Assembly: GCA_040219255.1 (NCBI GenBank)
Contig: JAVJSW010000049.1
Coordinates: 58,067 to 122,066 of the forward strand
Source of the DNA: Sumerlaeia bacterium
GTDB lineage: Bacteria; Sumerlaeota; Sumerlaeia; SLMS01; JAHLLQ01
Length of the DNA stretch: 64,000 nucleotides
Reading direction: 5' to 3'
Part shown: positions 1 to 64,000 of the stretch, piece after piece
Numbering within the stretch: position 1 is the first letter of the stretch
Layout of the letters: the number at the start of each line of letters is the position of its first letter
Translations under genes and position numbers: made by a program
Notes under the pieces: model-generated
The model's input: only the letters and a program-made list of their open reading frames with translations
The model's database searches: none
What the model was told of the DNA's origin: nothing

Positions 1-682
1 GATTCGGAATCAGCACCCGCGGGTCGCGGCCTGTGCTCAGGTAATAGTCGATCAGGCGCTCGTAGCGGAAATTCGTCTGCTGATTCAGGAAATCGATTTC
101 CCGGCGCGTCGGCGTGCGTTCTCCCTGGGCGGCGCGCTCCGCTTCAGCCCGCGACCGGTAGGGCGAGATTTGCGCGGGGTCCCTGGCGGGTTCGGCTTCG
201 CGCTCCGCCGCCGCCTCGCGCTCGGCCCGCTCCCTCGCCGCCAGGAAGGCCTCCAGAAGGTCGCGGCTCGGCGGCGCCGGAGCCTTGCGCGGCGCGGCGT
301 TCCCGCCCGACTCAGCCGCCTCTTCCAGCGATGCCGCCTCGCGGAACGCGTCCTGCCAATCGAGCCATAACTCCACGTAGGCGAACGTCTCCGCCTGCTC
401 CTTCCCCGCCAACGCCTCCAGCCGAGCGGCCAGACGTTCCAGCTTTTCCGCCAGGACATCGCGCCGGGTAAGCGCCTCGCCGCCCTCGCCGGGCCCCTCC
501 GCCCGAATGACCACCGGCCCGTCGCCCTCGGGCACCACGGGCGCGGCCTCGCTCTCCGTGGCAAACCGGACGATGTAGGACTCGGGCGCCTGGTCCTCGG
601 CGGCGGGCGCGGCGCTCGAAGAAACGGCGGCGCAGAACAGACACAGTCCAAGCAGCGGGCGGATTTTCCATCGGTCGGTCAT
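1..682 (-). CDS. Hypothetical secreted protein, 3'-truncated at window edge. N-terminal signal peptide (MTDRWKIRPLLGLCLFCAAVSSSAAPA), Ala/Glu-rich helical region.
   Basis: ATG near 682 on the minus strand. The frame stays open to position 1 and is not in the ORF track because it runs off the window. Codon usage (gcc/gag/gcg) matches neighbouring genes. The h-region plus AxA-like site fits a Sec signal. Confidence 0.55.
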   Translation of the reverse strand, partial: MTDRWKIRPLLGLCLFCAAVSSSAAPAAEDQAPESYIVRFATESEAAPVVPEGDGPVVIRAEGPGEGGEALTRRDVLAEKLERLAARLEALAGKEQAETFAYVELWLDWQDAFREAASLEEAAESGGNAAPRKAPAPPSRDLLEAFLAARERAEREAAAEREAEPARDPAQISPYRSRAEAERAAQGERTPTRREIDFLNQQTNFRYERLIDYYLSTGRDPRVLIPN

Positions 683-896
683 TTTCGGCATCGTCTCCTT
701 GCCCCGGGAATCCATGCGTGGGAACGATACAACTTCCCCCGAACATTTGCCAAGCAAGGATTGGCCAACTTCTACACATCGCCTTCTCCTTTACTCGCAA
801 CGTCGATCTTTTTTTTTGCCCTGGATTTTCCTCTTGCGTCCCCTGATTGGAACACCGCAGCGTCGCCCCCGCATCAAACCTTTTGGAGTTCCACCC

Positions 897-2768
897 ATGG
901 GAAATCCCCATCTCCCGCTTGGCCGCCTCCCGCTTGGCCTCTGTCTGCTCGCCGGGCTGGCTCTCGCGCCCGGCCTGCGCGCAGCCGAGCCACCGGCCGA
1001 CTACAAAGCCGCGCTGACGCTGCATCAGCAAAAAGACTACGCCGCCGCCCACGACGCCTTCGCCGCCTGGGCCAAAGCCAACCCGGCGAACCCGTGGCGC
1101 CCCAATGCCGAATTCCTCTCCATCAAATCGCTCTATGAAGCCGGCGACTACGACGCCTTTCTGGCCGCTGTCGAAGCGCTGAAGGCGAAAGCCCCCACCC
1201 ACCCTTCGCTCGACGATCTGACCTACCTGTCGGGCCGGGCGCTGGAGGAGAGCGGCCGCTGGCGCGAGGCCAAGTTCCTCTACCGCGATTTCGCCAGGGC
1301 CTATCCCGAATCGCCCTACAACGCCGAAATCGCCAAGCGCGAACCCTACACGAAGTTCCATACCTTCCTTCGCGTTTATGAGATTGAGAAGGATTGGGAG
1401 CGAGCCCGGATCAATTTCCAGGTCTATGCCATCGACCGGTCGAACCCGCCCCACCTGCGCGAAGCGGCCCAGTTCTATGCCGTCAAAGCGCTGGAAAGCA
1501 TGAAGGACTACAAAGCCTTCGAGCGAGAAGCCAAGGCCCTCTGCGCGGAAAACCCCGCCCATCCGTCCTGCGACGACCTCGCGCTGATGCTGGCCTACAT
1601 CAAGACCAAGGACTTTGATTACGAGGGCGCGGTGCTGGCCTATCAGGACTTCCTGGCCCAGTACCCCGATTCGCCGCTCGCCGCCAAGGCCCGCGAGCAC
1701 ATCGCCGAATTCGGCATCCTCACCGGCCCCGGCCTGCCTCCAACGGACCTGACCGAAGCCGAGCGCCGCGAGCGGATTTCGCTCAACGTCTGGTGGCTCA
1801 ACGATCTACGGGCCCAGGGCAAGGACCTGCCCTTCGCCGCCACGGCCCGGTCCTTCGCCAAGAAGCAACCCGGCCACGCCGACGCGCCCGAGCTGGCGCT
1901 GAAGGCCCTGCGCCGCGCCAAGGTGAAGCATAAGGACGACTTCGCCGACACCTTCGCCCTGGAACTCGCCGAATCCCCCCTCGCCAGCCGCGTCACTTGG
2001 CTCGGCGGCCGCACCGGTCAGACCGAAGCCCAAGCCAAAGAGACCTTCAACGCCGTCCGCGACCGCATGAAACGCACCGGCAACGCCCAGGAAGCGATGC
2101 TCGAATACAGCGACTTCCTGACTGCATACGGCAACAACTGGCGCGCCCCCATGGCCAAACTCGAAATGGCCAGCCTCTGCGTCGGCATGGGCGACCGCCA
2201 CGGGTTCAACCTCCTCAAAGCCGAACTCGAAGGCCACCTCGAACCCGAGCAAGCGGACCGCCTGCGGGTTTATGAAAGCTGCTTCCTCTTGGAAAGCGGG
2301 CAGAAGGGCAAGGCGAAGCGGATTCTCGAGGAAGTTTCCGCGCGCAATCCTAGCACAGCAATTTACGAGCATTTTGTCAGAGAAGTGTTTGAGGATTGGG
2401 TTGCTACAAAGAATGTCGGCGCGATTCGCCGATTCGCGCCCCATATGGACAAACTCTACACATCTAGTGAACTCGAGTGGGGTTTCGCTTCTCGGTATCT
2501 CGGCGTCGCTGCATACCAGTCTGGTAAATACGCAGAGGCAGCCCGTCAGTTGCAGGTGGTTTGGAACGAGGCGACGCTGAAAGGTGAGGAGGCAGATCGT
2601 CAAAAACTCTTCACCGCGTGGTGGCTTGCTGGCGTTTACCGAATGATCGGCGACGACGAAATGGTGAATTATTGGGTACGAAGGGTCGAGCGCGAAGTGC
2701 CGCCTTCACGCGTTCGGACGGATATGTTCAAAATGTTTGCCTATGAGGTTTCGCTCGATGAAATTTAG
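897..2768 (+). CDS. TPR-repeat protein with N-terminal signal peptide (MGNPHLPLGRLPLGLCLLAGLALAPGLRAAEP).
   Basis: ORF 699..2768; internal Met at residue 67 precedes a clear signal peptide. Repeated ~34-aa helical units with the W/Y/A/F-x-x-A-x-x-Y pattern. The last ~450 nt have markedly lower GC than the rest of the gene. Confidence 0.7.
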   Translation: MGNPHLPLGRLPLGLCLLAGLALAPGLRAAEPPADYKAALTLHQQKDYAAAHDAFAAWAKANPANPWRPNAEFLSIKSLYEAGDYDAFLAAVEALKAKAPTHPSLDDLTYLSGRALEESGRWREAKFLYRDFARAYPESPYNAEIAKREPYTKFHTFLRVYEIEKDWERARINFQVYAIDRSNPPHLREAAQFYAVKALESMKDYKAFEREAKALCAENPAHPSCDDLALMLAYIKTKDFDYEGAVLAYQDFLAQYPDSPLAAKAREHIAEFGILTGPGLPPTDLTEAERRERISLNVWWLNDLRAQGKDLPFAATARSFAKKQPGHADAPELALKALRRAKVKHKDDFADTFALELAESPLASRVTWLGGRTGQTEAQAKETFNAVRDRMKRTGNAQEAMLEYSDFLTAYGNNWRAPMAKLEMASLCVGMGDRHGFNLLKAELEGHLEPEQADRLRVYESCFLLESGQKGKAKRILEEVSARNPSTAIYEHFVREVFEDWVATKNVGAIRRFAPHMDKLYTSSELEWGFASRYLGVAAYQSGKYAEAARQLQVVWNEATLKGEEADRQKLFTAWWLAGVYRMIGDDEMVNYWVRRVEREVPPSRVRTDMFKMFAYEVSLDEI

Positions 2769-3864
2769 TGTTGTATTTCGTTATCTTTGCTTGGGTGTTG
2801 CCATTGCTGGGGTGGCCTCAGTCTTCGCCGGAGAAGGTAATCCGAGTATTCCTACGAGTTGCTTGCCCCAGGAAAGCATTTGCTATGGGGATCCGAACGA
2901 CCCGCAACCATGTCCGGCTAACTCGGGAAACCCAAATCCAGACGTATGTACGGGAACGTCAAATGGACTGACCGTCGACTGGCATTGGTACCAAATCTGT
3001 GTTGAACGTGAACTCTGTGTAGGTGACAAGATTGATGAATCCGTCATCCGTATCAACGGGTTGCAGCATCCAACAGTACTCCCGGTTCAGTACAGCCCGT
3101 CAGTGGTTACCGAGGCAGGAGTTATTGCTGTGAATGTCAGCTTTGCCTACCCTTGCTGTAGAAACTACGACTTCGGGTGTTGGGGTGACCCGGTCGGAGT
3201 GACCCGGACGGTGTTTATCAAGGTTCATGAATACGTCAGGAATGGTGATGTGGTTCCGCGTGGAGGTATGCGACGAATTGCGGCCGTCATGGGCATAGAT
3301 TCGAGTAATAATTTGCATAATCACGACTATCGCCATGCGCCCGCACCAAGAAAAGATGTTACTGGCTTCGATTATGGTAAGACCGCATCTACTATTGCTA
3401 ACGACCTATGCTTTGTAGACGTTACCGCGAACTATTATACCAATGCTTTTTGTCAATACACATTGACGGTAAGTAAGGGTGCTGTTGCTGGGAGTTACGC
3501 GATCGCGAGCGTTGGGGCGGAGTTGTCCTCGCCAAATGGAAGTAAAAACAAGGGGTACGGAGTAACTACGGAAAACGAAGCACTAAGCGTAACTTTTATT
3601 TTTGGGACACTTTTGGAAGTGTCTTGTAGTCCCGTAGGGAATACTCACACCGCGGATGGAAACTTCACATTGGCTATATCGGACGAAGAGCAGAAAAACC
3701 CGCACGAACCCAAGAAGACCCACGATATCACAGACCCAACCGACTTGACGGTCGAAGCACAGGCTAGGATTAATCTTAGCTTTTCCATGGCAGACGCCTA
3801 TATATTGGGTTCAATTAGCGAGAGCGCACCAGACTCAGGCAAAGTTTTTGATTGGGGGAACTAA
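2758..3864 (+). CDS. Hypothetical secreted cysteine-rich protein (13 Cys, 368 aa); low-GC island gene A.
   Basis: ORF 2737..3864. Met at residue 8 begins MKFSVVFRYLCLGVAIAGVASVFA (signal peptide). AT-richer codon usage than the flanks. No motif I recognise. Confidence 0.6.
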   Translation: MKFSVVFRYLCLGVAIAGVASVFAGEGNPSIPTSCLPQESICYGDPNDPQPCPANSGNPNPDVCTGTSNGLTVDWHWYQICVERELCVGDKIDESVIRINGLQHPTVLPVQYSPSVVTEAGVIAVNVSFAYPCCRNYDFGCWGDPVGVTRTVFIKVHEYVRNGDVVPRGGMRRIAAVMGIDSSNNLHNHDYRHAPAPRKDVTGFDYGKTASTIANDLCFVDVTANYYTNAFCQYTLTVSKGAVAGSYAIASVGAELSSPNGSKNKGYGVTTENEALSVTFIFGTLLEVSCSPVGNTHTADGNFTLAISDEEQKNPHEPKKTHDITDPTDLTVEAQARINLSFSMADAYILGSISESAPDSGKVFDWGN

Positions 3865-3867
3865 GTG

Positions 3868-4842
3868 ATGGGGAGCCTGTCTAGAATAATTCCTAGTCCA
3901 TGGATGGCAGCATTTCTTGCATTGGGATTGGTTTTTTGCTACAATTCCGCGGCTATTGCGTCCGATTCAACGGTTGTAGATTGGAAAATGGATGCCGCAT
4001 GTGAGAACGACTTTTCTTCTTTCTTGGCAGATGAGGATGTTAGAAACGCCCTCAATGAACGGTATTCGCAAATAGAAGAATTACTTCTTGAGTTTGAAGG
4101 CGACAAATTGCCGATCAAGGTGTGGTTTCAGAAGTCGGTCTGTATGGATTTGGAAAAGCTCAACATCAACTTTTCAAGAGTTGATCGGGAACAATTTCCC
4201 AGTTTTTCGGCCTTCATTAGATGGAGCAATGATGCATTCGTCGGCGAAGCTACGGAGAGTATCAATACCGTCATGAGAGAAGGTATTACCCTGCAGAGCG
4301 CAGAAACTGACATCGAGGACTTCACGGTGTTTGCCGCAGCAGTCAGGGACTTGCTCCGTAACCATTGGTGCAAGGGTGAGAATTTGTACATTTGGAGAGA
4401 GAGGTTGTCTCCGCAAGTTTCAGCTGCTGCGGACGAATATGGGAATGTTGTGTCAGGCGGTTTGGCTCATGAAGAGTACGACGCACTTGTCGGCCAATTG
4501 GTAGAGTTTGACCTAGGGATTCAACTAAAGGCCCAGGTACAATCACTAGTGAAAGTATATTCTGATGATAGGCTAAATATATTTACAACGGGGCTGTACT
4601 ACCGCCGTTCCTATGACGAAGATCCACTAGAAGTCTATAATTCGTACGTGAAAGGCTGTTTGGACTGTCGCATTTTTCATGCGGAAATCTCGAAGCACCT
4701 GAATGGGTTTTATCTTTACCCGGTTTTCGATGCATTCACATTTGGAAAAACTCGGAAAGTTCACAGAGTTTCTTCGGCGTCGCTGAATGACCCTGCGTCT
4801 GATAGTCTCATCCCCTTTGATGTCGATGAGTACTGCGATTAA
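3868..4842 (+). CDS. Hypothetical secreted protein (325 aa); low-GC island gene B.
   Basis: ORF 3865..4842 (GTG then ATG). Signal-like N-terminus MMGSLSRIIPSPWMAAFLALGLVFCYNSAAIA. Begins 1-4 nt after the gene A stop (coupled). Low GC. Confidence 0.6.
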   Translation: MGSLSRIIPSPWMAAFLALGLVFCYNSAAIASDSTVVDWKMDAACENDFSSFLADEDVRNALNERYSQIEELLLEFEGDKLPIKVWFQKSVCMDLEKLNINFSRVDREQFPSFSAFIRWSNDAFVGEATESINTVMREGITLQSAETDIEDFTVFAAAVRDLLRNHWCKGENLYIWRERLSPQVSAAADEYGNVVSGGLAHEEYDALVGQLVEFDLGIQLKAQVQSLVKVYSDDRLNIFTTGLYYRRSYDEDPLEVYNSYVKGCLDCRIFHAEISKHLNGFYLYPVFDAFTFGKTRKVHRVSSASLNDPASDSLIPFDVDEYCD

Positions 4843-5016
4843 GCAATTCTACTCGGCTGGCTCTTATGGAGGACAAATTGAACTGCCGCGAGGCATAGGA
4901 TTTTCCCCATTGCCCCCGCCCGCCCCTTCCCCTTCCCTGTCAGGCGCAATCCCTGACGGAGCGTTTGCCTCGTGCGATTTCCCAGTGAGTTGTGGGCCTG
5001 CGGCGAGCAGGCTCGC

Positions 5017-5370
5017 ATGGCGTCCAGCCTGGCCGAGTTGATGGCCGCCGAGCCGTTGATCCTGACGGATCGGCTGACGAATTCGATCTATTTCAATCCC
5101 CCGGCGGAAGCCCTCTTCGGCGCCACCGGCGAGGAGTTGGTGAACCGCGTGACGTTCTCGCTGCTGGGGATGGACGGCGGCGCGCAGCCGCCCCCGCCCG
5201 CCATGGTGGCGGCGCTGCTGGGCGAGGCGGGGCCGTGGAAGGCGCTGCTGCACCTGCCCGCCGAGGGGGGGGCGCGCACCGTCATCTGCGAAGCGTCGGC
5301 GGTCAAGGACCGCACCGGCGAGCTGATTTGCGGCGTGATCCGTCTGAGCCCAAAGGAGGTCGCGCGATGA
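5017..5370 (+). CDS. Stand-alone PAS (sensory box) domain protein, ~117 aa.
   Basis: ORF 4972..5370; Met at residue 16. The stretch PLILTDRLTNSIYFNPPAEALFGATGEELVNR matches the PAS core consensus (I-x-D-x-x-G-x-I-x-x-N-x-A-x-x-x-x-G-Y). Its end overlaps the purN start by 4 nt. Confidence 0.5.
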   Translation: MASSLAELMAAEPLILTDRLTNSIYFNPPAEALFGATGEELVNRVTFSLLGMDGGAQPPPPAMVAALLGEAGPWKALLHLPAEGGARTVICEASAVKDRTGELICGVIRLSPKEVAR

Positions 5371-6002
5371 AAATCGGCGTTCTGATTTCCGGCCGCGGAT
5401 CGAACCTTGAGGCGCTCCTCAAGGCCAAAAAGCGCGGGCAGCTCGAGGCGGCGGAGTTCGTCCTGGTCGTCAGCAACAACCCGGACGCGCCGGGTCTGGA
5501 ACGCGCCCGCGAGCGCGGCATCCCAACGCTGGTGCTGGATCATCGCAGCCACCGCACGCCCGATGACCGCCTGGATCGCGCAGGCCATGAAGCCGCCGTG
5601 GTCGATGCGCTGCGCGAGGCGGGCGCCGACGCCGTCGTCCTGGCCGGCTGGATGCGCATCGTGGGCGAGCGCCTGCTTGCCGCCTTTCCCGGCGCCATCA
5701 TCAACATTCACCCCTCCCTTCTGCCCAGCTTCCCCGGCCTCCACGCCCAGCGCCAGGCCCTCGACCACGGCGTCAAGGTCACCGGCTGCACTGTGCATTT
5801 CGTGGACGACGGCATGGATACGGGCCCGATCATCGTGCAGCGCGCGGTGCCGATTCTGGAGACGGACGACGAGGCGAGCCTCTCGACCCGTCTCCTGCGC
5901 GAGGAGCACGGCGCCATCGTCGAGGCGGTGGACCTGTGGTCTCAGGGGCGGCTGGCCATCGAAGGCCGCCGCGTGCGCGTGCGATCATTAAGAACCGGCT
6001 GA
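5367..6002 (+). CDS. purN: Phosphoribosylglycinamide formyltransferase (PurN).
   Basis: MKIGVLISGRGSNLEALL..., the catalytic HPSLLPSFPG, and the DxG (MDTGPII) folate-binding motifs. AAGGAGG Shine-Dalgarno 7 nt upstream of the ATG. Confidence 0.9.
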   Translation: MKIGVLISGRGSNLEALLKAKKRGQLEAAEFVLVVSNNPDAPGLERARERGIPTLVLDHRSHRTPDDRLDRAGHEAAVVDALREAGADAVVLAGWMRIVGERLLAAFPGAIINIHPSLLPSFPGLHAQRQALDHGVKVTGCTVHFVDDGMDTGPIIVQRAVPILETDDEASLSTRLLREEHGAIVEAVDLWSQGRLAIEGRRVRVRSLRTG

Positions 6003-7136
6003 TTCGACGCGCCGGTACACGGCGAGGGTGCCCTCGACCATGCGGCCGGTGCTGAAGCGCTCGCGAACGGTCGCCGGTCCGGCTTGGGCAAAGGCTTCGC
6101 GGCGGGCGGGATCTTGCCAGAGAGCCGCCAACGCCTCGGCCAGCGGCCCCGGAGCCCGCGGCGGCACCAGGACGCCATTCTCCCCGTCGCGCACGATGTC
6201 TGGAATGCCGCCGGTGCGCGCCGCTACGCACGGCAGGCCCACCGCCATGGCGTCCAGCAGCGCCGTCCCTAGGCCTTCCAGCTTGCTCGGCAACACGAAC
6301 AGGTCGAAGGCCGCGAGGTGCTCGGCCACGTCCTCGCGCCACCCTGTCAGCCGCACCCGCTCGCCGAGACCGAGGGCCGCGATGCGCGTCTCCATGTCGG
6401 GGCGCAGCTCGCCCTCACCGACAAAGACGACGCGCGCCCCCGGCAGGCGTTCGATCAGCGCGGGCACGGCTTCGATCAGGTTCAGCGGGTCCTTGTGATC
6501 GACATAGGCGCCGACGGTTCCGATCACCGGACCCGGCTCCTCGACGCCCCACGCGGCGCGCAGGCGCTCGCGGACGGCGGCTCGGGCGTCGCCCGCGAGC
6601 ACAAAACGCCCGGGATCGACTCCGCTGGGCACGAGGGTGATGCGTTCTGGCGCGACGCCCCCGGCGCGCAGCTCGGCCGCGATGGCTTCGCTGATGGCGA
6701 TGTAGTGCAGGTTTCCCGCCCCATATTTTCGCCGCGACGCCCAGTTGGTCTTGATCGGAAAATCCACCCGCCGCGTCACCACGACGTCCGATCGGCCGCG
6801 GGAAGCCTTCAGCGCCAGCGCATGCCCCGCGCCCGTGTGGGCGTGCAGGATATAGCCCTCATAATGCGCCAGACGATGCACCGCCCACTCGGCTCGCGGG
6901 TCCCAAAGCCGCCACGGCGGCACCTCCAGCACGTCGAATCCCTCGGCGCCTGCGCGCCGTGCCAGTTCACCGCCCCGGCGCGCGGCCAACAACTGGCGGA
7001 TCGGTTCGCCAGTCTCGGCCCGCGCGCGCAAGCCCCGCATCAACGCCATGACCTGACCCTCGCCACCGCGAAAACCCTTCTCGGTGTCGATGTGCAGGAT
7101 GCGCAGTTCGGGGCGGTTCAAAGCGGGAGGGGGCAC
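5988..7136 (-). CDS. Glycosyltransferase family 4 (GT-B, RfaB/WcaL-like).
   Basis: N-terminal ILHIDTEKGFRGGEGQV. C-terminal GT4 signature FVLPSKLEGLGTALLDAMAVGLPCVAARTGGIPDIV (E-x7-E motif). Its 3' end overlaps purN convergently by 15 nt. Confidence 0.85.
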   Translation of the reverse strand: MPPPALNRPELRILHIDTEKGFRGGEGQVMALMRGLRARAETGEPIRQLLAARRGGELARRAGAEGFDVLEVPPWRLWDPRAEWAVHRLAHYEGYILHAHTGAGHALALKASRGRSDVVVTRRVDFPIKTNWASRRKYGAGNLHYIAISEAIAAELRAGGVAPERITLVPSGVDPGRFVLAGDARAAVRERLRAAWGVEEPGPVIGTVGAYVDHKDPLNLIEAVPALIERLPGARVVFVGEGELRPDMETRIAALGLGERVRLTGWREDVAEHLAAFDLFVLPSKLEGLGTALLDAMAVGLPCVAARTGGIPDIVRDGENGVLVPPRAPGPLAEALAALWQDPARREAFAQAGPATVRERFSTGRMVEGTLAVYRRVESAGS

Positions 7137-7220
7137 AAGCGGAGTACTTAAGAGCGATGGCGCGGACAGAACGCCCGCGCCATCGAAGAATAGCCTCAGG
7201 TGCTTTCCGGGGGGAAAGGT

Positions 7221-9470
7221 TTAGTAGCGGGTTTCCGACGGCGGGGGCAGGACCGGCTGCGAAGGACGGGCGCCACCGCCTCCATCGGTCGGCGAAGGCC
7301 GGCGGGTTTCTTCCTCGCGGTCCCTTTCCGAACCGGGTTCGGCGGGGCGGTCCTGACCGCCACGGGTGCGGACGGGAGCCTCGCCGCCGCCGCCGCGATT
7401 GCCACCGCCACCGCCAATGGAGGCGCTGCCGCCGGTCGCCTGCGGCCGGAAGTTCGAATCGCGGCCCGCGCCGGCGGCCGGCTGGCGCACTTCGCGGGTC
7501 ACGCCCAACTGCTCGAGTTCGCCCGCCACCCCGGCGCCTTCCGCGCCAGACATCAAGTCCGACGGATCGAAATCGAAGTCCCCAGCCTCGATGTCCTCCA
7601 GGCTGATGTCTTCATCCGCGGCGGGCGCATAGCTCTCCGTGTTCTCCGCATAGTTCGTCACCATGCGGCCCCGTCGGCCGTCTTCGTTGATCTGGCGGGG
7701 GATGGTGTCTTCCACGATGGTCGGGGTGATGAAGATTTGGAGTTGAGTTCTATTGGTCGTGGTGGAGCGCGAACCGAAAACCGGCCCCACAACGGGCAGG
7801 CTCGAAAGGAATGGCAAGCCGCCGTTTGTCTCCGCGTCCGAGTTCGTGATCAAACCACCGATCACGCGCGTCTGTCCCGAGGGAATCGTCAAGATCGTTT
7901 CCAGCGTTTGCGTATCGCTTCGGATCAGAGTGAATTCCTCGCCGTCAGCCAACCGAGTGACCGGCTGGGCATCGTCGTTGTCGATCTGCAAGTCCAGCTC
8001 GATCAGATAGCTGTTGGAAATCGAGGGGGTCACTTCGAAAGTCAAACCGTCGCGCACCGTCTGCTGGGTTTGTGTGCGGAAATTGTTCACGTTGTTTGTA
8101 TCGGTGATCGTCGAAAGGAACGGTTCCTCCGAACCGACGCGAATTCGCGAGGCTTCCTGATTCTTCACCAGCAGGCGCGGCTGGAGAAGAGTCTTCGTGT
8201 TGGTGTCTTCAAAGGAGGCTTGATACTCGATGAAAGCTTCGTCGCCCAAGTAAGCGCCAGCAAGCTGGTTGCCGCTCAGCGCCAGGTAAGGAAAGGTCGA
8301 CGCCAATTCCCGGAATCCCATGCCGTCATCGTCATCATCGATGGTTCCGACGGGATTTCGGGGACCAACCCGCGTGCCAGCCGCGTCCGGTGGATTGATA
8401 AACGGATCGCCCGAGATCGCAGCCTGCTGAAGCCCGATGTTGAAGCCACGATTGAACGTCGTCTGCAAGATCTCGGCTTGGATCAGCACCTGCTTCACCG
8501 GACGGTCGAAACCAGCCAGGATCTGCTCCACGCGCTCGTGGACCTCGGGCACGTCTTCCAGGATGAAGACACCCTGCTTGTCATTGATTTCAAACAGCAG
8601 GTCCGGCGTGCGGATGGTCTCGATGATCTCCTGCAACTGCTCCAGGTCCTCGCCGTCGATGCCGATGTTGTTCACATCGTAGATGACGATTTCCGGACCC
8701 ACGTCCAGGATGTCGATCAGCAGCTCCATCTTCTTGATGTTGCTCAGCAGGTCCGTCACAATGATCTGGTGGGTTTTCGGGTCCACCTCGATGGTACCCG
8801 GGTCGCTCTTGTAGGTTTCGATTTTCTGGGCGATGTCCTCCACGTCGGCGTAGCGCAGGTAGAAGACGCGGGTAAAGAGCTGGACGTCGATTTCACGGAT
8901 CAGGCGCTCGATGCGCTCGATCACGTCGGGCAGATCGCTGACGATGATTTTGTTCGTGCGGTTGTCGCTCGTGATGCTGCCGATGTCGCGGGTCAGGGCG
9001 GGTCGGATCGCCTGCTCCAACTCCGCCGCGTTCACATGATCGGGGCGGAAAATCTTCGTGATGACTTTGTTCGGCAGGATATTCTGGCGGTACCATTGCT
9101 CATCGGCGATGCCGAATGTGCCGTCGTCCTGCTTGAACCACACCAGATTGTTCGGCGTGGCAAGACTCGTCAGTGCTTCCTCCAGGGTGGCGTCCGGTTT
9201 GAAAATCGAGACCCGCTGGCCAACCGCGCGGCCAAAGGCCGAGATGCTGGTGTCGGCCTGATTCCCGAGGACCTGCAGCACGATTTCGATCTTGGCGTCG
9301 TTGAACACCGCCTTCACTTTGCGGTCGCCGGGGTTTTCGGCCATTTCCTGGGCCCGGGCGGTGCCCGGCAGGCCGAGGGCCGCCGCCACCAGCAACGCCC
9401 ACAGCACCGGCCACAGGGCCGCGGCGGGGCGGGAGAGGATTGAACGAAGGGGGGTGATCAACGTGGTCAT
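7221..9470 (-). CDS. Secretin (GspD/PilQ family outer-membrane channel) with multiple N-domains and a Gly/Arg-rich C-terminal tail.
   Basis: ORF 7221..9632; Met55 begins a signal peptide (MTTLITPLRSILSRPAAALWPVLWALLVAAALGLPGTARAQE). Several NolW-like N-domains (RVFYLRYADVEDIAQKI...IIVTD). Secretin C-domain signature GGLPFLSSLPVVGPVFGSRSTTTNRTQLQIFITPTIVED. The last ~70 aa are GGGGNRGGGG / RD-rich. Confidence 0.85.
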   Translation of the reverse strand: MTTLITPLRSILSRPAAALWPVLWALLVAAALGLPGTARAQEMAENPGDRKVKAVFNDAKIEIVLQVLGNQADTSISAFGRAVGQRVSIFKPDATLEEALTSLATPNNLVWFKQDDGTFGIADEQWYRQNILPNKVITKIFRPDHVNAAELEQAIRPALTRDIGSITSDNRTNKIIVSDLPDVIERIERLIREIDVQLFTRVFYLRYADVEDIAQKIETYKSDPGTIEVDPKTHQIIVTDLLSNIKKMELLIDILDVGPEIVIYDVNNIGIDGEDLEQLQEIIETIRTPDLLFEINDKQGVFILEDVPEVHERVEQILAGFDRPVKQVLIQAEILQTTFNRGFNIGLQQAAISGDPFINPPDAAGTRVGPRNPVGTIDDDDDGMGFRELASTFPYLALSGNQLAGAYLGDEAFIEYQASFEDTNTKTLLQPRLLVKNQEASRIRVGSEEPFLSTITDTNNVNNFRTQTQQTVRDGLTFEVTPSISNSYLIELDLQIDNDDAQPVTRLADGEEFTLIRSDTQTLETILTIPSGQTRVIGGLITNSDAETNGGLPFLSSLPVVGPVFGSRSTTTNRTQLQIFITPTIVEDTIPRQINEDGRRGRMVTNYAENTESYAPAADEDISLEDIEAGDFDFDPSDLMSGAEGAGVAGELEQLGVTREVRQPAAGAGRDSNFRPQATGGSASIGGGGGNRGGGGEAPVRTRGGQDRPAEPGSERDREEETRRPSPTDGGGGARPSQPVLPPPSETRY

Positions 9471-9641
9471 GAGTCTCGGGGGCTCCATGGCTCCGGGTTC
9501 GGGTCGCGTCGCGTGGTTGGTTTCAACCGGTTCGCACCTGAGGCAGGGTTTCAGGCTTTCGCCGATCATGAGGCGAGGTGTCACGCGGAAAGTTCCAGCG
9601 GCAAAGGGAGAGTGCTCAGGCGGGGTCTTCAAAACGGGGGC

Positions 9642-10574
9642 TCAATTCACGGGGAGGGGTTGGTCGAGGGTTTGGATGAGGGCGGTGATGTTTTCCAACT
9701 CTTCGATAGAATAGGCATGAACGATCAATTTTCGTTTTTCATCCAGCGCGGTGGCATCCACACTGTCGGGAGCCGAGATAGACAAAATGGCTCGAGCCAG
9801 GTCCGAAGGTTTCTCATGTTCAAGGCGGAAGACGCGGATCGGTCCTCCATGGACGCAGAATTGATGTCGTTGAAACCACATGTTCGTGGAAACATGATAT
9901 CCACGCTCCTCGCAACCTAACCACCTCCAATCATGTGGAGCGCACAAGGTGTCGAGGGCTCCTTGCAAGGTTTCCGTGGTCAGAACCAAATTCACATGGA
10001 CGTCGGCTTTTGCCAAGTGACCTATAGGACGAATGTCCGTTGCATAACGATTGGAAAGTATCTCGAGTACATCCCTCAACGGAACCTTTCGAAGGATCGT
10101 CAATTTCGATGCGATCTCCGGCGTCAACACACGTCCAGGGCCAGAACTCTCGTAGAGTGATTTCAATTCTTCCGGTGACGGTAGGTCGGCTGCCCCACTT
10201 CGCCGTCTGCTCTCAATCCACGTTCGATCGGAATAGAAGTATCCGCCATAGAAGTTCTTCTCCCAACTCCCATCGGTCTGGTCGGCGAGAAGAGACAGCA
10301 CGCTTTCGAGCGCGGGGGTCGTGAGCTGGTCCTCGGACTCGAGCGAGAAACTAACCGGCAGCGTCAACTCGACCAGTCCCGAAGGGCAGACGCTGATCCC
10401 AGATGCTTTCGATAGAATCGCCAAAGCCTCACGAACCGGCACATCACGATACACCGTCCGCGAAGTCACGGCTTCCTCTCTGATTGGCGAAGAGATCGCC
10501 CGACCCGCAGGCGCCCCGGCTAAAGCCAATGGCGCCAACGAAAGACAAAGGTAAAGTAGAGCTGGTCGGAACAT
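9642..10574 (-). CDS. Periplasmic protein built of secretin-N-terminal-like modules (STN-like + NolW-like), no secretin pore domain; putative secretin partner.
   Basis: Signal peptide MFRPALLYLCLSLAPLALAG. VPVREALAILSKASGISV (STN-like). IRVFRLEHEKPSDLARAILSI...LIVHAYSIEELENITALIQTLD (NolW-like alpha/beta module). The 3' two-thirds of the gene is noticeably lower in GC than the 5' third. Confidence 0.6.
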   Translation of the reverse strand: MFRPALLYLCLSLAPLALAGAPAGRAISSPIREEAVTSRTVYRDVPVREALAILSKASGISVCPSGLVELTLPVSFSLESEDQLTTPALESVLSLLADQTDGSWEKNFYGGYFYSDRTWIESRRRSGAADLPSPEELKSLYESSGPGRVLTPEIASKLTILRKVPLRDVLEILSNRYATDIRPIGHLAKADVHVNLVLTTETLQGALDTLCAPHDWRWLGCEERGYHVSTNMWFQRHQFCVHGGPIRVFRLEHEKPSDLARAILSISAPDSVDATALDEKRKLIVHAYSIEELENITALIQTLDQPLPVN

Positions 10575-10644
10575 CGGTCACGCTCGCGAAGAGGAGGTAT
10601 GCGGGAGTCCGGGAGGGCCAAACGCGGGCCAACTCCACCGCCCC

Positions 10645-11208
10645 CTACGACGGCGCCGCGGCCGCTTCCCCCACGTCCTCCTCCACCGCCAGATCCAACG
10701 CCTCCACCACCGGCTTCAGCCGCTGCAAAACCCGCCGCTCATCGTAGATCAGCAGGCGGTTGCCCTCCTCGTCCACGACGATGCGGCCGTGGGCGCGCGA
10801 GAGGTGCGGGGCGATGAGCGGAATCAGTTCGCTGGCGGGGCGGTGCTCGAGCTGGAGCACCATCGGCCGGGGGCGGTCGCCCAGCATTTCGCGGTCGTAA
10901 AACGCATGGTCGCAGAGGACGAAATCGCCTCCGTCCCGCCGGAACCACACCCATTCGTTTTTCGCCGCGATTTCCGAGAGGGCGTTCTCCAGCGTCGAAC
11001 TCGTCGCCCGCAGGCTCACCCGCGCCGCCGTCACTTCACCCTCCGCCACGATCCGTTCGCGAAAACCATAGCCCAACGCCGTCAGCACCACCGTGGCGGG
11101 CGCGTCATGGAACGCCAGCGTGATCGGCCGGCTCGTGGCGATGTCCGCCGAACCCGCGCACGCGGGCGACACAAGGAGGCTGAGAAGAGCAAGCACCACA
11201 TACCGCAT
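10645..11208 (-). CDS. Small periplasmic protein with secretin-N-domain-like fold (STN/NolW-like), first gene of the secretin operon.
   Basis: Signal peptide MRYVVLALLSLLVSPACAGSA. ITLAFHDAPATVVLTALG (STN-like). MVLQLEHRPASELIPLIAPHLS..GRIVVDEEGNRLLIYDERRVLQRLKPVVEALD (NolW-like). 70-nt gap to the next gene on the same strand. Confidence 0.55.
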   Translation of the reverse strand: MRYVVLALLSLLVSPACAGSADIATSRPITLAFHDAPATVVLTALGYGFRERIVAEGEVTAARVSLRATSSTLENALSEIAAKNEWVWFRRDGGDFVLCDHAFYDREMLGDRPRPMVLQLEHRPASELIPLIAPHLSRAHGRIVVDEEGNRLLIYDERRVLQRLKPVVEALDLAVEEDVGEAAAAPS

Positions 11209-11418
11209 GATTTCGAAAACCCCAGGTGGCCTGACTGCGGAGGGTGGCAGAAGTAGGCGTCGTCTTCAAGGGAAATGACTGACAAAACGCATTGGGAGTT
11301 ACAAACACGAGTTGCGAAATCATTGCTTTAGGATTTTTTTGACCATTCGATAAATGGCGAAAGGGATTGTGATACTCGTCCAAACCTGGAATCCTCCGCG
11401 TTTAAGACGACTCCCTGG

Positions 11419-13257
11419 GTGAAGGCCACGAGAATGAAGGGCGCCACGCTCTTACTTTCAACCCTATTTTTGATTGTGGGACGGATGAGCCTTTTCGCCG
11501 CCACCCCGCTCTTCCACGATGCCACCACCTCCCTCGGCATCACCCACAGCCACCAGTCCGAATCCATCCCCGGCGACCCCACCGCCAACGTCCAGTGGAT
11601 GACCGGCGGCGTCGCCGCCGAGGACTTCGACGGCGACGGCTGGATCGACCTGTACGTGCTCCAGGCGGCCGAGGCAGGCAAGAACCTCTACTATCGCAAC
11701 CGGGGCGATGGCGCCTTTGTCGAGGAAGGCCGCGCCCGGGGCGTGGATGTCGCTGGCCGCTCCTTTGGCGTGGTGGCCGGCGATTACGACAGCGACGGCG
11801 ACATCGACCTGTTCGTCAGTTTCTGGACCGCCCCCCACATGTTGCTCATCAACGATGGCCTCGGTCAGTTCCGGCGCCGCACCCTTTCCGGCCCGCAAGG
11901 CATCGAGCACTTCAACGTGATGAGCCCATCGTGGGGCGACATCGACAACGACGGCGACCTGGACCTGGCGCTGGGCCAATGGACCAGCCGCGAAACCGGC
12001 AACTTCTGGATCTACCGCAACCTTGGCGGGGGAGCCCTCGCCCCGCCCGCACCCCTGCGCGACTGGCAGACCACCCCCCAGTTCTACGTCTTCACCCCCC
12101 GCTTCGCCGACGTGAACAGCGATGGGTTCCAGGATCTCCTGCTGGCCTGCGATTTCGAAAACTCCCAGCTCTGGCTCAACGACGGCACTGGCGAGTTCAC
12201 CTACGCGGGCAAGGCCGCTGGCGTCGGCATTGACCAGAACGGCATGGGCGCCGACGTGGCCGACCACGACAACGATGGCGACCTGGATTGGTTCGTAACC
12301 AGCATTTTCGTCCAGAACAGCCGGTTCGGAAACCGCCTTTACCGCAACCGGGGCAATGGCACCTTCCTCGATGTCACCGAACCGGCTGGCGCGGCGGATG
12401 GGTCATGGGGCTGGGGGGCCAGTTTCGGCGACCTCGACCTCGACGGCGACCTCGACCTCTTCCACGTCAACGGCTGGTCCACCGAACGATTCCTCGGCGA
12501 CACCTGCCGCCTCTTCGTAAACCAGGGCAACGGGCGCTTCATCGAAGCCGCCGCCGCCGCCGGAGCCGCCGACCCGGGCCAGGGCCGGGGCATGGCCATG
12601 GCCGATTTCGACAACGATGGCGACCTGGATATCTATGTGGCGAACAGCTTCATCATGACGCGCGAGCGAGGCATTATGCATCCCGCCCCGCCCGCCCTGC
12701 TGCGCAACGACTCACTGACCAGCGGCACCTGGCTCAAGGTGCACCTCGAAGGCCGCGCCCCAGTCCATCGCCAGGGCGTCGGTTCGCGCGTGCGGGTTCG
12801 CACCGGGGCCAGGACTCAACTGCGGGAACTCCACGCCTCGTCGAACTTCCTGTCCTCCGGCCCGGGACGCATCGCCCACTTCGGGCTCAACGGCGAGATC
12901 GAAGCCGACGAGGTCCGCGCCGATTGGGTGGGCGGCGACACATCGATTTTCTACCGCGTGGCGGCCAATCAGGATCTTCTCATCGAGCAACCGGGCGCCG
13001 CACTTACCAGCCGCACCGTCCACGCTGGCACGCCCTTCGAAGCCACGTCCGGCAAGGCGGGCGATGGCCTCCTGCGAATGTGGACGGCGGCCGGCGAGAG
13101 CAAATCCGATCCCGCAACCTTCGTCTTTTCAGTCACCGGACCGGCCACCCTGACCCTCGAAACGCGCAGCCCCGACGGCGCCACGCTCCTGAGCCGCGAG
13201 ACCCTGCGGCTCACCGTCCTGCCGCCGGGCGACGGCGTGAAGTGGGTGGTGCGCTAA
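11419..13257 (+). CDS. FG-GAP repeat / ASPIC-UnbV (CRTAC1-family) secreted protein.
   Basis: Signal peptide. Repeated DxDGDGxxDLxV / DNDGDLD calcium-binding FG-GAP motifs at least 6 times. C-terminal UnbV_ASPIC signature RELHASSNFLSSGPGRIAHFGLNG. Confidence 0.85.
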   Translation: MKATRMKGATLLLSTLFLIVGRMSLFAATPLFHDATTSLGITHSHQSESIPGDPTANVQWMTGGVAAEDFDGDGWIDLYVLQAAEAGKNLYYRNRGDGAFVEEGRARGVDVAGRSFGVVAGDYDSDGDIDLFVSFWTAPHMLLINDGLGQFRRRTLSGPQGIEHFNVMSPSWGDIDNDGDLDLALGQWTSRETGNFWIYRNLGGGALAPPAPLRDWQTTPQFYVFTPRFADVNSDGFQDLLLACDFENSQLWLNDGTGEFTYAGKAAGVGIDQNGMGADVADHDNDGDLDWFVTSIFVQNSRFGNRLYRNRGNGTFLDVTEPAGAADGSWGWGASFGDLDLDGDLDLFHVNGWSTERFLGDTCRLFVNQGNGRFIEAAAAAGAADPGQGRGMAMADFDNDGDLDIYVANSFIMTRERGIMHPAPPALLRNDSLTSGTWLKVHLEGRAPVHRQGVGSRVRVRTGARTQLRELHASSNFLSSGPGRIAHFGLNGEIEADEVRADWVGGDTSIFYRVAANQDLLIEQPGAALTSRTVHAGTPFEATSGKAGDGLLRMWTAAGESKSDPATFVFSVTGPATLTLETRSPDGATLLSRETLRLTVLPPGDGVKWVVR

Positions 13258-13415
13258 GGCGAAAAGATATTGCTTGCGCTCGAAAGGGATCACGGGAATA
13301 GATTTTTCCTGATCAGCAAATTTACCAGATGAATTCATCAGGCCGCCTTTCTTCCAAGGGACGACCCTCATCCGAATTGCTCCCGGGGACATTGATTTCG
13401 CTCGAGAATGGCTCA

Positions 13416-14822
13416 ATGATGAAACTCTCGGTTTTTCTTTTCTCGCTCCTAATCTGTTCCGTCAGCACGAGTGGTCAGTCGCAACAGACTGCGGATTCAC
13501 AGGAATACGTTTTGTCTGTATTTGAAGCCCATTTGAGGGCGATGCTCGACTTGAGTTCTGTTCAGGGCTTCGGCACCTTTGAGACAATTCAGTATGGAAG
13601 GCCTACCGAGGTTGATCAAGGCGTTCTTGCCAGCCGGATGCGGGAGTACAAAGCGTCATTCTCTCAAGGCGTTCCTAGTTCGCAAGGCATGACGGATGAG
13701 CAGGCATACGCGCTGGCTCTTCATTCTTTTGAGAAACCGACAGAACGGATTCAAGCCCCCTTTACTTTAGCCAGGTATCACGATCAGTTCACAGTAACAT
13801 TTCGAAACTTGATCGTTCAGACTTCGAGTTACGGGGATAATGGCAATGTCACAACTCATGCTCAGCCAAAGCTCCAAGCCTTTTCGAGTCGAGGAGATTT
13901 GACTGTTCGATTTTCTGAAGGGTGGGAGGCCACGCGAGGGAAGAACACTGCGGAAATCGAAGAGACTGCCAATATCCCTTACGTCATGTTTTGGGGATTG
14001 GGCTCATTTCTCGATTCGCGTTTCCATGACATCAATACTACTGGCTTCCTGATTCATATGTCAAGACAGAATCCCTCCATCATTTCGGAAAGCCAACAAG
14101 CAATTGAAATCAGAATCGAGAATCCCGCAACTAAAGTCCCTGACATCTTTGTTTTTGATAAGAACAAGGACTTTGCTTTACTGGAGAGGCGGACATATCG
14201 AATGGGTTCGTCTGGCGAACCTTACTTGCATTCACATGATGTATACAGTGAGTATGTTTCATCGAATGGCCGATGGTGGCCCCGCTTGACCGAGCGAATT
14301 CGTTATCGCGACCCACAGCCAAATACCGACTCCGAAATTGACAGGAAAGAGCGGATCGCTTTCGACGAGATCGCCGTTGATGGTATCGTCGAGAAGGAGA
14401 AGTACGATTTCCTGATCCCTGCCAATACTCATTTTCAGGCTGGCTATGGTTTGAAAAACCAGGCCATCCTTGCGAAGTTGCCATACTTGCAGGAGTTTCC
14501 CGTTCATTTGTCAAGTATCGAAGAGAGCTTTCTTGACGCACCCGTTCCAGGTGTCAACGTCCACGACGATTTCAACTTGTCCGAGTCCGAAGCTCAGGAA
14601 GACATTCCAAGTCGTCAGCAAACAGCGATTTCGAAAAACCTGAGTCCCCCAGACGGTGAATCAAGCGATGTTCGAGAAGCTGAGCCGCGTGCAAACACAG
14701 CCACCGGGCGGACCTCTCAGTTTCCCAGGAATCTAATATATTTTAGCCTGGCCTTGACTGGTATCCTTGCGGCTGTCGCTGGGCTGGTAGCCCTGACCCG
14801 GCTAATCGCTACGAAACGGTAA
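13416..14822 (+). CDS. Hypothetical protein with N-terminal signal peptide and C-terminal transmembrane anchor (469 aa); low-GC island 2.
   Basis: ORF 13329..14822; Met30 begins MMKLSVFLFSLLICSVSTSG. C-terminus NLIYFSLALTGILAAVAGLVALTRLIATKR is a TM helix with a basic stop-transfer. GC is much lower than the flanks. No recognisable catalytic motif. Confidence 0.6.
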   Translation: MMKLSVFLFSLLICSVSTSGQSQQTADSQEYVLSVFEAHLRAMLDLSSVQGFGTFETIQYGRPTEVDQGVLASRMREYKASFSQGVPSSQGMTDEQAYALALHSFEKPTERIQAPFTLARYHDQFTVTFRNLIVQTSSYGDNGNVTTHAQPKLQAFSSRGDLTVRFSEGWEATRGKNTAEIEETANIPYVMFWGLGSFLDSRFHDINTTGFLIHMSRQNPSIISESQQAIEIRIENPATKVPDIFVFDKNKDFALLERRTYRMGSSGEPYLHSHDVYSEYVSSNGRWWPRLTERIRYRDPQPNTDSEIDRKERIAFDEIAVDGIVEKEKYDFLIPANTHFQAGYGLKNQAILAKLPYLQEFPVHLSSIEESFLDAPVPGVNVHDDFNLSESEAQEDIPSRQQTAISKNLSPPDGESSDVREAEPRANTATGRTSQFPRNLIYFSLALTGILAAVAGLVALTRLIATKR

Positions 14823-15102
14823 TCGGCAAGAGAAAGTCAATCTGACCGCTCTTGATCGATTGCTGTGAATTCATGTCTGTCGAGTGGGCCCTGGGCGTCA
14901 AAGATAGGAAGTGTTTCGAAAGGTCGGGAGGCAACGGCCATGCGGATCGTGGATGAAGCTCCTAACTCGATATTTCGCCTGAGAAGTTAGAATTAGGCCG
15001 GTTTTCCGAAACCGTCGACATCTTCAGATGAAGGTGTTAACTACCTCAAAGCTCGTCTGGGCAATCGGCTAGATCACAAGCTTTCTCGCGTATCTAGGCA
15101 GC

Positions 15103-17109
15103 CTACGCCAGCGACGCCACCGCGTCTTCCAACTCCTCCGCCTCCACCTGCGCCGTGACCCATCGCTCCTCGGTCTTTTCCAGGTCGCTGCGGATCTGCT
15201 CCAACTCGGCGGTCAGCCCGGCCAGCTTGGGCGCGTCCGTCGCCACCGCCGGATCCGCCATTTCGGTTTCCAGGTCGCGGCGCCGCTGCTCCAGGCGGGT
15301 CTGATTCTCTTCCAACTCCTGAAGCTCTTTCGAGATTTTCTTGAGCTGCTTTTGCAGGTCGTTGCGCTCGTTCCGGCGGAGCCGTTTCTCCTCGGCGGAC
15401 AGCTCCCGTTTGGGAGCTTCCATCTGCGCTGCGGAGCCGTTTGAGTTGGGTACGGAAAGCGCCGGTCCGGAGGAGACTTTCTGCGCTTTGCCTTCTTCCT
15501 GCAAAGCCTTCAGCGACAGGTACGTCTCGAAATCGCCGGGGTAATCGTGAAGCTGCCCGTCGCGCACCTCCACCACCCGCGTCGCCACGTTGTCCAGGAA
15601 GTACCGGTCGTGGCTCACGATGACTACCGCGCCGTCGTACTGGCGCAGCGCGTTCTCCAATGTCAGGCGGCTGCCGATGTCGAGGTGGTTGGTCGGTTCG
15701 TCGAGCAGCAGCAGGTTCGAAGACCCGCACAGCATCTTCGCCAGGCGCAGACGCGTTTTCTCGCCGCCGGAAAGCATCGCGATGGACTTCTGGACGTCGT
15801 CGCCGCGAAAGAGAAACGCGCCTAGAATGTCGCGCGACCGGTCGCTCACCGACAGGGGAGCGCTGCTCTGGAACTCGCCGAGTACCGTATTCGCCGGGTG
15901 CAGGTCCTCGTAGTCGTACTGGGCGAAGTATTCGAGCGAGACGTTGCTGCCGAGCGCCAACTTACCCGAATCGGGCTTCAGCTTGCCCGCCAGGAGCTTC
16001 ATGAACGTGGACTTGCCCGCGCCGTTCACGCCCACCAGGGCGACTTTCTCGCCGCGATAGAGGGTGAAGTCCACATGGTCGAGAACGTGGTTCCGGCCAA
16101 ACGCCTTGTCCACCTTCTCGACGGCCACCACTTCCTTGCCGCAGCGCGGGGCGCTCGGGAACTTGAACGCGATGGTGCCCTCCGCGTCCTCCGGCGGTTC
16201 GATCATCTCCAGCTTCTCGAGCTGCTTGACGCGGCTCTGCACCAGCGCCGCCTTGCTCGCCTGATAGCGGAAGCGGTCGATGAAGGCCTGCACGTGGGAA
16301 ATCGCCTGCTGCTGATTCTCGTAGGCGCGGCGCTGCATTTCCCGCATTTCGTCGCGCTTCGCCAGCGACTCGCTATAATTGCCGCGATAAATCACGGCGC
16401 GGCCACGCTCCAGCGCGATGGTCTTGTTCACCAGCTTGTCCATAAAGGCGCGCTCGTGGCTCACCATCAGGATCGAACCCTCGTGCTGCAGCAGCCAGTC
16501 GCCGAGCCACTCGATCGTTTCGATGTCCAGGTGGTTCGTCGGTTCGTCCAGCAGCAGGATGTCCGGGTTGCGCAGCAACAGCTTGCCCAGGGCGATGCGC
16601 ATCTGCCAGCCGCCGGAGAAATCCCGGCAGCGCTTCTGCAAATCCGCCGGTCCAAAGCCCAGCCCCGCGAGCACTTTGGCGATGTGCGAGTCCATACTGT
16701 GCACATCGCGGCGCATCGTTTCGTGCAGCAGATAATCGTAGCGCTCGGCGATCTTTTCGTATTCCGGACCGTGGTGATCGGTGATTTCCGTCATCCGATG
16801 TTCCAGCTCGCGCATCTCCGCCTCATAGGCCAGCGCTTCCTTGAACACCGTGCGGCACTCTTCTTCGACTGTGTTGGGCGTATCCAGGGTCAGTTCCTGG
16901 GGCAGGTAGCCGATTTCGTTGCCCTTGCCGGTGGAGACGTTGCCCGTCTCCGGCTTCAGGATCCCGGCGACGATTTTGATCAGGGTGGATTTCCCGGCCC
17001 CGTTGGGGCCGACGATGGCGCAGCGCTCGCCGTCCTCGACGCGAAAGCTGGCGTCTCGGAGGATGTGGCGGGCGGCAAAGTGGAGGTTGACGTTAATGAC
17101 TTCGAACAT
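15103..17109 (-). CDS. ABC-F family ATPase (Uup/YheS-like, two ABC cassettes plus C-terminal coiled coil).
   Basis: Two Walker A motifs (GPNGAGKST, GVNGAGKST). Two ABC signatures (FSGGWQMR, LSGGEKTR). Two Walker B motifs (LLLDEPTNHLD twice). No TM domain. K/E/R-rich coiled-coil tail. Confidence 0.9.
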   Translation of the reverse strand: MFEVINVNLHFAARHILRDASFRVEDGERCAIVGPNGAGKSTLIKIVAGILKPETGNVSTGKGNEIGYLPQELTLDTPNTVEEECRTVFKEALAYEAEMRELEHRMTEITDHHGPEYEKIAERYDYLLHETMRRDVHSMDSHIAKVLAGLGFGPADLQKRCRDFSGGWQMRIALGKLLLRNPDILLLDEPTNHLDIETIEWLGDWLLQHEGSILMVSHERAFMDKLVNKTIALERGRAVIYRGNYSESLAKRDEMREMQRRAYENQQQAISHVQAFIDRFRYQASKAALVQSRVKQLEKLEMIEPPEDAEGTIAFKFPSAPRCGKEVVAVEKVDKAFGRNHVLDHVDFTLYRGEKVALVGVNGAGKSTFMKLLAGKLKPDSGKLALGSNVSLEYFAQYDYEDLHPANTVLGEFQSSAPLSVSDRSRDILGAFLFRGDDVQKSIAMLSGGEKTRLRLAKMLCGSSNLLLLDEPTNHLDIGSRLTLENALRQYDGAVVIVSHDRYFLDNVATRVVEVRDGQLHDYPGDFETYLSLKALQEEGKAQKVSSGPALSVPNSNGSAAQMEAPKRELSAEEKRLRRNERNDLQKQLKKISKELQELEENQTRLEQRRRDLETEMADPAVATDAPKLAGLTAELEQIRSDLEKTEERWVTAQVEAEELEDAVASLA

Positions 17110-17335
17110 AGCGGCGGGACACTAGGCAGAGGGGGGCTGTCCAGGCAACGGGCAAAGTGGAGTCTTTCTGTGGTTTTTCTCGGTCGCCGCGAAAGCGTTC
17201 TCAGCGCCTTTGAATACCGCCCCCACCAGGGCGGTAGGGGCTGCGGCTTTGCCAAGCCCGACTGAAGGATTGCGCCCCGCTTCGCCGCGTGCCAATTCCT
17301 TGTCCCATCCCGCCGAGGAAGGAGCCCGCCGCGCC

Positions 17336-17902
17336 GTGGCTGATTCCGCTAAAGTCTTCGCGATCGAACGACCGCACGTGAACCTCATCAAGCTCTACAT
17401 TCTGCGGTCCTGCATCCTGCCGCCGTTGAGTTTCATCGGCTTGCCGCTGCTCTATTTCCGCTACCACACCATGCGCTATCGTTTCGACGACGAGGGCATC
17501 GGCATGAAGTGGGGCATCCTGTTCCGCCGCGAGGTCAACCTGACCTACGCCCGTATCCAGGACATCCACATCACCGCCGGGCCCGTGCAGCGCTGGCTCG
17601 GCCTCGCCGACATCCACATCCAGACCGCCTCCGGCAGCGCGGCGGCGGAAATGACCATCGAGGGCCTGCAGGAGTTCGAGGAAATCCGCGACTTCCTCTA
17701 TGAGAAAATGCGCGGCGTGAAGGACGAGAAGAAAGCCCGCGCCGCCGGGGAGCTGCCCGGGGCGGCGGCAGGAGCGGCCGCGGCGCCGGGGATGTCTCCG
17801 GCCGAGAGTACCCAGCTCGTCACGGCACTCGCTGAAGTCCGCGACGAACTGCGCGGAGCCCGCGCGGCGCTCGAGCGCCTCGCCCCTGGCGGGGAGGGAT
17901 AA
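17336..17902 (+). CDS. bPH_2 (YdbS/YdbT-like bacterial PH domain) membrane protein.
   Basis: ORF 17210..17902. The N-terminal 42 aa of the ATG-initiated frame are low-complexity, so a GTG start at 17336 (VADSAKVFAIERPHVNLIKLYILRS...) is more plausible; the true start is uncertain. TM hairpin then PH-like YFRYHTMRYRFDDEGIGMKWGILFRREVNLTYARIQDIHITAGPVQRWLGLADIHIQTAS. Confidence 0.6.
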   Translation: MADSAKVFAIERPHVNLIKLYILRSCILPPLSFIGLPLLYFRYHTMRYRFDDEGIGMKWGILFRREVNLTYARIQDIHITAGPVQRWLGLADIHIQTASGSAAAEMTIEGLQEFEEIRDFLYEKMRGVKDEKKARAAGELPGAAAGAAAAPGMSPAESTQLVTALAEVRDELRGARAALERLAPGGEG

Positions 17903-17905
17903 GCC

Positions 17906-18739
17906 ATGTACAGTCTCCTCAAAGCCCCCATCCTGAAAATCCTCAAGGTTCCGCCCGAGCCCGAGGACCCCTTTGGCAACAGCCGCAGCCTGAAAGTCTT
18001 TCGCGCCGCGGAAGGCTATTTCCACTACAAACTCATCACCTTCCTCATCGGACAGCTTTTCGCCTTCATCGGCCTCGTGGTCGGTGTCGTGATTTTCTTC
18101 ATCGCGGTGTCCTCGGAAATCCAGGACCCGACTCTGCGCACGATCGTTCTCGTGATCGAGGTCGGCGCCGTCCTGTTCTTTTTCCTCCAGTTGCTCTTGA
18201 ATCTGGCGTTGCTTCGGCTCGAATACGAACTGCGCTGGTATAAGATCACGGACCGCAGTTTGCGTATCCGCGAGGGCGTCTGGAGCGTGCGGGAAATGAC
18301 CATGTCCTTCGCCAACATCCAAAACATCTCGATCAGCCAGGGGCCGCTCCAGCGGCTCTTCAAGATCGCCGACCTCAAGGTCCAAAGCGCCGGCGGCGGC
18401 GGCGTGGTGGAAGCCCAGCAGGCCCAGCAGTCGGGCGCCGTGAACATGCACCTCGGCTATTTCCGCGGCGTGGACAACGCCGAGGAAATCCGCGACCTGA
18501 TGCGCGAGCGCCTGCGCCGCCTGCGCGACTCCGGCCTGGGCGATCATGACGAATCGGCCGACGAAGTCCCCGCGGATGTGACGCCCCCCACGCAGCCATC
18601 GCTCCAGATGCTCGACGGCACGGATTGGCAGGGACTCCTGGCGGACCTGCGCGGCGAGGCCAAAGCCTTCCGCGCCGCCGCCGAGCGCCTCTCCTCCGCA
18701 CCGCGACAATCCAACGGCGGGACAACCGAAACCTCTTGA
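17906..18739 (+). CDS. bPH_2 (YdbT-like) membrane protein, second of the pair.
   Basis: Starts 4 nt after the previous stop. TM segments (LITFLIGQLFAFIGLVVGVVIFFIAV), then YKITDRSLRIREGVWSVREMTMSFANIQNISISQGPLQRLFKIADLKVQSAGG (bPH_2 pattern). Confidence 0.7.
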   Translation: MYSLLKAPILKILKVPPEPEDPFGNSRSLKVFRAAEGYFHYKLITFLIGQLFAFIGLVVGVVIFFIAVSSEIQDPTLRTIVLVIEVGAVLFFFLQLLLNLALLRLEYELRWYKITDRSLRIREGVWSVREMTMSFANIQNISISQGPLQRLFKIADLKVQSAGGGGVVEAQQAQQSGAVNMHLGYFRGVDNAEEIRDLMRERLRRLRDSGLGDHDESADEVPADVTPPTQPSLQMLDGTDWQGLLADLRGEAKAFRAAAERLSSAPRQSNGGTTETS

Positions 18740-19473
18740 ACGAAACCGTCTCTCTCTACTCCCACATCGCCACCACCCACGGCCTCACCGGCCTCTTCGC
18801 CAAGGTCACGCTGCTGGCGGTTCTCGGCGCCGTCGCCGGAGGCAATAGAAAACCTGGCCAACAACTCCTGACGCTCACCTTCGCGGCGATGTTTTTCGTC
18901 AGCTTTTTCAGCCTCACCGCGTGGCTGCCTCCGGGGACGCAGACGCCTCTCATCCCGAGCGCGCTGATGCTGACGCTGGCGCTGACCTTTGGCATCGCGG
19001 CCTTCAAGCCCGAGGGCGAGTGGGCCGTCAAGTCGCCGGTGGGTTGGAAGAACGCGCTGGCCTACTTGGCGCTGGCGTTCGCATTCTACTACCCGGTCTT
19101 CCGGCCCGAACGATGGATCGCCAACTTGTTCCTCTCCCCCACCGGCGCCCTCCCCCAACCCGCGCTGCTGGTGGCGGCCGTGGTCACCTGGCAGAGCGCC
19201 CCCAACGCCCCCCGGCTGGCCGGCTGGGCGGCCAGCGTCGGCGCCCTGATCCTCGGCGCGGTCGACGTCTTTCTCTTTGGCCTCATGTCCTCCACGGTCC
19301 TGATCGCCGCGGGCGGGCTGGCGATTTTCAGCCTGATCCGCGGCACGGTGAAAGCCGGCGGCATCCTGGAAGACGACATCCCGCCAAAAGACATCGCCCG
19401 CGCCCAAACCCGCAAAGCGGTCGTGAAGAAAAAGTCCAAGGAACTCGAAGAGAGGCGCTGGAACCTGAAGTAG
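18736..19473 (+). CDS. Polytopic membrane protein, hypothetical (start uncertain: TTG overlapping the upstream stop, or ATG at ~18889).
   Basis: ORF 18625..19473. The hydrophobic helix LTGLFAKVTLLAVLGAVAGG lies upstream of the first ATG, implying a non-ATG start coupled to the preceding gene. At least 6 predicted TM helices. Confidence 0.5.
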   Translation: MNETVSLYSHIATTHGLTGLFAKVTLLAVLGAVAGGNRKPGQQLLTLTFAAMFFVSFFSLTAWLPPGTQTPLIPSALMLTLALTFGIAAFKPEGEWAVKSPVGWKNALAYLALAFAFYYPVFRPERWIANLFLSPTGALPQPALLVAAVVTWQSAPNAPRLAGWAASVGALILGAVDVFLFGLMSSTVLIAAGGLAIFSLIRGTVKAGGILEDDIPPKDIARAQTRKAVVKKKSKELEERRWNLK

Positions 19474-19608
19474 CGGTACCGCTCCAAGACGTGTCGTAGG
19501 CGTTTTCCATCGTTCGGACGTGCTTGACAAAGTCCAAACCTCAACGCAACTTTTTGGAGGTGCTAAAGGAGCACGACCGAGGAATAAGTCAGGAGGTTGC
19601 ATTCGGAA

Positions 19609-20001
19609 ATGGGTTTGCTGCCGAGTCAAGAAGCGGAACTGCACGCGTCGGCCGTCATCGGGGCCGCCAACGAAGTCCACAATGTCCTGGGTCCGGGCTA
19701 CAAGAAGCCGGTCTATCGGGAAGCCTTTCGCGATGAATTGGCGAGCCGGGGCGTCCCTTTTCTCCTCAATCCGGTTCTTTCCGTCTGCTACAAGGGGCGC
19801 GTCGTCGGCGAAGAAAAGCTCGATTTCCTCGTCGGCCACGACGTCCTGATCGACGTCTTCGACGACGAATACGAGCCGATGCAGGCCTTTAAGATGCGCT
19901 CGCGTCTGGTGGCGACCAAGATGTGCATGGGGATGCTGATCAACTTCAACGTGCCCGAGATGGTGTTCGGCATCCGCCGCATCTGGCCCAAGGCGGCTTG
20001 A
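19609..20001 (+). CDS. GxxExxY-family protein (PDDEXK-like, typically multi-copy in Verrucomicrobia/Planctomycetes).
   Basis: HASAVIGAANEVHNVLGPGYKKPVYREAFRDELASRGVPF matches the N-terminal GxxExxY-family block (here G-Y-K-K-P-V-Y). About 130 aa. Confidence 0.7.
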   Translation: MGLLPSQEAELHASAVIGAANEVHNVLGPGYKKPVYREAFRDELASRGVPFLLNPVLSVCYKGRVVGEEKLDFLVGHDVLIDVFDDEYEPMQAFKMRSRLVATKMCMGMLINFNVPEMVFGIRRIWPKAA

Positions 20002-20071
20002 CGCCGGCGCGGCCCCTTTCCATGGGTGGGGCAGCCCCTGTGGACGCACCCGCCCGCGCGAAAGCCCGCCG

Positions 20072-21283
20072 ATGACAACTTCTGAAAATTCAACGCCCCC
20101 CGCCTTCGATTGGCGGGGCCGCAATGTCGTCTGCTTTTCCACCGCCGACTGGGACACGCTCTTGCCCACGAACAAGCACCACCTGATGCGGCGGCTGGCG
20201 GCGCGCGGGGCGAGGGTGCTGTTCCTGGAAACGCTCGGGACCCGGGCGCCGAGACTTGCCTCCGGCGTGGATCTGGCCCGCATCGGCCGACGCCTGGGCC
20301 GCGCCGCCAAGGGCCCGCAGAAGCGCGAAAACCGCCTCTACAGCCTCTCGCCCCTCGTGCGGCCCCGCTGGGCCAATCCGGTGGACCGGGCGTTGAACCG
20401 CGCCGCCTTCCTGGCCCAGGCCGGGCCGTCGCTCCGCCGGATGCCCGATGCCATTGCCTGGATCTATTCGCCTTACGCGATCTATCTCCTGGACCAGGTC
20501 AAGCCCGCCAAGGTTGTCTATCACATGGTGGACGACTTGACGGCGGTGCCCGGCGCGGATCGCGACGCGATGGCCGAGGCCGAGCGGGCGCTGCTGCGAC
20601 GGGCGGATTGTGTGTTCTGTACCGAGCGCTCGCTCCACGCGCGGGCTCTGCGCGAAAACCCGCGGGCGCTCTATATGCCCAACGTCGCGGATTTTGCCCA
20701 TTTTTCCGAACCCCGCACCATGAGCCCGAACGATGAGCGCCTGCGCCGCCTCCGCGAGATGGACGGCCCAAAGCTCGTCTTCAGCGGCCACATCACGCCC
20801 CATAAGACCGACCTGGAGTTGTTGGAGGTTCTCGCCCGCGAGCGCCCCGCCTGGCACTTCGTCCTCATCGGCCCCGTCTGGGAAGGCGCCGAACGCCCCG
20901 CCGCGCTCCAGGCCCTGGAGGGCCTGCCCAACGTCCAGTTCTTCGGCCATGTGGACTACGCGGACCTGCCCGCCTACCTGCACGAGGCCGGCGTGCTGAT
21001 GATTCCCTACTCCGACACGCCCGCCACCCGCGCCGTTTTTCCGCTCAAGTTCTTCGAATACCTCGCCACGGGCCGACCGGTCGTCGTTTCGCCCCTGCCG
21101 TCGCTCAGCGAATACGCCGCCCTCGTCCCCATGGCGCACGCCCCGACGGCGTGGCTGGAGACACTGGAGCGGGTGCTCTCCGAGCCTGGCGAGGGCGCGC
21201 CGCAACGCATCGCCCTCGCGTGCGAGAACACCTGGGACACCCGTCTGCTCCAAATGGAGCGGGCGCTCACCCAGATTTCTTAG
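20072..21283 (+). CDS. Glycosyltransferase, GT-B fold (GT1/GT4-like).
   Basis: C-terminal nucleotide-sugar binding block LVFSGHITPHKTDLELL....VQFFGHVDYADLPAYLHEAGVLMIPYS....FPLKFFEYLATGRPVV (E-x7-E-like). Confidence 0.8.
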   Translation: MTTSENSTPPAFDWRGRNVVCFSTADWDTLLPTNKHHLMRRLAARGARVLFLETLGTRAPRLASGVDLARIGRRLGRAAKGPQKRENRLYSLSPLVRPRWANPVDRALNRAAFLAQAGPSLRRMPDAIAWIYSPYAIYLLDQVKPAKVVYHMVDDLTAVPGADRDAMAEAERALLRRADCVFCTERSLHARALRENPRALYMPNVADFAHFSEPRTMSPNDERLRRLREMDGPKLVFSGHITPHKTDLELLEVLARERPAWHFVLIGPVWEGAERPAALQALEGLPNVQFFGHVDYADLPAYLHEAGVLMIPYSDTPATRAVFPLKFFEYLATGRPVVVSPLPSLSEYAALVPMAHAPTAWLETLERVLSEPGEGAPQRIALACENTWDTRLLQMERALTQIS

Positions 21284-21293
21284 GCGGCTTCGC

Positions 21294-23099
21294 TCAGTCC
21301 AACTCGTCCAGATCCAAATCCTCCAGCGGCCGTTTCGGCGGCCTCGCTGGCGGAGGCGGCGGAGGCGGCGGCGGCTGAGCCGAAGGGTTCGTTTCGCCCT
21401 TCGTCGTCCCCGGAGGCGCGCCCCCCGGTGTGTCGAAGATGCGGTACTTGATTTCCGTGGAAGGCCGTTGCTGAGGCCCCTGCGGCGCGGCCGGCGGCGG
21501 CGCGGGACCCGACCCGCCGGTCGGTTTCGGCGGCATCGCGGGCCGGGGCTGAGCACCCGGATCGTTGCGGGGCGCCTGCGGACGCGGAGGCAGGGGCACG
21601 TTCTCAGCGCCATGGGGCGGCGGCGGCGCGCCCAGCGACACTGCGAATTGCTGCACCGGCGTGTTGACCGGTGCGCGCGGGGGCTGGGCGGGACGTCCAG
21701 AAACCGGCGGAGCCCCCTCTCCCGGCGAGGTGTCGCCCCCGCCGTGGGAGGCCGCGTCCATCATCGCCTGCAGATTGCGTTGCGAACGTTGCGCCGGCGG
21801 ACGCGGTGCCCGGTCCGTATCCCGCTCCTTGCGGCCCCGGGGGCGAGCCAGGGGAACCTTCAACCTCTCCGGATCGATGCTCAGCGGCGGCACGCCTTCG
21901 TTCGAATAGGTGATTTCCAGACCGCTCCCGAACTTGCTGGCGAGACTGATGCGTTGCGGAACCTCGAAATCGCCCTCGATCGTTTCCCACGGATCGTCCA
22001 GGTTGGTCCATTCCGACCCCGTGGTGACACCGATGCCGCGAAACTTCATCTGCAAATCGTCCGCGCTGTCCGCCGCGTTCAACGCGTCGTCGAGCGTGAT
22101 CTGGCCCTGCTTCACCAGGCGGTACAGCGCCAGGTCGAAGCTCTGGATTCCATAGCTGTTCTCCGCCTGAAGGGCTTCCTTGAGTTCCGACATGTCTCCC
22201 TTGCGGATCATCGCGGAGATGTGAGGCGCGTTCACCAGCACCTCGACCGCCGCCACACGGCCGCCGTTGGTGCGGGGCACCAGGCGCTGGCAAATGATCG
22301 CCCTCAGGTTCAGCGACATCTGAAGGTAAATCTGCTCCTTCGCGCTTCCCGGATAGAACCCCGGAATGCGCTCCACCGCCAACAGCGCGTTCGTCGAGTG
22401 CAGCGTCGCCATCACCAGGTGGCCCGTCTCCGCCGCGTGCATGGCGAAACGCACCGACTCCTCGTCGCGCATTTCACCGATACAGATGACCTCCGGCGCC
22501 TGACGCAGACTGCTCCGCATCGCCTGATGAAAGGAATCGGTGTCGATGCCCACCTCCCGCTGCGTGATGATGCAGCGCCGGTGCTGGAATACGTACTCGA
22601 CCGGATCCTCGATGGTGACGATGTGCCCGGGCAGGATGTGGTTGCGGTAGTCGATCAGCGACGCCATCGTCGTCGATTTGCCCGACCCCGTGGACCCAGT
22701 GACGATCACGATGCCCCGGTCGCCGAGGGAAATCTCGCGCAACACCGGCGGCAGCCCGAGCTGGCGCATCGTCGGCACGCTCATGGAAACCCGCCGCATC
22801 ACGATGCCGATCGAACCGCGCTGCCAGTAAACGCTCACCCGGAAGCGTCCGATCTTCGGGTCCATGTACGACAGGTTCGCTTCGCGCTCGCGCTCGAAAT
22901 CCTCCCATTGATCCACCGACATCAATTGCCGCGCGAAATCCTCCAGCGTGAACGGATCGATCCGCAGGCCCTTCGAGGTCTGCATCGGGTAGTAGCCGCC
23001 GTCGCAGGAAATGCAGGGAACCGCCCCAGCCACGAAGTAAATGTCGGACGCGCCCGCCTCGGTCGCTTCGCTCAGAAAGTCTTCCAGTTTTGCCGTCAC
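21294..23099 (-). CDS. pilT: Type IV pilus retraction ATPase PilT/PilU family, with ~230-aa proline-rich C-terminal extension.
   Basis: Walker A GSTGSGKST. Asp box and Walker B VICIGEMRDEESV. His box AAETGHLVMATLHSTNA. The N-terminal 370 aa are collinear with PilT. The remaining residues are Pro/Gly/Gln-rich low complexity ending PPPPPPPPPARPPKRPLEDLDLDELD. Confidence 0.9.
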   Translation of the reverse strand: MTAKLEDFLSEATEAGASDIYFVAGAVPCISCDGGYYPMQTSKGLRIDPFTLEDFARQLMSVDQWEDFEREREANLSYMDPKIGRFRVSVYWQRGSIGIVMRRVSMSVPTMRQLGLPPVLREISLGDRGIVIVTGSTGSGKSTTMASLIDYRNHILPGHIVTIEDPVEYVFQHRRCIITQREVGIDTDSFHQAMRSSLRQAPEVICIGEMRDEESVRFAMHAAETGHLVMATLHSTNALLAVERIPGFYPGSAKEQIYLQMSLNLRAIICQRLVPRTNGGRVAAVEVLVNAPHISAMIRKGDMSELKEALQAENSYGIQSFDLALYRLVKQGQITLDDALNAADSADDLQMKFRGIGVTTGSEWTNLDDPWETIEGDFEVPQRISLASKFGSGLEITYSNEGVPPLSIDPERLKVPLARPRGRKERDTDRAPRPPAQRSQRNLQAMMDAASHGGGDTSPGEGAPPVSGRPAQPPRAPVNTPVQQFAVSLGAPPPPHGAENVPLPPRPQAPRNDPGAQPRPAMPPKPTGGSGPAPPPAAPQGPQQRPSTEIKYRIFDTPGGAPPGTTKGETNPSAQPPPPPPPPPARPPKRPLEDLDLDELD

Positions 23100-23222
23100 A
23101 AATGCGATTTCCCAATGAGTCTTGGATTTCGATCACTACGGACTAATAGAAATAGGCACCCGAAGACCGCGTTGCAAGGACAGAAAGGGAGCCCATCCAT
23201 CCAAAATCTCCGGCCACCCGCC

Positions 23223-24374
23223 TCACAGCACCCGCAGCTCTTTCGGCGACTTCGAAAGCACCCGGCAGCCCCCCTCTTCCACCACCACCAGATCCTCGAT
23301 GCGCACGCCGCCGAATCCCGGGACGTAGATCCCCGGCTCGATCGTCATCACATTCCCCGGCACCAGCTTCACATCCTCATTCGTATCAGCGCTGAAGCGC
23401 GGAGACTCATGAATCTCCATCCCCACCGCATGGCCCAGCCCGTGGTTGAAATCCGGGAACCCGTGGCTCTTTACGATCTCGCGCGCCATGGCGTCCAATT
23501 CGCGGCAAATCGCCCCGGCGCGGCAGGCCTTGATCACGGCCTCGTTGGCGTCCAGACACGCCGCGTACATCTTCTCGTAGTCCCTGCTGGCCTTGCCGAT
23601 CACCGGGTTGCGCGTCAGATCCGAGCAATACCCATCCACCACCGCCCCCAAGTCCACCGTCACCATATCGCCCTTCTTCATCTTGCGCTTGCCCGGCGAG
23701 TGATGCGGCCGCGAGGCGTTCGGCCCGCTCGCCACGATGTTGGTAAAGGACTCGCCCCGCACGCCCAAATCCTCGGCGGCGCGCCGAATGGCCAGGCTGA
23801 CTTCCCACTCGCGCACGCCCGAGCGGATGTTTTGAAAAGCCACCTCCATCATCTGGTCCGCGACTTTGGCCGCTTTGCGGATGGCCTTGATTTCCCCCGC
23901 GTCCTTGACCTGGCGCAATTCCTCCACCTGCCCGCTGACCTTCGCCAGCTTCGTCTTGGCGCCGGTGGTGCGCTCCTTCAGCTTATCGAAAGCATCGACG
24001 GACAGCGAACCCTCAAAGCCCAACTTCCCGTATCCCAGGTCTTTGAACAGGTCCTTGAAGAATTCGTCCTTGCCGCCCTTCGGTTCGGCCACGATCCGGG
24101 CGCTCGAACCACTCTCGGCCAGCAAACCCTCCGCGATTTCCCAGTACCGCCCATCGGTCACCAGCCGCGCCGCCTCGCCATCCACGATCAGCAGGCCGTG
24201 GCTCCCCGCGAAGCCCGTCAGGTAATTGATATTGACGAGGTTCTGGATCAGCAGAGCGTCCACCTCGGCGGCGCGGATGCGCTCGCGCAGGCGCTCGAGC
24301 CGCTGCTCGACGACCGGCTTCCCGGCAGCGGTGGGGTCGGTCTTGGCGGTTTTCTTCGACGATTTCTTAGCCAT
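23223..24374 (-). CDS. Xaa-Pro aminopeptidase / M24B family metallopeptidase (creatinase N-domain + pita-bread fold).
   Basis: ORF 23223..25535. The true start MAKKSSKK at 24374 is frame-consistent; the upstream extension is Arg/Gly-rich junk. Metal ligands appear in context: DMVTVDLGAVVDGYCSDLTR, HGLGHAVGMEIHE, MTIEPGIY, GVRIEDLVVV. Confidence 0.85.
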   Translation of the reverse strand: MAKKSSKKTAKTDPTAAGKPVVEQRLERLRERIRAAEVDALLIQNLVNINYLTGFAGSHGLLIVDGEAARLVTDGRYWEIAEGLLAESGSSARIVAEPKGGKDEFFKDLFKDLGYGKLGFEGSLSVDAFDKLKERTTGAKTKLAKVSGQVEELRQVKDAGEIKAIRKAAKVADQMMEVAFQNIRSGVREWEVSLAIRRAAEDLGVRGESFTNIVASGPNASRPHHSPGKRKMKKGDMVTVDLGAVVDGYCSDLTRNPVIGKASRDYEKMYAACLDANEAVIKACRAGAICRELDAMAREIVKSHGFPDFNHGLGHAVGMEIHESPRFSADTNEDVKLVPGNVMTIEPGIYVPGFGGVRIEDLVVVEEGGCRVLSKSPKELRVL

Positions 24375-24536
24375 CGGTTCCTTGCTCCCGGAAAAAGCTG
24401 GGGCCGCATTGAACAGGATTTTCCGCCGCCCGGCACAAGTTGAATCGCGGCGCGCGATTGACCGCTTGCCATCGCTCCGGCAGCCCCCGCACTCTGCCCC
24501 GTCCCTTCGCGCCCTAGGAAAGGCCCCCCCACCGCC

Positions 24537-25868
24537 ATGACGAATCCCGCATCCGCCAGCGTGCCCCTCGACCGCCGCAAAGTCTGGTCCTGGGCCCTTT
24601 ACGATTGGGCCAACAGCGCCTTCGCCACGACGGTGATGGTCGCTTTCTTTCCCGTTTTCTATAAGAGCTATCTGCGCGGCGGGGTCGAGGACGCCGTGTC
24701 CTCCAAGGAACTGCTCATCGCCATCTCGATCTCCGGCATCCTCATCGCCCTCAGCGCCCCCTTCCTGGGCGCCATCGCGGACCGCGGCGGGGCCAAGAAG
24801 CGCCTCCTCGCCGTCTTCGCTTCCCTGGGCGTCCTGACCACGGCGCTGCTCGGCTTCTCCTCGCCGGCCTTCGGGCTGGTGGCATTGGTGGTCTTTGTGC
24901 TGGCCAACATCGGATTCAGCGGCGCCAACATTTTCTACGACTCCCTCCTGCCAGCCGTCGCCCCCGACGAAAAAAGCGACTCCGTCTCCGCCTTCGGTTT
25001 CGCCCTCGGCTACCTCGGCGGGGGCGTGCTCTTCGCCGTCAACGTCGTCATGCTGTCCATGCACGAGAAGCTCGGCATCGAACAAGAAACCGCGACAAAA
25101 CTCTCCTTCCTCAGCGTCGCCGCATGGTGGGCGTTGTTCTCGATTCCGCTCTTCAAGGGAGTTCCCGAGCCGGAAGTTTCCGGCGGGAAAGTGCCGATGC
25201 GCGACGCCGCGCGTGCGGGCTGGCTTCAGTTGAAGCAGACCCTCGCTCATATCATGCGGGTCAAGAACGTGTTCCTGTTCCTGATTGCTTATTTGCTTTA
25301 TATCGATGGCGTGAATACGGTCATGAAGACCGCCACGACCATCGGAACCTCCATCGGCATTGGGGCGCCGGATATGATGAAGGCGATCCTGATGATCCAG
25401 TTCATCGGCTTTCCTGCCGCCATCGCCTTTGGCTATCTCGGCGAGAAGATCGGCACCCGCAAAGGCATCCTGATCGCCATCGGAGTGTACGGCCTCATTG
25501 TGATCGGGGCGTCTCAACTGCGCGAGAACTGGCACTTCTACGCCCTCGCCGCGGGGGTTGGCCTCGTGCAGGGCGGCGTCCAGTCGCTCTCTCGGTCCTA
25601 CTTCTCGCGCATCATTCCGGCGGGCAAGGCGGGCGAGTTCTTCGGCTTCTACAATATGCTCGGCAAGTTCGCCACCGTCTTCGGCCCCATCCTGATCAGC
25701 CTCGGTCTGGTGATCGCGGGCAGAGCGGGGCTCGAAGGCCCCGACGCCACCCGCGCCGCTATGCCGTCACTGCTGATTCTGTTCGTGGCCGGCGGCGTCC
25801 TGCTGTGGAAAGTCCGCGATCCGGACGCCAAGCCCTCCCCCGCCGAGGACGGCGAGGCCGTTGCCTGA
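24537..25868 (+). CDS. MFS transporter, UMF1/Atg22-like family.
   Basis: Hallmark N-terminus WSWALYDWANSAFATTV. About 12 predicted TM helices. C-terminal hydrophilic tail. Confidence 0.8.
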   Translation: MTNPASASVPLDRRKVWSWALYDWANSAFATTVMVAFFPVFYKSYLRGGVEDAVSSKELLIAISISGILIALSAPFLGAIADRGGAKKRLLAVFASLGVLTTALLGFSSPAFGLVALVVFVLANIGFSGANIFYDSLLPAVAPDEKSDSVSAFGFALGYLGGGVLFAVNVVMLSMHEKLGIEQETATKLSFLSVAAWWALFSIPLFKGVPEPEVSGGKVPMRDAARAGWLQLKQTLAHIMRVKNVFLFLIAYLLYIDGVNTVMKTATTIGTSIGIGAPDMMKAILMIQFIGFPAAIAFGYLGEKIGTRKGILIAIGVYGLIVIGASQLRENWHFYALAAGVGLVQGGVQSLSRSYFSRIIPAGKAGEFFGFYNMLGKFATVFGPILISLGLVIAGRAGLEGPDATRAAMPSLLILFVAGGVLLWKVRDPDAKPSPAEDGEAVA

Positions 25869-27396
25869 GGCGCGGCGCAAGGCAACGCGGGCGCGGCGCC
25901 GCTGGCCGCCGCTGGGGCTGGCGGTGGCGGGCGCTCTCGTGCTGGCCTACGCCCTGTGGATCGCCGCGACGGTGCTGGAGTGCTGGCCCATCTGGCCCGC
26001 CGAGGCCTCGCCCTACGACTGGGGCACCATGTGGCCGCCGGACCCGTCGCAGCCTTACTATTTCGCCAAGAACCCGAACCTGAGCTGGGGCTGGGAGCAG
26101 TTCCTCATGTTCCCGGCGGGGGTTCGCTGGGCCTCGGTGGTGGCCTTGGCCCTCGCGGCCGGGGGCTTGCTGGCGGCGGGGCGCAGGCCGGTGGCGTGGC
26201 TGAGGAGGCTGGAGGGCGCCTCGCGAGAGATTGGCGCCCACCGCTTGGGCCCGGCTCTGATGGCGACGATTTTCGTGGCTGTGGCGGTGCTTTTTCGCCA
26301 GAGGCGATTCTGGGGAGACTGGGCGCTGTTTTCGTTGAAGCCGCTCGTGGACCCCTTCTGGACCATCGACACGCCGCTGCCCTTCTGGCGGTCGCCCATG
26401 GCTTATGGGACGCAAGAAGCGCTCATCGCCACGCTGCACGGCGCGCTCGGGCTCCCCGCGTCCATGGCGCTGCGCGTGGGGCCGCTGGCGGCGGGGCTGG
26501 TGTGGGTCTTCGGGTTGTGGGAGGCCGCGCGCCAACTCTTCCCCGGGGCCCGCTGGCGGGGACTGCTGTTCTTCGCGGTGGTGCTCAGCTACGGCCTCAC
26601 CGTGCTGGCGTTCGGCTACTTCGAGGCCTATCCCTTCTCGAACGCCATCCTGTTGTGGTATGTGGCGAGTTCGCTGCGGGCCCTGCGCGAGCGCCGCATG
26701 CCCTACGCCGCCGGGTTCTGGATGGGCGTGGCCTGTCTTTATCACCCTCAGAACCTGCTCTACGCACCGGGACTGGCGCTGCCGTGGGCGTTGGCGGCGG
26801 GCGGGGGCCTGGCATGGAACCGTGCCGCCGGCTGGCTGAGGCGCATCGCCGGGGGGCTGGGCGTTTGGGCGCTGATGCTGGTCCCGGTGGGACTGTTCCT
26901 GCTGGTGCAGGAAGCCCGCGGCATGGGGCTGGAGACCATCGCCATCGGCTTCGAAGGCACCGTCTTCGTGCCCGGCGAGGCAGCGGTCGCGGTGGAGCGT
27001 TGGCGGGCCCTGCTCCAGGTCTCGCTCCGGGTCCTGCCCCTCTTTCCGATCCTGGCGGTCTGCGCGGTTTTGCTCGCCGGGCGCTTGCCCTGGCGCAACG
27101 CGCGGTTCGTCTGGCTGGCCCTGCAGGTGCCCTTCGCCGCCTGGATTCTTCTGGTGATCGAAAACCGGCTGCCGCTCTGGTACGATTGGGACCTGATGTC
27201 TCCGCACTTGACGATGCTGGGGTTGTGGTGCGCGGCGGGGCTGGCGGGGTTGAGATACCGGGTGCGATGGGTGGTTTTGGCGGCTATCCTGGTGGTCGTT
27301 TTCCAGGTCTGGGTCCTAGGCTTCTGGCTGGGGCGAAACGCCGTCGCCGACCCGCAGCAGCGCGCCGCCATGGAATTTTATGGGCTTGCGTATTGA
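25861..27396 (+). CDS. Polytopic integral membrane protein, hypothetical (possibly glycosyltransferase-C-like).
   Basis: Trp/Leu-rich with at least 10 TM helices. Overlaps the MFS gene end by 8 nt. No catalytic motif recognised. Confidence 0.55.
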   Translation: MPEARRKATRARRRWPPLGLAVAGALVLAYALWIAATVLECWPIWPAEASPYDWGTMWPPDPSQPYYFAKNPNLSWGWEQFLMFPAGVRWASVVALALAAGGLLAAGRRPVAWLRRLEGASREIGAHRLGPALMATIFVAVAVLFRQRRFWGDWALFSLKPLVDPFWTIDTPLPFWRSPMAYGTQEALIATLHGALGLPASMALRVGPLAAGLVWVFGLWEAARQLFPGARWRGLLFFAVVLSYGLTVLAFGYFEAYPFSNAILLWYVASSLRALRERRMPYAAGFWMGVACLYHPQNLLYAPGLALPWALAAGGGLAWNRAAGWLRRIAGGLGVWALMLVPVGLFLLVQEARGMGLETIAIGFEGTVFVPGEAAVAVERWRALLQVSLRVLPLFPILAVCAVLLAGRLPWRNARFVWLALQVPFAAWILLVIENRLPLWYDWDLMSPHLTMLGLWCAAGLAGLRYRVRWVVLAAILVVVFQVWVLGFWLGRNAVADPQQRAAMEFYGLAY

Positions 27397-27491
27397 AAAG
27401 GGTCTGAATCATAGATGCGCCACAATTTTCCCTCGCTAAACTATTTTCCTTCCACTCATTGCTTGGATTTCGAACAGGACCGCTCAAAAGT

Positions 27492-29402
27492 ATGACCACT
27501 TCATTCACTCGACTTGTGGCGTGTTGCGCGGCGCTGGCGCTGGCGGGCACGGCACTGGCCCAAGTTCCCGCTTCCCCCCGGCGCCAGAAGCCCGATCCCG
27601 CAGCCAAGCGCGCGACCTCCATTCCCCTCTGCGGAATGCACTTGGTGAAGCCGAAAATGCGCCCGCTCTTCGCCGACACCACGGCTTTCAAGGGCACCCC
27701 CATCGCCGAGGCCGAACCCAACAATATCCCCGCCAACGCCACACCCACCCCCCTGGGCCGCGGCGTCAGTCAGACCCTTACCGTCAGCGTCTCCGGCGTC
27801 ATGACGGTGACTCCCAGTTCGAACACGCCGATCACCACCTCGGAAGAAAACGGCTCGATCCCGACCGCCACGAACACCGGGCTGTCCAGCAGCAACGAAG
27901 GCCAGGTGACCGTGACCTCCGACATCGGCGTGCTGCCCGCCACCGGCGATTTCGACCACTACCGGGTCAGCGCCGTCGCCGGCCAAACCATCACCGCGGA
28001 AACGACGACTCCGGCCTCGGGTCTCGATACCATCATCGACCTCTACGACAGTTCGGGCAACCTCCTGGCCTCGAACGACGACAGGGGGATCGGCGATACC
28101 GACTCGATCGTCACATGGCCGGTTACAGCCGACGGGGACTACTACATTTCCGTCACCGGCTATCCGACCCTTCAACTGGATCCATTCGATCCCAATTCCG
28201 GCGACGGCCCCCCGGATACCACCGGCACCTACAACCTCGTGATCGATCTGAGCACCTCCGATCTGGACCTGTTCGCCGTCGACGTCGCGGCCGGCGATTT
28301 GCTCAGCGTGCGCATCAACAATGGCTCGGCGGCCGGTCAGATTTCGGTCTTCGACTCCGCCGGCACACTGCGCGCCAGCACCACCGAGAACGTCGTCTCC
28401 TTCAGTCCCCCGCCGCTCACCGCCCCCGTGCTTCAGGGCGGCACCGTCACCTTCTCGCAGATCATCGAGACGGCGGGCACCTACTACGTCGGCTTCTCCG
28501 TCGGCGAAGGCGCCTACACCGCCGACATCCAGGTCGGCTATCCCGGCGCCATCGACGCCCCCCTCGGCACCGAGCAGATTCTCTTCCTCGACTTCGATGG
28601 CGCCACCATCAACGCCGCGGCGCTGTTTGGCTCCGGCAGTTCCAACGCGGTCATGTCGCCCCTCTCGTCCTTCCTCACCGGCTGGGGCCTCGCTCCCTCC
28701 GAGGAGAGCGACCTGATCGACGCCATCATCGCCGTGGTGGAAGAAAACCTCATCGACGACCTGCGCGACAGCGGACTCAATGGCGATTACGCCACCACTG
28801 GCATCCCCGGCGAATTCGCCCTCACTATCCTCAACAGCCGGGATGACCCGGACCCCTTCGGCCAGCCCAACGTCAGCCGCGTGATCGTCGGCGGCACCAT
28901 CGCCGAAACCGGCGTCCCCACCGTCGGCATCGCCGAGTCCATCGACGTCGGCAACTTCTATCGCGCCGAAACCGCCATCGTCCTCCTGGACAACCTCTCG
29001 GATCCGGACACCGACAACCCCAACAGCGCCAACGCCTACGGCGTGCAAGCCCCCTACACCAAAATCCAAGCGGTGGCCCAGGTCGTCGGCAACATCGTCG
29101 CCCACGAAGCCGGCCACTACTTCGGCTGCTGGCACACCGATCAGTTCAACGTCCAGCCTGAACTCATGGACCAGGGCGGCAATCCGGTGAATACCTTCGG
29201 CCCCGGACCCGACCAGACCTTCGGCACCCCCGACGATGTGGACGTCGATTTCGGCATCGACGTCTTCAATGGGGATGAGGGCGTTTACTTCGGGAACGAA
29301 AATAACCTCAGCGCCATCATCTTCGGCCTCTCCACTGGTGCCGACGGCAACCCCGGTGTCATTCCCAGCACGGCCGACAGCTCCTTCTGGCAGCTTTACT
29401 AA
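27492..29402 (+). CDS. Secreted metzincin-type zinc metalloprotease with PPC (pre-peptidase C-terminal-like) domains.
   Basis: ORF 27459..29402; Met12 begins signal peptide MTTSFTRLVACCAALALAGTALAQ. AEPNN..AT..G plus DxDyY (PPC pattern) twice. HEAGHYFGCWH equals the HExxHxxGxxH metzincin zinc site. Confidence 0.75.
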   Translation: MTTSFTRLVACCAALALAGTALAQVPASPRRQKPDPAAKRATSIPLCGMHLVKPKMRPLFADTTAFKGTPIAEAEPNNIPANATPTPLGRGVSQTLTVSVSGVMTVTPSSNTPITTSEENGSIPTATNTGLSSSNEGQVTVTSDIGVLPATGDFDHYRVSAVAGQTITAETTTPASGLDTIIDLYDSSGNLLASNDDRGIGDTDSIVTWPVTADGDYYISVTGYPTLQLDPFDPNSGDGPPDTTGTYNLVIDLSTSDLDLFAVDVAAGDLLSVRINNGSAAGQISVFDSAGTLRASTTENVVSFSPPPLTAPVLQGGTVTFSQIIETAGTYYVGFSVGEGAYTADIQVGYPGAIDAPLGTEQILFLDFDGATINAAALFGSGSSNAVMSPLSSFLTGWGLAPSEESDLIDAIIAVVEENLIDDLRDSGLNGDYATTGIPGEFALTILNSRDDPDPFGQPNVSRVIVGGTIAETGVPTVGIAESIDVGNFYRAETAIVLLDNLSDPDTDNPNSANAYGVQAPYTKIQAVAQVVGNIVAHEAGHYFGCWHTDQFNVQPELMDQGGNPVNTFGPGPDQTFGTPDDVDVDFGIDVFNGDEGVYFGNENNLSAIIFGLSTGADGNPGVIPSTADSSFWQLY

Positions 29403-29442
29403 GACCCGGCCGCTCCCCTTTGGGCGGCGTCCAGGCCACACC

Positions 29443-29979
29443 TCAGGGCTGACTTCTCGAAGGCTCCTCCTCGCGGGGAGCCTTTGTTTTGTCATCGCTT
29501 TCGTTCTTGAACGCCTTCCTCTCGAACACGTTCACCCCCCAGTTGATCAGGACGCCGAGAAACGCGAGCCCCACCGCGGTGATGTATTGTTCGAGCGCCG
29601 TGACCACGCCCACGCCGGTGACGAAGAAAATCGACGCGGCGGTCGTCAGGTTCTGGACCTTGCCCTCGTCGTGGAGTTGAATGATCGTTCCCGCCCCGAT
29701 AAAGCTGACGCCGATGATGATGGCCTGCAGCACGCGAATCGGATCCACTTCGATCTTGTCGCCGAGGCTTTCCATGAACTTGAGCGATGCGATGCGGGCG
29801 GCGTACACGAACAGCGCCGCCCCCGCGGACACGAACATGTGCGTGCGCAGCCCCGCAGCCTTGTGGTGCCATTCGCGCTCCATGCCGACGATCCCGCCCA
29901 GAAGCGCCGCCAGGCCGATGTGAAGTAACGTGCCGAGTTCCGAATTCCAGTCCATCGTGCCGCCTGCTCCGTTCTCCAA
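29443..29979 (-). CDS. mgtC: MgtC/SapB family membrane protein.
   Basis: [32 protein letters not shown] is the MgtC N-terminal signature. The start is either 29979 or the Met at 29955. Confidence 0.8.
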
Positions 29980-30130
29980 ATCATGGTGGAATTCCGTTAG
30001 GATACGTTCAGCAAGTCCCTCGCCAACGGGGACTTATCGCTTGAAGGCCGGCGCCCCTTGGCGGAATGCTTCCTCGCGGCGCGCGACCCGCGCCCCATCT
30101 TTGGAAAGGGCCCTGCCCCCCCACCCGATC

Positions 30131-30547
30131 ATGTCTTCCTCCACCGCCGATTACACCGCTTTGCTCGAACGGGTCAAATTCGACGACAAGGGCCTGCTGT
30201 CCTGTATCTGCCAGGACGCCGCCACGGGCGAGGTGCTGATGTTCGCCTTCATGAACCGCGAATCCCTCGCCATCACGCTCGAGCGCGGGCAGGCCTGCTA
30301 CTGGAGCCGCTCGCGCCAGAAACTCTGGCTCAAGGGCGAATCGAGCGGCCACACGCAGAAAATCGTCGAAATGCGGCTCGATTGCGATGGCGACTGCTTG
30401 CTCATCAAGGTCGAGCAGCAGGGCGCCGCCTGCCACACCGGCTATCGTTCGTGCTTCTACCGCCGCGTGGACGGCGGCTCGTGGGTCGAGGACGGCGAAC
30501 GGGAACTCTCGCAGGACGAGATGGACAAGAAGTACGGGAAGAAATAG
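30131..30547 (+). CDS. hisI: Phosphoribosyl-AMP cyclohydrolase (HisI).
   Basis: ORF 29930..30547; Met68. [31 protein letters not shown]...[20 protein letters not shown]...[27 protein letters not shown], with conserved Cys/Asp metal ligands. Confidence 0.9.
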
Positions 30548-30623
30548 GGTAAGGGATCACCTGTTCGTCTTCGCGCCTCCAGGCGCGTGAGGCTCCGAAG
30601 ACCGAGCGGCACCCGGCCTGTCC

Positions 30624-31250
30624 TCACAGCCCCCGGTGCGGTTCCGGCAGGGGCCGTTGGGCCTCGTAGATGTCGGCCGGCGGGTACCAGCCTTCCTCGT
30701 CCTGGATGCGGGCGATTTCCGCCAAAGCGAGGCGGAGCCACTCAGGGGGGTTCGGGACGGTGCAGCCGCGATGGTGCTCGAAAACGATAATCCGGATCGG
30801 CCCGGCGCCCTCGAACCCGTCGGCGATCCAGGATTGGCCGTAGCGGTCGTAGCTCAGACAAAGCGGATCGCGCAGCGATTGCGTGATGTGAAGGCATTCG
30901 TGGGTGAGGCGAATGCGGCGGGCGAGGACGAAGTGGCTGATTGCCAGAATGGCAAGGGCCACGCAAGAAATCAGGATGAGCAGCAATCCCCCCACAACCC
31001 ATTCCAGCTCCGTTGAGGCGCTGCCCTCCCGAACGGCCTCGAAGCCAACGGCCAGGCCAAGGAGGGCCAGGGGCGGAACCACGCAGGTCCATCGATTGTA
31101 GTGCGCGGGCCAGTTCCAAATCTGAATGCGATTCGCCATCGCATCCGCCAGCCGGTCGGCGACAGGCGGTTGGACGAAGGGTTCGGTGCGGGTGGAGATT
31201 CCGATTTTCATGGGGTCGATCGAGAAGCCGCCGGACGCGGAGGCGGCCAT
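30624..31250 (-). CDS. Hypothetical membrane protein with HExxH motif (HECLH) directly after a TM helix; last gene of the terminase module. Start at 31250 or 31211.
   Basis: ORF 30624..32255. Only the C-terminal ~200 aa are non-degenerate; upstream is Arg/Pro junk antisense to the terminase. Two TM helices (VVPPLALLGLAVGF; WVVGGLLLILISCVALAILAISHFVLA), then RLTHECLHITQSL. Confidence 0.5.
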   Translation of the reverse strand: MAASASGGFSIDPMKIGISTRTEPFVQPPVADRLADAMANRIQIWNWPAHYNRWTCVVPPLALLGLAVGFEAVREGSASTELEWVVGGLLLILISCVALAILAISHFVLARRIRLTHECLHITQSLRDPLCLSYDRYGQSWIADGFEGAGPIRIIVFEHHRGCTVPNPPEWLRLALAEIARIQDEEGWYPPADIYEAQRPLPEPHRGL

Positions 31251-31315
31251 TCCATCCAGGGCGAGGTGTGGCCCCGTAGCTTTGCAAGAGTCGGGCTCGT
31301 TTTGACAAGGGCGAA

Positions 31316-33070
31316 TCAGCCATGGCACAAGTCTCTCCTTTTCAAAGGTTTTTGGCCGGGGCGAGGAGCGTGATGGAGGCTTTCGGCTTCGAAATCGGAC
31401 CCGCTCCCTCGGCGCTGTGCCGAACGTTGGGCGAGGGCGGCGGCCCCGGCGGCGGCGTCGAGCGCGTCGTCGTGGGCGGTGCGGGGAAAGCGCGCCAGTT
31501 CCTCCCAGAACTCTTCCGGCAGGGTCTCGCCCAGCACCAGGCGGCCATTCGCCAGCAGCGGCTCCAGGGCGGCGATGCGGGCTTCTTTGCGGCGCGTGGG
31601 TTTGACGACTTCGATGACGAGATCGGCTCCAGGAAGGCCCTCGGCGCCGCGGCGCCGGCGCTCCTCTTCGATGGGCAGGGTCAGCAGTTCCTGGAACCCG
31701 GTGCCTTCCACGGCGAGGCGCTCGAAGGGCAGCTCCTCGTGCATGGCGAAGAGGGCGGCGACCTGCTCGCTCGGTTTGGCGCGTTTGACCCAGAGGTCGA
31801 GGAGGATGAGGAGGCCGCCCTCGGCCACCGCGACGCGGGCGAGGGCGGCGAAGTCGCCTGTGCCTTGGGCGCGGCTCTTCCCAAGGGCCGAGTCGAGGAA
31901 GCCGAAGACGCGCAGGGGTCCCTCGACGCGGCGGGGAGGCTGGGCCGGGGCGCCGTGGCTGGCGGGCGGCAGGAGGTCGACGGCGCCGCCGGTGGCGGGG
32001 CGGGCGCGCCAGTAGCGCTCGGGTTCGAAGAGGGCGTCTTCGGGGCCGAGGGGCTGGTTCTGTTTCTCCTGATAGAAGGCGCGGCGGCCGTTGGCGATCA
32101 TCTGGGCCATGAGGTGCTCGATGTCTTCGTGCTCGGGCCAGAGGACGGCGGTTCCGGCCTCCATGGCGCGGCGGTGCTCGAGGAAGTATCCCCGGGCGGC
32201 GGCGCGGCGGCCGGGGGTGGCCGGGTCCGAGAGCAGGCGGCGCCATTCCTCCCACGCGGGCGAGGGCGGCGGGAAGGCCTGGACGGATGGCAGGACGAGG
32301 CCTTCGAAGTCCGGGCGCCCGATGAGCGCGGGCAGTAGTCCGGCGGGATGGAGGATCGTGCCGACGGCCAGCATATGGGTAGCTCCGTCGCCGAGGTGCT
32401 CGATGACCTCGGCGAACCAGTCGTGGGTCTTGGCGCGGCGCCGGGGCGAATCGGCGGCGGCGGTGGATTCGGCGTCGTCGAGGATGATTTTCGTGGGGCG
32501 CCAGCCGTCGTGGCTGATGCCGCGCATTTCGGCGCCACAGCCAAAGGCTTCGACGCGGACGCCGCCCACAACGAGGGCGCGTTCGGTGCTCTCGACGTTG
32601 GCACGGCCGCAGAGTTCGGGATAGAAGCGGGTGATGGCCCCCCGGCCCAGGAGTTCGGCGCGCAGGGCGGCGAGGCGCTGCTGGGCCTGGCGCTGGGTGG
32701 CGGAGACGAGGACGATGTAGCGCTCGCGGCGGTAGGCGAGGTCGTGGAGGACGAGGGCGAAGCTGGCGAGGGTGCTCTTGGCCGAACCGCGCGGAGCGGC
32801 CACGGCGAAGCGCAGCCCGGCGCGATCGGGAAAGGGGGGCTCGCCCATGCGCCGGTGCCAGGCGAAGAGCTGGCGGTGGAACGGCGCGAAGGGCAGGCGG
32901 GCGAAATCCGGCAGCGCCAGGCGGACGAAGAGCGGCAGGTCGGCGGCGGCGCGCTCGCGCAGGAGCGCCGGGTGCCGCCGCGGGTTAATCGTCTTCAGAA
33001 GCTGATGAAAGGTGGCCGGCGAGCAGGTCCGGACCCAGTTTTTCGAGGTGGGCGAGGAAGTCGTCATCAT
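31316..33070 (-). CDS. Phage terminase large subunit-like protein (ATPase + RNase-H-like nuclease).
   Basis: Walker A AAPRGSAKST. Walker B-like KIILDDAES. C-terminal nuclease-fold Asp residues in FGFLDSALGKS...GDFAALARV and ARFPRTAHDDALDAAAG, matching the TerL terminal-nuclease (terminase_6C / TIGR01630-like) pattern. Confidence 0.75.
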   Translation of the reverse strand: MMTTSSPTSKNWVRTCSPATFHQLLKTINPRRHPALLRERAAADLPLFVRLALPDFARLPFAPFHRQLFAWHRRMGEPPFPDRAGLRFAVAAPRGSAKSTLASFALVLHDLAYRRERYIVLVSATQRQAQQRLAALRAELLGRGAITRFYPELCGRANVESTERALVVGGVRVEAFGCGAEMRGISHDGWRPTKIILDDAESTAAADSPRRRAKTHDWFAEVIEHLGDGATHMLAVGTILHPAGLLPALIGRPDFEGLVLPSVQAFPPPSPAWEEWRRLLSDPATPGRRAAARGYFLEHRRAMEAGTAVLWPEHEDIEHLMAQMIANGRRAFYQEKQNQPLGPEDALFEPERYWRARPATGGAVDLLPPASHGAPAQPPRRVEGPLRVFGFLDSALGKSRAQGTGDFAALARVAVAEGGLLILLDLWVKRAKPSEQVAALFAMHEELPFERLAVEGTGFQELLTLPIEEERRRRGAEGLPGADLVIEVVKPTRRKEARIAALEPLLANGRLVLGETLPEEFWEELARFPRTAHDDALDAAAGAAALAQRSAQRRGSGSDFEAESLHHAPRPGQKPLKRRDLCHG

Positions 33071-33356
33071 CGGGGGTGGTCTCCGTGAGGGTGTTGAGGC
33101 GATGGGCGAGGAGTTCGATTTCGAGGAGGGTCTTGGTCATGGCGAAGGCATTCTTGAGTTCCGCCAGACGGTCCGGCGCCGGCAGGCGCGCGTGGGAGTT
33201 TTCGGCCTCGGAGAGGGAGGCGTCGAAGAGGGCGAGCCAGCGCTTGAGGAGCCCGTGGGCGAGATCGAGGGTGGGGCGCCATTGGGGCTCTTGGGGTGGA
33301 GGGGTTGGCTTGGACATGGGTGAGGGGGGCCTTTCGGTGGCGAGTTGGAAAGGCAT
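32985..33356 (-). CDS. Small acidic helical protein upstream of and overlapping the terminase gene (candidate small terminase/DNA-recognition subunit or regulator). Start uncertain (33356 or 33317).
   Basis: ORF 32985..33422. Overlaps the terminase start by ~85 nt, a common small/large terminase arrangement. No motif recognised. Confidence 0.4.
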   Translation of the reverse strand: MPFQLATERPPSPMSKPTPPPQEPQWRPTLDLAHGLLKRWLALFDASLSEAENSHARLPAPDRLAELKNAFAMTKTLLEIELLAHRLNTLTETTPDDDDFLAHLEKLGPDLLAGHLSSASEDD

Positions 33357-33416
33357 GGAAACACAGACGGTTTCGTTTGTCCCCTCATGTGGAGCTTCGG
33401 GAGAAAGAAAGACAAA

Positions 33417-33488
33417 ATACACTTATCAGACAAGATTCACCTGTCAGACAAAACGCACCTATCAGACAAGACAGACCTGTCAGACAAG
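33417..33488. repeat. Four tandem 18-bp direct repeats (iteron-like): ATACACTTATCAGACAAG / ATTCACCTGTCAGACAAA / ACGCACCTATCAGACAAG / ACAGACCTGTCAGACAAG. Consensus A-N-N-C/G-A-C-(C/T)-T-R-TCAGACAAR.
   Basis: Read directly from the sequence. Unit length is exactly 18 with no spacers. The array lies ~60-130 nt 5' of the small ORF/terminase operon on the minus strand and ~280 nt 5' of the Fe-S carrier gene on the plus strand. Confidence 0.8.
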
Positions 33489-33769
33489 TGGGCGAAAAGA
33501 TCCGGTGCGGAGGAAAGCCCCCACGGCTGGACGGGGAGGCGGGCGGTGAAGAGGCCCGATTGTCCAGGTTTCCGAAAAGAAGCCTGGACACTGGGAAAGA
33601 CGGCGCGGCGTTGGAAGGCAATAACTGGACACCATGCCGGGAATTGTGAGCGGGAGGGAGTTGGCAAGAAGTCTGCTACTCAGAGACGTGACGCGCCTTT
33701 TTGGCGCTTGGAATCACAGAACCCCCGAATTATCAACACTTTGCGAAGAGGCACAGGAGAGGTGGAGAG

Positions 33770-34093
33770 ATGATTGAGATCACTCCGAAAGCAGCGGATG
33801 AAGTGAAACGGCTTCTGAAGACGGAAGGCAAAGAGGACTGGGCGCTGCGGGTCGGCGTCGTGGGCGGTGGCTGTTCCGGGCTGAACTACACGCTGGCCTT
33901 CGACAAGGATCCGGGCAAGGCGGACACGGTTTTCGTGATCGATGGCATCCGGGTTCTGGTCGATCCAAAGGCCTACCTGTTTCTGAACGGCATGACCGTG
34001 GACTATTCCTCGGACCTTCTGAACGGCGGGTTCCGCTTCGTGAACCCGAACGCCAAGCGCACGTGCTCCTGCGGGACGTCGTTCGCGGTCTAA
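33770..34093 (+). CDS. Iron-sulfur cluster insertion/carrier protein, HesB/IscA/ErpA family.
   Basis: ORF 33701..34093; Met24 is preceded by AGGAGAGGTGGAGAG. MIEITPKAADEVKRLL...GGGCSGLNY...FVNPNAKRTCSCGTSF, with the three conserved Cys. Confidence 0.9.
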   Translation: MIEITPKAADEVKRLLKTEGKEDWALRVGVVGGGCSGLNYTLAFDKDPGKADTVFVIDGIRVLVDPKAYLFLNGMTVDYSSDLLNGGFRFVNPNAKRTCSCGTSFAV

Positions 34094-34121
34094 CGCACCG
34101 AAGCCAAACGAGAAGACCGGA

Positions 34122-34154
34122 AGCCGCTTGCTGAGAGCGGCTGTTTGGTTTTTA
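34122..34154 (+). terminator. Putative rho-independent terminator (stem AGCCGC/GCGGCT, loop TTGCTGAGA, followed by GTTTGGTTTTT) between convergent Fe-S carrier gene and proB.
   Basis: Inverted repeat plus T-rich tail seen in sequence. Modest stem. Confidence 0.35.
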
Positions 34155-34222
34155 AGCCGATGGGTGAAAGAGAGACAGGGGTGGAAGCCGAGGCGCGGGC
34201 CCTGGGATGAAGGCCCCGGCGC

Positions 34223-35464
34223 CTACACCGGCACGCCGTCGTCCGGGCCGGGCACACGGCCGCTGCGCTCCAGCGCCGTGACGTGCAGGTTGTTGCGGTG
34301 GATCGCTTCGTCGTACTCGGGGCGTTTGCCGAGCGCTTCGGGAAGATCGTGGACGCGGCAGCCCTTGATGCGGTCGAGGATTTCGCGCGAGTAATTGGTG
34401 ACGCCGCGGGCGATTTCTTCCCCGCCGGGGCCCAGGACGGTGACGACATCGCCGCGGGTGAAGCGGCCCTCGACGGCGGTGATGCCGACGGGCAGGAGGC
34501 TGCGGCCGCCTTCGACGAGGGCGGCGCGGGCGCCATCGTCCACGACGATGCGGCCTTTGGGGCGGCGCTGGGCAATCCAGTGGGTGCGGGCGCGGCCACG
34601 GGCGCGCAGGGCGCGGCTGCCACTGGGCAGGAAATGGGTGCCCCGGAACTCGCCAGCGAAGATATCCCCTAGAATCGTGTCGCAACGCCCATTGGCCACG
34701 ACAGCGTGCAGCCCAAAGCGGTTGGCGTGGCGGGCCGCTTCGACCTTGCTGGCCATGCCGCCGCGGCCGACACCGCTGATGGAGCCACCGGCGACGGCGA
34801 GCAATTCGGGCGTGATGCGGTCGACCTGCTCGATCAGTTGGGCCTGTGGGTCATTCTGCGGATTGGCGGTGTAGAGCCCGTCGAGGTCCGTCAGGATGAC
34901 CAGCATCTCAGCGTTGGTCTTCGCGGCAATGATGGCGGAGAGCATGTCGTTGTCGCCAAAGGTCAGTTCCTCGGTGGCGACCGTGTCGTTCTCGTTGATG
35001 ATGGGAACGACGCCCTGGGTGGCGAGGAGGGCTTCGAGGGTGTGGCCGGCGTTGAGGTAGCGACGGCGGTCTTCCAGGTCCTCGCGCGTGAGAAGGATTT
35101 GGGCGGTGGCGAGCCCGTGGGGGTGGAAAGCGGCTTCCCAGGTGGCCATGAGGCGGCTCTGGCCAACGGCGGCGAGGGCCTGGAGTTGGGGCAGATGGGT
35201 GGGCCGGGCGGCCATCCCCAGGGCCCCTAAACCGGCGGCGACGGCGCCCGAAGACACGAGCAGGACCTGGCTGCCTCGGGTGGTGACTTCGGCAATCTGC
35301 GCGGCGATGGACTGGAGCCGCGCGCGGTTGAGTCCGGGCCCGGGATGGCTCAGGACGTTGCTTCCGACCTTGACGACGACGCGCAGCGGAGGGCGGCCCT
35401 GATCGAAGGGGAAACGGGTGCGGACGGTGGTGGCAAAGGGGGGTGGGGACGCGCTCTCGGTCAT
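34223..35464 (-). CDS. proB: Glutamate 5-kinase (ProB) with C-terminal PUA domain.
   Basis: VVVKVGSNVL...IINENDTVATEELTFGDNDMLSAIIAAK...ILTDLDGLYT...GRGGMASKVEAA...PUA (GRIVVDDGARAALVEGGRSLLPVGI). Confidence 0.9.
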   Translation of the reverse strand: MTESASPPPFATTVRTRFPFDQGRPPLRVVVKVGSNVLSHPGPGLNRARLQSIAAQIAEVTTRGSQVLLVSSGAVAAGLGALGMAARPTHLPQLQALAAVGQSRLMATWEAAFHPHGLATAQILLTREDLEDRRRYLNAGHTLEALLATQGVVPIINENDTVATEELTFGDNDMLSAIIAAKTNAEMLVILTDLDGLYTANPQNDPQAQLIEQVDRITPELLAVAGGSISGVGRGGMASKVEAARHANRFGLHAVVANGRCDTILGDIFAGEFRGTHFLPSGSRALRARGRARTHWIAQRRPKGRIVVDDGARAALVEGGRSLLPVGITAVEGRFTRGDVVTVLGPGGEEIARGVTNYSREILDRIKGCRVHDLPEALGKRPEYDEAIHRNNLHVTALERSGRVPGPDDGVPV

Positions 35465-35760
35465 AGGTGCAAAAAGGGCCGAGACGGCCGGAAAGGCAAG
35501 GGAAACAGAGAGGACGAGCGCTTGGCGGTTTTTTTTCGCCTGGGGTCTGGAGTGGCCAAAAACGAGCGGTAAGCTCTTGAATGATTCCTTAAATTTCCAG
35601 GTGATCCCGCCGGGATCGGTGTAGATTGCGTTTTTTGTACCGCTGGACTTGGTGATGTGAGTCTTTTCGACTTGCCGGTTCGTCCGTGAGTCCCTACATT
35701 TTCCTGTTCATTTTGAGAGAGTCGCCTCTCCAGAAGACCTGCTGCCAGGAAGGTTCCGAT

Positions 35761-38700
35761 ATGACATTGGGCAAACATCGAAACTCGGATTCCCACGCGC
35801 CAGGCGGGCCCGCATGGGCTGGGCTCTTGTTGACAGGTGCGCTGTTGATGGCGGCGGGAAGCGCCTGGGCGGCTCCACCGGCGAATTACTACGACACCGC
35901 CGACACCACTAACGGCACAACGCTGCGGTCGTCCCTGCACAATATCATCGATGGGCACACCGTCTATAGCTACACGGCGGCCTACGATATTATCGCCGAC
36001 GCGAACGAAGATCCGAACAATTCGAACAACACCATTTTATTTTATACTGGCCGCTCGACACCGAAAACCAACCAGGGCGGCAACGACAGCGACCCAGCCA
36101 CCGGCGGCTACAACCGCGAGCACATCTGGCCCCAGAGCGCCTTCAACGAAAACAGCCCGATGAAGTCCGACATGCACGCGCTGTTGCCCGCCGACGCGGA
36201 CGCCAATGGCCGCCGCAGCAACTATCCCTTCCACACGGTGACGACCTCGACCTACGAGTTCTTCGGCAACAAGGTCGACACGGACAACTTCGCCGCGGGC
36301 AACATCTTCGAACCCCGCGACGCCGTGAAGGGCGATGTGGCCCGCGCGCTGTTCTACATGGACGTGCGGTACGAGGGCGACAGCGGCGAGCCGAACCTGG
36401 CGCTGAGCAGCAGCGGCTATCCCACCGGCACCGGCAGCGCCCTGATGGGGTACCTGGACGAACTGCTGGCCTGGCATGCGGCGGATCCCGTCGATCAGTT
36501 CGAAATCGACCGCCACGAGTACATCTACGGTTTCCAGAACAACCGCAACCCGTTCATCGATCATCCGGAATGGGTGGATTGCGTTTACAACAACAATTGC
36601 AGCAACGACACGACCCCGCCCGATCCGCCCATGGGGCTGGCGGCGAATGGGGGCGATGGGTCGGTGTCGCTGACGTGGAATGCCAACAGCGAGGGCGACC
36701 TCGACGGCTACAACGTCTATCGCTCGACGACGATGGGCGGGCCCTATTCGCAGATCAACGGCGCCTTGGTTCCAGCGCCTTCCTACGTGGACAACACGGT
36801 CACCAACGGCGTGACGTATTACTATGTGGTGACGGCGGTCGATACGGCGAACAACGAGTCGAACGACAGCACGCCCGCCTCGGCGACGCCGGAAACCGGG
36901 CCGGGCCTGATCGTGGCGGGGCCGATGGCGGAACCGGCGACGATTTCGTCGCTGCGGACGACGGCCTTCGACGCGCCCTGGAATTTCGATGTAACCATCA
37001 TCGACGATCAGGCCAACCCCGGCGCCGACAGCGATCCGACGCTGATTTCGCAGATTGTCTTCACCCCCGGCACGGGCAACGACTTCGCGAATTGGACGAG
37101 CGTTCTGGCGGGGGCGCGGCTGACCGATGGCACCCACTCGGTTAATGGCACGGTCGGCGCGGCGGGGCTCACCTTCGCGCTGACGAACGGGCTCAACGAA
37201 ATCGGCCACATCGCGGACAACGGTACGAAGACCTATCAGTTGAAGGTCTGGCTGAAGGAAAGCGCCACCGGCGTGGACAACGGCAACCTGGTGTTCGCCC
37301 TGGCGAGTTCGGGCATCGCGACGGAAGCGGCCGGTTCCTCGACCGTTGGCAGCAGCTCGGCGGACAGCGGCTCGACGAACAACGCGATCGAGGTGGTGGC
37401 GACGGAGCTGCGCTTCGCCAGTCAACCGCCGGACACGATCGTCGCCACGGATTTCGCCGCCTCGGTCCACGCCACCGACAAGTACGGTCGCCGCGATACG
37501 GACGCTTCGGGAAACGTAACGCTGTCGCTGGACACGGTGAACGCGGGGATTCTCTCGGCGGCAGGCGGTCTGACAAAGGCCCTCGCAGCGGGCCTGGCGA
37601 GCTGGAGCGACCTGGAAATCGACACCGGCGAAGCCGGCGTGGGACTGCTGGCGAACGCTACGGGCTTTGCGGAGAAGCGCAGCGAGAGCTTTGACGTGCT
37701 GCCCTCGGGCGGCGGCTCCGGCACCCCGGTTTTCGTGAACGAGATTCACTATGACAACGATGGCGGCGACACTGGCGAGTTCATCGAAGTCGCCGGCCCG
37801 GCGGGAACCGATCTGAGCGGCTGGACCATCGTGCTCTACAATGGCTCGAGCAGCCTGAGGAGCCCTTACTCGCCCACCATGAATCTGTCGGGTACGATCC
37901 CGGACTCGACCGGCAACGGTTTCGGCTTCCTGAGCTTCTTCCAGGCCGGCATCCAGAACGGCGACCCGGACGGGCTGGCGCTGGTGGACGACTCGAACAC
38001 CCTCATCCAGTTCCTCAGCTACGATGGGTCCTTCGTCGCCGCCAGCGGCATCGCGGCGGGCCTGACCTCGGAAAACATCGGCGGCGAGCCCACCACTACG
38101 CCCATCGGCGAGAGCCTGCAACTGACCGGCACGGGCTCGGTGTACGAGGACTTCACCTGGGCCGCAAGCACCGCCACGAACACGGCGGGCGCGCTCAACG
38201 GCAGCCAAACGTTCCAGCCCGCGGGCGGAACACTGAACGCCAACGGCGTGCTGGAATTCGCCTCGGCCAGCCGCGCCGGGTCCGAGGACGGCGGCGCCAT
38301 CGTGGTGTCGGTGCTGCGGCTGGCGGGCACGGCGGGGGCCATTGCGGTGCCGTTCTCGGTCGGCGGCGCCAGTACCGCCTCGGGCGCGGACTACACGATC
38401 GCCACGGCCAGCCCGCTCAACTTCGCCGACAGCGACGACGTCCAATCCATCACCATCAACCCGGTGGTCGATTCGGATCACCTGGAGGGGGACGAGACGA
38501 TTGTCCTTCAGTTGGGCGCGCCCACTGGCGGAGCGGCGCTGGGCGCTCAGAGCGAAGTCGTGGTGACGCTGCTGGCCAGCGACCGCACCCTGATCCCCAG
38601 CGGCACGAACCCGCCGCCGCTGGAATTCGCCGAGGGTGTGCGGGCGACGGTGGACTTCAACGACGTGTCGGCCGCGGGCGCTGGCTTCGCCGCCAATCTC

Positions 38701-39333
38701 GTCAAGGACAACGCGGCCATCGTGGGTCTGTCGTCGAGCCTCGGCGTGTACTGGGATTTCACCGTCGAAACCGGATTCGCCTTCGGTGGCGAGGTGCTGG
38801 TGACGCTCGAATACCGCGACGGCGAGCTGAACGGCGTGGATGAGAACACGATGACGCTGGTGAAGGCCAACTCGCCGGCCGGACCCTGGCAGCCCGTACA
38901 GATCGTCGAACGCGACACCGTCAACAACACTATCTCCGCCATCGTCACCGGGTTTTCGACCTTTACGGCGACCAACGATACGGTGCTGTGGGTGGACCTG
39001 GTGGCTTTCGAGGCGGAGGATCTGGGTTCGGGCGGCGTGCGTGTGACCTGGGAAACGGCGGCGGAGGTCGATTCCCTCGGCTTCCACATCCACCGCGTGG
39101 CCCCCGATGGCGGGCTGGGCGGGCAAGTCACCTCTGGCCTCGTGCCGGCCACGGGCAGCCCCCTCGGCGGTGCGTTCTACGAAGTCCTGGACAGCGAAGC
39201 GTTGGCCACCGGAGAGAGCCGCGGGTACTTCCTGGTGGAGACGGAGACCTCTGGAAAGACAACCACTTACGGACCCATCACGGTATCCGCCGAAGCGCGC
39301 GAGAGCGCCGTGGAGGATTGGACGATCTTCTGA
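35761..39333 (+). CDS. Secreted multidomain nuclease: Endonuclease I (EndA/Dns family) + fibronectin-III + lamin-tail domain (LTD), 1191 aa.
   Basis: ORF 35686..39333; Met26 begins signal peptide (GPAWAGLLLTGALLMAAGSAWAAP). Endonuclease_1 motifs REHIWPQS and NRNPFIDHPEW. FN3 (SVSLTWNANSEGDLDGYNVYRS...YYYVVTAVD). LTD (FVNEIHYDNDGGDTGEFIEVAGPAGTDLSGWTIVLYNGSS). Confidence 0.85.
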   Translation: MTLGKHRNSDSHAPGGPAWAGLLLTGALLMAAGSAWAAPPANYYDTADTTNGTTLRSSLHNIIDGHTVYSYTAAYDIIADANEDPNNSNNTILFYTGRSTPKTNQGGNDSDPATGGYNREHIWPQSAFNENSPMKSDMHALLPADADANGRRSNYPFHTVTTSTYEFFGNKVDTDNFAAGNIFEPRDAVKGDVARALFYMDVRYEGDSGEPNLALSSSGYPTGTGSALMGYLDELLAWHAADPVDQFEIDRHEYIYGFQNNRNPFIDHPEWVDCVYNNNCSNDTTPPDPPMGLAANGGDGSVSLTWNANSEGDLDGYNVYRSTTMGGPYSQINGALVPAPSYVDNTVTNGVTYYYVVTAVDTANNESNDSTPASATPETGPGLIVAGPMAEPATISSLRTTAFDAPWNFDVTIIDDQANPGADSDPTLISQIVFTPGTGNDFANWTSVLAGARLTDGTHSVNGTVGAAGLTFALTNGLNEIGHIADNGTKTYQLKVWLKESATGVDNGNLVFALASSGIATEAAGSSTVGSSSADSGSTNNAIEVVATELRFASQPPDTIVATDFAASVHATDKYGRRDTDASGNVTLSLDTVNAGILSAAGGLTKALAAGLASWSDLEIDTGEAGVGLLANATGFAEKRSESFDVLPSGGGSGTPVFVNEIHYDNDGGDTGEFIEVAGPAGTDLSGWTIVLYNGSSSLRSPYSPTMNLSGTIPDSTGNGFGFLSFFQAGIQNGDPDGLALVDDSNTLIQFLSYDGSFVAASGIAAGLTSENIGGEPTTTPIGESLQLTGTGSVYEDFTWAASTATNTAGALNGSQTFQPAGGTLNANGVLEFASASRAGSEDGGAIVVSVLRLAGTAGAIAVPFSVGGASTASGADYTIATASPLNFADSDDVQSITINPVVDSDHLEGDETIVLQLGAPTGGAALGAQSEVVVTLLASDRTLIPSGTNPPPLEFAEGVRATVDFNDVSAAGAGFAANLVKDNAAIVGLSSSLGVYWDFTVETGFAFGGEVLVTLEYRDGELNGVDENTMTLVKANSPAGPWQPVQIVERDTVNNTISAIVTGFSTFTATNDTVLWVDLVAFEAEDLGSGGVRVTWETAAEVDSLGFHIHRVAPDGGLGGQVTSGLVPATGSPLGGAFYEVLDSEALATGESRGYFLVETETSGKTTTYGPITVSAEARESAVEDWTIF

Positions 39334-39366
39334 TCGGAAGCCGGAGGCAACGGATTGACAGGAAAA

Positions 39367-39406
39367 CCTCCCCCGCGCTCGACCGAGACGGGGGAGGTTA
39401 TTTTTT
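39367..39406 (+). terminator. Rho-independent terminator: CCTCCCCCG-loop-CGGGGGAGG then TTATTTTTT.
   Basis: 9-bp GC-rich perfect stem, 13-nt loop, T-tract, ~35 nt after the nuclease stop. Followed by an AT-rich ~150-nt intergenic region. Confidence 0.7.
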
Positions 39407-39679
39407 GTCTGGGAACGAAGGGCATCAATAATTCCCCAACTTATGCGTTGTCAGAAAGCCGTTCCAAAGAAGGGAATTGCAACTCATTGCCTGCAAGATT
39501 AACCGGCACGGAACATGCCACTTTTCCTTCTTCTGTCATAAAATAAGAGGGAAAGTTCTCATAGGCACTTGACTTTGCCTCTTCCACATGATTTTCTAAC
39601 GTATCTTGTCATTCCCGGTTTTGCCTTGGCTCATCACGCTCGAGCCCGCTTCTCCGGCCTTATCCTGGAGGTTCCCACC

Positions 39680-40900
39680 ATGTCGCCGAAGCCCCTGTCG
39701 TTTGCCAGGAAGTTACTCCTCTGCGCTCTTCTCTGCGCCGCCGCCGTTCCCGCTTCGGCGGGTTACAACGTCTGGACGGACACGACGGTGGCGCCTGGGG
39801 TCGTCTGGAAGAACAAGGTTTACCCCAGCCTCTTTGGCGGCAAACAGACCGTCAACGTCCTGGAGGTGGACCTGACGCATCCGCAGGTGAAGGTCCAGCC
39901 GTTGAAGACCTCCTCGGGCTGCGCCACCACGTCGGCCATCAGCAATGGCTATGGGGCCATCGCGTCGGTGAACGGCGGGTTCTTCGGCGGCTGCTCGTCC
40001 GTTTCCATGATCAAGATCAACAACACGGTCCACGCGACGAATCCGGGCTACAAGCCGGCCCGCGCCACGGTGGGGATCAACCAGGGCGGCGACAGCGCTT
40101 CCATCGCCCGCATCTCGTCGACCGACTCCTGGTCGGCGGTGAACGACGCGCTGGGGGCGGGGCCGAATCTGGTGACGAACGGCAGCCTGGACGTGTCCTG
40201 GTCCGCGGAGGGGTTCGATGCCTCCTATACTTATCGCAACCCGCGCACCGCGGTAGGCCTGAAGAACAACGGCCAGACCATGGTCATGGTGACGGTCGAC
40301 GGCCGCACGTCGGCGGGCGTGGGCATGACGCTCGACGAGTTGGCGACGTACATGACGTGGCTCGGTTGCCAAAGCGCCATGAACCTGGACGGCGGCGGCT
40401 CGACCACCATGTGGGCCTCGGGCAGCGGCGTCGTGAACACGCCGAGCGACGGCTACGAGCGCAGCGTGGTCAGCATCCTGGCGGTCTTCAGCCTGCCCGC
40501 CCCGCTGATCGTGGACAATACCTCTTCGGATTTCACGGCGTCGGCCAATTGGTGGGCCTCGTCTTCGAGCCCAGGCTACTACGGCAGCAACTACCACGTG
40601 CGCGCGACGGCGTCTTCGGGCGACGCGGCGACCTGGAAGGCCAACTTCACCGGCGGCACCTATAAAGTGTATGCGCGCTGGGCGGCGGGGAGCAACCGGG
40701 CCTCGGCGGCTCCCTACGTGATTTACCACGCCAATGGGTCCTCGACCGTTTACAAGAACCAGCAGATCGACGGCGGCACGTGGCAGTTGCTCGGCACGTA
40801 CGATTTCAATGGCGGACTGGGGACTCGGGTGGCATTATCGTGCTGGACCTCCTCGGGTTCGTATGTGGTCGCGGACGCGATCATGTTCGAGAAGCAATAG
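39680..40900 (+). CDS. Secreted phosphodiester glycosidase family protein (NAGPA-like) with golvesin-like C-terminal domain.
   Basis: ORF 39569..40900; Met38 begins signal peptide MSPKPLSFARKLLLCALLCAAAVPASA. AINGGFF...GAGPNLV...MVMVTVDGR...AMNLDGGGSTTMW (phosphodiester-glycosidase pattern). C-terminal SSPGYYGSNY...TYKVYARWAAGSNRASAAPY.IYHANG...GTWQLLGTYDF (golvesin C-terminal-like). Confidence 0.7.
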   Translation: MSPKPLSFARKLLLCALLCAAAVPASAGYNVWTDTTVAPGVVWKNKVYPSLFGGKQTVNVLEVDLTHPQVKVQPLKTSSGCATTSAISNGYGAIASVNGGFFGGCSSVSMIKINNTVHATNPGYKPARATVGINQGGDSASIARISSTDSWSAVNDALGAGPNLVTNGSLDVSWSAEGFDASYTYRNPRTAVGLKNNGQTMVMVTVDGRTSAGVGMTLDELATYMTWLGCQSAMNLDGGGSTTMWASGSGVVNTPSDGYERSVVSILAVFSLPAPLIVDNTSSDFTASANWWASSSSPGYYGSNYHVRATASSGDAATWKANFTGGTYKVYARWAAGSNRASAAPYVIYHANGSSTVYKNQQIDGGTWQLLGTYDFNGGLGTRVALSCWTSSGSYVVADAIMFEKQ

Positions 40901-40956
40901 CCCACCGAGGCATTCCGCAAAGTTCGGTCATGGCGCCCGCCCCCACCGGCCCGCCA

Positions 40957-40995
40957 TCGCATCCATCCGGCCCGCGTTCTTGCCGCGCGGGCCGG
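40957..40995 (+). terminator. Putative rho-independent terminator: CCGGCCCGCG-loop-CGCGGGCCGG then ACGTTATTTTGG.
   Basis: 10-bp perfect GC stem followed by a T-rich run, ~55 nt after the preceding stop. Confidence 0.45.
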
Positions 40996-41246
40996 ACGTT
41001 ATTTTGGTCCGGGCCCCTCCGCCCGCTCTCCCGATGGATCCCCCAATTCAGTCAACGGCTTTACCCGCCAACTGGAAAGATTCGCCGCCTTTGGGCTGGA
41101 CACGGAGGGGGCGGGCGGCGCTTGTAAGCCACTAAACTCAGCCAGCTTGTGTTGGGTGCAACCGGTTGCGTGTCCTGTCAGCACCAGACCGGCCCCAACA
41201 CCACGACGAAACCGCTGGCGATTACTCCGAGGGAGACTCGACGACC

Positions 41247-42602
41247 ATGAATGTTTGCGTGATCGGAACGGGCTATGTGGGCCTGGTTACGGGGGCGGTA
41301 TTCGCCGATTTGGGCAATGATGTGATCTGTGTGGATATGGACGAGCGCAAGGTCGCCCTGCTCCAGAACAACGTGATGCCCATCTACGAGCCCGGCCTGG
41401 AAGAAATCGTTCGCAAGAGCCAGGAAGACGGCCGGATCAGCTTTACCACCAACACCGCGGAAGCCGTTCGCAAATCCAAGGTGGTCTTCATCGCCGTGGG
41501 TACGCCGCCGGCCGCCGACGGTTCGACGAACCTGTCCTTTGTGGAGGGCGCCGCCCGCGACATCGCCCGCGCCATGGTCGACTACACGATCGTGGTCAAC
41601 AAGTCCACGGTGCCCGTGGGCACCGGCGACTTTGTCCGCCGCACCATCTCCCAGGAACTCGAAAAGCAGGGCCGCAGCCTCGAGTTCGACGTCGTGTCGA
41701 ACCCCGAATTCCTCCGCGAAGGCTCCGCCATCAAGGACTCCCTCGAACCCGACCGCATCGTGATCGGCGCGCCGACGCAGAATGTGGCGATGGCGCTCCT
41801 CGAGCTTTACGCCCCCCTCGAACGCCCCATGCTGATCACCGACGTGTACAGCGCCGAACTGATCAAGTACGCTTCGAACGCTTTCCTGGCCACCAAGATC
41901 AGCTTCATCAACATGGTCGCCAACGTGTGCGAGCAGGTCGGCGCCGACGTGACCTTGGTTTCCAAGGGCATGGGCTTCGACAAGCGCATCGGCCGCGAGT
42001 TCCTCAACGCCGGCCTCGGCTACGGCGGCTCCTGCTTCCCCAAGGACGTGGACTCGCTGAACCACAAGATCAAGGATCTGAAGGAAGACTCGGGGATCCT
42101 GGACGCCGTGACGCGGATCAACGCCGACCGCACACCGCGCTTCATCCGCCGCATCAAGGAAATCGCCGGCGGCGTGTCCGGCAAGCGCATCGCCCTCTGG
42201 GGCCTGGCTTTCAAGCCTGACACCGACGACATGCGGGAAGCCAAGAGCGTGGAAGTGATCCGCGCGTTGGTGAACGACGGCGCGGAAATCGTGGCCTACG
42301 ATCCCATCGCCATCGAAAAGTCGAAGGAAGTGCAGCCCCCGCTGCCCAAGATCGAGTACGTGGACAATGCCTATGACGCCGCCAAGGGCGCCGACGCTCT
42401 GGTGATCATGACCGAGTGGAACGAATTCAAACTCGTCAACCTCGAGCGCCTGCACGACCTGATGAAGACGCCGTTGATTTTCGACGGCCGCAACATCTAC
42501 CCGGTCGAGCGCATGGCCCGCATGGGCTTCGACTACGTCAGCATCGGCCGCGCCGCGACGCTGGAAAACAGCGAAGCCGCCAAGCAGCCGGCGGCAGTCT
42601 AA
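41247..42602 (+). CDS. ugd: UDP-glucose 6-dehydrogenase.
   Basis: ORF 41166..42602; Met28. MNVCVIGTGYVGLVTG (Rossmann). Catalytic GYGGSCFPKD. C-terminal UDP-binding domain. Confidence 0.9.
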   Translation: MNVCVIGTGYVGLVTGAVFADLGNDVICVDMDERKVALLQNNVMPIYEPGLEEIVRKSQEDGRISFTTNTAEAVRKSKVVFIAVGTPPAADGSTNLSFVEGAARDIARAMVDYTIVVNKSTVPVGTGDFVRRTISQELEKQGRSLEFDVVSNPEFLREGSAIKDSLEPDRIVIGAPTQNVAMALLELYAPLERPMLITDVYSAELIKYASNAFLATKISFINMVANVCEQVGADVTLVSKGMGFDKRIGREFLNAGLGYGGSCFPKDVDSLNHKIKDLKEDSGILDAVTRINADRTPRFIRRIKEIAGGVSGKRIALWGLAFKPDTDDMREAKSVEVIRALVNDGAEIVAYDPIAIEKSKEVQPPLPKIEYVDNAYDAAKGADALVIMTEWNEFKLVNLERLHDLMKTPLIFDGRNIYPVERMARMGFDYVSIGRAATLENSEAAKQPAAV

Positions 42603-42637
42603 GAGGCGGTGGACAGCAAGTCATCCTGGATCGCAGA

Positions 42638-43432
42638 ATGCTGAGAACACTTGTCGAGCGAGCCACTCGCAGCAGCGTATTCCGCAGGCGATTGCCTTCG
42701 GCGCTCGGGGGGGCTCGCTTTTTCGTTTCCGCCTCCGCTGGCCTCGGCTACCTGTTCCGCCCCGTTGAAAGGATCGATCCCGCACTCTGTGCTCTGGCCA
42801 GGGAATTCGTCCACACCGATTACGTCGTTTGGGACGTCGGCGCCAACGTAGGGCTGTTCTCCTTCGCGGCGGCTCACCTTGCCGGACCCAATGGCCGTGT
42901 TTGCTCAATCGAACCCGACCTCTGGCTCGTGCAACTGCTCAGGCGTTCGGCGTCTCAACAGCCCTCCACGTCCGCACCGGTGCAGGTCGTTCCATCCGCT
43001 GTAGCGGGGGCCTGTACCCTGAGGACGCTCAACATAGCAACCCGTTCACGAGCCACAAACTGTCTCTCGGGATACGGTTCAACGCAGATGGGAGGGGTCG
43101 CTGAGCAGCAAACCGTGGTGACCGTAACTCTCGACTGGCTTGCGGAATTCCTGCCCCCGCCGGATCTGGTCAAGATCGATGTGGAAGGGGCTGAACTCGA
43201 AGTTCTCCGAGGCGCGGTCAATCTGCTCAGCAGCAATCGACCCATCTTCCTGTGCGAGGTCTGCTCAGAGAATTTTGTCCCTCTGACGTCGCTCTTCCGA
43301 GAATGCGGCTACCGAGTCTTTGATGGCGAAGAACCCGCTGAGCAACGGCAAGAGCTTGACGTGGCCCGCTGGAGTACCATCGCGATTCCCAACTCATCAA
43401 CGCCACCTGCGGACAGCGCCACCGAAGCGTAG
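42638..43432 (+). CDS. FkbM-family SAM-dependent methyltransferase.
   Basis: ORF 42416..43432; Met75. VWDVGANVGLFSF...KIDVEGAELEVLRG...IFLCEV (the FkbM pattern V-D-(I/V)-G-A-N-x-G plus KIDVEG-E-x-VL). Confidence 0.75.
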   Translation: MLRTLVERATRSSVFRRRLPSALGGARFFVSASAGLGYLFRPVERIDPALCALAREFVHTDYVVWDVGANVGLFSFAAAHLAGPNGRVCSIEPDLWLVQLLRRSASQQPSTSAPVQVVPSAVAGACTLRTLNIATRSRATNCLSGYGSTQMGGVAEQQTVVTVTLDWLAEFLPPPDLVKIDVEGAELEVLRGAVNLLSSNRPIFLCEVCSENFVPLTSLFRECGYRVFDGEEPAEQRQELDVARWSTIAIPNSSTPPADSATEA

Positions 43433-43482
43433 GCATCGGAGTCGCCAGCCCCACCGCACTTCTGTGTGGCAAGTGTTCGGAG

Positions 43483-44781
43483 CTACGCCGGCTTGGCCGC
43501 CTGCTCGTCCAAGCCCTCTTCCACTTCCTCCATCTTTTCCGCAGCCGCGCCCGGCGTGATGCTGAGCTTCGCCGCGTACCAGAGGCCGATCACCGTGACC
43601 AGAATCCATTGCAGGAAGTGGATCACGAGGGTGAAGCCGAGGCCGAGAGCCTGCTCTTCGGGGGAGTCGCCGATGGCACCGACCATGATGAGGGCCAGCA
43701 GGCCGCCGACCTCGTAGAGCCCCCAGTAGCCCGGCGCCGCCGGAATGGCGATGGCGATGCAGGTGATGATCAGGAACGCCATGGATTGAACGAAGGTCAG
43801 TTCCAGTTCGGGAAAACCGAAGGCCATGATCCAGATGGTCGCGCCGGTGGCGATCCACACGCCGACGCTGTGGAAGATGAGAATCGCCAGCATCCTGGGG
43901 CTCTTGAGGGCGTCGAAGCCTTCGGCGAAATGGCGGAAGAGTTCGCCGATCTTTTCTTTGAACTTGTGGGGCAGGAGCGGAATCGCCATCACAATCCGCA
44001 GCACCAGGTTGCGCACCGGGTCGAAGAGCATGGCGATGACGCCCACGATCAGGACGATGACGAAGGGCACGAGCTTCATCGCCCCGCTCTGGATACCGGC
44101 GGGGCTGATGGTGCCAGAGCTGCCGAGGGTGAAGTCGCGCCCGCCGGGGATGAAAAGGGCGGCGGCCACACCCGCCAGCGCCAGCGCCCCCGCGGCCACG
44201 TAGCAGGGCGCCGGGGCTTTGTCGTTGCCCTTCGCGCCGAGGGTGCGCCCCAGCAGGAAGAGCCCGCCGGCCGCCAGAACCCCCAGCCCCAGCAGCAACC
44301 ACCGCAGCGGCAGCGTCATGGTGGCGTCGTAGTCCTTGGAAAAGTCGGAGTCGAATTGCAGTAGCAAGGGTGCCAGCGCGAACAACCCGAGCAGCGTGAG
44401 CGAGTCGAGGACGCGTTCGACGAACACGGTGGACAATCCAGCGGGGAAGGGCACGCCGGCCGAGCGCCGCAGGGCCAGGGGGCGGGCGGCCTCGCCCGCG
44501 CGGCCGGGGACGACGCTGTTCAACCCAAAGCCGACCATCAAGGACTGATAGGCCGGGTAGAAGGGAACTTTTTGCTTGGGCGCGAGGAGCAATTGCCAAC
44601 GCCACACACGCCAGACAAAGGTCAACCAGGTGACCACCACGAACGGGATCGCCCACCACCAATTGGCTGTCTTGAGCGTGTCCCAGAGCATGGCGAATTC
44701 GATCTGGCGAAAGGCCAGCCAGAGGAAAAAGCCGCTGAGGAGCAGCGCGATCGCCAGAGAGATGATTTTCTTTGCAGGCAT
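43483..44781 (-). CDS. Flippase-like domain / lysylphosphatidylglycerol-synthase-TM-like (UPF0104) membrane protein.
   Basis: ORF 43483..44865; Met29 begins MPAKKIISLAIALLLSGFFLWLAF. About 8 TM helices. FVWRVWRWQLLLAPK...SLMVGFGLNSVVPGRAGE matches the UPF0104 N-terminal block. Confidence 0.7.
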   Translation of the reverse strand: MPAKKIISLAIALLLSGFFLWLAFRQIEFAMLWDTLKTANWWWAIPFVVVTWLTFVWRVWRWQLLLAPKQKVPFYPAYQSLMVGFGLNSVVPGRAGEAARPLALRRSAGVPFPAGLSTVFVERVLDSLTLLGLFALAPLLLQFDSDFSKDYDATMTLPLRWLLLGLGVLAAGGLFLLGRTLGAKGNDKAPAPCYVAAGALALAGVAAALFIPGGRDFTLGSSGTISPAGIQSGAMKLVPFVIVLIVGVIAMLFDPVRNLVLRIVMAIPLLPHKFKEKIGELFRHFAEGFDALKSPRMLAILIFHSVGVWIATGATIWIMAFGFPELELTFVQSMAFLIITCIAIAIPAAPGYWGLYEVGGLLALIMVGAIGDSPEEQALGLGFTLVIHFLQWILVTVIGLWYAAKLSITPGAAAEKMEEVEEGLDEQAAKPA

Positions 44782-44932
44782 GAGAAGGGCGTTTCGCTCC
44801 GAGCGAAGAGAATAATCCGCGGCTAATGGCGGGTTCCGTTCTGCTTGGCAATCTCCGCGCCGCAACGGGAATCCCGGCCGGGCCCGATGGGTTTACCCAA
44901 TTTTCACCACGGAGACTCGGAGGCACGGAGCA

Positions 44933-45574
44933 ATGAGAGAAAACCCCCAGATTGTTCTGACCGCCATGGGCGATGGCCTGGCGGGGGCGTGGAACCGATG
45001 GTGCGGGGATTTGCCCGGCGTCGAGGTTTGGCGCCGTTCGATCCTCGATTGCGCCTGCGACGCCGTCGTCAGCCCGGCGAACAGCTTTGGCTTTATGGAC
45101 GGCGGGATCGACGGGATTTACCTCGATCACTTTGGCCGGGGGGTGCAGGATCGCCTGAGGGCCGCCATCCTGACGCGGCACGACGGTGAGCTTCTCGTCG
45201 GTCAGGCGGAGATTGTCCCCAGCGGCGACGAGGCGATTCCCTGGCTGATCGCCGCGCCGACGATGCGCGTGCCGATGGCGCTGCGCGAGAGCGTCGCGCC
45301 CTACCTGGCGGCGCGGGCGGTACTGCTGCTTTGGAAGAATGGCACCAACCCCGCCACGGGCCGCCTCGTGCGCGAAGACATCCGCACCATCGCCTTCCCC
45401 GGCCTCGGCACCGGGGTCGGCCGCATCGGCCCCCAGACCTGCGCGCGCCAGGTCCGCCAAGCGATCGAGGACGTCCTCCACCGACCCGCCCAGCTCCCGC
45501 GTTCCTGGGCCGAAGCCAGCGAACGCCACCAACTCCTCTATACCGACCGCCCCCGGAACCTGCAGCGGGATTGA
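44933..45574 (+). CDS. Macro-domain protein (ADP-ribose binding / O-acetyl-ADP-ribose or mono-ADP-ribosyl hydrolase type).
   Basis: CDAVVSPANSFGFMDGGIDG...(I/V)AFPGLGTGVGRI. Gly-rich phosphate-binding loops characteristic of macro domains. Confidence 0.7.
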   Translation: MRENPQIVLTAMGDGLAGAWNRWCGDLPGVEVWRRSILDCACDAVVSPANSFGFMDGGIDGIYLDHFGRGVQDRLRAAILTRHDGELLVGQAEIVPSGDEAIPWLIAAPTMRVPMALRESVAPYLAARAVLLLWKNGTNPATGRLVREDIRTIAFPGLGTGVGRIGPQTCARQVRQAIEDVLHRPAQLPRSWAEASERHQLLYTDRPRNLQRD

Positions 45575-45698
45575 GCGCGCCCGGGCCGAGCGAAAAAGTG
45601 AAAACGAACACGCACCACCCGCCCCGCCCCGGCGTCCTTGGAGGGTGACGGGGGTCACATACGCCCCCGCAGCCGACATCCCACAGAAGGCAAAGACA

Positions 45699-47090
45699 AT
45701 GTCCGTTCTCGACGATGCCGAACTGGTCCAGCGCACCCGCCGGGGCGACCGCCGCGCGATGGAGAAGCTGATCGAGCTTCACTACGCGGGGGTTCTCGCC
45801 GAGGGGCGCAAGATCCTCAAGGACGAGGACGCGGCGGAAAACCTGGCACAGGAGGTTTTCCTCCGCGCCGCTCTGAATCTGGAGACCTTACGCGAGGACC
45901 AGAAATTCGGGGGCTGGGTGCGGACCATCGCCCGCAACCTGGCCCGCACCTGGAAACGCTCGGAAACCCGCACCTCGCGCCTCGCCCGCCAAATCTTGCT
46001 GGAGGACTCCGCCATGGAAAACATCGCCGACACCACCCCCTCGGCCCCGGAACGGCTGGAGGAAGTCGACCGGCTGAGTCAGCTTCGCCAAGCCCTCGAA
46101 GGCCTGGAGCCGGACGAACGCGACGTGATCCTGCGGCATTTCTTTCAGAACGAAAGCCAGCGCGACATCGGGCGCGAGCTGGGCGTCCACCACACCACGA
46201 TCTCGAGGCGGATTCAGGGGGCCCTCGGCAAACTGAAAACCTTCCTCACGCCCGGAGAGCCCGCGTTCTCCGGCCCCCAGAAGGCCAAGGTCCTCTGCGC
46301 CGCCGCGCTGGCGCTGCCCGCCGCGAAGAAAAGCGCCGTCGCCGGCGAGATCGCCCGGGAAACCGCCACCCTGTCCCTGCCCCCCTGGATGTCGGCCATC
46401 CACCCCCATTTCGCGGCCACCGCCGCCGGAGTTATCGCTATGAACACCACCCAGAAAATCGTCGTCGCAGCCATCGCCGCCGCCCTCCTCGTCGGAGGCA
46501 CCGTCGCCACAAAAGCCACCACCGGTTCCCCAGGCTCCGCCCTCTTCGCCTCCGCCGCCGCCCCGTCGGAAACCATAGACATCGCCATGGGCGGGGAAGT
46601 CACCGTGGACATCGCCTTTGGCGAGACCAAACGCCTCGCCCTCGATTCCATCGCCGGATTGCCGGCCTTCGCCCAGGAACACATCGCGGATTTCCAGACT
46701 ATCGACCTGACGGCCCGGGAGAACGGCACCATCGAAGCTCGCCTGGTCAAAGCCGATGGCAGCGTCCTGGAACAGACGCTGTACACGTCGGCGCGCGACA
46801 CCGCCCAGGCCACCAACGTCCACGTCTGGGAGGAAATGGGCCTGCTCCTGATCGTCAGCGCCGCCATCCGCCAAACGCCGACTGGTATGCAGGTGAATTA
46901 CTTCAAGGTCAACCGGCCGGACCTGTTGCCCGCGGTGAAGAACCTGGAGCGGCTGGCGGAGGAGGGCCGCCTGTCGCCCTACGAAGCCCGCATGCGCACC
47001 GAGAAGCTGATGGCGGACAACGGCCTTTTCCCGCAGGACGCGGAGAACCGCGAGTTGGTTCGGCGGCTGGTGAGCGGGTTCTTCGATTGA
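45699..47090 (+). CDS. ECF sigma-70 family factor (sigma2 + sigma4) fused to a single-pass TM segment and ~270-aa C-terminal extracytoplasmic domain.
   Basis: ORF 45339..47090; Met121 MSVLDDAELVQRTRRGDRRAMEKLIELHY (region 2.1/2.2), AQEVFLRA, ...DERDVILRHFFQNESQRDIGRELGVHHTTISRRIQ (region 4 HTH). Then KIVVAAIAAALLVGGTVA (TM) and a non-repetitive C-terminal domain with no stop in between. Confidence 0.75.
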   Translation: MSVLDDAELVQRTRRGDRRAMEKLIELHYAGVLAEGRKILKDEDAAENLAQEVFLRAALNLETLREDQKFGGWVRTIARNLARTWKRSETRTSRLARQILLEDSAMENIADTTPSAPERLEEVDRLSQLRQALEGLEPDERDVILRHFFQNESQRDIGRELGVHHTTISRRIQGALGKLKTFLTPGEPAFSGPQKAKVLCAAALALPAAKKSAVAGEIARETATLSLPPWMSAIHPHFAATAAGVIAMNTTQKIVVAAIAAALLVGGTVATKATTGSPGSALFASAAAPSETIDIAMGGEVTVDIAFGETKRLALDSIAGLPAFAQEHIADFQTIDLTARENGTIEARLVKADGSVLEQTLYTSARDTAQATNVHVWEEMGLLLIVSAAIRQTPTGMQVNYFKVNRPDLLPAVKNLERLAEEGRLSPYEARMRTEKLMADNGLFPQDAENRELVRRLVSGFFD

Positions 47091-47163
47091 GCCAATTGGG
47101 GTGAGAATCGGGAACGTCTCCCGGCAGCGATGCCGGGAGCGGGTCTTTGGAAAGGCGTGCGAA

Positions 47164-48375
47164 TTAGCGTTCGCCGAGGCCGACGAGGGCGTAGATGCTG
47201 GGCGCCAGGGCGAGTTGGACTTCCTGCTGAACGGACGGGAGTTGATTTTCCAGGGCGCGGGGGTCGTCGGTCACCATGGCGGCCTCCGGTTCGGCGAAGA
47301 CCATCCAGTCGCGCTCGACCTCGGTTCGCGGATCGCCCATGAAGAACTGGGTGAGGATGTTGCGCTCGGTCAGGTTCTGGGCCAGGTAGGGATCGCGCCG
47401 CATGCGGATGTAGACCTCGCGGGCGGCCTGCGTGTCGCCCGAGGAAACCAGGGCGTCGATCAGCTTGGAATAGGCGGTATAGGCCAGGGGGTGGCTGGGG
47501 TAATCGAAGGTGAACCGGCGAAGCTGCTCGACGGCGGAGGCGACGTAGCTCTTCACTTCTTCTTCACTGGCGCGGACGGCGGCGGCGAGATCGCCCATCG
47601 CGAGTGTGAGCAGGGCGTAGGGCCTGAGGGCGGCAGCGGGAGTTTCCTGGGCGATGCGCTCGAGCGGGCCCCGATGGCTGGGATCGAGGAGCGCGAGATT
47701 TTGAAGCGACAGAAAAACTTCCGGGTCCTCGATCCATTCGAGAGCTTTCTTGTCATCGCCGCTGGCGGGCGTCACGTCATACGAAAAGACACCGAGGTCC
47801 TGATAGGTGGCGGTGGCGCCATCGGCGTCTTCGAAGCAGTAGAGGGCGGTGGCCATGCGATAGGCGCCGGCGGTATCGGAGAGAGCGCCCGACAGGCTGT
47901 CGTGATCGTAGGCGAGGATCTGGACGCGGCTGACCCGCTGGTCGTACTCCAGGCTGGTGCCGACGCGTTGGTTGCGGCGGATCAGGGGGTCTTTCACTTC
48001 GAAGGGAGCGATGCCGAGGCTTTGGTCGGGAACGACGACGGCGCGAAAATCCGACCCCAAAGTCAAGGCGCCGGTGAACTCGGCGGGGCGGCCTTTCGCA
48101 TCGCCTTCGACTTGCAACTCGATGAGGAGCGGTTCGCCCTGGGACGCCGAGGGCGTCAAGAGGCGGGCGCGGCGCAGGACACCGTTGCACCGGACGGCGT
48201 CGAGGTATTGGGGCGCGGAGGCGGGGTTGGCGTAGGCGGGCGGAACGGCGGACTGTGCCTGGGCGAGTGCCGGAGCCGCGGAAAGAAGGCCCGCCAGCGC
48301 CAGACCACAAGCGGTCCAGCGGTTGCTAAAGGTGGGATTTGGGGAGATGAAAATCCGCGAAAGTCGCCGCATCAT
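47164..48375 (-). CDS. Hypothetical secreted protein (~400 aa).
   Basis: ORF 47164..48435; Met21 begins MMRRLSRIFISPNPTFSNRWTACGLALAGLLSAAPALAQAQ (signal). No motif recognised. Confidence 0.55.
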   Translation of the reverse strand: MMRRLSRIFISPNPTFSNRWTACGLALAGLLSAAPALAQAQSAVPPAYANPASAPQYLDAVRCNGVLRRARLLTPSASQGEPLLIELQVEGDAKGRPAEFTGALTLGSDFRAVVVPDQSLGIAPFEVKDPLIRRNQRVGTSLEYDQRVSRVQILAYDHDSLSGALSDTAGAYRMATALYCFEDADGATATYQDLGVFSYDVTPASGDDKKALEWIEDPEVFLSLQNLALLDPSHRGPLERIAQETPAAALRPYALLTLAMGDLAAAVRASEEEVKSYVASAVEQLRRFTFDYPSHPLAYTAYSKLIDALVSSGDTQAAREVYIRMRRDPYLAQNLTERNILTQFFMGDPRTEVERDWMVFAEPEAAMVTDDPRALENQLPSVQQEVQLALAPSIYALVGLGER

Positions 48376-48473
48376 AAGTTGGCCGTCAGTTTCCGTGAAA
48401 GAGTCGGGCGCGATGGCAAAAGGTTGCCGCGCCATGCACCCTCACCGGACTCGAATCGCCCCGGCGGGGTTTG

Positions 48474-49121
48474 CTAGGGGCGATTGGGCTCGAGGATCAA
48501 CTGCCCCGACAGATCCCGGCGCGCTTTGCGGGCCAGGTCCTCGAGCACTCCCAGTTGGGACGTGAACCAGTCCGTGTCCTGGCCGGACCAGCGCCACACT
48601 TCGTCGCCGCTTTGGACTTCGACGAGGGAGAGTTCCAGATCCGCTTCGCTCTTCCAGGTGTGGAGAGTTTTGTCATGGACCGTGCGCGATTCGCCGACTT
48701 GGCTGCTGAGGACGTAATCGACGTTGAGCGCGCGGCCGTAGTCGAGGGGGTCCTGCATTTGGAGGACGACGAGTCGTTCCTCCGGGGTCAGGCCCGGGTA
48801 GATTTGATTCAGGACGCGCTCCTTGGAAGCCATGAAGGCGGTCAGGTCGGTGCGGGAATAGACCTGGACGCCGGGGATGCGGCCGAATTCGCGGGCGAGG
48901 GCTTCGCCGGCCAGGACGCCGGCGTTGCCACTGTCGTAGCGGTCGCGGGCGGAAAGCCACCATCCGGCGGTGGACTTGCGGGTTTCGCCGTTTTCGACGC
49001 GGGCATCGAGCACCGCCATGGTAACCAGGCCATCGGTGGCTGGCATTTTGCGCGCGCAGCCGGACGTCAGGGCCACCGCCATCAGACAGAACGCGAGAAA
49101 AAGAAATCCACTGGGCCGCAT
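48474..49121 (-). CDS. Hypothetical lipoprotein (lipobox LTSGC).
   Basis: MRPSGFLFLAFCLMAVALTSGCARK: type II signal peptide with an invariant Cys. 215 aa. Confidence 0.6.
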   Translation of the reverse strand: MRPSGFLFLAFCLMAVALTSGCARKMPATDGLVTMAVLDARVENGETRKSTAGWWLSARDRYDSGNAGVLAGEALAREFGRIPGVQVYSRTDLTAFMASKERVLNQIYPGLTPEERLVVLQMQDPLDYGRALNVDYVLSSQVGESRTVHDKTLHTWKSEADLELSLVEVQSGDEVWRWSGQDTDWFTSQLGVLEDLARKARRDLSGQLILEPNRP

Positions 49122-49235
49122 CTCGGACGATATTCCTCATCGCTGGAAATGATGGGGCGGATCGGGTCCACCATCCGGGCCCATAGGGAACCAGGGGCCC
49201 CGCAAGCGTCAAGCGCGGTCGCGGCGCCAGGGGGA

Positions 49236-49268
49236 TACAGAAAACCGCCCCGGAGGATTCCGGGGCGG
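49236..49268 (-). terminator. Putative rho-independent terminator on minus strand (CCGCCCCGG-AATCCTC-CGGGGCGG then TTTTCTGTAT).
   Basis: GC-rich 8-9-bp stem plus T-tract, ~70 nt downstream of the 49334 gene stop on the minus strand. Confidence 0.5.
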
Positions 49269-49333
49269 GGGTCCATGCTCTCAAGCGGGCTCGCGCTGGG
49301 GAGGTGTGGTTCCCATCACCGTCTCACGACGGT

Positions 49334-51019
49334 TTACTGCATGACGACGGAGAAGGAGCTGTGTTGACCGTCTTCCGTGACAGTCTTGCTGGTCACGATG
49401 TTGCCCATGCCGCGGACAATATCGAGGCCCTTGAACATCGCTTCCATGTCGTCGGGCTGCATGCCGGCGCCCACGAACTGGGCAAGGAGGGGCGAGGCGA
49501 TGTCGACGATGCGCTTGAGGTTGACCTGGCTGTACTGGTGGGCTTCGCCAGGGATGTTGCCGCTGGCGGAGGACCAGGCGGCGCCTTCGAAGAGCCCGCC
49601 GTCACCGGCCTTGGCCGCCTTCAGCGCCCCGCGCAGGCTTTCAACGTTCGGCCCGATGACGACGGTGCCGTCTTCAGTCATGGCGTGGAAGAGGCCGAGC
49701 GGCATGCCCATGGCGCCGGGAGCGATAATCGAGCGCACTTCAACGCCCTCGATGGTCTGCACCTGCGGCGTGACGGCGACACCGCCGCCCTGCTGCGCGA
49801 AGACTTGAGCGACGTTGCTCTCCAGCTTCGACATGACGGCCTTGGCCTGGTCCTTGTTCTTGGATTGGGCGACGATGGTCAGGTCGATCTGGGGCATGAA
49901 GCCCATCAGGGCAAAGTCGTTGAAGAAAATGCCGGTGTCGGGGCCAAAGGCGGAGAGCACCTCGTCGGCCTTCATGCCGAGCATGGCTTCGATCTGCTGG
50001 ACGCCCTGCTTCACTTCCGGAGTGGTGGTGGGCGAATTGAGGGACTTTTTCACGGTTTCGCCGTCGAAGAGGTTCGTGACGGTGGCGAAGAGGGCGTCGT
50101 TGGCGGCGAACTCCGCCAGTTTGTCGAAGTTCGAGGTTTCCTGGGCGGCGTAGTTGTCGATGAGGGACTTCATCTGCGAGCCCTCCTCGACGCCGACGAA
50201 GGACTTGCCGTCGATGCGGGACTCGCCGAAGTTCATGACGGCGGCGATGTCGTCGGGGATCATGGACTTGGCTTCGGCCAGTTCGGGGCGCGCGGCCATG
50301 AGAGTTTCGATCAGCGCTTTGCTGGCGAACATGGAGAAATGACCATCCATGCCGACGTTTTCGAAGGCCTTTTTGATGCGTTCGTTTTCCGCCAGGGTGT
50401 TGCCGGTGGAGGTGATGGAGCTGGACAGGGCGCCCATGGAGGAGGAAGCGATGAGAATTTCGCCCATGCGGGTGGCGTGAACGCCGTCGCCGCTGAGGCT
50501 GTAGGTCTTGGTGCCGCTCACTTCGTTTTCGGCGACCATCTCCGCTTCGGCGACGCCTTGACCGGCCATGGCGGCTTTGGATTGCTTGAGGAGGTGCTGG
50601 AGCATCGCTTCAGCGTGCTCCTCGGAGTCGAAGTCGGCGACGATGACCATGGCTTGGTTGTCGGTCATGTAAAGGTCGACGCCCTGGAGGACTTCGCCGA
50701 GGAACTGATCGGGCTTGAGGCTGTACCCCAACTCGAGTTCGGCTTTGTCCATGTTGAGGAGGAAGTCCTGGAACTCGGGGGAATTCTTGACGGCGTTGAG
50801 GGCGAGGAGTTCGCCGAGGCGGGCGGCGACGGGGGACTTGCCGAAGCCTTGCCACATTTCGTTCGTGTCATTGATGCTGACGAAGGCCTCGACACCAGAG
50901 GGAACGCGGTCCGGAACGGCGACTTCCTGGGCCGCGGCGGTCAGGGGCAGAGTGAGAGCGAAAACCGTCGCGACGGCGAAACGCCGGGTGTGGCGCGAAA
51001 AGCGGGATCTGAGAGTCAT
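49334..51019 (-). CDS. Hypothetical secreted protein (~560 aa).
   Basis: ORF 49334..51103; Met29 begins MTLRSRFSRHTRRFAVATVFALTLPLTAAAQE (signal). Uniform codon usage. No catalytic motif recognised. Confidence 0.6.
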   Translation of the reverse strand: MTLRSRFSRHTRRFAVATVFALTLPLTAAAQEVAVPDRVPSGVEAFVSINDTNEMWQGFGKSPVAARLGELLALNAVKNSPEFQDFLLNMDKAELELGYSLKPDQFLGEVLQGVDLYMTDNQAMVIVADFDSEEHAEAMLQHLLKQSKAAMAGQGVAEAEMVAENEVSGTKTYSLSGDGVHATRMGEILIASSSMGALSSSITSTGNTLAENERIKKAFENVGMDGHFSMFASKALIETLMAARPELAEAKSMIPDDIAAVMNFGESRIDGKSFVGVEEGSQMKSLIDNYAAQETSNFDKLAEFAANDALFATVTNLFDGETVKKSLNSPTTTPEVKQGVQQIEAMLGMKADEVLSAFGPDTGIFFNDFALMGFMPQIDLTIVAQSKNKDQAKAVMSKLESNVAQVFAQQGGGVAVTPQVQTIEGVEVRSIIAPGAMGMPLGLFHAMTEDGTVVIGPNVESLRGALKAAKAGDGGLFEGAAWSSASGNIPGEAHQYSQVNLKRIVDIASPLLAQFVGAGMQPDDMEAMFKGLDIVRGMGNIVTSKTVTEDGQHSSFSVVMQ

Positions 51020-51148
51020 GAAGGGATCCTTTAGCGGAAAGTTTGGGGAATACGGGGCAAAAACTTCGGTGGACCTGCCGGTCCGGTCCTCGTTAGGGAA
51101 CACTACGCCCCGGGGAGGGACAATATTTATGAAAGAAGTGTTCCGAAC

Positions 51149-52327
51149 GTGCGCGCACTGACGATTCTAGGCTCAACAGGCAGCATCGGGACCCAGGCGC
51201 TCGATGTCGTTCGGGCGTTTCCTTCACAGTTTCAGGTTCTCGCGCTGGCGGCGGGGAGCAATCTGGAACTGTTCCGGCGGCAAATCGCCGAGTTCCAGCC
51301 GGCCTTCGTGACTCTGGCGAATCGCCAGGGGGCCGAAATTCTGGCATCGGAATTGGCGGGAACAGGGACGAAATTGCTCAGTGGCCCGGACGCTCTCACG
51401 CGGCTGGCGGCGGAGGTCCCGGCCACCATGGTGCTGGCCGCCACGGTGGGATGGACGGGGGTGGAGCCGGTTCTGGCGGCCATCGCCGCGGGGCGCGACA
51501 TCGCCCTGGCGAACAAGGAAGTGCTGGTGTGCGCGGGGGATCTGGTGATGGCCGCGGCAAAAGCCCACGGCGTGGCCATCTATCCGGTGGACAGCGAGCA
51601 CAACGCCATCATGCAGTGCCTGGCGGCGAGCGGCCCAGGGGCGGCGCCTCTGAGGCGCTTGATCCTGACGTGCAGCGGCGGAGCGTACCGCAACGCCTCG
51701 GCGGAGGAAATCGCCCTCGCCGGTTGGGAGCGCACACTGGACCACCCGACCTGGGACATGGGGCGCAAGATCACCGTGGACAGCGCGACGCTGATGAACA
51801 AGGGCTTCGAGGTGATCGAGGCGCACCATCTTTTTGGTGTGCCAATGGAAAAAATCCAGGTGGTCATCCACCCGCAAAGCATCGTCCACAGTCTGGTGGA
51901 ATTCGCCGACGGCAGCATGATGGCTCAGATGGGCCGCACGGACATGCGGCTGCCGATCCAGCACATTCTGACCTATCCGGACCGGCGGCCGACGACGCTT
52001 GAGCCGTTGGACTTGACGGAGGTGGGGTGCCTGGACTTCTTGAAACCCGACCTTGGGCGCTTTCCGTGCCTGGCCATGGCGTACGAAGCGGCTCAGCGGG
52101 GCGGGACTCTGCCCTGTGTCCTGAACGCCGCCAACGAGATCGCCGTTGCCGCGCACCTGGGCGGCCAGATTCCGTGCGGAGGGATTCCGGAGTTGATTCG
52201 CCAAGTCCTGGACGCCCACGAAATCCAGCCCGCCGCAAGCCTCGACACACTGCGGGAGGCCGACCGCTGGGGCCGCGAGGCAGCCCGGGCCGTTCTGGCC
52301 GGGATGAACGCGGCGCCTCGCGTCTGA
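51149..52327 (+). CDS. dxr: 1-deoxy-D-xylulose 5-phosphate reductoisomerase (Dxr/IspC).
   Basis: GTG start. LTILGSTGSIGTQALDV (NADPH Rossmann). LANKE. Metal and substrate residues HPQSIVHSLVEF.DGS..AQMG. Confidence 0.9.
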   Translation: MRALTILGSTGSIGTQALDVVRAFPSQFQVLALAAGSNLELFRRQIAEFQPAFVTLANRQGAEILASELAGTGTKLLSGPDALTRLAAEVPATMVLAATVGWTGVEPVLAAIAAGRDIALANKEVLVCAGDLVMAAAKAHGVAIYPVDSEHNAIMQCLAASGPGAAPLRRLILTCSGGAYRNASAEEIALAGWERTLDHPTWDMGRKITVDSATLMNKGFEVIEAHHLFGVPMEKIQVVIHPQSIVHSLVEFADGSMMAQMGRTDMRLPIQHILTYPDRRPTTLEPLDLTEVGCLDFLKPDLGRFPCLAMAYEAAQRGGTLPCVLNAANEIAVAAHLGGQIPCGGIPELIRQVLDAHEIQPAASLDTLREADRWGREAARAVLAGMNAAPRV

Positions 52328-52527
52328 AGGGCGGCTTTTCTTTTTGTGCGTGACGAATGGGATTTTCACTTTCTGCTTAGGTCGGGGGTCCCGCCCGGTC
52401 TACCATCTTTCGACCGCGCCCAACCGAACGCTTTTTTTTCCAGTCCACCTTATTCCACCCTCTCGCGTCCTGGTGCCCGAGCGCCGTTAGCGTTAGGAAA
52501 AAGCCCCCGAAAGGCCCCGACCACCTC

Positions 52528-54162
52528 GTGTTTCTCGACCTCTTAGCTCAGGCTGCCGCGGAAGCCCCCGCCGCCGAACCGTTTCTGTCCCGTGTGGGCA
52601 GCTTTCTTGTGGGACTGCTCGGCTTCGTGACAGCCTTTGGCCTTGCCGTTTTCATCCACGAACTGGGGCATTTCCTGGCCGCCAAGGCTTTCAAAGTCCC
52701 CGTCGAGCGCTTCGTCATCGGTTTCGACCGCGAGGCCATGCCGTTCATGCCCAAGTGCATTTGGGAACGGACTTATGGCGAGACGACCTATGGGCTGTCG
52801 CTGATGCCGCTGGGCGGGTACGTCAAGATGGCCGGCACGATCCACCCCGACATCGAACGCTATATCGACGGCGACGCCCCGAAAGAAGGCGAGCTGACGG
52901 AAACGGACGCGGCGGGTCTGGAAGTGCTGACCCACGCCACGCCCTCGAAGCAGCAGCCGGCCGAGGCGGACACCGATACGGACAAGCCGGCTTCGCTCTC
53001 AGAGCAGGCGCTCCAGGATCAGGCGGCGCTTTACAAGAAGCCGTTCTGGCAGAAAACGATCGTTTATGGCGCGGGCGTCACGATGAACATGCTCCTGGCT
53101 ATGGTCATCGTGACGATCATGCTGGTGAAGGGCGAAAAAATCGACAAGCCGCTGCCGGCCGTCGTGGCCTGGCAGAGTCCCAACAGCGCCTTGGTACAGC
53201 AGGGTCTCGAGCCCGGCGACCGCATCGTCTCGATTCACGGCACCCCGGTTTCGACGGACCGGGAGGTCTACGAAGTCTTGGGGAAACTGGCCAACCCGAC
53301 GGTGATCGAGGCCCCCGGGTCGGACGTCAACGAAGGGACCACGATCACGGTGACGATTGGCCTGGACCGCGGCGGCGAGCAGTTGACGAGAACGGTGGAC
53401 TATCACACGGCGGAATTCTTCGGTGAGGACGCGTTGATTTCCCGCCCCGCCAGCGTCGAATACGTGGTGCTCTACGAACCGGCGAGCAAGGGCGGCGTGA
53501 AGGAAGGGGACTTGATCCTGGAGGTGGAAGGAACGCCGGTCCAGGACTGGTTCCACCTGGTGCACCTGATCAGCCAGTCGGCGAACGAAGATATGTCGTG
53601 GATCGTGCGGCGCAAGGATCAGGACGCACCGATTCAACTGACGGTGACGCCTCGCGAGGAAGAGATCGAACGCCCCGGCCTGGACCCCGTCGTGGTGGGC
53701 CGCGTGGGGATTCAGTATGGCGCGCTGGAAAAGGAAGTGGCGAAAGTCGGTCTGGGCGAGGCGATCCTGATCGCGCCGGGCCAGATCGTCCGCATGACGA
53801 AGGGCTATTTGTCGAACCTGGGGCGGCTGGGCAAGAACCTGGCCCAGGGCGACGTGCAGACCGTGCGGCGCGAGTTGGGCGGCCCGGTGGCTATCGGCCA
53901 CATGGCGGGGCACCACGCCAACCTGGGGCTCGACCGTTTTCTGCAATTCATGGTGATGCTGAACATCGCGCTGGCGGTGATGAACCTGCTGCCGCTGCCG
54001 GTGCTCGATGGCGGGCACATTGTGCTGGCGGGCTACGAGGCAGTGGTGGGCAAGCCGGTGCCGCCGAAGATCCTGGTGCCGATTTTGAATGGGGCGGTGA
54101 TTTTCCTGCTGGGTTTCGTGCTGCTGGTTTCCTTCAGCGATTTGCTGAAGATTTTCAGTTAG
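52528..54162 (+). CDS. rseP: RseP-type site-2 protease (M50 zinc metalloprotease with PDZ domains).
   Basis: HELGHFLAAK (HExxH within TM1). Two PDZ-like segments. C-terminal LDGGH motif (NLLPLPVLDGGHIV). The start is GTG at 52528 or possibly ~52594. Confidence 0.85.
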   Translation: MFLDLLAQAAAEAPAAEPFLSRVGSFLVGLLGFVTAFGLAVFIHELGHFLAAKAFKVPVERFVIGFDREAMPFMPKCIWERTYGETTYGLSLMPLGGYVKMAGTIHPDIERYIDGDAPKEGELTETDAAGLEVLTHATPSKQQPAEADTDTDKPASLSEQALQDQAALYKKPFWQKTIVYGAGVTMNMLLAMVIVTIMLVKGEKIDKPLPAVVAWQSPNSALVQQGLEPGDRIVSIHGTPVSTDREVYEVLGKLANPTVIEAPGSDVNEGTTITVTIGLDRGGEQLTRTVDYHTAEFFGEDALISRPASVEYVVLYEPASKGGVKEGDLILEVEGTPVQDWFHLVHLISQSANEDMSWIVRRKDQDAPIQLTVTPREEEIERPGLDPVVVGRVGIQYGALEKEVAKVGLGEAILIAPGQIVRMTKGYLSNLGRLGKNLAQGDVQTVRRELGGPVAIGHMAGHHANLGLDRFLQFMVMLNIALAVMNLLPLPVLDGGHIVLAGYEAVVGKPVPPKILVPILNGAVIFLLGFVLLVSFSDLLKIFS

Positions 54163-54165
54163 GCC

Positions 54166-55158
54166 TCAGCGCCGCACCTTCAGGTATCGCCGGGCGGCGG
54201 CTTCGTAGGCCAGCGGGCTGAGCCAGCGAATCGGCGCGATGGTGGAGAGCACGCCGGCGGTGTTTGTGAGGGAGGGATTGACGGCCTGGGCCTTGCGGAA
54301 TTGCTCGCGGGCGAGGGACCAGTTGGACTCGAGCCCGGCGTAGAAGGCGGCCATCTGATGGCAGCGGGCATAGCGGGACTGGACGCGCCGTTCGCCAAGA
54401 CGCTCGGCCAGTACGGGATGGCGTTCGAGGAGTTGTTCGAGCCCGCGGCGGGTTTCCTCGTATTGCTCGGCCCGGCGCGGAGCGGCGGCCATGGAGGTGT
54501 TGTTGCCATGCCGGCGCCAGCGGCCCAGCTCGCGGTCGCGCAGGCAAATGGCCGGGCCGACAAGGCCCAGTTCGATCCACTTGAGATAGTCGGTGTTCGG
54601 CCCCGGCCCCCAGAACGGGCCGCTTCGCCGCCAGGCTTCCTTGCGGAACATGACCGAGATGGCGGGGACGAAGCAGTAGTTGGCGAAGAGTTCGGAGGCG
54701 AAATCGCCCTCGACCGGGGGGTAATTGTCGAAGTGGGTGCCGAGGCGCCGCTCATCGTCGTCGATGGCTTCGGCGTTTCCATAGACCATGCTGGCTTCTG
54801 GATTGGCGTCGAGGGCCTCGACTTGCCATTCGGTGCGTTGGCGCGGGAGGAGATCGTCGGAGTCGACGATGCTGACATAGGGGGCGCGGGTCATTTCCGT
54901 GCCGCGATTGCGGGCGGCGACGACGCCGCGGTTTTCTTGACCAAAGGCGCGAATGCGGGGGTCGCGGCGGGCGTAGTCTTCTGCCACCGAGAGGGTGCCA
55001 TCGCGCGATCCATCGTCGACGACGACGATCTCGAAGTCCTGGATCGTCTGATCGAGAATCGAGTCGAGCGTCGCGCCGATATAGCGCTCGTGATTGTAGG
55101 AGGCGATGACGAAGCTGACGCGGGGGACCGGGGGCAATTCATCGCTGGGGAGCGCCAT
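54166..55158 (-). CDS. Glycosyltransferase family 2.
   Basis: ORF 54166..55218; Met21. VSFVIASYNHERYIGATLDSILDQT...IVVVDDGSRDGT...VSIVDSDDLL (DxD). Confidence 0.8.
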   Translation of the reverse strand: MALPSDELPPVPRVSFVIASYNHERYIGATLDSILDQTIQDFEIVVVDDGSRDGTLSVAEDYARRDPRIRAFGQENRGVVAARNRGTEMTRAPYVSIVDSDDLLPRQRTEWQVEALDANPEASMVYGNAEAIDDDERRLGTHFDNYPPVEGDFASELFANYCFVPAISVMFRKEAWRRSGPFWGPGPNTDYLKWIELGLVGPAICLRDRELGRWRRHGNNTSMAAAPRRAEQYEETRRGLEQLLERHPVLAERLGERRVQSRYARCHQMAAFYAGLESNWSLAREQFRKAQAVNPSLTNTAGVLSTIAPIRWLSPLAYEAAARRYLKVRR

Positions 55159-55407
55159 GGTATAGAAGTCCGCGTGGGGGATGGCTTTCGTGAAGATCGG
55201 GCGCGAAAGCTGAGGCAACGAAAGGGAAGGGGGCGGGATGGCTCAACCGGAAAGCCGGGCTCCAGAGGCGGTCCTGTGGCCGAAGGCGCGCCAAATGGGG
55301 GCAGAGCGTCCGGCATTGGCGTTGACCTGAGGAGGCGCCCTAAGTACTCGTCACCATTCCGGGGAGGGCAAGGCGCCACTTACCCAACTTTCGCTAGATC
55401 GTCTCTT

Positions 55408-56286
55408 GTGTCCACTCAAGTTAGCCCCGGCCTGACCATAACTACCATCAGCTCTGACCCACGGGTGCGAGTGATTCAGGCGATTCGCGACCTGGTGGAG
55501 TACCGCGAGTTGTTCATGGCGTTCGTGATGCGCGATCTGCGGGTCCGCTATAAGCAGACGGCCCTGGGCGTGGTCTGGGTGGTGCTTCAGCCGCTGATTA
55601 CGGGTGTGGTCTTCGCAGCGATTTTCGGTCTGATCCGGGGACAGTTCTCCGGGGCCGACGCGCTGCTGTTCTTCATGGCGGGCCTGGTTCCCTGGACCAG
55701 TTTTCAGAAGGGCGTGCAGACGGCGGCGATGAGCCTGGAGCAGAACGCGAATCTGGTGGCGAAGGTGTACTTTCCCCGCATGACGGTGCCGTCGGCCTAT
55801 GTGATCGCGTCGATGGTGGATTTTCTGTTCGCGTTTATCACGCTGGTGGCGATCGCGGTGCTGGCGGGAGCCTTCGATTGGCGATTGGTGGCGCTGGCGC
55901 CGATGCTGATGCTGATTCAGATGGTGGCCGGTTTGGGGATGGGTCTGCTGACGGCGCCGCTCAACGCGCAATACCGGGACGTGAAGTACATCATCCCGTT
56001 CGTGTTGCAGTTGGGGATGTTCCTGACGGTTTGGATTCCGTTGGAGCAATGGCGGCAAGGTGAGGTGGGTTTCGGGGCCGAGATCGCTTGGATCGAGCCC
56101 TACATCTACCAGATTCTGTCCTTGAACCCGATGGCGGCGGTCGTCGAGACTTTCCGGGCTGTCCTGCAGGGGAGCGCTCTGAACTGGGTTCTGATCGGCA
56201 AGGGTGCCGGCGTCGCGGCCGTTCTCCTGATCGTGGGAGTTCGATTCTTCACCAGCCGCGAACGGCGGCTCGTCGATATTCTGTAG
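55408..56286 (+). CDS. wzm: ABC-2 type polysaccharide export permease (Wzm/KpsM/TagG-like). Start uncertain: GTG at 55408 or 55465, or ATG at 55516.
   Basis: IRDLVEYRELFMAFVMRDLRVRYKQTALGVVWVVLQP is the canonical Wzm N-terminus. 6 TM helices. Confidence 0.75.
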   Translation: MSTQVSPGLTITTISSDPRVRVIQAIRDLVEYRELFMAFVMRDLRVRYKQTALGVVWVVLQPLITGVVFAAIFGLIRGQFSGADALLFFMAGLVPWTSFQKGVQTAAMSLEQNANLVAKVYFPRMTVPSAYVIASMVDFLFAFITLVAIAVLAGAFDWRLVALAPMLMLIQMVAGLGMGLLTAPLNAQYRDVKYIIPFVLQLGMFLTVWIPLEQWRQGEVGFGAEIAWIEPYIYQILSLNPMAAVVETFRAVLQGSALNWVLIGKGAGVAAVLLIVGVRFFTSRERRLVDIL

Positions 56287-56288
56287 AG

Positions 56289-57620
56289 GTGTCTGTGTCC
56301 GGACCGGAGGTTCAAAGCCCCCCCGCCATCGTCAAGTCGGCGGATACAACGCCGGGCACGGCGGCGTCTTCTCGCTCGGCGATTCAGATGAATGGGATCG
56401 GCAAGCGTTATCGGCTGGGCGATTCGCGGCGGATGAACGACTCGCTGGGCGACGAAATGGCGGGCTGGTTCTCGCGCTGGCGCCGGCGGGGCCAAGACAA
56501 GGATGGCGACAGTCTGTTTTGGGCGCTGCGGGGCATCGATCTGGAAGTGATGCGCGGAGACACGGTGGGCATTATCGGGCGCAACGGCGCGGGAAAGTCC
56601 ACCCTGCTCAAGATCCTCAGCCGCATCACGACCCCCACGACGGGAACGATGCGATACATGGGGCGTCTGGCCAGTCTGCTGGAAGTGGGCACCGGTTTCC
56701 ACCGCGAACTGACGGGCCGAGAGAACATCTTCCTGAACGGTTCCATCCTGGGCATGCGCCGCCGTGAAATCGAACAACAGTTCGACGCCATCGTGGAATT
56801 CGCCGGTACGGAAAAGTTCCTCGACACCCCGGTCAAATTCTACTCCAGCGGCATGTACGTGCGCCTGGCCTTCGCCGTGGCGGCCCATCTGCGCACCGAC
56901 ATCCTGGTGGTGGACGAAGTGCTGGCTGTGGGGGACGCGCAGTTTCAGAAGAAATGCCTCGGCAAAATGCAGGACGTGGCGGGCGACGGGCGAACGGTGC
57001 TGTTTGTGAGCCACAACATGGCGACCGTTCAAAGGCTTTGCGCGTCGTGCATTTACCTGCGCGATGGTCAATTGGTCACATCCGGAGAGACGGTGCAGGT
57101 GATTCAGGAGTACCTGAAGAGCGGCATCAACCTGGGAGCGTGTGCGGATCGCGGTCCTGATCCTTCGTTCCCGATGCGGCTGCGGACGGCTGCGGTGGTG
57201 GACGAGGAGGGAGAGATTCTGCACCAGGTCGAGCGCTCGCAGAAGGCTTTCCTCTCCGTGCGTTACGACATCAACGAACCGGTGAAGGATGTCCACGTGG
57301 TCTGTCACATCACGGATATGCAAAACAACATTATCGTAAGCACGGGCGATTGCGACATGGGTCGGGACGTTTCCGCGGTCCGGTCTCCCGGAGCGTACGA
57401 AGGACGATTTCAAATTCCTTCCCACACGCTGAACGATGGGAGCTACTCTGTCACGGTTGCACTGGGGATCCCCTACCGGACGGTTTACGACCGGGAGGCC
57501 TCCTGCGCAGATTTTCAAGTCGTGGATTTGCGGCGCGAAGAAGGCCCGACGTACGCCCAGCGGCGTCCGGGCTTCTTGGCCATCGATATTCCGTGGGAAG
57601 TGGTAAGGGTCGAAGAATGA
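56289..57620 (+). CDS. wzt: ABC transporter ATP-binding protein Wzt/KpsT-like with C-terminal carbohydrate-binding-type extension.
   Basis: Walker A GRNGAGKST. LSGG-like YSSGMYVRLAFA. Walker B ILVVDEVLAVGD. ~170-aa beta-rich C-terminal domain beyond the NBD (Wzt_C-like). GTG start 3 nt after the wzm stop; alternative ATG at 56388. Confidence 0.8.
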   Translation: MSVSGPEVQSPPAIVKSADTTPGTAASSRSAIQMNGIGKRYRLGDSRRMNDSLGDEMAGWFSRWRRRGQDKDGDSLFWALRGIDLEVMRGDTVGIIGRNGAGKSTLLKILSRITTPTTGTMRYMGRLASLLEVGTGFHRELTGRENIFLNGSILGMRRREIEQQFDAIVEFAGTEKFLDTPVKFYSSGMYVRLAFAVAAHLRTDILVVDEVLAVGDAQFQKKCLGKMQDVAGDGRTVLFVSHNMATVQRLCASCIYLRDGQLVTSGETVQVIQEYLKSGINLGACADRGPDPSFPMRLRTAAVVDEEGEILHQVERSQKAFLSVRYDINEPVKDVHVVCHITDMQNNIIVSTGDCDMGRDVSAVRSPGAYEGRFQIPSHTLNDGSYSVTVALGIPYRTVYDREASCADFQVVDLRREEGPTYAQRRPGFLAIDIPWEVVRVEE

Positions 57621-58525
57621 GAGACGGCGAAATGAATCCCGCACCCAAAGCGGAGCCCCGGATCGATCAACTCCCGGTCATAGACGTGACCAGCGAGTTC
57701 CCCAAGCCCAAGAAGGAGAAGCCGAAGAGCTTCTGGGGCCGCGTTTCGAAGAGCGTGCGCTACCACCTGTTCGGCCCGGCGCCGGCGGATTCGAACCCCT
57801 TCACGCCCTACATGGCGCGGCTGAATCTGTTGGATCGGACGGCGGACTTTCCGGTGATTTTTCCGAAGCACCGTTGGTGCTTCGTGCGCTTCTCCGACGA
57901 AGGGGATTTCCTGACGGCGATGATGAAGGACATTCGTCCGGCGGACGTTGTCTGGGATGTCGGTTCTTTCCTCGGCATGGTGACGGTCTTCGCCGGAAAG
58001 TTCGCGAGCGAGGGCCGCGTTATCGCCATCGAACCGGACCCGGCACTGGCGGCGCGGACGCGCAAGAATCTGGTGCTCAACGGCGTGAAGAACGCTGAGG
58101 TGATCGAGGTGGGACTGGGCGAGGAGGAAGGCACGGTTCGGCTGAACACGAGCGGCGAGTCGGGCGCCGCGCCGGCGATCATGGACAAGGGCCTGGAGAC
58201 CTACATCGAAATCGCCATCAAGACCGTGGATCAATTGGTCGCCGAAGAGCCGGCCCGCTTCCCGAACATTCTGAAAATCGATGTCGAAGGGTTTGAAACG
58301 CATGTCCTGCGGGGAATGAAGGCGACGCTGGAGGACGAGCGTTTGCGGAGCATCTACCTGGAACTGCATCCCGTCTATCTGTTCAAGAAGGGGGAAGCGA
58401 TCGAGGAACCGCTGGTCTTGCTGCGCGAGGCGGGATTCGAGATGACGTATTGCCTGGTCAAGCGCCAGGAGATGGTCTTCGCGTTTCAGCGAAAGTCGAA
58501 GAAGGCGGCGGCGTCCGGTTCCTGA
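57617..58525 (+). CDS. FkbM-family methyltransferase (second copy).
   Basis: ORF 57350..58525; Met90. The ATG overlaps the wzt stop (ATGA). VWDVGSFLGMVTVFA...KIDVEGFETHVLRG. Confidence 0.75.
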   Translation: MRDGEMNPAPKAEPRIDQLPVIDVTSEFPKPKKEKPKSFWGRVSKSVRYHLFGPAPADSNPFTPYMARLNLLDRTADFPVIFPKHRWCFVRFSDEGDFLTAMMKDIRPADVVWDVGSFLGMVTVFAGKFASEGRVIAIEPDPALAARTRKNLVLNGVKNAEVIEVGLGEEEGTVRLNTSGESGAAPAIMDKGLETYIEIAIKTVDQLVAEEPARFPNILKIDVEGFETHVLRGMKATLEDERLRSIYLELHPVYLFKKGEAIEEPLVLLREAGFEMTYCLVKRQEMVFAFQRKSKKAAASGS

Positions 58526-58682
58526 CGGATCGGCACCGCGCTCCCACCGCCTCGCCAGGGGCCAAAACGTCTTGCATCCCGCGCGTCAATCGACGGTTTA
58601 TTCCCCCTCCCGCTCAAGAGGGCGGAAGAATCCTGGGAGCGAGCACGCCCTCCCAACCGTTTTGAAGAGGCCCATCGGACTC

Positions 58683-59681
58683 GTGAGCAAGAATGCAGTC
58701 ATATTGGGAGGCGGCGCCATCGCCATCAATTTCCATCTGCCGCGGGTGAAAACGATGCTCGGGGCGGAGAGGGTTGTCGTGGTGGAGGTGAGCGCTCCGC
58801 GGAGGGAAGAACTCGCCCGCGAGTTCGGAAGCGACCGGTCGGTGGAGATCGTGGAGTCGCTTCCGGCGACCGGCCAGTTCGATTTCGCCGTGATCGCCAC
58901 ACCACCCAAGTTCCACTTTGAATACTTCGAGCAACTCAAGGGCCGGGCGCGGGACATCCTGATCGAGAAACCCATGACGTTGAACGCGGAGGAAGCTCGC
59001 CGCGTGGCAGAGATCTGTGCCGGCGGTGGTCCCCGGGTTTACGTGGCGTTGATCCGGAGGACGCTGGGCGGGTTCGCCCTGATCCGGGAGATGATCCGGG
59101 CCAATCAGTTCGGCGCGCTGAAGAAGGTCACTCTGACGGAGGGTGGCATTTTCGGTTGGATGGCCGTTTCCATGGGGTCCTTTTCGCGGACCCTGAACGG
59201 CGGCGGCGTCCTGATGGACACGGGGCCCCATACCATCGACCTGCTGTTTCAGGTGTTCGACACCGTCGAATTCCAAGCCAGTTGGATGGATGCGGACCTG
59301 AGCGAAGGCGGCGAAACGATCGAGGCCAATTGCACGCTGGACCTCTTGGCGGACGGCGCGGTGCCGGTGCGCCTGAGCCTGAGCCGCAATCGCAACTTCT
59401 CAAACCTGGCGGTCTTCGAATTCGAAGCGGCGGTCTGCAAAGTCGGCGTCCGCGACGACGAGGTCACGGTGGACATGGCCTCGGGGGTGCCGCTGAAGGC
59501 GATGCCGACCGACGAATTCGCCGAGATGGGCAAAGACTTCAAAGCTCTCTTCGACAGGTATTACGCTCGGTTCTTGCTCCGCCAGGACAACACCGGCGTG
59601 GCTCCGGAAGACTCGGAGAAGATCGCTCGGATCATCGACGCCGCTTACCAGAACGCCCAACCGATCAAGGGAGGATTCTGA
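58683..59681 (+). CDS. Gfo/Idh/MocA-family NAD(P)-dependent oxidoreductase.
   Basis: GTG start (VSKNAVILGGGAIAINFHLP...). The rest follows the Gfo/Idh/MocA layout: FAVIATPPKFHFEYFE..L..G..ILIEKPMTLNAEEA. Confidence 0.75.
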   Translation: MSKNAVILGGGAIAINFHLPRVKTMLGAERVVVVEVSAPRREELAREFGSDRSVEIVESLPATGQFDFAVIATPPKFHFEYFEQLKGRARDILIEKPMTLNAEEARRVAEICAGGGPRVYVALIRRTLGGFALIREMIRANQFGALKKVTLTEGGIFGWMAVSMGSFSRTLNGGGVLMDTGPHTIDLLFQVFDTVEFQASWMDADLSEGGETIEANCTLDLLADGAVPVRLSLSRNRNFSNLAVFEFEAAVCKVGVRDDEVTVDMASGVPLKAMPTDEFAEMGKDFKALFDRYYARFLLRQDNTGVAPEDSEKIARIIDAAYQNAQPIKGGF

Positions 59682-60826
59682 TGCGCGTCGCGATCTTTGG
59701 CGGAACGGGGTTCATGGGTTACGATTTCGTGCGTCTGCTTCTTGACGAAGGGACCCACGAACCGGTGGTGTACTGCACGAGCCCAAAAAACCTGACGAAT
59801 TTGCGGCGCCATCCGGTCGCGGTCCGTTTCGTTCCTCCGCACCTGATGGCCAATGAAAACCTGGACGAAGACATCGACCTGATCGTCAACTTCGCCCATC
59901 CTTTCCAACAACGCGACCAGATGACGCCGAATCAGCAGACCGATCTGTTCGTCCGGTTCCTGGAAAAAGCGCGCGCCAGGAACCCGAAACTCCGGATGGT
60001 GCATATCAGCACCTTGTCGGTGTACGAGCCTTTCTCCGAGGACAAAGAATATGCCGAGACCGATCCGCTCGACCCTCCCGGATCGGATCTCTATGCGACG
60101 ACGAAACTTTACGCCGAGAAGGCGATCCGCGGAATCGCGGGTGCGGAGGAGTGGCAGGTGGTCTTGCGGCCGACGATCGTTTACGGGTCATTTTGCCGCC
60201 CGTGGACCGATGGGTTGCTGAAGGCTTTCGCCGAGGGCGACGTGGGCTATTGCGATCTGGGCGGCATGATTCAGCCGATCACGGGCCGCGACATCTCGCG
60301 CTTCATCCGTCGTGTGATGGACGATTTCAAGCCCGGCGTCTACAACATGGCGGGCCAGGAGAAGGTCTCCTGGAAGGAATTCTTCACGCTGTTCCAGGAA
60401 GTGGTCGGCGAGGGCCGGTTGGTGCAGGTCGAACCGCCTCCGCCGGGCGCGGTGCCGGTGCAGCTCGACGGGCTGGCGTTCTATCGCTTCCACGCCAAGG
60501 AATTGCAGAGAGTCATCGTGGCGAATCGGTCTTTTAACGCCATCGCGACGCGTATGGCGAAACCGGTGCCTCGGACGCTGGTGATGAAGGTGCGCCGTTC
60601 GCTGGGCCTGGACAAGCCTCCGGCTCCAAGACGCGCGGGCGCGGCGGCCGCCGGAACGGACGTGCAATTGCAGTTCACGAAGCCCTTCTTCGGGGAAGAC
60701 CGGCTGGTGTCGCGGGCGCATTTCGAGGATACCTTTCCCGATTTCGCGACCACGCCGCTCGGCCAAATGAAAGAGACTTTACGCGAGTATTACGAATATC
60801 GGTTCACCGATAAGATTTATACGTAA
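59681..60826 (+). CDS. NAD-dependent epimerase/dehydratase (extended SDR).
   Basis: The ATG shares 1 nt with the upstream TGA. MRVAIFGGTGFMGYDFVRLL (TGxxGxxG). YATTK (YxxxK catalytic pair). Confidence 0.75.
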   Translation: MRVAIFGGTGFMGYDFVRLLLDEGTHEPVVYCTSPKNLTNLRRHPVAVRFVPPHLMANENLDEDIDLIVNFAHPFQQRDQMTPNQQTDLFVRFLEKARARNPKLRMVHISTLSVYEPFSEDKEYAETDPLDPPGSDLYATTKLYAEKAIRGIAGAEEWQVVLRPTIVYGSFCRPWTDGLLKAFAEGDVGYCDLGGMIQPITGRDISRFIRRVMDDFKPGVYNMAGQEKVSWKEFFTLFQEVVGEGRLVQVEPPPPGAVPVQLDGLAFYRFHAKELQRVIVANRSFNAIATRMAKPVPRTLVMKVRRSLGLDKPPAPRRAGAAAAGTDVQLQFTKPFFGEDRLVSRAHFEDTFPDFATTPLGQMKETLREYYEYRFTDKIYT

Positions 60827-60847
60827 AGGCTCGAATGGAGATTCACG

Positions 60848-61585
60848 GTGGAAAAGACAGAAATCTACGACAGCCTGAACAAGACCTACTTCTCGGAGGA
60901 TTGCGACGAGCGCCGGACGCTGGACGCCCTGCCACCGCTGCTTCGCAACGCCAAGCGATTTGTGGACATCGGCGCGAGTCTTGGCCAATATACCCGGTAT
61001 TGCAACAAGCACTTGAATGGCGCGAAGATGTGGGCGATCGAAGCCGATCCGGTCCGCTATGAAGAATTGGCGCGCAATTGTGCACAATGGCAGGGCGAAA
61101 GCTCGAACACCATCGATGTCATTCATGGCGCGGTCTCGGATCAAGTCGGGGAGATCGTCTTCTATACGAGCAACAGCACCGTCAGCGGCGGTCTCTTTCA
61201 GCATGCAGTCAAGAGTGGGGATGTGGAATGGCAGGAGGTGCGAGTTCCTGCCTGCACGCTCGATTCCCTCTTTTCAAATGAGCCTCCGGATTTTATCAAG
61301 ATCGATGTCGAAGGCGTGGAACTGCGTGTCCTCAAAGGCAGCGTGGAAATTTTGAAGAAGAAGAAGACGTTTCTCCTGGTCGAGGTTCATAGTTGGGCCG
61401 ATCCCCAAGGACAAAAGAATCCCCGGGAAGTGTTGGACTTCATGAAGTCTCATGGTTACTATGCCCTGCCCTTCCACGGCAAGTACCTCTTTATGCCGAT
61501 GTCCGCGGAGTACCTGAGGCGGCGCTGGCGCTCGCTGTTCAACAAAGCCAAGCAGCGCCTCTTGCCCCGCCGGAAAGCCAGTTGA
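60848..61585 (+). CDS. FkbM-family methyltransferase (third copy), in lower-GC segment.
   Basis: FVDIGASLGQYT...FIKIDVEGVELRVLKG...FLLVEVH. Confidence 0.75.
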   Translation: MEKTEIYDSLNKTYFSEDCDERRTLDALPPLLRNAKRFVDIGASLGQYTRYCNKHLNGAKMWAIEADPVRYEELARNCAQWQGESSNTIDVIHGAVSDQVGEIVFYTSNSTVSGGLFQHAVKSGDVEWQEVRVPACTLDSLFSNEPPDFIKIDVEGVELRVLKGSVEILKKKKTFLLVEVHSWADPQGQKNPREVLDFMKSHGYYALPFHGKYLFMPMSAEYLRRRWRSLFNKAKQRLLPRRKAS

Positions 61586-61592
61586 GGACGGC

Positions 61593-62447
61593 ATGGTGAC
61601 CCCCGCGCAAGAAACCGTTCCAACCCCACGGTTCGACTCCGTCTACAACCCCTTGGAGCGGGGCATACTGCGACTGATGACGCGGAGAAAGCGAAAGCGG
61701 ACGTTTTTTGATCTCTATGAACGGCTGAAGTCGTCACGCGGTGATGTGACCCCTTTTCGTAACCGTCATGAAGGCGAGCGCTGCTTCATTATGGGCGGCG
61801 GGCCCTCGCTCAAGAAAATCGACCCCACGTTTCTCAAATCCGAGATAACGTTTGGGGTCAATGGCGTCTTCCTGATTTTCGATTGGCTCGGATTTCAACC
61901 GGATTATTATGCCGTGGAAGATCGATTGGTGTTCGAGGATCGATGGAATGACATTCGAAAATTCGTCACGAAGCCAGAGTGCTTCTTCTCCATTCAATTT
62001 GCGTGCCCCCAGTTCGACCGCCCCAATCACCACTATCTTCGGTCGATTTACGATTTTGACCCTGCCGCCGGTTTCCCGCGCTTTAGCGAAGACGTCAGCA
62101 AGGTTGTCTGGATCGGTGGCACAGTGACCTACGTCTGCATGCAGCTTGCCTTCTACATGGGATTCCAGGAAGTTTATCTGATTGGGATGGATCACAATTA
62201 TGCCAGGCCCGATCACGTTCAGGCGGAGGGCAATGTGTGGACGAGTCATGGCGAGGACCCAAACCATTTCCATCCGGATTATTTCGGCAAGGGATACCGG
62301 TGGCACGATCCCAAGGTGGACCGGATGGAGACGGCTTATCGCAAAGCGAAAGACGTTTTCGAAGCGCACGGCCGCAAGATCTACAACGCGACCGCCGGCG
62401 GTCAGCTCGAGGTTTTCGAGAGAGTGAACTACAATGACCTCTTCTGA
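61593..62447 (+). CDS. 6-hydroxymethylpterin diphosphokinase MptE-like / DUF115 (Maf-type) protein, commonly a glycan-modifying transferase.
   Basis: CFIMGGGPSL......ITFGVNG.........YYAVEDRLVFEDRW pattern (G-x-G-P-S...N) typical of the MptE-like / motility-accessory-factor family. Confidence 0.65.
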   Translation: MVTPAQETVPTPRFDSVYNPLERGILRLMTRRKRKRTFFDLYERLKSSRGDVTPFRNRHEGERCFIMGGGPSLKKIDPTFLKSEITFGVNGVFLIFDWLGFQPDYYAVEDRLVFEDRWNDIRKFVTKPECFFSIQFACPQFDRPNHHYLRSIYDFDPAAGFPRFSEDVSKVVWIGGTVTYVCMQLAFYMGFQEVYLIGMDHNYARPDHVQAEGNVWTSHGEDPNHFHPDYFGKGYRWHDPKVDRMETAYRKAKDVFEAHGRKIYNATAGGQLEVFERVNYNDLF

Positions 62448-63402
62448 GACAACGCCCTCGACTCCATCGGTGAGCGTCGTGGTCTGCACGCGCAACTCGA
62501 AGCATCGCGTGGAGGAAACGCTTCGAAGCTTACGGACTCAGTCCATGGCTCGCGAGCGGTACGAGGTTCTCGTCGTCGACAACGCCTCCGACGACGGCAC
62601 CGATGAGATTTTGCAGGCTTTGTGCGCCGAGCTTGAACTGACCTACATCGAAGAACCGGAGCTTGGACTCTCCGCCGCCCGCAACCGCGGGATTCTCGAT
62701 TCGGCCGGTGAACTGATTTACTTTATCGACGATGACGCCGTCGCGCCGCCGTTCTTGCTCGATGTGCTCTGGGCGGATTTCGTTCGCGAAAACGCCGACG
62801 CCGTTGGCGGGGCGGTGCATGGTCTGTGGGAAGAAACTCCGCCCGCCTGGTTGAACTCGAACCTGTGGCGCGGACTCAGCCTTTTGTCTTACGGGAACGA
62901 AGCCCGGCCGCTCGTCTATCCGGAGATTTTGATCGGAACCAACGTGGGTTTCCGGCGAAATGTGTTTGAGCGCTATGGCTACTTCGATCCCGATCTGGGC
63001 CGGAAAGGCGACAATTTGATGGGCAACGAGGAACGGGCGCTGGAAAAGCGTATTCTCGAAGACGGCGGGTTGGTTTTCTACAATCCTTCGGCTTTCGTGT
63101 TCCACAAGGTTCCCATCGCGCGCATGACGCATGGCTATATGTTCGAACGCATTCGCCAGGCGAGCCTGAGCGTTGGCCGGATGCGGGATTCGGACCTTAC
63201 CCGCCGGCGAATCGTCGAACCTCTCTGGAAGGCAAGCTTGCGTGTCGTCTACGATTCGGCCAACCGGCGTGTGGTCCCCATCTGCCGGGGTCTGTATCGC
63301 GCGTGGATCACCGGATTCGAAACCTTCCGGGTCGAAATGGTGATGCTCCAGGCGGCCCTCAGGGCGAGAAAGGAACTCCAAAAGGCGAACCATCATGACT
63401 GA
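62434..63402 (+). CDS. Glycosyltransferase family 2.
   Basis: VSVVVCTRNSKHRVEETLRSL.TQ...YEVLVVDNASDDGT....IYFIDDDAV (DxD). Confidence 0.8.
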   Translation: MTSSETTPSTPSVSVVVCTRNSKHRVEETLRSLRTQSMARERYEVLVVDNASDDGTDEILQALCAELELTYIEEPELGLSAARNRGILDSAGELIYFIDDDAVAPPFLLDVLWADFVRENADAVGGAVHGLWEETPPAWLNSNLWRGLSLLSYGNEARPLVYPEILIGTNVGFRRNVFERYGYFDPDLGRKGDNLMGNEERALEKRILEDGGLVFYNPSAFVFHKVPIARMTHGYMFERIRQASLSVGRMRDSDLTRRRIVEPLWKASLRVVYDSANRRVVPICRGLYRAWITGFETFRVEMVMLQAALRARKELQKANHHD

Positions 63403-64000
63403 CAAAGACGCTATCCACCTCCTGACCCCTGCGCTGGTCGAACAGAACCCATTCCTCGCCATTCGCGTACTGGGTCAAAGTTCCCGGCTGGCCAAGCCTC
63501 TTGGCTGGCACTATCTGTTCGATCTCGTGTGGATCCTGCGCGAACTCGAAAGCCTGAAGCCCGGTTCCACCGTCCTCGAAGTTGGCGCCGGAATGGGGCT
63601 ACTCCAGTTCCTGCTAGCCGACAGCGGCTACAAAGTCATTTCCGCCGACATGGGGCTCCGCCGCCCCTTCGCCGCCACAGAGCACCTTTACCGCTTTGGC
63701 GAGATGGGGACCTCGGGCGAAATCGATCACGATTATTTGAAGCACCACGAACGCGCGACAAAGCCCGGCGTGGGTCTGCCCACCCTCAATGGAATTCTCG
63801 ACGCATCGCCGCGCAAGGCCCTGCGCGCGGTTCGCAAGTTGCTCAAACAGGACCCGGTTCGAAAGCAAAAACCCGCCACCAAGGAAGACCGCCCCGAGAT
63901 CACGCTGTACCGATGCGACGCCAGCAACATGGCCGAACTCAAAGACAACTCCGTCGACGCGGCGGTCTCGGTCTCGGCCCTCGAGCACAATCCCGCGGAG
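63395..64000 (+). CDS. Class I SAM-dependent methyltransferase (Methyltransf_11-like), 3'-truncated at window end.
   Basis: The ATG overlaps the upstream stop (ATGACTGA). VLEVGAGMGLLQFLLADSGYKVISADM is SAM-binding motif I. Not in the ORF track because the frame runs off the window. Confidence 0.6.
   Translation, partial: MTDKDAIHLLTPALVEQNPFLAIRVLGQSSRLAKPLGWHYLFDLVWILRELESLKPGSTVLEVGAGMGLLQFLLADSGYKVISADMGLRRPFAATEHLYRFGEMGTSGEIDHDYLKHHERATKPGVGLPTLNGILDASPRKALRAVRKLLKQDPVRKQKPATKEDRPEITLYRCDASNMAELKDNSVDAAVSVSALEHNPAE

Follow-up and report, generated by a model that had tools for sequence, protein, structure and literature searches.

An AT-rich stretch of ~2.6 kb (about 2270-4910 in the window, i.e. 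the whole 64,000-nt stretch of DNA that was analysed) from an uncultured Sumerlaeia bacterium comprises the tail of a gene encoding a TPR protein and two downstream genes, here termed A and B. The best explanation, in which we place about even confidence, is that this islet is a segment of foreign composition that was delivered by recombination into a native operon and that encodes envelope proteins. Overall, its appearance is that of an ordinary islet of acquired genes, rather than of a demonstrable toxin cassette. The features of the islet and of its surroundings are as follows.

897..2768, forward strand: exported TPR protein, 623 aa (gene call, Pfam YfiO/TPR matches)
2269..2322, no strand: left compositional breakpoint, in frame, within a TPR-like helical unit (residues ~457-490)
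2322..2768, forward strand: low-GC 3' part of the TPR gene (residues ~476-623), GC3 0.55, CAI 0.407 (z = -5.9)
2744..2749, forward strand: Shine-Dalgarno-like TGAGGT, the GAGG core of which ends 9 nt 5' of the gene A start codon
2758..3864, forward strand: gene A, 368 aa, acidic product (pI 4.8), an ORF with a signal peptide ending ...SVFA before GEGN
3854..3859, forward strand: Shine-Dalgarno-like GGGGGA, 8 nt 5' of the gene B ATG
3868..4842, forward strand: gene B, 324 aa, acidic product (pI 4.5), an ORF with a signal peptide ending ...AIA before SDS
4843..4912, no strand: low-GC non-coding tail and right compositional breakpoint, change point about 4912
4893..4945, forward strand: C-rich, G-poor tract at the right edge (C 0.53-0.60, G 0.10-0.15 in 40-nt windows)
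7221-9569, strand opposite to the islet: secretin, with two Secretin_N proteins (neighbour scan)
21.3-23.1 kb: T2SSE-type ATPase (neighbour scan)

Windows of 300 nt have a GC fraction of 0.65-0.70 at 1650-2250, 0.50-0.55 at 2250-3300 and 0.43-0.50 at 3300-4950, and of 0.69-0.72 from 4950. The initial annotation of this DNA, which was made from the sequence without database searches, had proposed an abrupt GC drop near 2300, inside the TPR gene, and the change points bear this out. The GC3 of the TPR gene goes from 0.82 to 0.55 at nt 2322 (maximum-likelihood change point, log-likelihood gain of 21), and with all bases taken together the left change point falls at nt 2269 and the right one at nt 4912, the latter with GC going from 0.46 to 0.69. 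A return to host composition is thus seen as proposed, though the right edge is nearer to 4912 than to the 4860 originally given; likewise the description of GC as well under one-half applies mainly to gene B (0.43-0.46), but not to the first ~550 nt of the islet (about 0.51-0.55). GC3 is 0.49 for gene A and 0.48 for gene B, compared with about 0.80-0.88 for host genes. With 22 host genes as the reference for the codon adaptation index (0.70 +/- 0.05), the 5' part of the TPR gene scores 0.755, and its 3' part (0.407), A (0.340) and B (0.332) lie at z = -5.9 to -7.4. The correlation of RSCU with the host is 0.93 for the 5' part of the TPR gene and 0.18 for the 3' part, and codon usage in the islet is uncorrelated or negatively correlated with that of the host (r = -0.17 and -0.10). 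The windowed GC/GC3 and codon-adaptation analyses, which had been put forward as a check on the earlier proposal, reveal a low-GC, low-CAI islet between host-like flanks. GC1 and the GARP amino-acid fraction are likewise shifted in the islet, so that a relaxation of codon bias would not account for all of the difference.

The TPR protein has a signal-peptide-like N terminus (...GLRA, followed by AEPP), after which residues 32-144 form YbgF/CpoB-like TPRs. BamD/YfiO is a lipobox-bearing, five-TPR protein of about 250 aa. The likeness of the TPR protein to BamD/YfiO and CpoB/YbgF is in its N-terminal TPR block (residues ~30-150); by contrast with these proteins, it falls under both curated cut-offs (e.g. 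84.1 bits against TIGR02795, the cut-off of which is 90.1), is without a lipobox, is 623 rather than about 250 aa in length, and its gene has no tol-pal or bam neighbours. The NCBI name 'BamD' is not supported, given the TIGR03302 score (46.6 versus 81.4 bits), the missing lipobox and the length. At the left junction the reading frame is uninterrupted and a TPR-like unit straddles the breakpoint; an unbroken frame and unbroken TPR-like repeats are to be expected for recombination between related repeat genes. The C-terminal 148-172 aa have sub-threshold TPR matches only; those in the low-GC 3' part are to TPR_2, TPR_16 (residues 533-553) and TPR_6, and the low-GC C-terminal ~150 residues carry on the TPR-like helical repeats. 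That the last ~150 aa of the protein are encoded by foreign-looking DNA, as originally proposed, is supported by GC3, CAI and the in-frame edge. A weak HrpB1/HrpK-like match is also present near the left junction.

The TPR protein and the products of A and B all have hydrophobic, Sec-type signal-peptide N termini and, by hydropathy windows, no further membrane segment, with the cleavage sites being placed by inspection. Of the 13 Cys in the gene A protein, which is probably β-rich, 12 belong to the mature part; the gene B protein, with six Cys in its mature part, is probably helical. The earlier descriptions of gene A as encoding a 13-Cys protein, of both products as signal-peptide proteins and of both as having no recognisable domain all stand, the first by Cys count and the second by hydropathy and inspection. 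With respect to the third, A and B have no match in Pfam, NCBIfam, PADLOC, PHROGs or the PDB, and gave self matches only among about 15 billion proteins, in searches that covered 5.8 billion clustered proteins and, exhaustively with HMMER, 1.84 billion representatives. Single-sequence AlphaFold models of A and B have a pLDDT of 31 and are unusable. Neither the TPR protein nor A or B has a homologue in the protein databases, and no orthologous locus is present in any collection searched; no relative or donor came up in GTDB genomes, JGI metagenomes, IMG/VR, plasmids or phages, and the collections searched likewise gave no orthologous 'empty' site, such that the case for acquisition is made from composition.

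The arrangement of the three genes is compact. The TPR stop codon (TAG, 2766-2768) lies beyond the gene A start codon (ATG, 2758), giving an 11-nt overlap, and the gene A stop codon (TAA, 3862-3864) is followed directly by GTG 3865 and ATG 3868, i.e. A and B are spaced by 0-3 nt; both junctions are as had been noted initially. Alternative starts for gene B are the GTG at 3865 and an ATG at 3904, the latter corresponding to NCBI's 312-aa call. A and B are translationally coupled. There is no promoter-like site between the TPR gene, A and B, and the three genes would probably be transcribed together from the native promoter that precedes the TPR gene. Intrinsic terminators do not exceed chance expectation, and the C-rich tract at 4893..4945 may be a putative Rho-utilisation-like site ending the operon.

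Most likely, recombination brought in the segment from an unsampled, lower-GC donor, with one crossover inside the TPR-repeat gene that preserved its reading frame and another in the intergenic spacer ahead of the PAS and purN genes. Such an event would have supplied the last ~150 residues of the TPR protein together with the Sec-exported, cysteine-containing A and B proteins. Most likely these would constitute a periplasmic/envelope module, in which the co-acquired C-terminal repeats of the TPR scaffold would bind or chaperone A and/or B. The earlier suggestion of a horizontally acquired effector/partner pair is retained in part, in that the genes are compositionally foreign, coupled, exported and of no known family, but not with respect to an effector/partner role. 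Compositionally atypical genomic islets with ORFan genes were reportedly described by Daubin and Ochman in 2004. That orphan genes are often AT-rich and lie in atypical clusters is well documented (PMC2718499, PMC3514957; reviewed in PMC12315717). The islet is similar to ORFan islets (Cortez et al. 2009, PMC2718499; Yu & Stoltzfus 2012, PMC3514957; PMC12315717) in being AT-rich relative to the genome and codon-atypical, and in being a small, sharp-edged gene cluster without homologues. By contrast with typical ORFans, which are short, its ORFs are long (324-368 aa) and its products are all exported; it also differs from ORFan islets in having no integrative-element genes and in having one edge in frame inside a resident gene. 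No integrase or transposase is present among the genes scanned, about 25 kb around the islet, there is no tRNA in the 64 kb, and flanking repeats of the islet are none above chance.

That the islet is an artefact, either of chimeric metagenome assembly or because the ORFs are not real genes, is very improbable. The organism has been found in one sample only, and the two available assemblies may come from the same reads; however, the second assembly (Logan contig SRR26147846_12217) matches the window without a single difference over 13,864 nt, both junctions included, which argues that the islet is not an assembly artefact. Further, 148 codons stay open beyond the left junction, with the sequence still repeat-like, the stop-free runs of A and B (375 and 325 codons) are much longer than in shuffles (maximum of 252 in 2000), Shine-Dalgarno motifs and stop/start coupling exist, and there are four similar patches, with host DNA on each side of each. 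These patches (at least four within 71 kb, islet included) all encode proteins that have signal-peptide-like N termini and lack an assigned family, and they bear on a second, rather unlikely, explanation, i.e. that the genes are native, fast-evolving and lineage-restricted envelope genes, the low GC of which reflects AT-biased mutation and no horizontal transfer, biased gene conversion or codon selection, which would maintain high GC in core genes, being absent, e.g. in an accessory segment without a recombination partner in the population. Consistent with this, one patch, encoding a 310-aa protein that is weakly similar to its host-GC neighbour, lies in the middle of the secretin operon, and genes that diverge rapidly also become AT-rich (PMC12315717; gBGC hypothesis, PMC4450053). 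The dinucleotide signatures of the three other patches are fully host-like, with strong TpA avoidance, and, once base composition is corrected for, neither the TPR tail nor gene B departs clearly from the host range, so a native or related-lineage origin is possible for part of the islet. By contrast, the signature of gene A is clearly non-host, with a delta* of 190 versus 82 +/- 27 for the host, a value not reached by any equal-length host segment, and a TpA odds ratio of 0.90 versus 0.39, i.e. the TpA depletion is nearly gone. The codon usage of the islet also argues against native genes, as do its edges, which are sharp (within about 50 nt), with one inside a gene, whereas gradual decay is not obviously so bounded.

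The initial annotation drew an analogy with polymorphic toxins or effectors and their partners. In such a cassette the C-terminal module of the TPR protein would be swappable, with A and/or B as partner or immunity proteins, or A would be a Sec-exported toxin and B its periplasmic immunity protein; this is now considered improbable. An abrupt GC drop over the CT/immunity region is characteristic of CDI (PMC4725963), and, as with CdiA-CT/CdiI and Rhs-CT/RhsI (PMC4725963, PMC8636562), GC in the islet drops from the 3' part of a gene for a large exported protein onwards, with tightly linked genes downstream; A and B are also orphans, as immunity genes frequently are. The abrupt drop is, however, the sole feature shared with CDI loci and is not specific to them. 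Unlike the CdiA and Rhs systems, the islet lacks a trafficking domain, a junction motif, a toxin fold and a small immunity gene, and its replaced module, which matches no toxin domain, is more TPR-like repeat. The N-terminal part of the TPR protein likewise has no trafficking domain or repeat class (in Pfam and NCBIfam it matches only TPR, YfiO and YbgF-like families), and the protein has no VENN, Rhs DPxGL (PxxxxDPxGL), YD or PAAR motif. At 368 and 324 aa, respectively, A and B are large; they are exported, and neither matches a known immunity family. CdiB/TpsB, T6SS and T7SS are all missing from the neighbourhood, as are orphan CT/immunity arrays; the scan of about 25 kb around the islet gave no T5SS, T6SS or T7SS genes, the secretion genes in the region being the secretin operon and the T2SSE-type ATPase only. 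With no trafficking, toxin or immunity domain, junction motif or delivery system, the analogy is not sustained. The neighbouring genes otherwise encode a beta-helix protein, PAS, purN, a GT4 glycosyltransferase, FG-GAP/ASPIC, ABC-F and bPH proteins, and a second group-1 glycosyltransferase. A role for A and B as substrates or accessory components of the secretin-based system next to them, with the TPR protein as a pilotin or docking factor, is likewise improbable. Exported proteins adjoin the secretin operon, TPR lipoproteins are secretin pilotins in type IV pilus systems, and the HrpB1/HrpK-like match would fit such a role; but this similarity is entirely sub-threshold, the operon is on the opposite strand, with PAS, purN and a glycosyltransferase in between, a lipobox is missing from the TPR protein, and neither A nor B shows pilin-like or pseudopilin-like features.

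In Pseudomonas aeruginosa pilin alleles with their tfp accessory genes, and in phage tail-fibre tips with their chaperones, a variable C-terminal part swaps with downstream genes. By analogy, a conserved 5' part could likewise offer homology for recombination, such that the variable 3' part and cognate downstream genes would travel together, though the TPR gene is not known to have an allelic series and the proteins bear no relation to pilins or tail fibres, the analogy being one of architecture only. It is conceivable, albeit improbable, that the TPR C-terminal repeats with A and B form a swappable 'adaptor plus cargo' cassette, representing an undescribed polymorphic envelope/effector class in Sumerlaeota; recombination within the repeat array would then swap a binding module and its cognate secreted partners together, and the nearby low-GC patches encoding exported ORFans would be further instances. 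If the preferred explanation of a recombination-delivered segment is true, the TPR gene would be a clean case of in-frame mosaicism from a phylum with very little sampling, in which a resident exported scaffold gained a C-terminal repeat block and two exported proteins, the latter constituting two new singleton families. The islet gives no direct test of a long-standing question; AT-rich orphan islets are common, and it is a data point for the debate over the origins of bacterial ORFans. The presence of a host-like signature in several patches, but not in gene A, hints that ORFans in one genome have more than one origin.

The fall in GC, GC3 (GC at third codon positions) and codon adaptation index (CAI) over the segment from about 2270 to 4910, here termed the islet, is sharp, confirming the feature as real. 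The islet comprises the low-GC 3' part of a gene for an exported TPR protein (the TPR tail) and the two genes that follow it:

897–2768, plus strand: TPR gene, 623 residues, host-like in its 5' part
2758–3864, plus strand: gene A, 368 residues
3868–4842, plus strand: gene B, 324 residues

Windowed GC drops from 0.65–0.70 to 0.50–0.55 around nucleotides 2250–2400, lies at 0.43–0.50 over 3300–4950 and is again ~0.70 beyond 4950; GC3, 0.80–0.88 in host genes, is 0.49 in A and 0.48 in B. Maximum likelihood places the GC3 change point within the TPR gene at nucleotide 2322 (0.82 to 0.55, log-likelihood gain 21); the all-base edges of the islet are at 2269 on the left and 4912 on the right. Against a reference of 22 host genes (CAI 0.70 ± 0.05), the 5' part of the TPR gene scores 0.755, the 3' part 0.407, A 0.340 and B 0.332; the corresponding RSCU correlations with the host are 0.93, 0.18, -0.17 and -0.10, and PAS and purN, just 3' of the islet, have a CAI of 0.72. 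The GARP amino-acid fraction and GC1 are also reduced in the islet. On re-reading of the sequence, the gene coordinates, 11-nt TPR/A overlap, 0–3-nt A/B spacing and 13 cysteines of the initial annotation all proved correct; its description of GC as well under one-half is true chiefly of gene B and slightly off for the rest of the islet, and its right edge at ~4860 should be moved closer to 4912. Exactly on that right edge, in the spacer that separates B from PAS, lies a C-rich (0.53–0.60), G-poor (0.10–0.15) tract (4893–4945), which may be a Rho-utilisation-like site, i.e. a putative Rho-dependent stop.

The A and B products are identical to NCBI proteins RLY93_12525 and RLY93_12530, encoded on a 240,892-bp contig of a 'Sumerlaeia bacterium' MAG, and are also present on one Logan contig (SRR26147846). 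Gene A lies in a stretch free of stops for 375 codons and gene B in one of 325, whereas the longest such stretch among 2000 shuffles of the same DNA is 252; the other frames across A/B contain no ORF of more than 87 residues, and SD-like motifs (TGAGGT for A, GGGGGA for B) are located 8–9 nt from the starts. In each of the TPR protein, A and B the only membrane segment is a hydrophobic stretch at the N-terminus, after which comes a cleavage motif of small residues; the signal peptides were called by inspection rather than by a dedicated predictor. Mature A and B are acidic, with 12 and 6 cysteines, respectively, a content that suits an oxidising compartment. A and B share a frame, but the possibility that they are a single gene interrupted by a stop was discarded, since B carries an SD motif and a signal peptide of its own.

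Searches with A and B returned self matches only, whether by word index over 5.8 billion protein clusters or, with the A+B concatenate, by exhaustive HMMER comparison with the 1.84 billion sequences that represent ~15 billion proteins. Nothing significant was found for either in Pfam, NCBIfam, PADLOC, PHROGs or PDB sequences, the best PDB matches (a spike RBD and an RxLR effector, E = 0.035–0.21) being taken as chance. Neither scans of IMG/VR with A and with B nor a blastn search of plasmids and phages with the islet yielded a match, and Rfam likewise gave none; a blastp comparison of the low-GC genes, A, B and the TPR tail included, revealed no paralogy. AlphaFold2 without an alignment yielded failed models (pLDDT 31 for A and B alike), which give hints only that A may be β-rich and B helical. 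With respect to orthologous loci, exact matches to the purN and PAS proteins are confined to this single contig from a single sample; among the matches listed in a GTDB genome scan with purN, identities were 44–56%, all in other phyla, and neither PAS nor the secretin had a match in scans of JGI metagenomes.

The TPR protein, for which homology searches gave generic TPR matches only (E ≥ 8e-6), is lineage-restricted, like A and B. Its N-terminal TPR block (residues 32–144; window 897–1350) reaches 84.1 bits with the tol-pal YbgF/CpoB model (cut-off 90.1) and the protein scores 46.6 bits against the BamD model (cut-off 81.4); the deposited product name 'BamD' is unsupported, because the N-terminal block is under both curated cut-offs, there is no lipobox and the protein has 623 residues. 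A TPR-like unit, RVYESCFLLESGQKGKAKRILEEVSARNP, straddles the left junction, and residues 533–553 of the protein, within the tail, give TPR_2, TPR_16 and TPR_6 matches, all sub-threshold; the tail is no distinct domain type. An in-frame, in-register junction inside a repeat array would be the outcome expected of recombination between related repeat genes, and this mosaic junction within a repeat protein is the neat detail of what is otherwise an AT-rich ORFan islet of an already known kind.

At least three further low-GC3 patches lie within 71 kb, all encoding proteins with signal-peptide-like N-termini. The upstream patch is given in coordinates of L001, the Logan contig that reaches beyond window position 1:

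L001 4378–6684, minus strand, 0.6–2.9 kb upstream of window position 1: coupled pair of 431 and 335 residues, GC3 0.58 and 0.61
Window 9642–10574, minus strand: 310-residue gene, GC3 0.58, in the middle of a 187-residue/310-residue/secretin operon
Window 13329–14822, plus strand: 497-residue gene, GC3 0.52

The proteins of these three patches have no family match above cut-off, the comparison with the large protein databases having covered A and B, and blastp shows none of them to be a paralogue of A or B. The upstream pair has CAI values of 0.43–0.44 and a host-like dinucleotide signature; its 335-residue protein gives weak DUF1573/Ig-like matches only. The genes flanking the 310-residue gene have GC3 of 0.85 and 0.78, and it contains a host-like patch at codons ~61–100; its product is weakly similar to the 187-residue Secretin_N protein (blastp E = 4e-4) and it therefore appears to be a mosaic accessory gene or one that was replaced. 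The 497-residue protein and the upstream 431-residue protein (L001 5389–6684) have a common architecture without sequence similarity, i.e. a signal-peptide-like N-terminus, a ~400-residue domain, an acidic/Pro-rich linker, and a C-terminal membrane helix with a basic tail, the last of which is possibly a sorting or anchor signal.

The TpA odds ratio, normalised for base composition, is 0.43–0.46 in the three further patches versus 0.39 in the host, 0.61–0.62 in the TPR tail and B, and 0.90 in gene A, which is a strong outlier (δ* 190 versus 82 ± 27, a value above that of every host segment of the same length). Gene A alone is unambiguously foreign by this signature, a test that has little power at lengths of 0.5–1 kb. 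Because the signatures differ, being host-like in three patches, intermediate in the TPR tail and B, and outlying in A, the low-GC patches do not come from one common source.

The order of genes around the islet is as follows:

Upstream: β-helix protein, four proteins without a Pfam match above cut-off, then TPR–A–B
Downstream: PAS, purN, GT4 glycosyltransferase, secretin operon, FG-GAP/ASPIC
Further on: 497-residue protein without a family match, ABC-F, two bPH proteins, second group-1 glycosyltransferase, T2SSE ATPase

No integrase, transposase or T5SS, T6SS or T7SS parts were found among the neighbouring genes, there is no tRNA in the 64 kb, repeats flanking the islet are not above chance, and sites resembling promoters or terminators are no more frequent than expected by chance. 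The junction of the TPR stop and A start (2751–2772) is identical at 17 of 22 nt to that of the PAS stop and purN start (5360–5381; TCGCnCGATGAAA..., family D5), a resemblance rejected as chance, given that a 3.6-kb sequence should contain ~100 shared 8-mers.

The interpretation that we prefer, at about even confidence, is that an islet of orphan genes was acquired by, or recombined into, the locus, where it would be expressed from the native TPR promoter, its exported products probably acting with the TPR scaffold in the envelope; the part concerning origin is firmer than that concerning function. The main rival, that the segment is native and fast-evolving and has drifted AT-rich, gains from the sister low-GC patches with a host-like signature and from the literature on ORFan origins (PMC12315717), but is considered unlikely. 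An assembly artefact is very unlikely: over 13,864 nt, both islet edges included, the Logan contig (run SRR26147846) matches the window without a difference, and it reaches 7.2 kb beyond the upstream end of the window.

With respect to function, the initial annotation had proposed a horizontally acquired secreted effector/partner pair resembling polymorphic toxins. Acquisition is plausible, as in our preferred reading of an acquired or recombined islet; the toxin analogy is unsupported. Of the six defining features listed, four are absent and one is present. The sole feature in common is the intragenic GC drop, as documented at CDI loci (PMC4725963), and a toxin/effector cassette is regarded as improbable. 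A link of the islet to the nearby secretin system, possible and unsupported, is given a similarly small chance.

Elsewhere in the window, a glycan-modification cluster (57350–63402) encodes two FkbM-type methyltransferases, a GFO/IDH/MocA oxidoreductase, an MptE-like protein and a GT2 glycosyltransferase, with intermediate GC3 (0.66–0.74) in the four genes measured, the oxidoreductase being left out. At 33410–33481, in or near a short ORF, there are about four tandem copies of an 18-nt unit (AGACAAAAyrCACCTrTC-like).

Follow-up and report, generated by a model that had tools for sequence, protein, structure and literature searches.

The secretin locus of the window (the whole 64-kb stretch of DNA analysed, from a Sumerlaeia MAG; the phylum, Sumerlaeota, is little studied) most likely provides the outer-membrane component of a type IV filament machine whose genes are dispersed. 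Two small genes, A and B, lie upstream of the secretin, gene C, and we favour, with a probability of roughly 0.55, the reading that their products are N0-N1 subunits supplied to this type IV filament secretin in trans, having arisen from it by partial duplication. They are probably add-on subunits of the channel, in a recurring arrangement that carries no name, and not a new secretion system. Secretin channels are usually described as homo-oligomers with all of their N-domains in cis, and the secretin partners GspC, PilP, the pilotins and TsaP have unrelated folds.

An earlier note on this DNA had described three consecutive minus-strand genes, each with a signal peptide, and the ORFs were found accordingly (table). 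The n-region, the h-region and an AxA site were recognised by eye in A, B and C. The ORF of gene C stays open up to 9632, with ATG codons at 9488 and 9470. A scan for promoters and terminators returned background level only, and is uninformative on operon structure. The GT4 glycosyltransferase named as the next gene downstream was confirmed by Pfam.

Table. Features of the secretin locus and of the other type IV filament component in the window (nt, window position; res, protein residue).
Feature	Position	Strand	Description
Gene A	10645..11208	-	187 aa, predicted secreted, N0-N1
A signal peptide	res 1-19	-	leader ends ACA/G, SPase I-type (by eye)
A N0	res 27-106, nt 10891-11130	-	HMM/structure evidence for gene A
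A N1	res 112-176, nt 10681-10875	-	HMM/structure evidence for gene A
Gene B	9642..10574	-	310 aa, predicted secreted, N0-N0-N1
B signal peptide	res 1-20	-	leader ends ALA/G, SPase I-type (by eye)
B N0a	res 37-122, nt 10209-10466	-	weak; custom HMM 21.0 bits
B N0b	res 155-236, nt 9867-10112	-	custom N0 HMM 77.9 bits
B N1	res 243-308, nt 9651-9848	-	custom N1 HMM 65.0 bits
Gene C, secretin	7221..9470	-	749 aa, N0-N1-N2-N3-pore, then disordered tail ending ETRY
C signal peptide	res 1-40	-	by eye
C N0	nt 9084-9323	-	family HMM
C N1	nt 8874-9068	-	Secretin_N
C N2	nt 8691-8882	-	Secretin_N
C N3	nt 8493-8657	-	Secretin_N
C pore domain	res 421-587, nt 7710-8210	-	Pfam
C tail	res ~590-745	-	disordered, Gly/Pro/Arg-rich
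C terminus ETRY	nt 7224-7235	-	conserved; ETxY terminus in clade alignment
GT4 glycosyltransferase	5988..7136	-	Pfam Glycos_transf_1 / Glyco_trans_1_4; directly downstream of secretin
PilT/PilU-family type IVa pilus retraction ATPase	21294..23099	-	TIGR01420, Pfam T2SSE

Judged by its sequence, gene C is an ordinary outer-membrane secretin pore. It combines a C-terminal pore domain with the N0 and N1-type domains ahead of it that characterise the secretin superfamily, scoring 110 bits against Pfam Secretin (PF00263; cutoff 27.5), and three further stretches match Secretin_N. The scores for GspD (TIGR02517, 175.9 bits) and PilQ (TIGR02515, 164.8 bits) both fall below the respective cutoffs of 351 and 284, and the best PDB matches are to GspD and PilQ about equally. 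A classical S-domain is missing, and the disordered tail stands in its place. We considered and rejected an origin from inovirus pIV or a prophage: the similarity to pIV is generic, no Zot/pI-like gene accompanies the secretin, and the synteny is of a housekeeping kind.

By homology and predicted fold, genes A and B are both paralogues of the N0-N1 region of this neighbouring secretin. Gene A matches Pfam Secretin_N with 33.4 bits (cutoff 28.2) and STN weakly, and aligns with residues 35-196 of the secretin at 30% identity (BLASTP, E=4e-23). The core of its AF2 model has a pLDDT of 85-93, and the top 44 Foldseek matches of the model in the PDB are all secretin N0-N1 structures. Gene B has only sub-threshold matches in Pfam (FecR_C, Secretin_N, STN), and was assigned to the secretin N-domains because of its BLASTP alignment with residues 64-195 of the secretin (E=4e-9), its scores with family-specific custom HMMs for N0 and N1, and an AF2 model that matches secretin N0-N1 structures alone in Foldseek; the C-terminal half of that model reaches a pLDDT of 70-90, and the first domain is poorly predicted. 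The view that both are free-standing proteins with STN-like and NolW-like secretin N-domains therefore holds, and neither model resembles LolA-like or sporulation-related folds. The pore domain is confined to the third gene, as had been claimed, and Pfam and the family HMMs agree that it is absent from A and B, which are thus not secretins themselves. Both retain intact ORFs and complete, recognisable domains at 22-31% identity to the parent secretin. While the GC3 of A is typical of the host (0.85), that of B is 0.58, against 0.79-0.85 in its neighbours, and its base composition is atypical for the genome, with foreign-looking codon usage. A FecR-type anti-sigma factor was rejected for B, since the FecR_C score of 19.5 bits is below the cutoff of 24.4 and the signal peptide is followed by N0-N0-N1 only, without a cytoplasmic anti-sigma domain and transmembrane helix. 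In the public annotation B begins only at residue 36, and its signal peptide would then be lost.

How widespread is the arrangement? We compared the orthologous secretin loci of 20 related Sumerlaeota genomes; pattern scanning for relatives used a four-sequence alignment, and scanning the genome contigs with the secretin alone gave no match. Four of the 20 loci (L005, L008, L012 and L023) have genes with N-domains only (N-only genes) directly ahead of the secretin, one or two in number and of variable architecture; L008 has two, as in the window. Their frames overlap that of the secretin or are 7-60 bp from it in L008, L023 and L005, with overlap or a distance of 7 bp in L008 and L023, and one of the proteins, UP_L008a, has a lipobox. 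Within 2.5 kb upstream of the secretin, 15 of the 20 loci have no N-only gene. The secretins of L023 and P0021 begin N0-N0-N1, so the number of N0 domains varies in cis as well. The N-only proteins are 22-63% identical to their cognate secretins, a span which indicates that the duplicates differ in age and that the ORF has stayed open in all of them.

The clear recurrence of such duplications, among them UP_L012 with 63% identity to its own secretin, would also fit the idea that A, B or both are functionless, decaying remnants of tandem duplications that copied only part of the secretin gene, at its 5′ end, as would the aberrant composition of B, its poorly predicted first domain, and the finding that neither protein has a close orthologue beyond the same MAG among 5.8 billion proteins. 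We regard this as improbable, because neutral decay over such divergence would have destroyed the frames, whereas the ORFs, signal peptides and domains are complete, and A combines a host-typical GC3 with a confident fold.

When A, B and a family alignment were used as queries in word-indexed searches for homologues, essentially the same MAG alone was returned. Among 90 remote homologues of A, about half have no pore domain, and the architectures of these pore-less proteins are very varied, including N0x5, (N0-N1)x3 and poly-N1. Two orphan N-only genes, P0042 and P0093, lie beside a GH18 chitinase or metabolic genes with no secretin nearby, and linkage to a secretin is therefore not obligatory. 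These observations, together with the many orthologous loci that have no adjoining N-only gene, are what recommends the view that A and B are periplasmic N0/N1 proteins whose function is unrelated to this secretin, for instance as scaffolds or receptors of another envelope machine or as peptidoglycan- or substrate-binding proteins, and that their adjacency to the secretin reflects tandem duplication. This is unlikely, though the best placed of the alternatives: the N-only genes are tightly coupled to the secretin in three loci, the arrangement recurs across deep lineages of Sumerlaeota, and in the characterised systems that we know of, N0 and N1 domains serve for contacts with secretins or within rings.

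Which machine does the secretin serve? The immediate flanks contain no T2SS/T4P components, as the earlier note had stated, but a PilT/PilU ATPase is encoded 10 kb upstream of the locus (TIGR01420, 404.9 bits, cutoff 319.1), whose C-terminus is extended by ~250 Pro-rich residues. Apart from the secretin locus, no further type IV filament or T2SS/T4P component was found in the 64-kb window. In the sister-clade loci L023, L024 and L026, the secretin belongs to T2SS/T4P-like operons with gspF, pseudopilins, gspK and pilM. A sister-clade operon of this kind runs pseudopilin, gspK, pilM/gspL-like gene, two small genes, N0-N0 protein and, last, the secretin. In L023 the N0-N0 gene follows pilM/N/O-like genes and precedes the secretin, a place normally taken by PilP/GspC; the window has no pilM/N/O genes, so that this position is seen for the L023 homologue and not for A or B. 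The ATPase and the sister-clade operons both point, on sequence similarity, to a type IV filament machine. The picture of an unusual, self-contained minimal secretin module is not supported by this comparison: although the pairing of N-only gene and secretin recurs in related genomes, the nearest sister-clade secretins lie in T2SS/T4P-like operons, which is in part the setting that the earlier note had named as counter-evidence, and the window secretin itself sits in a conserved housekeeping synteny of ABC-F, YmdB, GT4 and RecD2. In KEGG tables for 16 Sumerlaeota MAGs, gspD, pilQ, pilM, pilT and many gspG genes are present, and gspC, pilP and pilN are absent (PMC8092238 supplement); the divergence of a distant phylum may explain this absence.

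In 15 of the 20 loci the next gene after the secretin is a GT4 orthologue (43-56% identity), on the same strand and after a short gap, as in the window, where glycan-synthesis genes abound. It is nevertheless very improbable that the secretin, the GT4 and A/B form a glycan or exopolysaccharide export module independent of a pilus or T2SS. The unrelated RecD2, YmdB and ABC-F genes belong to the same synteny block, and the conservation of RecD2 and YmdB there leaves a functional link between secretin and GT4 unproven. Moreover, the GT4 scores below every NCBIfam cutoff and is a generic cytoplasmic enzyme, the sister-clade secretins belong to the operons described above, and we know of no secretin that exports polysaccharide.

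We propose that the secretin belongs to a T2SS/T4P-class machine, the remaining genes of which would lie at other places in the genome. Both A (N0-N1) and B (N0-N0-N1) would have arisen by partial duplication of the 5′ region of the secretin gene and would be exported by Sec to the periplasm. There they would dock onto the N0-N3 rings of the secretin, or stack beneath them, through the N0/N1 surfaces that the secretin subunits use, as ring or adaptor subunits added in trans. In this way they could make the periplasmic vestibule more stable or longer, or link it to the inner-membrane platform, as GspC/PilP and the N0-fold partners TcpQ/BfpG do in other systems. The N0-N1 region of classical secretins is generally a monomer when isolated, and ring formation by A and B would thus depend on the secretin as a scaffold. 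We infer their binding to the secretin, its stoichiometry and their role from the paralogy, the fold, the Sec-type leaders, the recurrence, the L023 slot, the lack of gspC, pilP and pilN in the KEGG tables and, by analogy, the TcpQ/BfpG precedent; on the other side of the balance are the 15 loci without an N-only gene, the unlinked P0042 and P0093, and the composition and weak N0a domain of B.

The suggestion that A and B take the place of a GspC/PilP-type adaptor or of a pilotin has fared differently in its two halves. An adaptor or accessory function is the best reading, given the L023 slot. A pilotin of the PulS/AspS, MxiM or PilF/TadD type was rejected: the leaders of A and B have no lipobox by eye, and as non-lipoproteins they are unlikely pilotins and could not pilot the secretin through Lol. 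They might instead be decoys or chaperones that bind secretin protomers or an inner-membrane partner transiently, without becoming permanent subunits, and so block premature or mislocalised multimerisation or down-regulate assembly. The paralogy would suit this equally, the surroundings of the locus show no evident lipoprotein pilotin, the tail ending in ETRY replaces a classical S-domain in the secretin, and BfpG promotes the multimerisation of BfpB (PMC12531336). Nothing separates transient from stable binding, but two different paralogues are hard to fit to a simple decoy, and we consider this role slightly less likely than an independent periplasmic one.

Several known systems resemble trans N0-N1 subunits in part. 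The secretins of type IVb pili have the accessory proteins TcpQ, BfpG, CofC and LngC, which are encoded with the secretin gene, bind its product 1:1 at the periplasmic part and promote multimerisation; for the free-standing BfpG and TcpQ the stoichiometry is 17:17 (PMC12531336). Each has one N0-like domain, in which no sequence similarity to the secretin N0 is detectable. A and B are likewise small, predicted to be Sec-exported, N0-like in fold and encoded beside a secretin. However, they have N1 in addition to N0 (B has two N0 domains), are clearly paralogous in sequence to the secretin next to them, and gave no Pfam or NCBIfam match to the TcpQ/BfpG family at E<=1; the secretin here also differs from those associated with TcpQ/BfpG, being N0-N3 and not a lipoprotein. 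GspC and PilP would be analogous in role, connecting the secretin N0 to the inner-membrane platform, and share their gene slot with the L023 homologue. Their HR domain, however, is a β-sandwich, whereas A and B consist of α-β N0/N1 modules; a membrane or lipid anchor is present in GspC and PilP, while A and B look like soluble proteins; and neither A nor B matches PilP or GspC families in Pfam or NCBIfam.

In the split T3SS secretin of rhizobia, RhcC1/RhcC2, the secretin N-terminal domains are on a polypeptide separate from the pore domain (PMC3574062, PMC3973906). This is a true split, because the pore gene has lost its N-domains, whereas gene C keeps N0-N1-N2-N3 and A and B are extra copies. 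Legionella DotD is an N0-domain accessory protein of a type IV secretion system. In Xanthomonas VirB7, too, the N0 fold occurs outside a secretin, in a periplasmic accessory module of the T4SS (PMC3093366). VirB7 and DotD thus resemble A and B in using the N0 fold as a periplasmic ring or accessory module, but they are T4SS core-complex lipoproteins without N1 and without paralogy to a neighbouring secretin. In Thermus thermophilus PilQ, the conduit through the periplasm is made longer by additional ring domains of N-type (PMC5745081); all of those rings belong to one polypeptide, whereas the extra modules here would come in trans.

The recent TcpQ/BfpG structures showed that a secretin can have an N0-like protein as a stoichiometric partner (PMC12531336), and the present locus, with those related to it, suggests that such partners may arise more generally, by repeated partial duplication of the secretin N0-N1 region, in a phylum with no annotated GspC or PilP. 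Should A and B dock, they would illustrate how a machine that spans the envelope gains further layers in the periplasm, and would explain many pore-less database entries labelled “GspD” or “hypothetical”; should they not, the locus is an ordinary secretin with divergent tandem paralogues. As a tentative and rather doubtful extension, free-standing N0/N1 proteins may be a widespread, unnamed trans ring/adaptor family that has replaced GspC/PilP in Sumerlaeota and in other phyla without recognisable GspC/PilP, and that forms with the secretin a hetero-oligomeric conduit, its length tuned as N-modules are gained or lost in cis or in trans. A metagenome scan with the P0042 subfamily recovered mostly full-length secretins and not additional N-only genes.

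Three open reading frames on the minus strand, reported in the earlier note as a secretin gene (C) with two small genes (A and B) upstream of it, are present and were translated. A and B are 70 bp apart, and 171 bp separate B from C. As judged by eye, each product carries a leader with a charged n-region, a 15-20-residue hydrophobic stretch and an AxA-type site, with cleavage predicted at ACA/G, ALA/G and ARA/Q for A, B and C, respectively. In the annotation deposited for this MAG, RLY93_12560 and RLY93_12555 are both listed as "hypothetical protein" of Sumerlaeia bacterium. The deposited A is 4 codons shorter than the frame used here, and the deposited B uses a GTG start that lies 35 codons after our ATG, with loss of the predicted signal peptide (window 10469-10574).

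Features of the window locus and of related secretin loci (L) and database protein matches (P)
Feature	Location	Strand	Remarks
A, 187 aa	10645..11208	minus	ORF and translation
B, 310 aa	9642..10574	minus	ORF and translation
C, secretin	7221..9470	minus	frame open to 9632; ATG codons at 9488 and 9470
Low-complexity tail of C	window 7224-7703		residues ~590-749; also loci L004-L023, hits P0013-P0080
GT4 glycosyltransferase	5988..7136	minus	downstream of C
PilT/PilU-family ATPase	21294..23099	minus	TIGR01420 404.9 bits, cutoff 319
N-domain-only gene	L005		one, upstream of secretin
172-aa N0 protein	L008, gene 1		lipobox-like LASGC; C-terminal RIRQHEERI helix
N0-N1 protein	L008, gene 2		signal peptide; identical to hit P0005
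437-aa N0-N0-N1-N1 protein	L012		one; identical to hit P0004
365-aa N0-N0 protein	L023		one
R-[IL]-R-x-H-E-x-R-[IV] carriers	L008 9387-9905; L012 9428-10741; P0022, P0023, P0051, P0064

Pfam matched C with Secretin (110 bits) and three Secretin_N stretches, and A with Secretin_N at 33.4 bits, above the cutoff of 28.2, while the FecR_C, Secretin_N and STN matches of B were all sub-threshold. In NCBIfam, C scored 175.9 bits as GspD and 164.8 bits as PilQ, nearly the same and in each case well under the curated cutoff, and its matches among PDB sequences were divided between the same two families. C is an ordinary though divergent member of the secretin superfamily. Pairwise BLASTP aligned residues 15-173 of A with secretin residues 35-196 (30% identity, E=4e-23), residues 169-304 of B with secretin residues 64-195 (E=4e-9), and A with B (E=3e-6). 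N0, N1 and pore HMMs built from the family alignment resolved A as N0-N1, B as N0-N0-N1 and C as N0-N1-N1-N1-pore, and found these modules in no further ORF of the 64-kb window. The AlphaFold2 model of A has a pLDDT of 85-93 across residues 28-176, and every one of its top 44 Foldseek matches in the PDB is to the N0-N1 region of XcpQ, GspD, PilQ, InvG, MxiD, EscC or HofQ. In the model of B, confidence is confined to the C-terminal N0-N1, and Foldseek returned secretin N0-N1 matches exclusively; a profile search of the PDB sequences likewise returned only secretins. The agreement of Pfam, BLASTP, custom HMMs and structure prediction thus bears out the earlier description of A and B as free-standing secretin-N-domain proteins, and by these comparisons both are paralogues of the N0-N1 region of their cognate secretin. 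Other identities were rejected: A and B lack the pore domain of secretins and the lipobox of pilotins (leaders judged by eye), their predicted models have the wrong fold for PilP or GspC, and they do not belong to the TcpQ/BfpG sequence family.

How widespread are such proteins? Word-indexed homologue searches retrieved the same MAG only. An exhaustive HMMER search with A against 1.84 billion cluster representatives gave 90 matches, which, except for the MAG's own copy, are all at most 31% identical to A. Since about half of them have no pore domain, secretin-N-only proteins are, to judge from these architectures, a real and so far unnamed class. The pore-less forms comprise N0-N1, N0-N0-N1, N0-N1-N1, (N0-N1)x3, N0x5 and poly-N1, most with a signal peptide. 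We found no published description of such N-only secretin paralogues; with incomplete literature coverage, this is weak evidence of novelty. Many free-standing N-domain proteins keep a helical motif of the RIRQHEERI type, before or after the N0 domains, which is absent from A and B. In P0012, a giant secretin of 3491 aa, about 24 N1-type domains stand in tandem ahead of the pore domain, and several of the further remote homologues P0010, P0026, P0053 and P0086 are long poly-N1 arrays entirely without a pore.

The full-length matches form a secretin clade, C included, with N0-N1-N2-N3-pore, a long low-complexity tail and a conserved ETxY terminus. A classical S-domain is absent from this clade; in its place stands a Gly/Pro/Arg-rich tail of 100-250 residues, variable in sequence, which ends in ET-x-Y/F (ETRY in the window), followed in some members by one extra residue. 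This terminus resembles a short motif through which a hypothetical partner protein would recognise the C-terminus.

A secretin alignment of four sequences, used to scan the representative genomes of GTDB, yielded 20 loci, every one in a Sumerlaeota MAG, with secretins 46-62% identical to C. The GT4 gene is next after the secretin in 15 of the 20 (window 5988-9470; loci L004-L021), at a protein identity of only about 50%. This adjacency could denote a glycan-export module of secretin and GT4 (with A and B), a reading that we find barely credible. The block often includes RecD2 downstream, YmdB divergent upstream and ABC-F upstream; because these are all housekeeping genes, the linkage may be plain conserved gene order. 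A prophage origin was ruled out by the same housekeeping synteny around the secretin and by a pIV similarity that is only generic.

N-domain-only genes lie directly upstream of the secretin in four of the 20 loci (L005, L008, L012 and L023), overlapping the secretin start in L008 and separated from it by 7 bp in L023. The N0-N1 identity to the own secretin is 63% in L012, 43% in L008, 31% for A, and 22% for B and L005, a spread that points to duplications of differing age, rapid divergence, or both. Duplication could also have left A and B as non-functional remnants, which we regard as quite improbable. In the other 15 loci, no N-only gene occurs within 2.5 kb upstream, and two related N-only genes from other assemblies have no secretin adjacent. 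An independent function of the N-only proteins, with which such cases would be compatible, seems unlikely.

Which machine does the secretin serve? In an approximate neighbour-joining tree, the GT4-linked clade has L023 and hit P0021 as its sister group. L023 encodes, in order, a prepilin-motif ORF (GFTLLEV), a GspK-like protein, a 624-aa PilM_2 protein, two small proteins, the N0-N0 protein and the secretin, and the metagenomic relatives L024 and L026 read gspF, pseudopilin, gspK, pilM-like, small ORFs and secretin. These gene orders place the window secretin in a lineage of T2SS/T4P-like operons, and the idea of a "minimal autonomous secretin module" is unsupported. At roughly double PilM length, the PilM_2 protein (L023 2537-4411) is possibly a PilM-PilN or GspL-like fusion. 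A published survey of Sumerlaeota reports genes for type IV pilus twitching in all its MAGs (PMC8092238), and its KEGG table for 16 MAGs gives 0-7 copies of gspD, 0-2 of pilQ, 1-4 of pilM, 1-12 of pilT and 10-15 of gspG, with zero gspC, pilP and pilN in each (PMC8092238 supplement).

We propose, at a probability of roughly 0.55, that C forms the pore, in the outer membrane, of a type IV filament machine whose genes are dispersed, and that A and B, as Sec-exported paralogues of its N0-N1 region, would associate with the periplasmic rings of the secretin as accessory or adaptor subunits. This proposal draws on the paralogy, the close and repeated linkage of N-only genes to the secretin, the PilP/GspC-like position of the N0-N0 gene in L023, the missing annotated adaptors in the phylum, and the BfpG/TcpQ precedent; from these we infer the binding of A and B to the secretin, its stoichiometry and their role. 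The free-standing proteins BfpG and TcpQ, both of N0 fold, bind the type IVb secretin around its N3 ring in a 17:17 ratio and promote its multimerisation (PMC12531336). A and B could also be transient decoys or chaperones, which we consider rather improbable. In the accessory role proposed here, TcpQ/BfpG would be the nearest functional likeness. In contrast to them, A and B have N1 as well as N0 and can be shown to be paralogous to their cognate secretin, and the N-only proteins vary in number. Since C retains every N-domain, a split secretin as in RhcC1/RhcC2 is not what the locus encodes.

Beyond the GT4 gene lie a formyltransferase gene in convergent orientation and one for a TPR/BamD-like protein. 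On the upstream side, the divergent gene of an FG-GAP/ASPIC protein is followed by an ORF without assigned function and an ABC-F ATPase. Scanning the remaining ORFs of the 64-kb window, together with prepilin and GspE motif searches, revealed no type IV filament part other than the PilT/PilU-family ATPase. Its full PilT core (residues 4-347) is followed by a Pro-rich, predicted disordered extension of ~250 residues, unusual for a PilT, with an acidic LEDLDLDELD at the end. GC3 is 0.58 in B, as against 0.85 in A, 0.79 in C and 0.82-0.85 in the neighbours, so B may be either a lateral arrival or evolving under different constraints. Together with B, three ORFs (2737-3864, 3865-4842 and 13329-14822) have GC3 values of 0.48-0.58; these three have no Pfam, NCBIfam or PHROG match, and the scattered low-GC3 genes may be laterally acquired or fast-evolving. 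On the plus strand, 35686-39333 encodes a protein of 1215 aa that combines Endonuclease I and Calx-beta domains, plausibly a secreted nuclease and a candidate substrate of a T2SS-like pathway.

Follow-up and report, generated by a model that had tools for sequence, protein, structure and literature searches.

The window analysed here, a stretch of 64,000 nucleotides on one contig, contains a segment of 1843 bp whose base composition departs abruptly from that of its surroundings and which the first-pass annotation had read as horizontally acquired. This raises two linked questions: whether the segment is foreign DNA or a native part of the genome, and what kind of protein its one gene encodes. 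The host is an uncultured bacterium, and its genome is the MAG G1-WW12-26 (SAMN36815396), which comes from the metagenome of a culture of Coleofasciculus sp. WW12 that was not axenic (PMC11785472). The MAG measures 5.35 Mb at a GC content of 0.64, with estimates of 97.75% completeness and 4.49% contamination, and is placed in Sumerlaeia, order not assigned.

A compositional step around a single gene

The segment at 13258-15100 has a GC content of 0.492, against about 0.64 in the host and a mean of 0.629 over the window as a whole. Measured over 200-bp intervals, GC stands at 0.65-0.69 from 12900 to 13299 and at 0.43-0.55 throughout 13300-15099; the next interval, 15100-15299, is back at 0.705. 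Equal-size pieces of the host have a mean GC of 0.638 (sd 0.030, minimum 0.547), which places the segment at z = -4.9. In a two-boundary maximum-likelihood fit, composition changed at 13261 and at 15095, each point no more than 8 bp from the stop codon of a neighbouring gene. The sharp fall over some 1.8 kb reported in the first-pass annotation is thus confirmed, as is the location between two conserved genes. Upstream lies a gene with FG-GAP and UnbV_ASPIC domains (11419-13257; Pfam E 2.7e-50 and 1.2e-10), and downstream a convergent ABC-F gene (15103-17109), whose stop faces that of the gene in the segment. The low-GC islet occupies the entire gap between these two neighbouring stops. The only other low-GC stretch on the kilobase scale in the window is island 1, at 2626-4900; where the two are compared, the islet is referred to as island 2. 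Its features are as follows.

13258..13415, plus strand: low-GC 5' spacer, defined from the GC profile, with an in-frame ATG at 13329 inside it
13416..14822, plus strand: coding sequence of the orphan envelope protein, 468 aa, stop codon included in the coordinates (NCBI MEQ8821069.1, RLY93_12570)
13416..13475, plus strand: signal peptide, residues 1-20, MMKLSVFLFSLLICSVSTSG, assigned from hydropathy and the Lys3 n-region
13479..13970, plus strand: N-terminal half of the ectodomain, residues 22-185, predicted to be helix-rich (low-confidence AF2)
13971..14450, plus strand: conserved domain, residues 186-345, predicted to be beta-rich and shared with the relative P0002
14451..14732, plus strand: low-complexity linker, residues 346-439, assigned from composition
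14733..14795, plus strand: C-terminal TM helix, residues 440-460, LIYFSLALTGILAAVAGLVAL, with hydropathy of up to 2.25
14796..14822, plus strand: basic cytoplasmic tail (+3), residues 461-468, TRLIATKR, followed by the stop, read from the sequence
14823..15102, no strand: low-GC 3' spacer, from the stop of the orphan gene to the facing stop of the ABC-F gene, GC 0.49-0.55

The segment indeed holds a single large ORF, as first described, and the gene is real and intact: at the composition of the segment, a run of 497 open codons has a probability of about 2e-11 of arising by chance. That length is the one obtained from an alternative upstream in-frame ATG at 13329, the start used in the Logan call (P0003), whereas the NCBI call (P0001) begins at 13416. 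Since neither ATG is preceded by a convincing ribosome-binding site, the start is ambiguous between the two. No terminator-like site was detected between the stop of the ASPIC gene and the start of the orphan gene, or in 14823..15102; a promoter scan gave nothing above chance, and Rfam returned no match in the 3' spacer.

A step of this kind might in principle be an artefact, produced by an assembly chimera, by contamination during binning, or by a non-coding stretch in which an ORF had appeared by chance. The contamination estimate for the MAG and a composition so sharply unlike the flanks are compatible with this. Against it, high-GC host genes lie on both sides of the islet in one contig, and the Logan assembly of run SRR26147846 matches positions 3329-15708 of the window at 100% identity. 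Logan represents a second assembler working on the same reads as the contig; since its assembly agrees base for base over this range, the junctions of islands 1 and 2 are reproduced. The small chance probability of so long an ORF and a homologue conserved at the protein level (P0002, described below) likewise speak against an artefact, which we consider so improbable that it deserves hardly any weight.

Architecture, topology and relatives of the orphan protein

The first-pass annotation had described an N-terminal Sec signal, a C-terminal hydrophobic helix and a basic tail, and all three are present in P0001 (residues 1-20, approximately 440-460 and TRLIATKR). In the signal peptide, an n-region with Lys3 leads into a hydrophobic core of 13 residues, and this into a c-region of small residues, S-T-S-G, with a putative cleavage site; the Kyte-Doolittle mean over 19 residues is 1.65 at residues 1-19. 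Hydropathy peaks are confined to residues 1-20 and 439-467. Between them lie a core of about 325 aa (residues 22-345) and a linker of about 90 aa, which is net acidic, with 15 D+E, 7 K+R and 23 S+T+P in residues 346-436. AlphaFold2 models from two runs had a pLDDT of 34-37, with the linker below 50 throughout and the TM helix as the only part that reached 73-85; the secondary structure given for the N-terminal half of the ectodomain comes solely from these low-confidence models.

With a signal peptide, one TM helix at the C-terminus and basic residues clustered behind it, P0001 fits the type I bitopic class. An outer membrane is very likely in the host, since the window encodes a Secretin protein (E 1.4e-31), two Secretin_N proteins and a YfiO/BamD-like TPR protein (E 2.7e-11). 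Taken together, an outer membrane, a Sec signal and a stop-transfer helix with a basic tail point to an anchor in the cytoplasmic membrane and a domain in the periplasm. P0001 is therefore most likely a type I inner-membrane protein with a periplasmic domain and a predicted positive-inside topology. It follows that the earlier description of a surface-anchored protein is probably wrong, as in an apparent diderm (secretin, BamD/YfiO-like protein) the anchor would sit in the inner membrane and the domain would be periplasmic. In its signal peptide, TM helix, tail and linker, P0001 resembles other inner-membrane proteins of diderms with bitopic type I (N-out, C-in) topology; what unites these is topology and not homology, and membership gives no functional information. 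At about 7 residues, the cytoplasmic tail of P0001 is too short for signalling.

We also considered a bacterial lipoprotein and rejected it. The lipobox consensus at the end of a signal peptide is [LVI][ASTVI][GAS]C. Compared with it by eye, the residues before Cys14 read L-L-I in P0001 and I-F-V in P0002; the residue at -1 is bulky, and neither protein has a lipobox.

The middle of the protein had been said to contain no recognisable motif, and this holds: searches of Pfam (even at E <= 10), NCBIfam, PHROGs and PADLOC were blank for P0001, P0002 and six fragments. P0001 likewise had no match among PDB sequences or, by tblastn, among phage and plasmid records, and a word-indexed search of 5.8e9 proteins returned P0001 itself only. 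An origin from a prophage or a defence system was rejected, there being no PHROG or PADLOC match. Remote homology yielded no match to a family but did reveal one distant relative. In an exhaustive phmmer search of 1.84e9 cluster representatives, a single borderline hit was found, P0002 (E 8.4e-4 library-wide), a protein of 465 aa encoded on a 2888-bp contig of JGI metagenome sample 3300075153. The two proteins align collinearly from end to end at 22% identity (pairwise BLASTP E 3e-11), and P0002 has the same succession of signal peptide, core, linker, TM helix and Arg-rich tail, the latter ending in SRRRRDL.

Similarity between the two is distributed very unevenly. Residues 186-345 give a Smith-Waterman score of 98 against P0002, compared with a mean of 27.8 for shuffled sequences (z = 16.6); the linker is weakly conserved (shuffle z = 2.7), and for the N-terminal half (residues 22-185) no similarity to P0002 was detectable (shuffle z = -0.8). 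Within the conserved domain, the invariant positions include G285-x-W287-x-P289-R290 and V321-x-G323 ... D331-F332-x-x-P335-A336-x-T338. Used as a query, P0002 behaved as a singleton and brought in no further relatives, and no Pfam domain occurs in the small genes that neighbour it. A profile built from the two sequences (A2) found no further members in the protein database, metagenome contigs, viral contigs or PDB sequences, nor among 7139 ORFs of the loci that were fetched. On the basis of this sequence comparison, P0001 and P0002 define a candidate new family of envelope proteins, with two known members among some 15 billion proteins.

The C-terminus of the two proteins also invites another reading, namely that motif, helix and basic tail together serve as a signal for a sorting enzyme of the sortase, exosortase or rhombosortase type; this signal would be cleaved, leading to covalent attachment at the cell surface. 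LPXTG (TIGR01167), PEP-CTERM, MYXO-CTERM and PVV-CTERM domains likewise consist of a C-terminal helix and a basic cluster preceded by a Pro-containing segment, and both homologues show this tripartite layout at their extreme C-terminus, where a Pro located 3-5 residues ahead of the helix is invariant. P0001 moreover contains L-A-L-T-G, similar to an LAxTG motif, and the tail of P0002 gave sub-threshold matches to LPXTG_anchor (14.9 bits, cutoff 15.9), PVV_CTERM (12.5, cutoff 27), LAVTG and MYXO-CTERM (8.4, cutoff 20). However, these matches span only the helix and basic tail, include no motif and all fall below cutoff, whereas the tail of P0001 had no match to an NCBIfam sorting domain even at E <= 10. 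The LALTG of P0001 is part of the helix itself and has no counterpart in P0002, which reads VSALLAG at that place, and in contrast to established sorting signals the two proteins share no signature motif. No other ORF within the window carries such a tail, and no sortase or exosortase was found among the window proteins scanned. A sorting signal is thus very improbable, and a stop-transfer anchor in the inner membrane remains our preferred reading of the C-terminus.

Foreign or native origin of the islet

The case for foreign DNA is made by GC content together with codon usage, which render such an origin plausible. GC at the three codon positions of the orphan gene is 0.54/0.42/0.52, compared with a GC3 of 0.73-0.88 in host genes, and its RSCU values show essentially no correlation with those of eight host genes (r ~0), which correlate among themselves at 0.7-0.9. 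Even a poorly conserved host gene nearby (10645-11208) has a GC3 of 0.85. For the orphan gene the likeliest history is acquisition, or at least one outside the regime that raises GC3 in the host.

None of the customary marks of mobility accompanies it. The segment contains no integrase or transposase gene and is bordered by the FG-GAP/UnbV_ASPIC and ABC-F genes, and ARAGORN found no tRNA or tmRNA in the window. Flanking direct repeats, which could have marked a target-site duplication, were searched for and are absent from the borders; the direct or inverted repeats present are matches of 10-13 nt at chance level, none of them shared by both borders. The nearest homologues of the ASPIC neighbour have 47% identity among 185,579 GTDB species representatives and 46% among 241 million metagenome records, and the ASPIC/ABC-F arrangement is not conserved at the loci of the ASPIC homologues.

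The oligonucleotide signature of the islet also resembles that of the host. The Karlin delta* between the two is 89, compared with 65 +/- 19 (maximum 116) for host pieces of equal size; depletion of TpA is common to both (0.48 in the islet, 0.39 in the host); and the normalised tetranucleotide correlation of 0.57 between islet and host compares with 0.63 +/- 0.08 for the host against itself. In addition, intergenic patches of the host have a GC of 0.48-0.53, equal to that of the islet. As put forward in the first-pass annotation, horizontal acquisition is an overreach: the GC step and the non-host codon usage speak for it, whereas the lack of mobility marks, the host-like dinucleotide signature and the intergenic-like GC do not.

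These latter observations would instead suit a native gene, restricted to its lineage and evolving fast, which may have arisen from non-coding DNA and does not carry the GC3 bias of the host. Such a gene could be expected to have the GC of host intergenic DNA, a delta* and a tetranucleotide correlation within the range of the host and the shared depletion of TpA, and to lack mobility genes and repeats; that the low-GC boundaries fall on the stop codons of the neighbours would also agree with it. On the other hand, even the poorly conserved host gene mentioned above has acquired the high GC3 of its genome, the codon usage of the orphan gene is uncorrelated with that of any host gene, and the collinear homologue P0002 comes from a metagenome sample unrelated to the host. 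Because P0002 was found there, the family predates the host genome, which argues against its birth de novo within it. We regard a native origin as unlikely, though with enough in its favour to be taken seriously.

On balance we lean slightly towards transfer of the gene from a donor of lower GC but similar composition, taken jointly with the model in which the product consists of signal, core, tether and anchor.

If the islet was acquired, did it come from the same source as island 1? The first-pass annotation had suggested a common donor on the strength of their composition, but this finds no support in the oligonucleotide signatures. The delta* between island 1 and island 2 is 124, practically the value between island 1 and the host (125), and by normalised tetranucleotide correlation island 2 is closer to the host (0.57) than to island 1 (0.48). 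The TpA ratio is 0.76 in island 1 against 0.48 in island 2. RSCU values of the two islands correlate weakly, at 0.22-0.31, and their shared low GC3 alone would yield such a correlation. That the island 1 proteins might be paralogues of the orphan protein was considered as well and rejected on comparison.

Possible function, and comparison with known islets

The topology proposed above suggests how the protein might be arranged in the envelope. Sec would export it and the signal peptide would then be cleaved; the C-terminal helix would stop transfer and anchor the protein in the cytoplasmic membrane, leaving the basic tail inside. The position of the globular domain in the periplasm would therefore be a consequence of this C-terminal stop-transfer anchoring, and on its flexible tether the domain could reach the wall or the outer membrane. 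The conserved domain, predicted to be beta-rich, probably binds a component of the envelope.

As to what that component might be, the conserved domain closes with a pattern (G-x-W-x-P-R ... V-D/N-G ... D-F-x-x-P-A-x-T) reminiscent of a LolA-like C-terminal signature, and the upstream G-x-W-x-P motif is likewise similar to LolA-like families. The LolA/LolB-like fold is an unclosed beta-barrel with a helical lid. P0001 would be like LolA/LolB-like proteins in having a periplasmic, predicted beta-rich domain that ends in V-[DN]-G-x5-7-[DK]-F-x-x-P-x-[GN]-T. We compared the A2 profile by hhalign with E. coli LolA, using a query confirmed to match PDB 1IWL. The sole alignment covered 20 residues, matching VDGIVEKEKYDFLIPANTHF to the C-terminus of LolA (Prob 0.34%, E 0.18), and was non-significant. 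It falls within residues 186-345 and in the expected register. Searches of Pfam (at E <= 10), NCBIfam and, with a profile, PDB gave no match to a LolA/LolB-like model or any other, and jackhmmer returned no LolA homologues among the fetched loci. Since the hhalign match is non-significant, we treat the LolA-like reading as a lead rather than a result; our best guess from the sequence is that the conserved domain might form a LolA-like pocket for a hydrophobic ligand.

A more far-reaching proposal is that residues 186-345 represent an undescribed and extremely rare family of periplasmic domains, tethered to the inner membrane, novel in fold or function and carried on a small transferable islet. 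We think this improbable. Such a family could possibly have accessory roles in the envelope, or roles against phages or competitors, in a symbiont of cyanobacterial mats.

How does the islet compare with known kinds? It has in common with classical mobile genomic islands a deviating GC (z = -4.9), GC3 and codon usage, but differs from them in that a mobility gene, a tRNA or tmRNA, flanking repeats and a distinct oligonucleotide signature are all missing. AT-rich ORFan islets are a closer match. Daubin & Ochman, in 2004, are said to have found ORFans to be AT-rich, and amelioration is a notion reportedly treated by Lawrence & Ochman in 1997. With islets of this kind our segment shares a low GC and GC3, a sharp step at the borders of the gene, a lack of detectable homologues apart from the distant P0002, and a secreted or membrane product. 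It differs from them in its host-like dinucleotide signature, in being without integrase, tRNA or repeats, and in the length of its gene (468 aa); ORFans are typically short.

Uncultured phyla commonly carry AT-rich orphan genes whose products are secreted or membrane-bound, so that a further case carries little weight alone. What this one offers is an example with exact boundaries, an insertion-like, low-GC segment of a single gene that has a host-like dinucleotide signature, and thus a useful case for deciding if islets like this consist of foreign DNA or of native genes at the compositional baseline of non-coding sequence. In kind it is an ordinary AT-rich orphan-gene islet; what is new is the two-member protein family.

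Composition of island 1

The dinucleotide signature of island 1, the window's other kilobase-scale low-GC stretch (2626-4900; GC 0.48), falls outside the host range (Karlin distance delta* 125), with TpA at 0.76 versus 0.39 in the host. Since this is not so for island 2, the low-GC segment containing the orphan gene, island 1 is the stronger candidate of the two for DNA of genuinely foreign origin. It carries two adjoining ORFs, neither of which had a match in Pfam, PHROG or PADLOC searches:

2737-3864, + strand, ORF with a signal-like N-terminus
3865-4842, + strand, ORF with a signal-like N-terminus

The GC level of both islands equals that of host non-coding DNA, coding DNA in this 64%-GC genome lying some 12-15 GC points above non-coding DNA. 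Short AT-rich patches (GC 0.48-0.53), mostly intergenic, are also present:

11176-11500
27351-27525
33301-33525
35501-35775
39351-39675
60701-62300

One gene, flanked by those for the secretin and for a Secretin_N protein, is of intermediate composition (GC 0.54, GC3 0.58):

9642-10574, - strand, sole domain matches Secretin_N and FecR_C, both sub-threshold

It may encode a diverged pilotin or secretin-associated protein.

Source of the sequence

The window derives from a culture metagenome of Coleofasciculus sp. WW12 (DSM 104231), a mat cyanobacterium that was not grown axenically. The MAG carrying it, G1-WW12-26, is classified to Sumerlaeia without an order, family or genus. A Logan assembly contig (L161; SRR26147846_12217) corresponds to window 3329-15708.

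The ABC-F gene and its surroundings

Directly beyond the ABC-F gene, two membrane proteins with bacterial PH domains (bPH_2) are encoded in tandem:

17210-18739, + strand, bPH_2 pair (E 1.5e-18 and 6.3e-19)

Two unrelated loci from metagenomes, of which one belongs to a Thermodesulfobacteriota MAG, have an ASPIC homologue with an ABC-F homologue about 3 kb upstream of it:

L041, 5099-7111, ABC-F homologue
L097, 2150-4156, ABC-F homologue

Across both loci the ABC-F homologues show 39-40% identity. The proximity of the two genes there is probably coincidental, and their layout is unlike that of the window.

Follow-up and report, generated by a model that had tools for sequence, protein, structure and literature searches.

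The window (the whole 64-kb stretch of DNA that was analysed) contains an open reading frame at 21294..23099 on the (-) strand, which starts with GTG, ends with a TGA stop codon at 21294-21296, and encodes a protein of 601 aa, the length given in an earlier note on this DNA. Based on the list of open reading frames and the TIGR01420 model, we annotated the whole frame as a PilU-class type IVa pilus ATPase; the NCBI label of the same protein is PilT/PilU family ATPase and nothing more, and its record is that of a protein from a Sumerlaeia metagenome-assembled genome (MAG). A GT1-family glycosyltransferase gene (20072-21283, (+) strand) is convergent with the pilU frame, from which 10 bp separate it, and the gene of an M24 Xaa-Pro-type aminopeptidase (23223-24395, (-) strand) lies upstream of pilU, so the adjacent genes are the two that the earlier note had named. 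Its other statements on the locus also held: no pilus gene adjoins the ATPase gene, and the secretin gene (7221-9632, (-) strand) is distant, with ~11.7 kb between the two.

No further PilT-family gene was found in the 64-kb window or in 14 loci, and pilT was absent within 10 kb, both in the window and at every related locus examined. The gene neighbourhood was rejected as a clue to the partner because no neighbour is conserved among the related loci examined; compared with these, the upstream M24 aminopeptidase is confined to this genome. According to Fang et al. (2021, PMC8092238), type IV pilus genes are present in all Sumerlaeota MAGs, and the 16 MAGs in the supplement of that study carry 1-12 pilT, 1-8 pilB, and 0-1 pilU genes each; at the level of the phylum, PilT partners for PilU thus exist.

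The ATPase core occupies aa 1-354 (22038..23099, (-) strand) and consists of an N-terminal domain and a RecA-like C-terminal domain, as delimited with Pfam T2SSE and the structure of Pseudomonas aeruginosa PilU (PaPilU; PA0396, PDB 9n32). T2SSE was the sole Pfam domain in the 601-aa protein (E-value 9e-39), the NCBIfam PilT/PilU model TIGR01420 matched aa 4-347 with 404.9 bits (cutoff 319.1), and PDB 9n32 matched query aa 6-354 (E 1.7e-98), with 45% identity between the core and PaPilU. The core contains a Walker A motif (GSTGSGKST, aa 135-143), an Asp box (IEDPVEY, aa 163-169), a Walker B motif (VICIGEMRD, aa 204-212) and a His box (TGHLVMATLHS, aa 225-235), and the catalytic residues are invariant across the alignment of the family, which comprises the query and 50 relatives (n = 51) collected from NCBI, JGI, ENA, and Logan and derived from many different samples. 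The AlphaFold2 (AF2) model gave pLDDT values mostly above 90 for the core, and Foldseek matched its two-domain PilT fold to PilU (9n32), PilT2 (5fl3), and PilT4 (6ok2) with TM scores of 0.92-0.93. Solved PilU and PilT structures align to query aa 4-355, and since their alignment stops at aa 355, the tail (aa 355-601) lies beyond every solved PilT/PilU core. These results bear out the earlier claim that the core is complete ahead of the tail, and place the core end at ~aa 354.

The earlier note had called the protein a PilT ATPase; membership in the PilT/PilU family stands, but scores and motifs assign it to PilU rather than to the PilT class. The best match among solved structures was PaPilU (334 bits; Foldseek TM 0.93), ahead of Aquifex PilT (291 bits) and PaPilT (257 bits). 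When scored against the two halves of a single fused gammaproteobacterial PilT-PilU pair, which served as the reference, all 51 family members scored higher with the PilU half than with the PilT half (mean difference 72 bits, minimum 42 bits). The AIRNLIRE motif of PilT is missing, and at its position the query has the PilU-like PHISAMIRKG (aa 292-301; 22197..22226, (-) strand), where the family consensus is TPRxxDLIxKG, comparable to xxxDLIRKG of PilU; in the fused pair, the PilT half reads PAIRNLIRE and the PilU half SPLVSDLIRKG. The core furthermore terminates in the PilU-type "SANDL" ending, xSANDLxLK(F)R. Of the basic residues there, at least 90% of the family share K352, and R354 falls opposite the final K of the PaPilU "...LMIK"; the two are candidates for a counterpart of K348 in Vibrio cholerae PilU, which forms a salt bridge to PilT. 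Finally, a C-terminal extension past the last core helix is a trait of the PilU subclass, and here it measures 247 aa. Judged from its sequence, the ATPase core is PilU-class, not PilT-class.

We then considered whether the tail is a genuine part of the protein. The region has a GC content of 65-75% and long spurious open reading frames are common in it, e.g., a 991-aa frame on the opposite strand, so the tail could in principle have arisen from a sequencing frameshift, or from a chance run-on of the frame through GC-rich non-coding DNA past a stop near aa 370-410. An identical 601-aa protein, with the same neighbours, is however encoded in an independently assembled Logan contig, and GC3 is 0.72-0.82 throughout the tail in the pilU frame. 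All 50 relatives examined (total length 455-616 aa; 46-56% identity to the query over the alignment) read on in frame past the core, with tails of 103-261 aa, and nearly all of those with an organism name are Sumerlaeota. Conserved motifs in the same frame occur right behind the core in 51 of 51 family members, and 28 of the 51 have one at their very C-terminus. Because the tails are in frame in all relatives and the identical protein is found elsewhere, we exclude both a frameshift and a run-on of the frame by chance, to which we give almost no credence. Neither of the outcomes that the earlier note had named as fatal to the tail, a frameshift or lack of conservation in relatives, was encountered, and on this sequence evidence the tail is real, in frame, and conserved across the Sumerlaeota clade.

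The tail (aa 355-601; 21297-22037, (-) strand), delimited by structure alignment, is 247 aa long; a long tail had been correctly recognised in the earlier note, whereas its size of ~230 aa and its limit at 22000 need correction, as the tail extends 12 codons further. Its composition is 23% Pro, 10% Gly, 9% Ala, 8% Arg, and about 5% Gln, which agrees with the description "Pro/Gly/Gln-rich" for Pro and Gly, while Gln was overstated. The description "low complexity" does not apply to the tail as a whole, since the first ~50 tail residues form a conserved, non-repetitive module and the tail is modular. We identified an acidic segment with two tryptophans (motif A, aa 355-381, GIGVTTGSEWTNLDDPWETIEGDFEVP; 21957..22037, (-) strand) directly behind the last core helix from the family alignment and the AF2 model. 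Its family pattern is G[IVM]G[IVL]xxGSSWEDxxDPWxxIxxD[YF]xxP, in which G355, G357, W364, and W371 are invariant (51/51) and at least 90% of members retain D369 and P381, and its mean net charge across the family is -5.9. In the AF2 monomer, aa 351-380 have pLDDT values of 93-96, and motif A, at the same values, carries on from the last core helix as a stretch predicted to be ordered but not helical. After ~17 variable residues the family alignment shows motif B (YSNE, aa 398-401; 21897..21908, (-) strand; pLDDT 62-65), in family terms Y-x-N-E followed by a small residue and then P, with Y398 and N400 conserved in at least 90%.

Downstream lies a Pro-rich spacer (aa 413-545; 21465..21863, (-) strand), classified as disordered from AF2 pLDDT and composition, which in the query is 26% Pro with a net charge of +9. 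Over most of aa 413-570 the pLDDT is below 50 and AF2 predicts no secondary structure; across the family, the spacer that separates motif B from the tip measures 46-206 aa and contains 7-48% Pro, with a mean net charge of +4.7. Alignment of the relatives revealed a basic-aromatic motif C (KYRIFDTPGG, aa 551-560; 21420..21449, (-) strand): the pattern [RKH][YF][KR][IV][FY]xTPxP aligned in 16 sequences near the C-terminal end and a related one, VV[DN]RY[KR][DE]MI, occurs in about 10 others, while many relatives are without motif C. A second AF2 model, with the alignment anchored on motif C, had a mean pLDDT of only 63 and was too poor to interpret. The run of nine consecutive prolines that had been pointed out earlier is present at aa 576-584 (21348..21374, (-) strand), is encoded by mixed CCG/CCT/CCA codons, and has pLDDT values of 65-67. 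The C-terminal end is EDLDLDELD, as reported, and this acidic-leucine tip (aa 593-601; 21297..21323, (-) strand) was recognised by its C-terminal pattern. Tips of the [DE][LIFMV][DE] type end 28 of the 51 family members, whereas shuffled tails gave 0.2 on average and never more than 2 (2000 shuffles); the remaining 23 (45%) lack one. In the window, the pilU product is the only frame of at least 80 aa that ends in such an acidic-hydrophobic tip. The order of charge along the tail across the family is acidic (-6), basic (+5 to +14), and acidic (-4 to -6). Tandem DNA repeats were rejected as the origin of the tail, as the only repeats found were one of GGC type, corresponding to the proline run, and a near-repeat of 15 bp, corresponding to the LDLD of the tip. 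Taken from the alignments and the AF2 model, the tail is modular, with an ordered proximal segment, a disordered spacer, and two short motifs.

We investigated how far this tail is distributed beyond the family. A profile of the motif A-B region, run against 1.84 billion representative proteins, retrieved family proteins and fragments plus three spurious repeat proteins only, and when 185,579 species-representative genomes were scanned for the exact pattern, the motif turned up in Sumerlaeota MAGs only. The tail had no match in Pfam, NCBIfam, or PDB sequences, and motif A showed no detectable sequence similarity to any PDB chain. Homology of motif A to the C-terminal 32 residues of PaPilU was rejected, as no HMM match was obtained, with the filters off as well. 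A resemblance of motif A, in the form GSxWx6PW, to the colicin E9 TolB box was likewise rejected: the HMM score of -1.7 bits lacked significance, and on topological grounds a target in the periplasm is implausible. We found no paper in the literature describing the Sumerlaeota PilU tail.

What such a tail may do can be approached through the C-terminus of canonical PilU. PilU alone has an extended C-terminus, which has been modelled as wrapping around the flank of the PilT hexamer; salt bridges of PilU K348 and of the terminal residues D366/E368 to PilT are needed for retraction in Vibrio cholerae, and the PilU-PilT contact was also validated in Acinetobacter baylyi (Teipen et al., 10.1101/2025.10.30.685630). 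With roughly even confidence, we regard the Sumerlaeota protein as an accessory retraction PilU whose C-terminal extension has been enlarged from the usual 20-30 to 247 residues and acts as a docking or regulatory arm; the docking or regulatory mechanism is one that we infer. The motif A segment (aa 355-381) would serve as the PilT-docking or interface element; it is the most likely part to do so because it sits at the place of the canonical PilU C-terminus and is likewise acidic. The spacer, motif C, and the tip would form flexible arms, six per hexamer, that catch a partner or regulate it, with a PilT paralogue, the pilus base, and a regulator as the candidates. The acidic tip might do what the acidic residues at the end of Vibrio PilU do, namely touch basic residues of PilT. 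Several considerations qualify this picture. Motif A is without detectable similarity to the PaPilU extension, and pilT is absent near the gene at all loci examined. The high pLDDT of motif A in the monomer suggests that it may pack in cis on its own core, in which case reaching PilT would not be required; and since the distal motifs are not universal, the tip being missing in 23 of 51 members, it is doubtful that the tip has one partner common to the family.

Instead of docking, the tail might form a regulatory or auto-inhibitory arm that gates ATPase activity or oligomer dynamics until a partner or a signal releases the block, a reading that we consider possible but not probable. The charge order of the tail is compatible with this, as the acidic tip and acidic motif A could meet the basic spacer or basic surfaces of the protein's own hexamer, and a precedent exists in Myxococcus xanthus, in which a frameshift lengthening the disordered region of PilU abolishes function and truncation restores it, leading the authors to propose auto-inhibition (PMC13584747). 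On the other hand, AF2 does not predict that the distal tail folds back (pLDDT below 50), and 45% of relatives have no such tip. That absence also bears on the rather unlikely reading in which the tail is a localisation signal independent of PilT. Here the distal motifs would bind a polar landmark or a cytoskeletal scaffold, for example a TPR-type carboxylate clamp recognising the free acidic C-terminus, and PilU would thereby be concentrated at pilus sites. The earlier note had suggested a flexible tether or a localisation signal, and either would fit the anatomy of the tail. A tip placed at the extreme C-terminus and strongly enriched there would suit this, as would a long variable spacer with a terminal peptide, which resembles the linker and C-terminal peptide of FtsZ. 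M. xanthus PilU, moreover, is polar without the need of PilT (PMC13584747). Against it, no neighbour gene is conserved among the related loci examined and no candidate receptor was found.

The isolation of the gene could alternatively indicate an orphan PilT-like ATPase that drives a machine other than that of type IVa retraction, with the tail adapting the protein to that machine. The pilU gene stands alone in the window, as it does at the related loci examined, and the many PilB/PilT paralogues in Sumerlaeota (PMC8092238) suggest several type IV filament machines. However, the core scores 86 bits above the TIGR01420 cutoff and contains PilU-specific signatures. Solitary pilT and pilU genes are in any case common among bacteria, and we judge an orphan ATPase improbable. 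More speculatively, the long tails of Myxococcota and Sumerlaeota might be independent acquisitions, and six arms of ~200 residues might recruit PilU as a shared booster motor; KYRIF and the acidic-leucine tip would then be docking peptides that serve several PilT/PilB machines through fly-casting recruitment. We hold this to be unlikely, although, if true, it would be a recruitment mechanism undescribed for any type IV filament ATPase. The docking or regulatory arm of an accessory PilU is the reading that we carry forward.

These results extend long PilU tails beyond the myxobacteria, with Sumerlaeota as a second phylum, and if the tails of Myxococcus and Sumerlaeota are unrelated, such tails arose at least twice. 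How PilU and PilT are coupled is an active question in work on pilus mechanics, where the short C-terminus was shown to be the coupling element in 2025-2026, and the Sumerlaeota tail overturns no existing concept in this respect. It does provide at least 50 natural tail variants with sharp motifs (two Trp, YxNE, the basic-aromatic motif, and the tip) that are usable for mutation or as baits, and through these motifs the question of the binding partner of the tail becomes directly testable. Since Sumerlaeota are uncultured, such tests must be heterologous.

Compared with canonical PilU (P. aeruginosa, V. cholerae, and A. baylyi), the Sumerlaeota protein has the ATPase core in common, as well as the lack of AIRNLIRE, the xSANDLxL(K/R) core ending, and an acidic extension past the length of PilT. 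The canonical extension is, however, about 20-32 aa, that of PaPilU being LGSESDADHLSSLTQGLSLEITDDDPAGRRFR, whereas the Sumerlaeota extension of 247 aa adds the two-Trp module, the Pro-rich spacer, motif C, and the leucine/acidic tip. Unlike canonical pilU, the Sumerlaeota gene is not beside pilT.

Among the closest known counterparts is PilU of M. xanthus (MXAN_1995; J Bacteriol 2026, PMC13584747), a 468-aa protein with a C-terminal disordered region of ~112 aa that was stated to be conserved in myxobacteria only. PilT was predicted to bind the segment preceding this region, for which a regulatory or partner-binding role was proposed, and the protein is polar independently of PilT (PMC13584747). 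Motility was still seen with M. xanthus PilU from which most of the disordered region had been removed (PMC13584747), so PilU tails may be dispensable. Both proteins are accessory retraction motors (in our preferred reading for that of Sumerlaeota) with a long disordered C-terminus and a gene away from pilT; by the published description of the Myxococcus tail, the Sumerlaeota tail is more than twice as long and belongs to a different phylum.

The overall design of the protein is reminiscent of SSB and FtsZ, in which a Pro/Gly/Gln-rich linker of variable length and sequence connects a folded oligomeric core to a short conserved terminal peptide that recruits partners; in SSB, this peptide is acidic-hydrophobic, and its acidic tip folds back on the OB fold. 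The likeness is an analogy of architecture only: neither the folds nor the processes are related, and we do not propose homology. In the PilU family, moreover, only about one member in two has the terminal peptide. Because a C-terminal extension defines PilU and the long Myxococcus tail is already published, the Sumerlaeota tail is not without precedent: it is an exaggerated variant of the known PilU extension.

Within the 247-aa C-terminal tail of the 601-aa PilU-class ATPase, the gene carries nine consecutive proline codons (21348–21374, minus strand; mixed CCG, CCT and CCA). Without EF-P, nine proline codons in a row should stall ribosomes, so the cell may need EF-P to express the distal tail. 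The opposite strand holds a spurious 991-aa ORF (21468–24443, plus strand), antisense to both pilU and the upstream gene for an M24 Xaa-Pro-type aminopeptidase; further very long antisense ORFs, also spurious, occur in the window because its GC content is high, and the length of an ORF is by itself no evidence for a gene here.

Among the proteins matched in the search with PilU (P0034–P0120), many of 700–750 aa, with sources in Polyangiales, Lentisphaeraceae and Oligoflexia, appear to comprise two complete PilT-like ATPase cores fused in tandem within a single polypeptide; reading of the sequence confirmed this arrangement for P0049 only. Another protein, P0002, whose record is labelled as the firefly Abscondita terminalis, is a bacterial fusion of a PilT core (with the AIRNLIRE motif) to PilU; the firefly label presumably reflects contamination, and the fusion is possibly a fused gene call.

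Elsewhere in the window, the minus strand encodes an 803-aa secretin with Secretin and Secretin_N domains (within 7221–11208), preceded by two small ORFs (9642–10574 and 10645–11208, minus strand), each with a Secretin_N-like domain only; no pilMNOP-like genes were recognised adjoining this locus (7221–11208). Two adjoining plus-strand genes (17210–18739) each encode a membrane protein with a bacterial PH (bPH_2) domain. A 1215-aa protein (35686–39333, plus strand) begins with an Endonuclease I domain at its N-terminal end (E = 8e-50) and also contains a Calx-beta domain; it could be a large nuclease that is secreted or sits on the cell surface. A 584-aa ORF (31316–33070, minus strand) may be a prophage remnant, its match to Terminase_6C (terminase RNaseH-like domain; E = 7e-4) falling below the cutoff.

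In Sumerlaeota MAGs, paralogues of the extension and retraction ATPases are unusually numerous, with up to eight pilB and up to twelve pilT genes per MAG, whereas pilU numbers at most one (PMC8092238 supplementary table). This disparity raises the question of how a single PilU can serve many motors.
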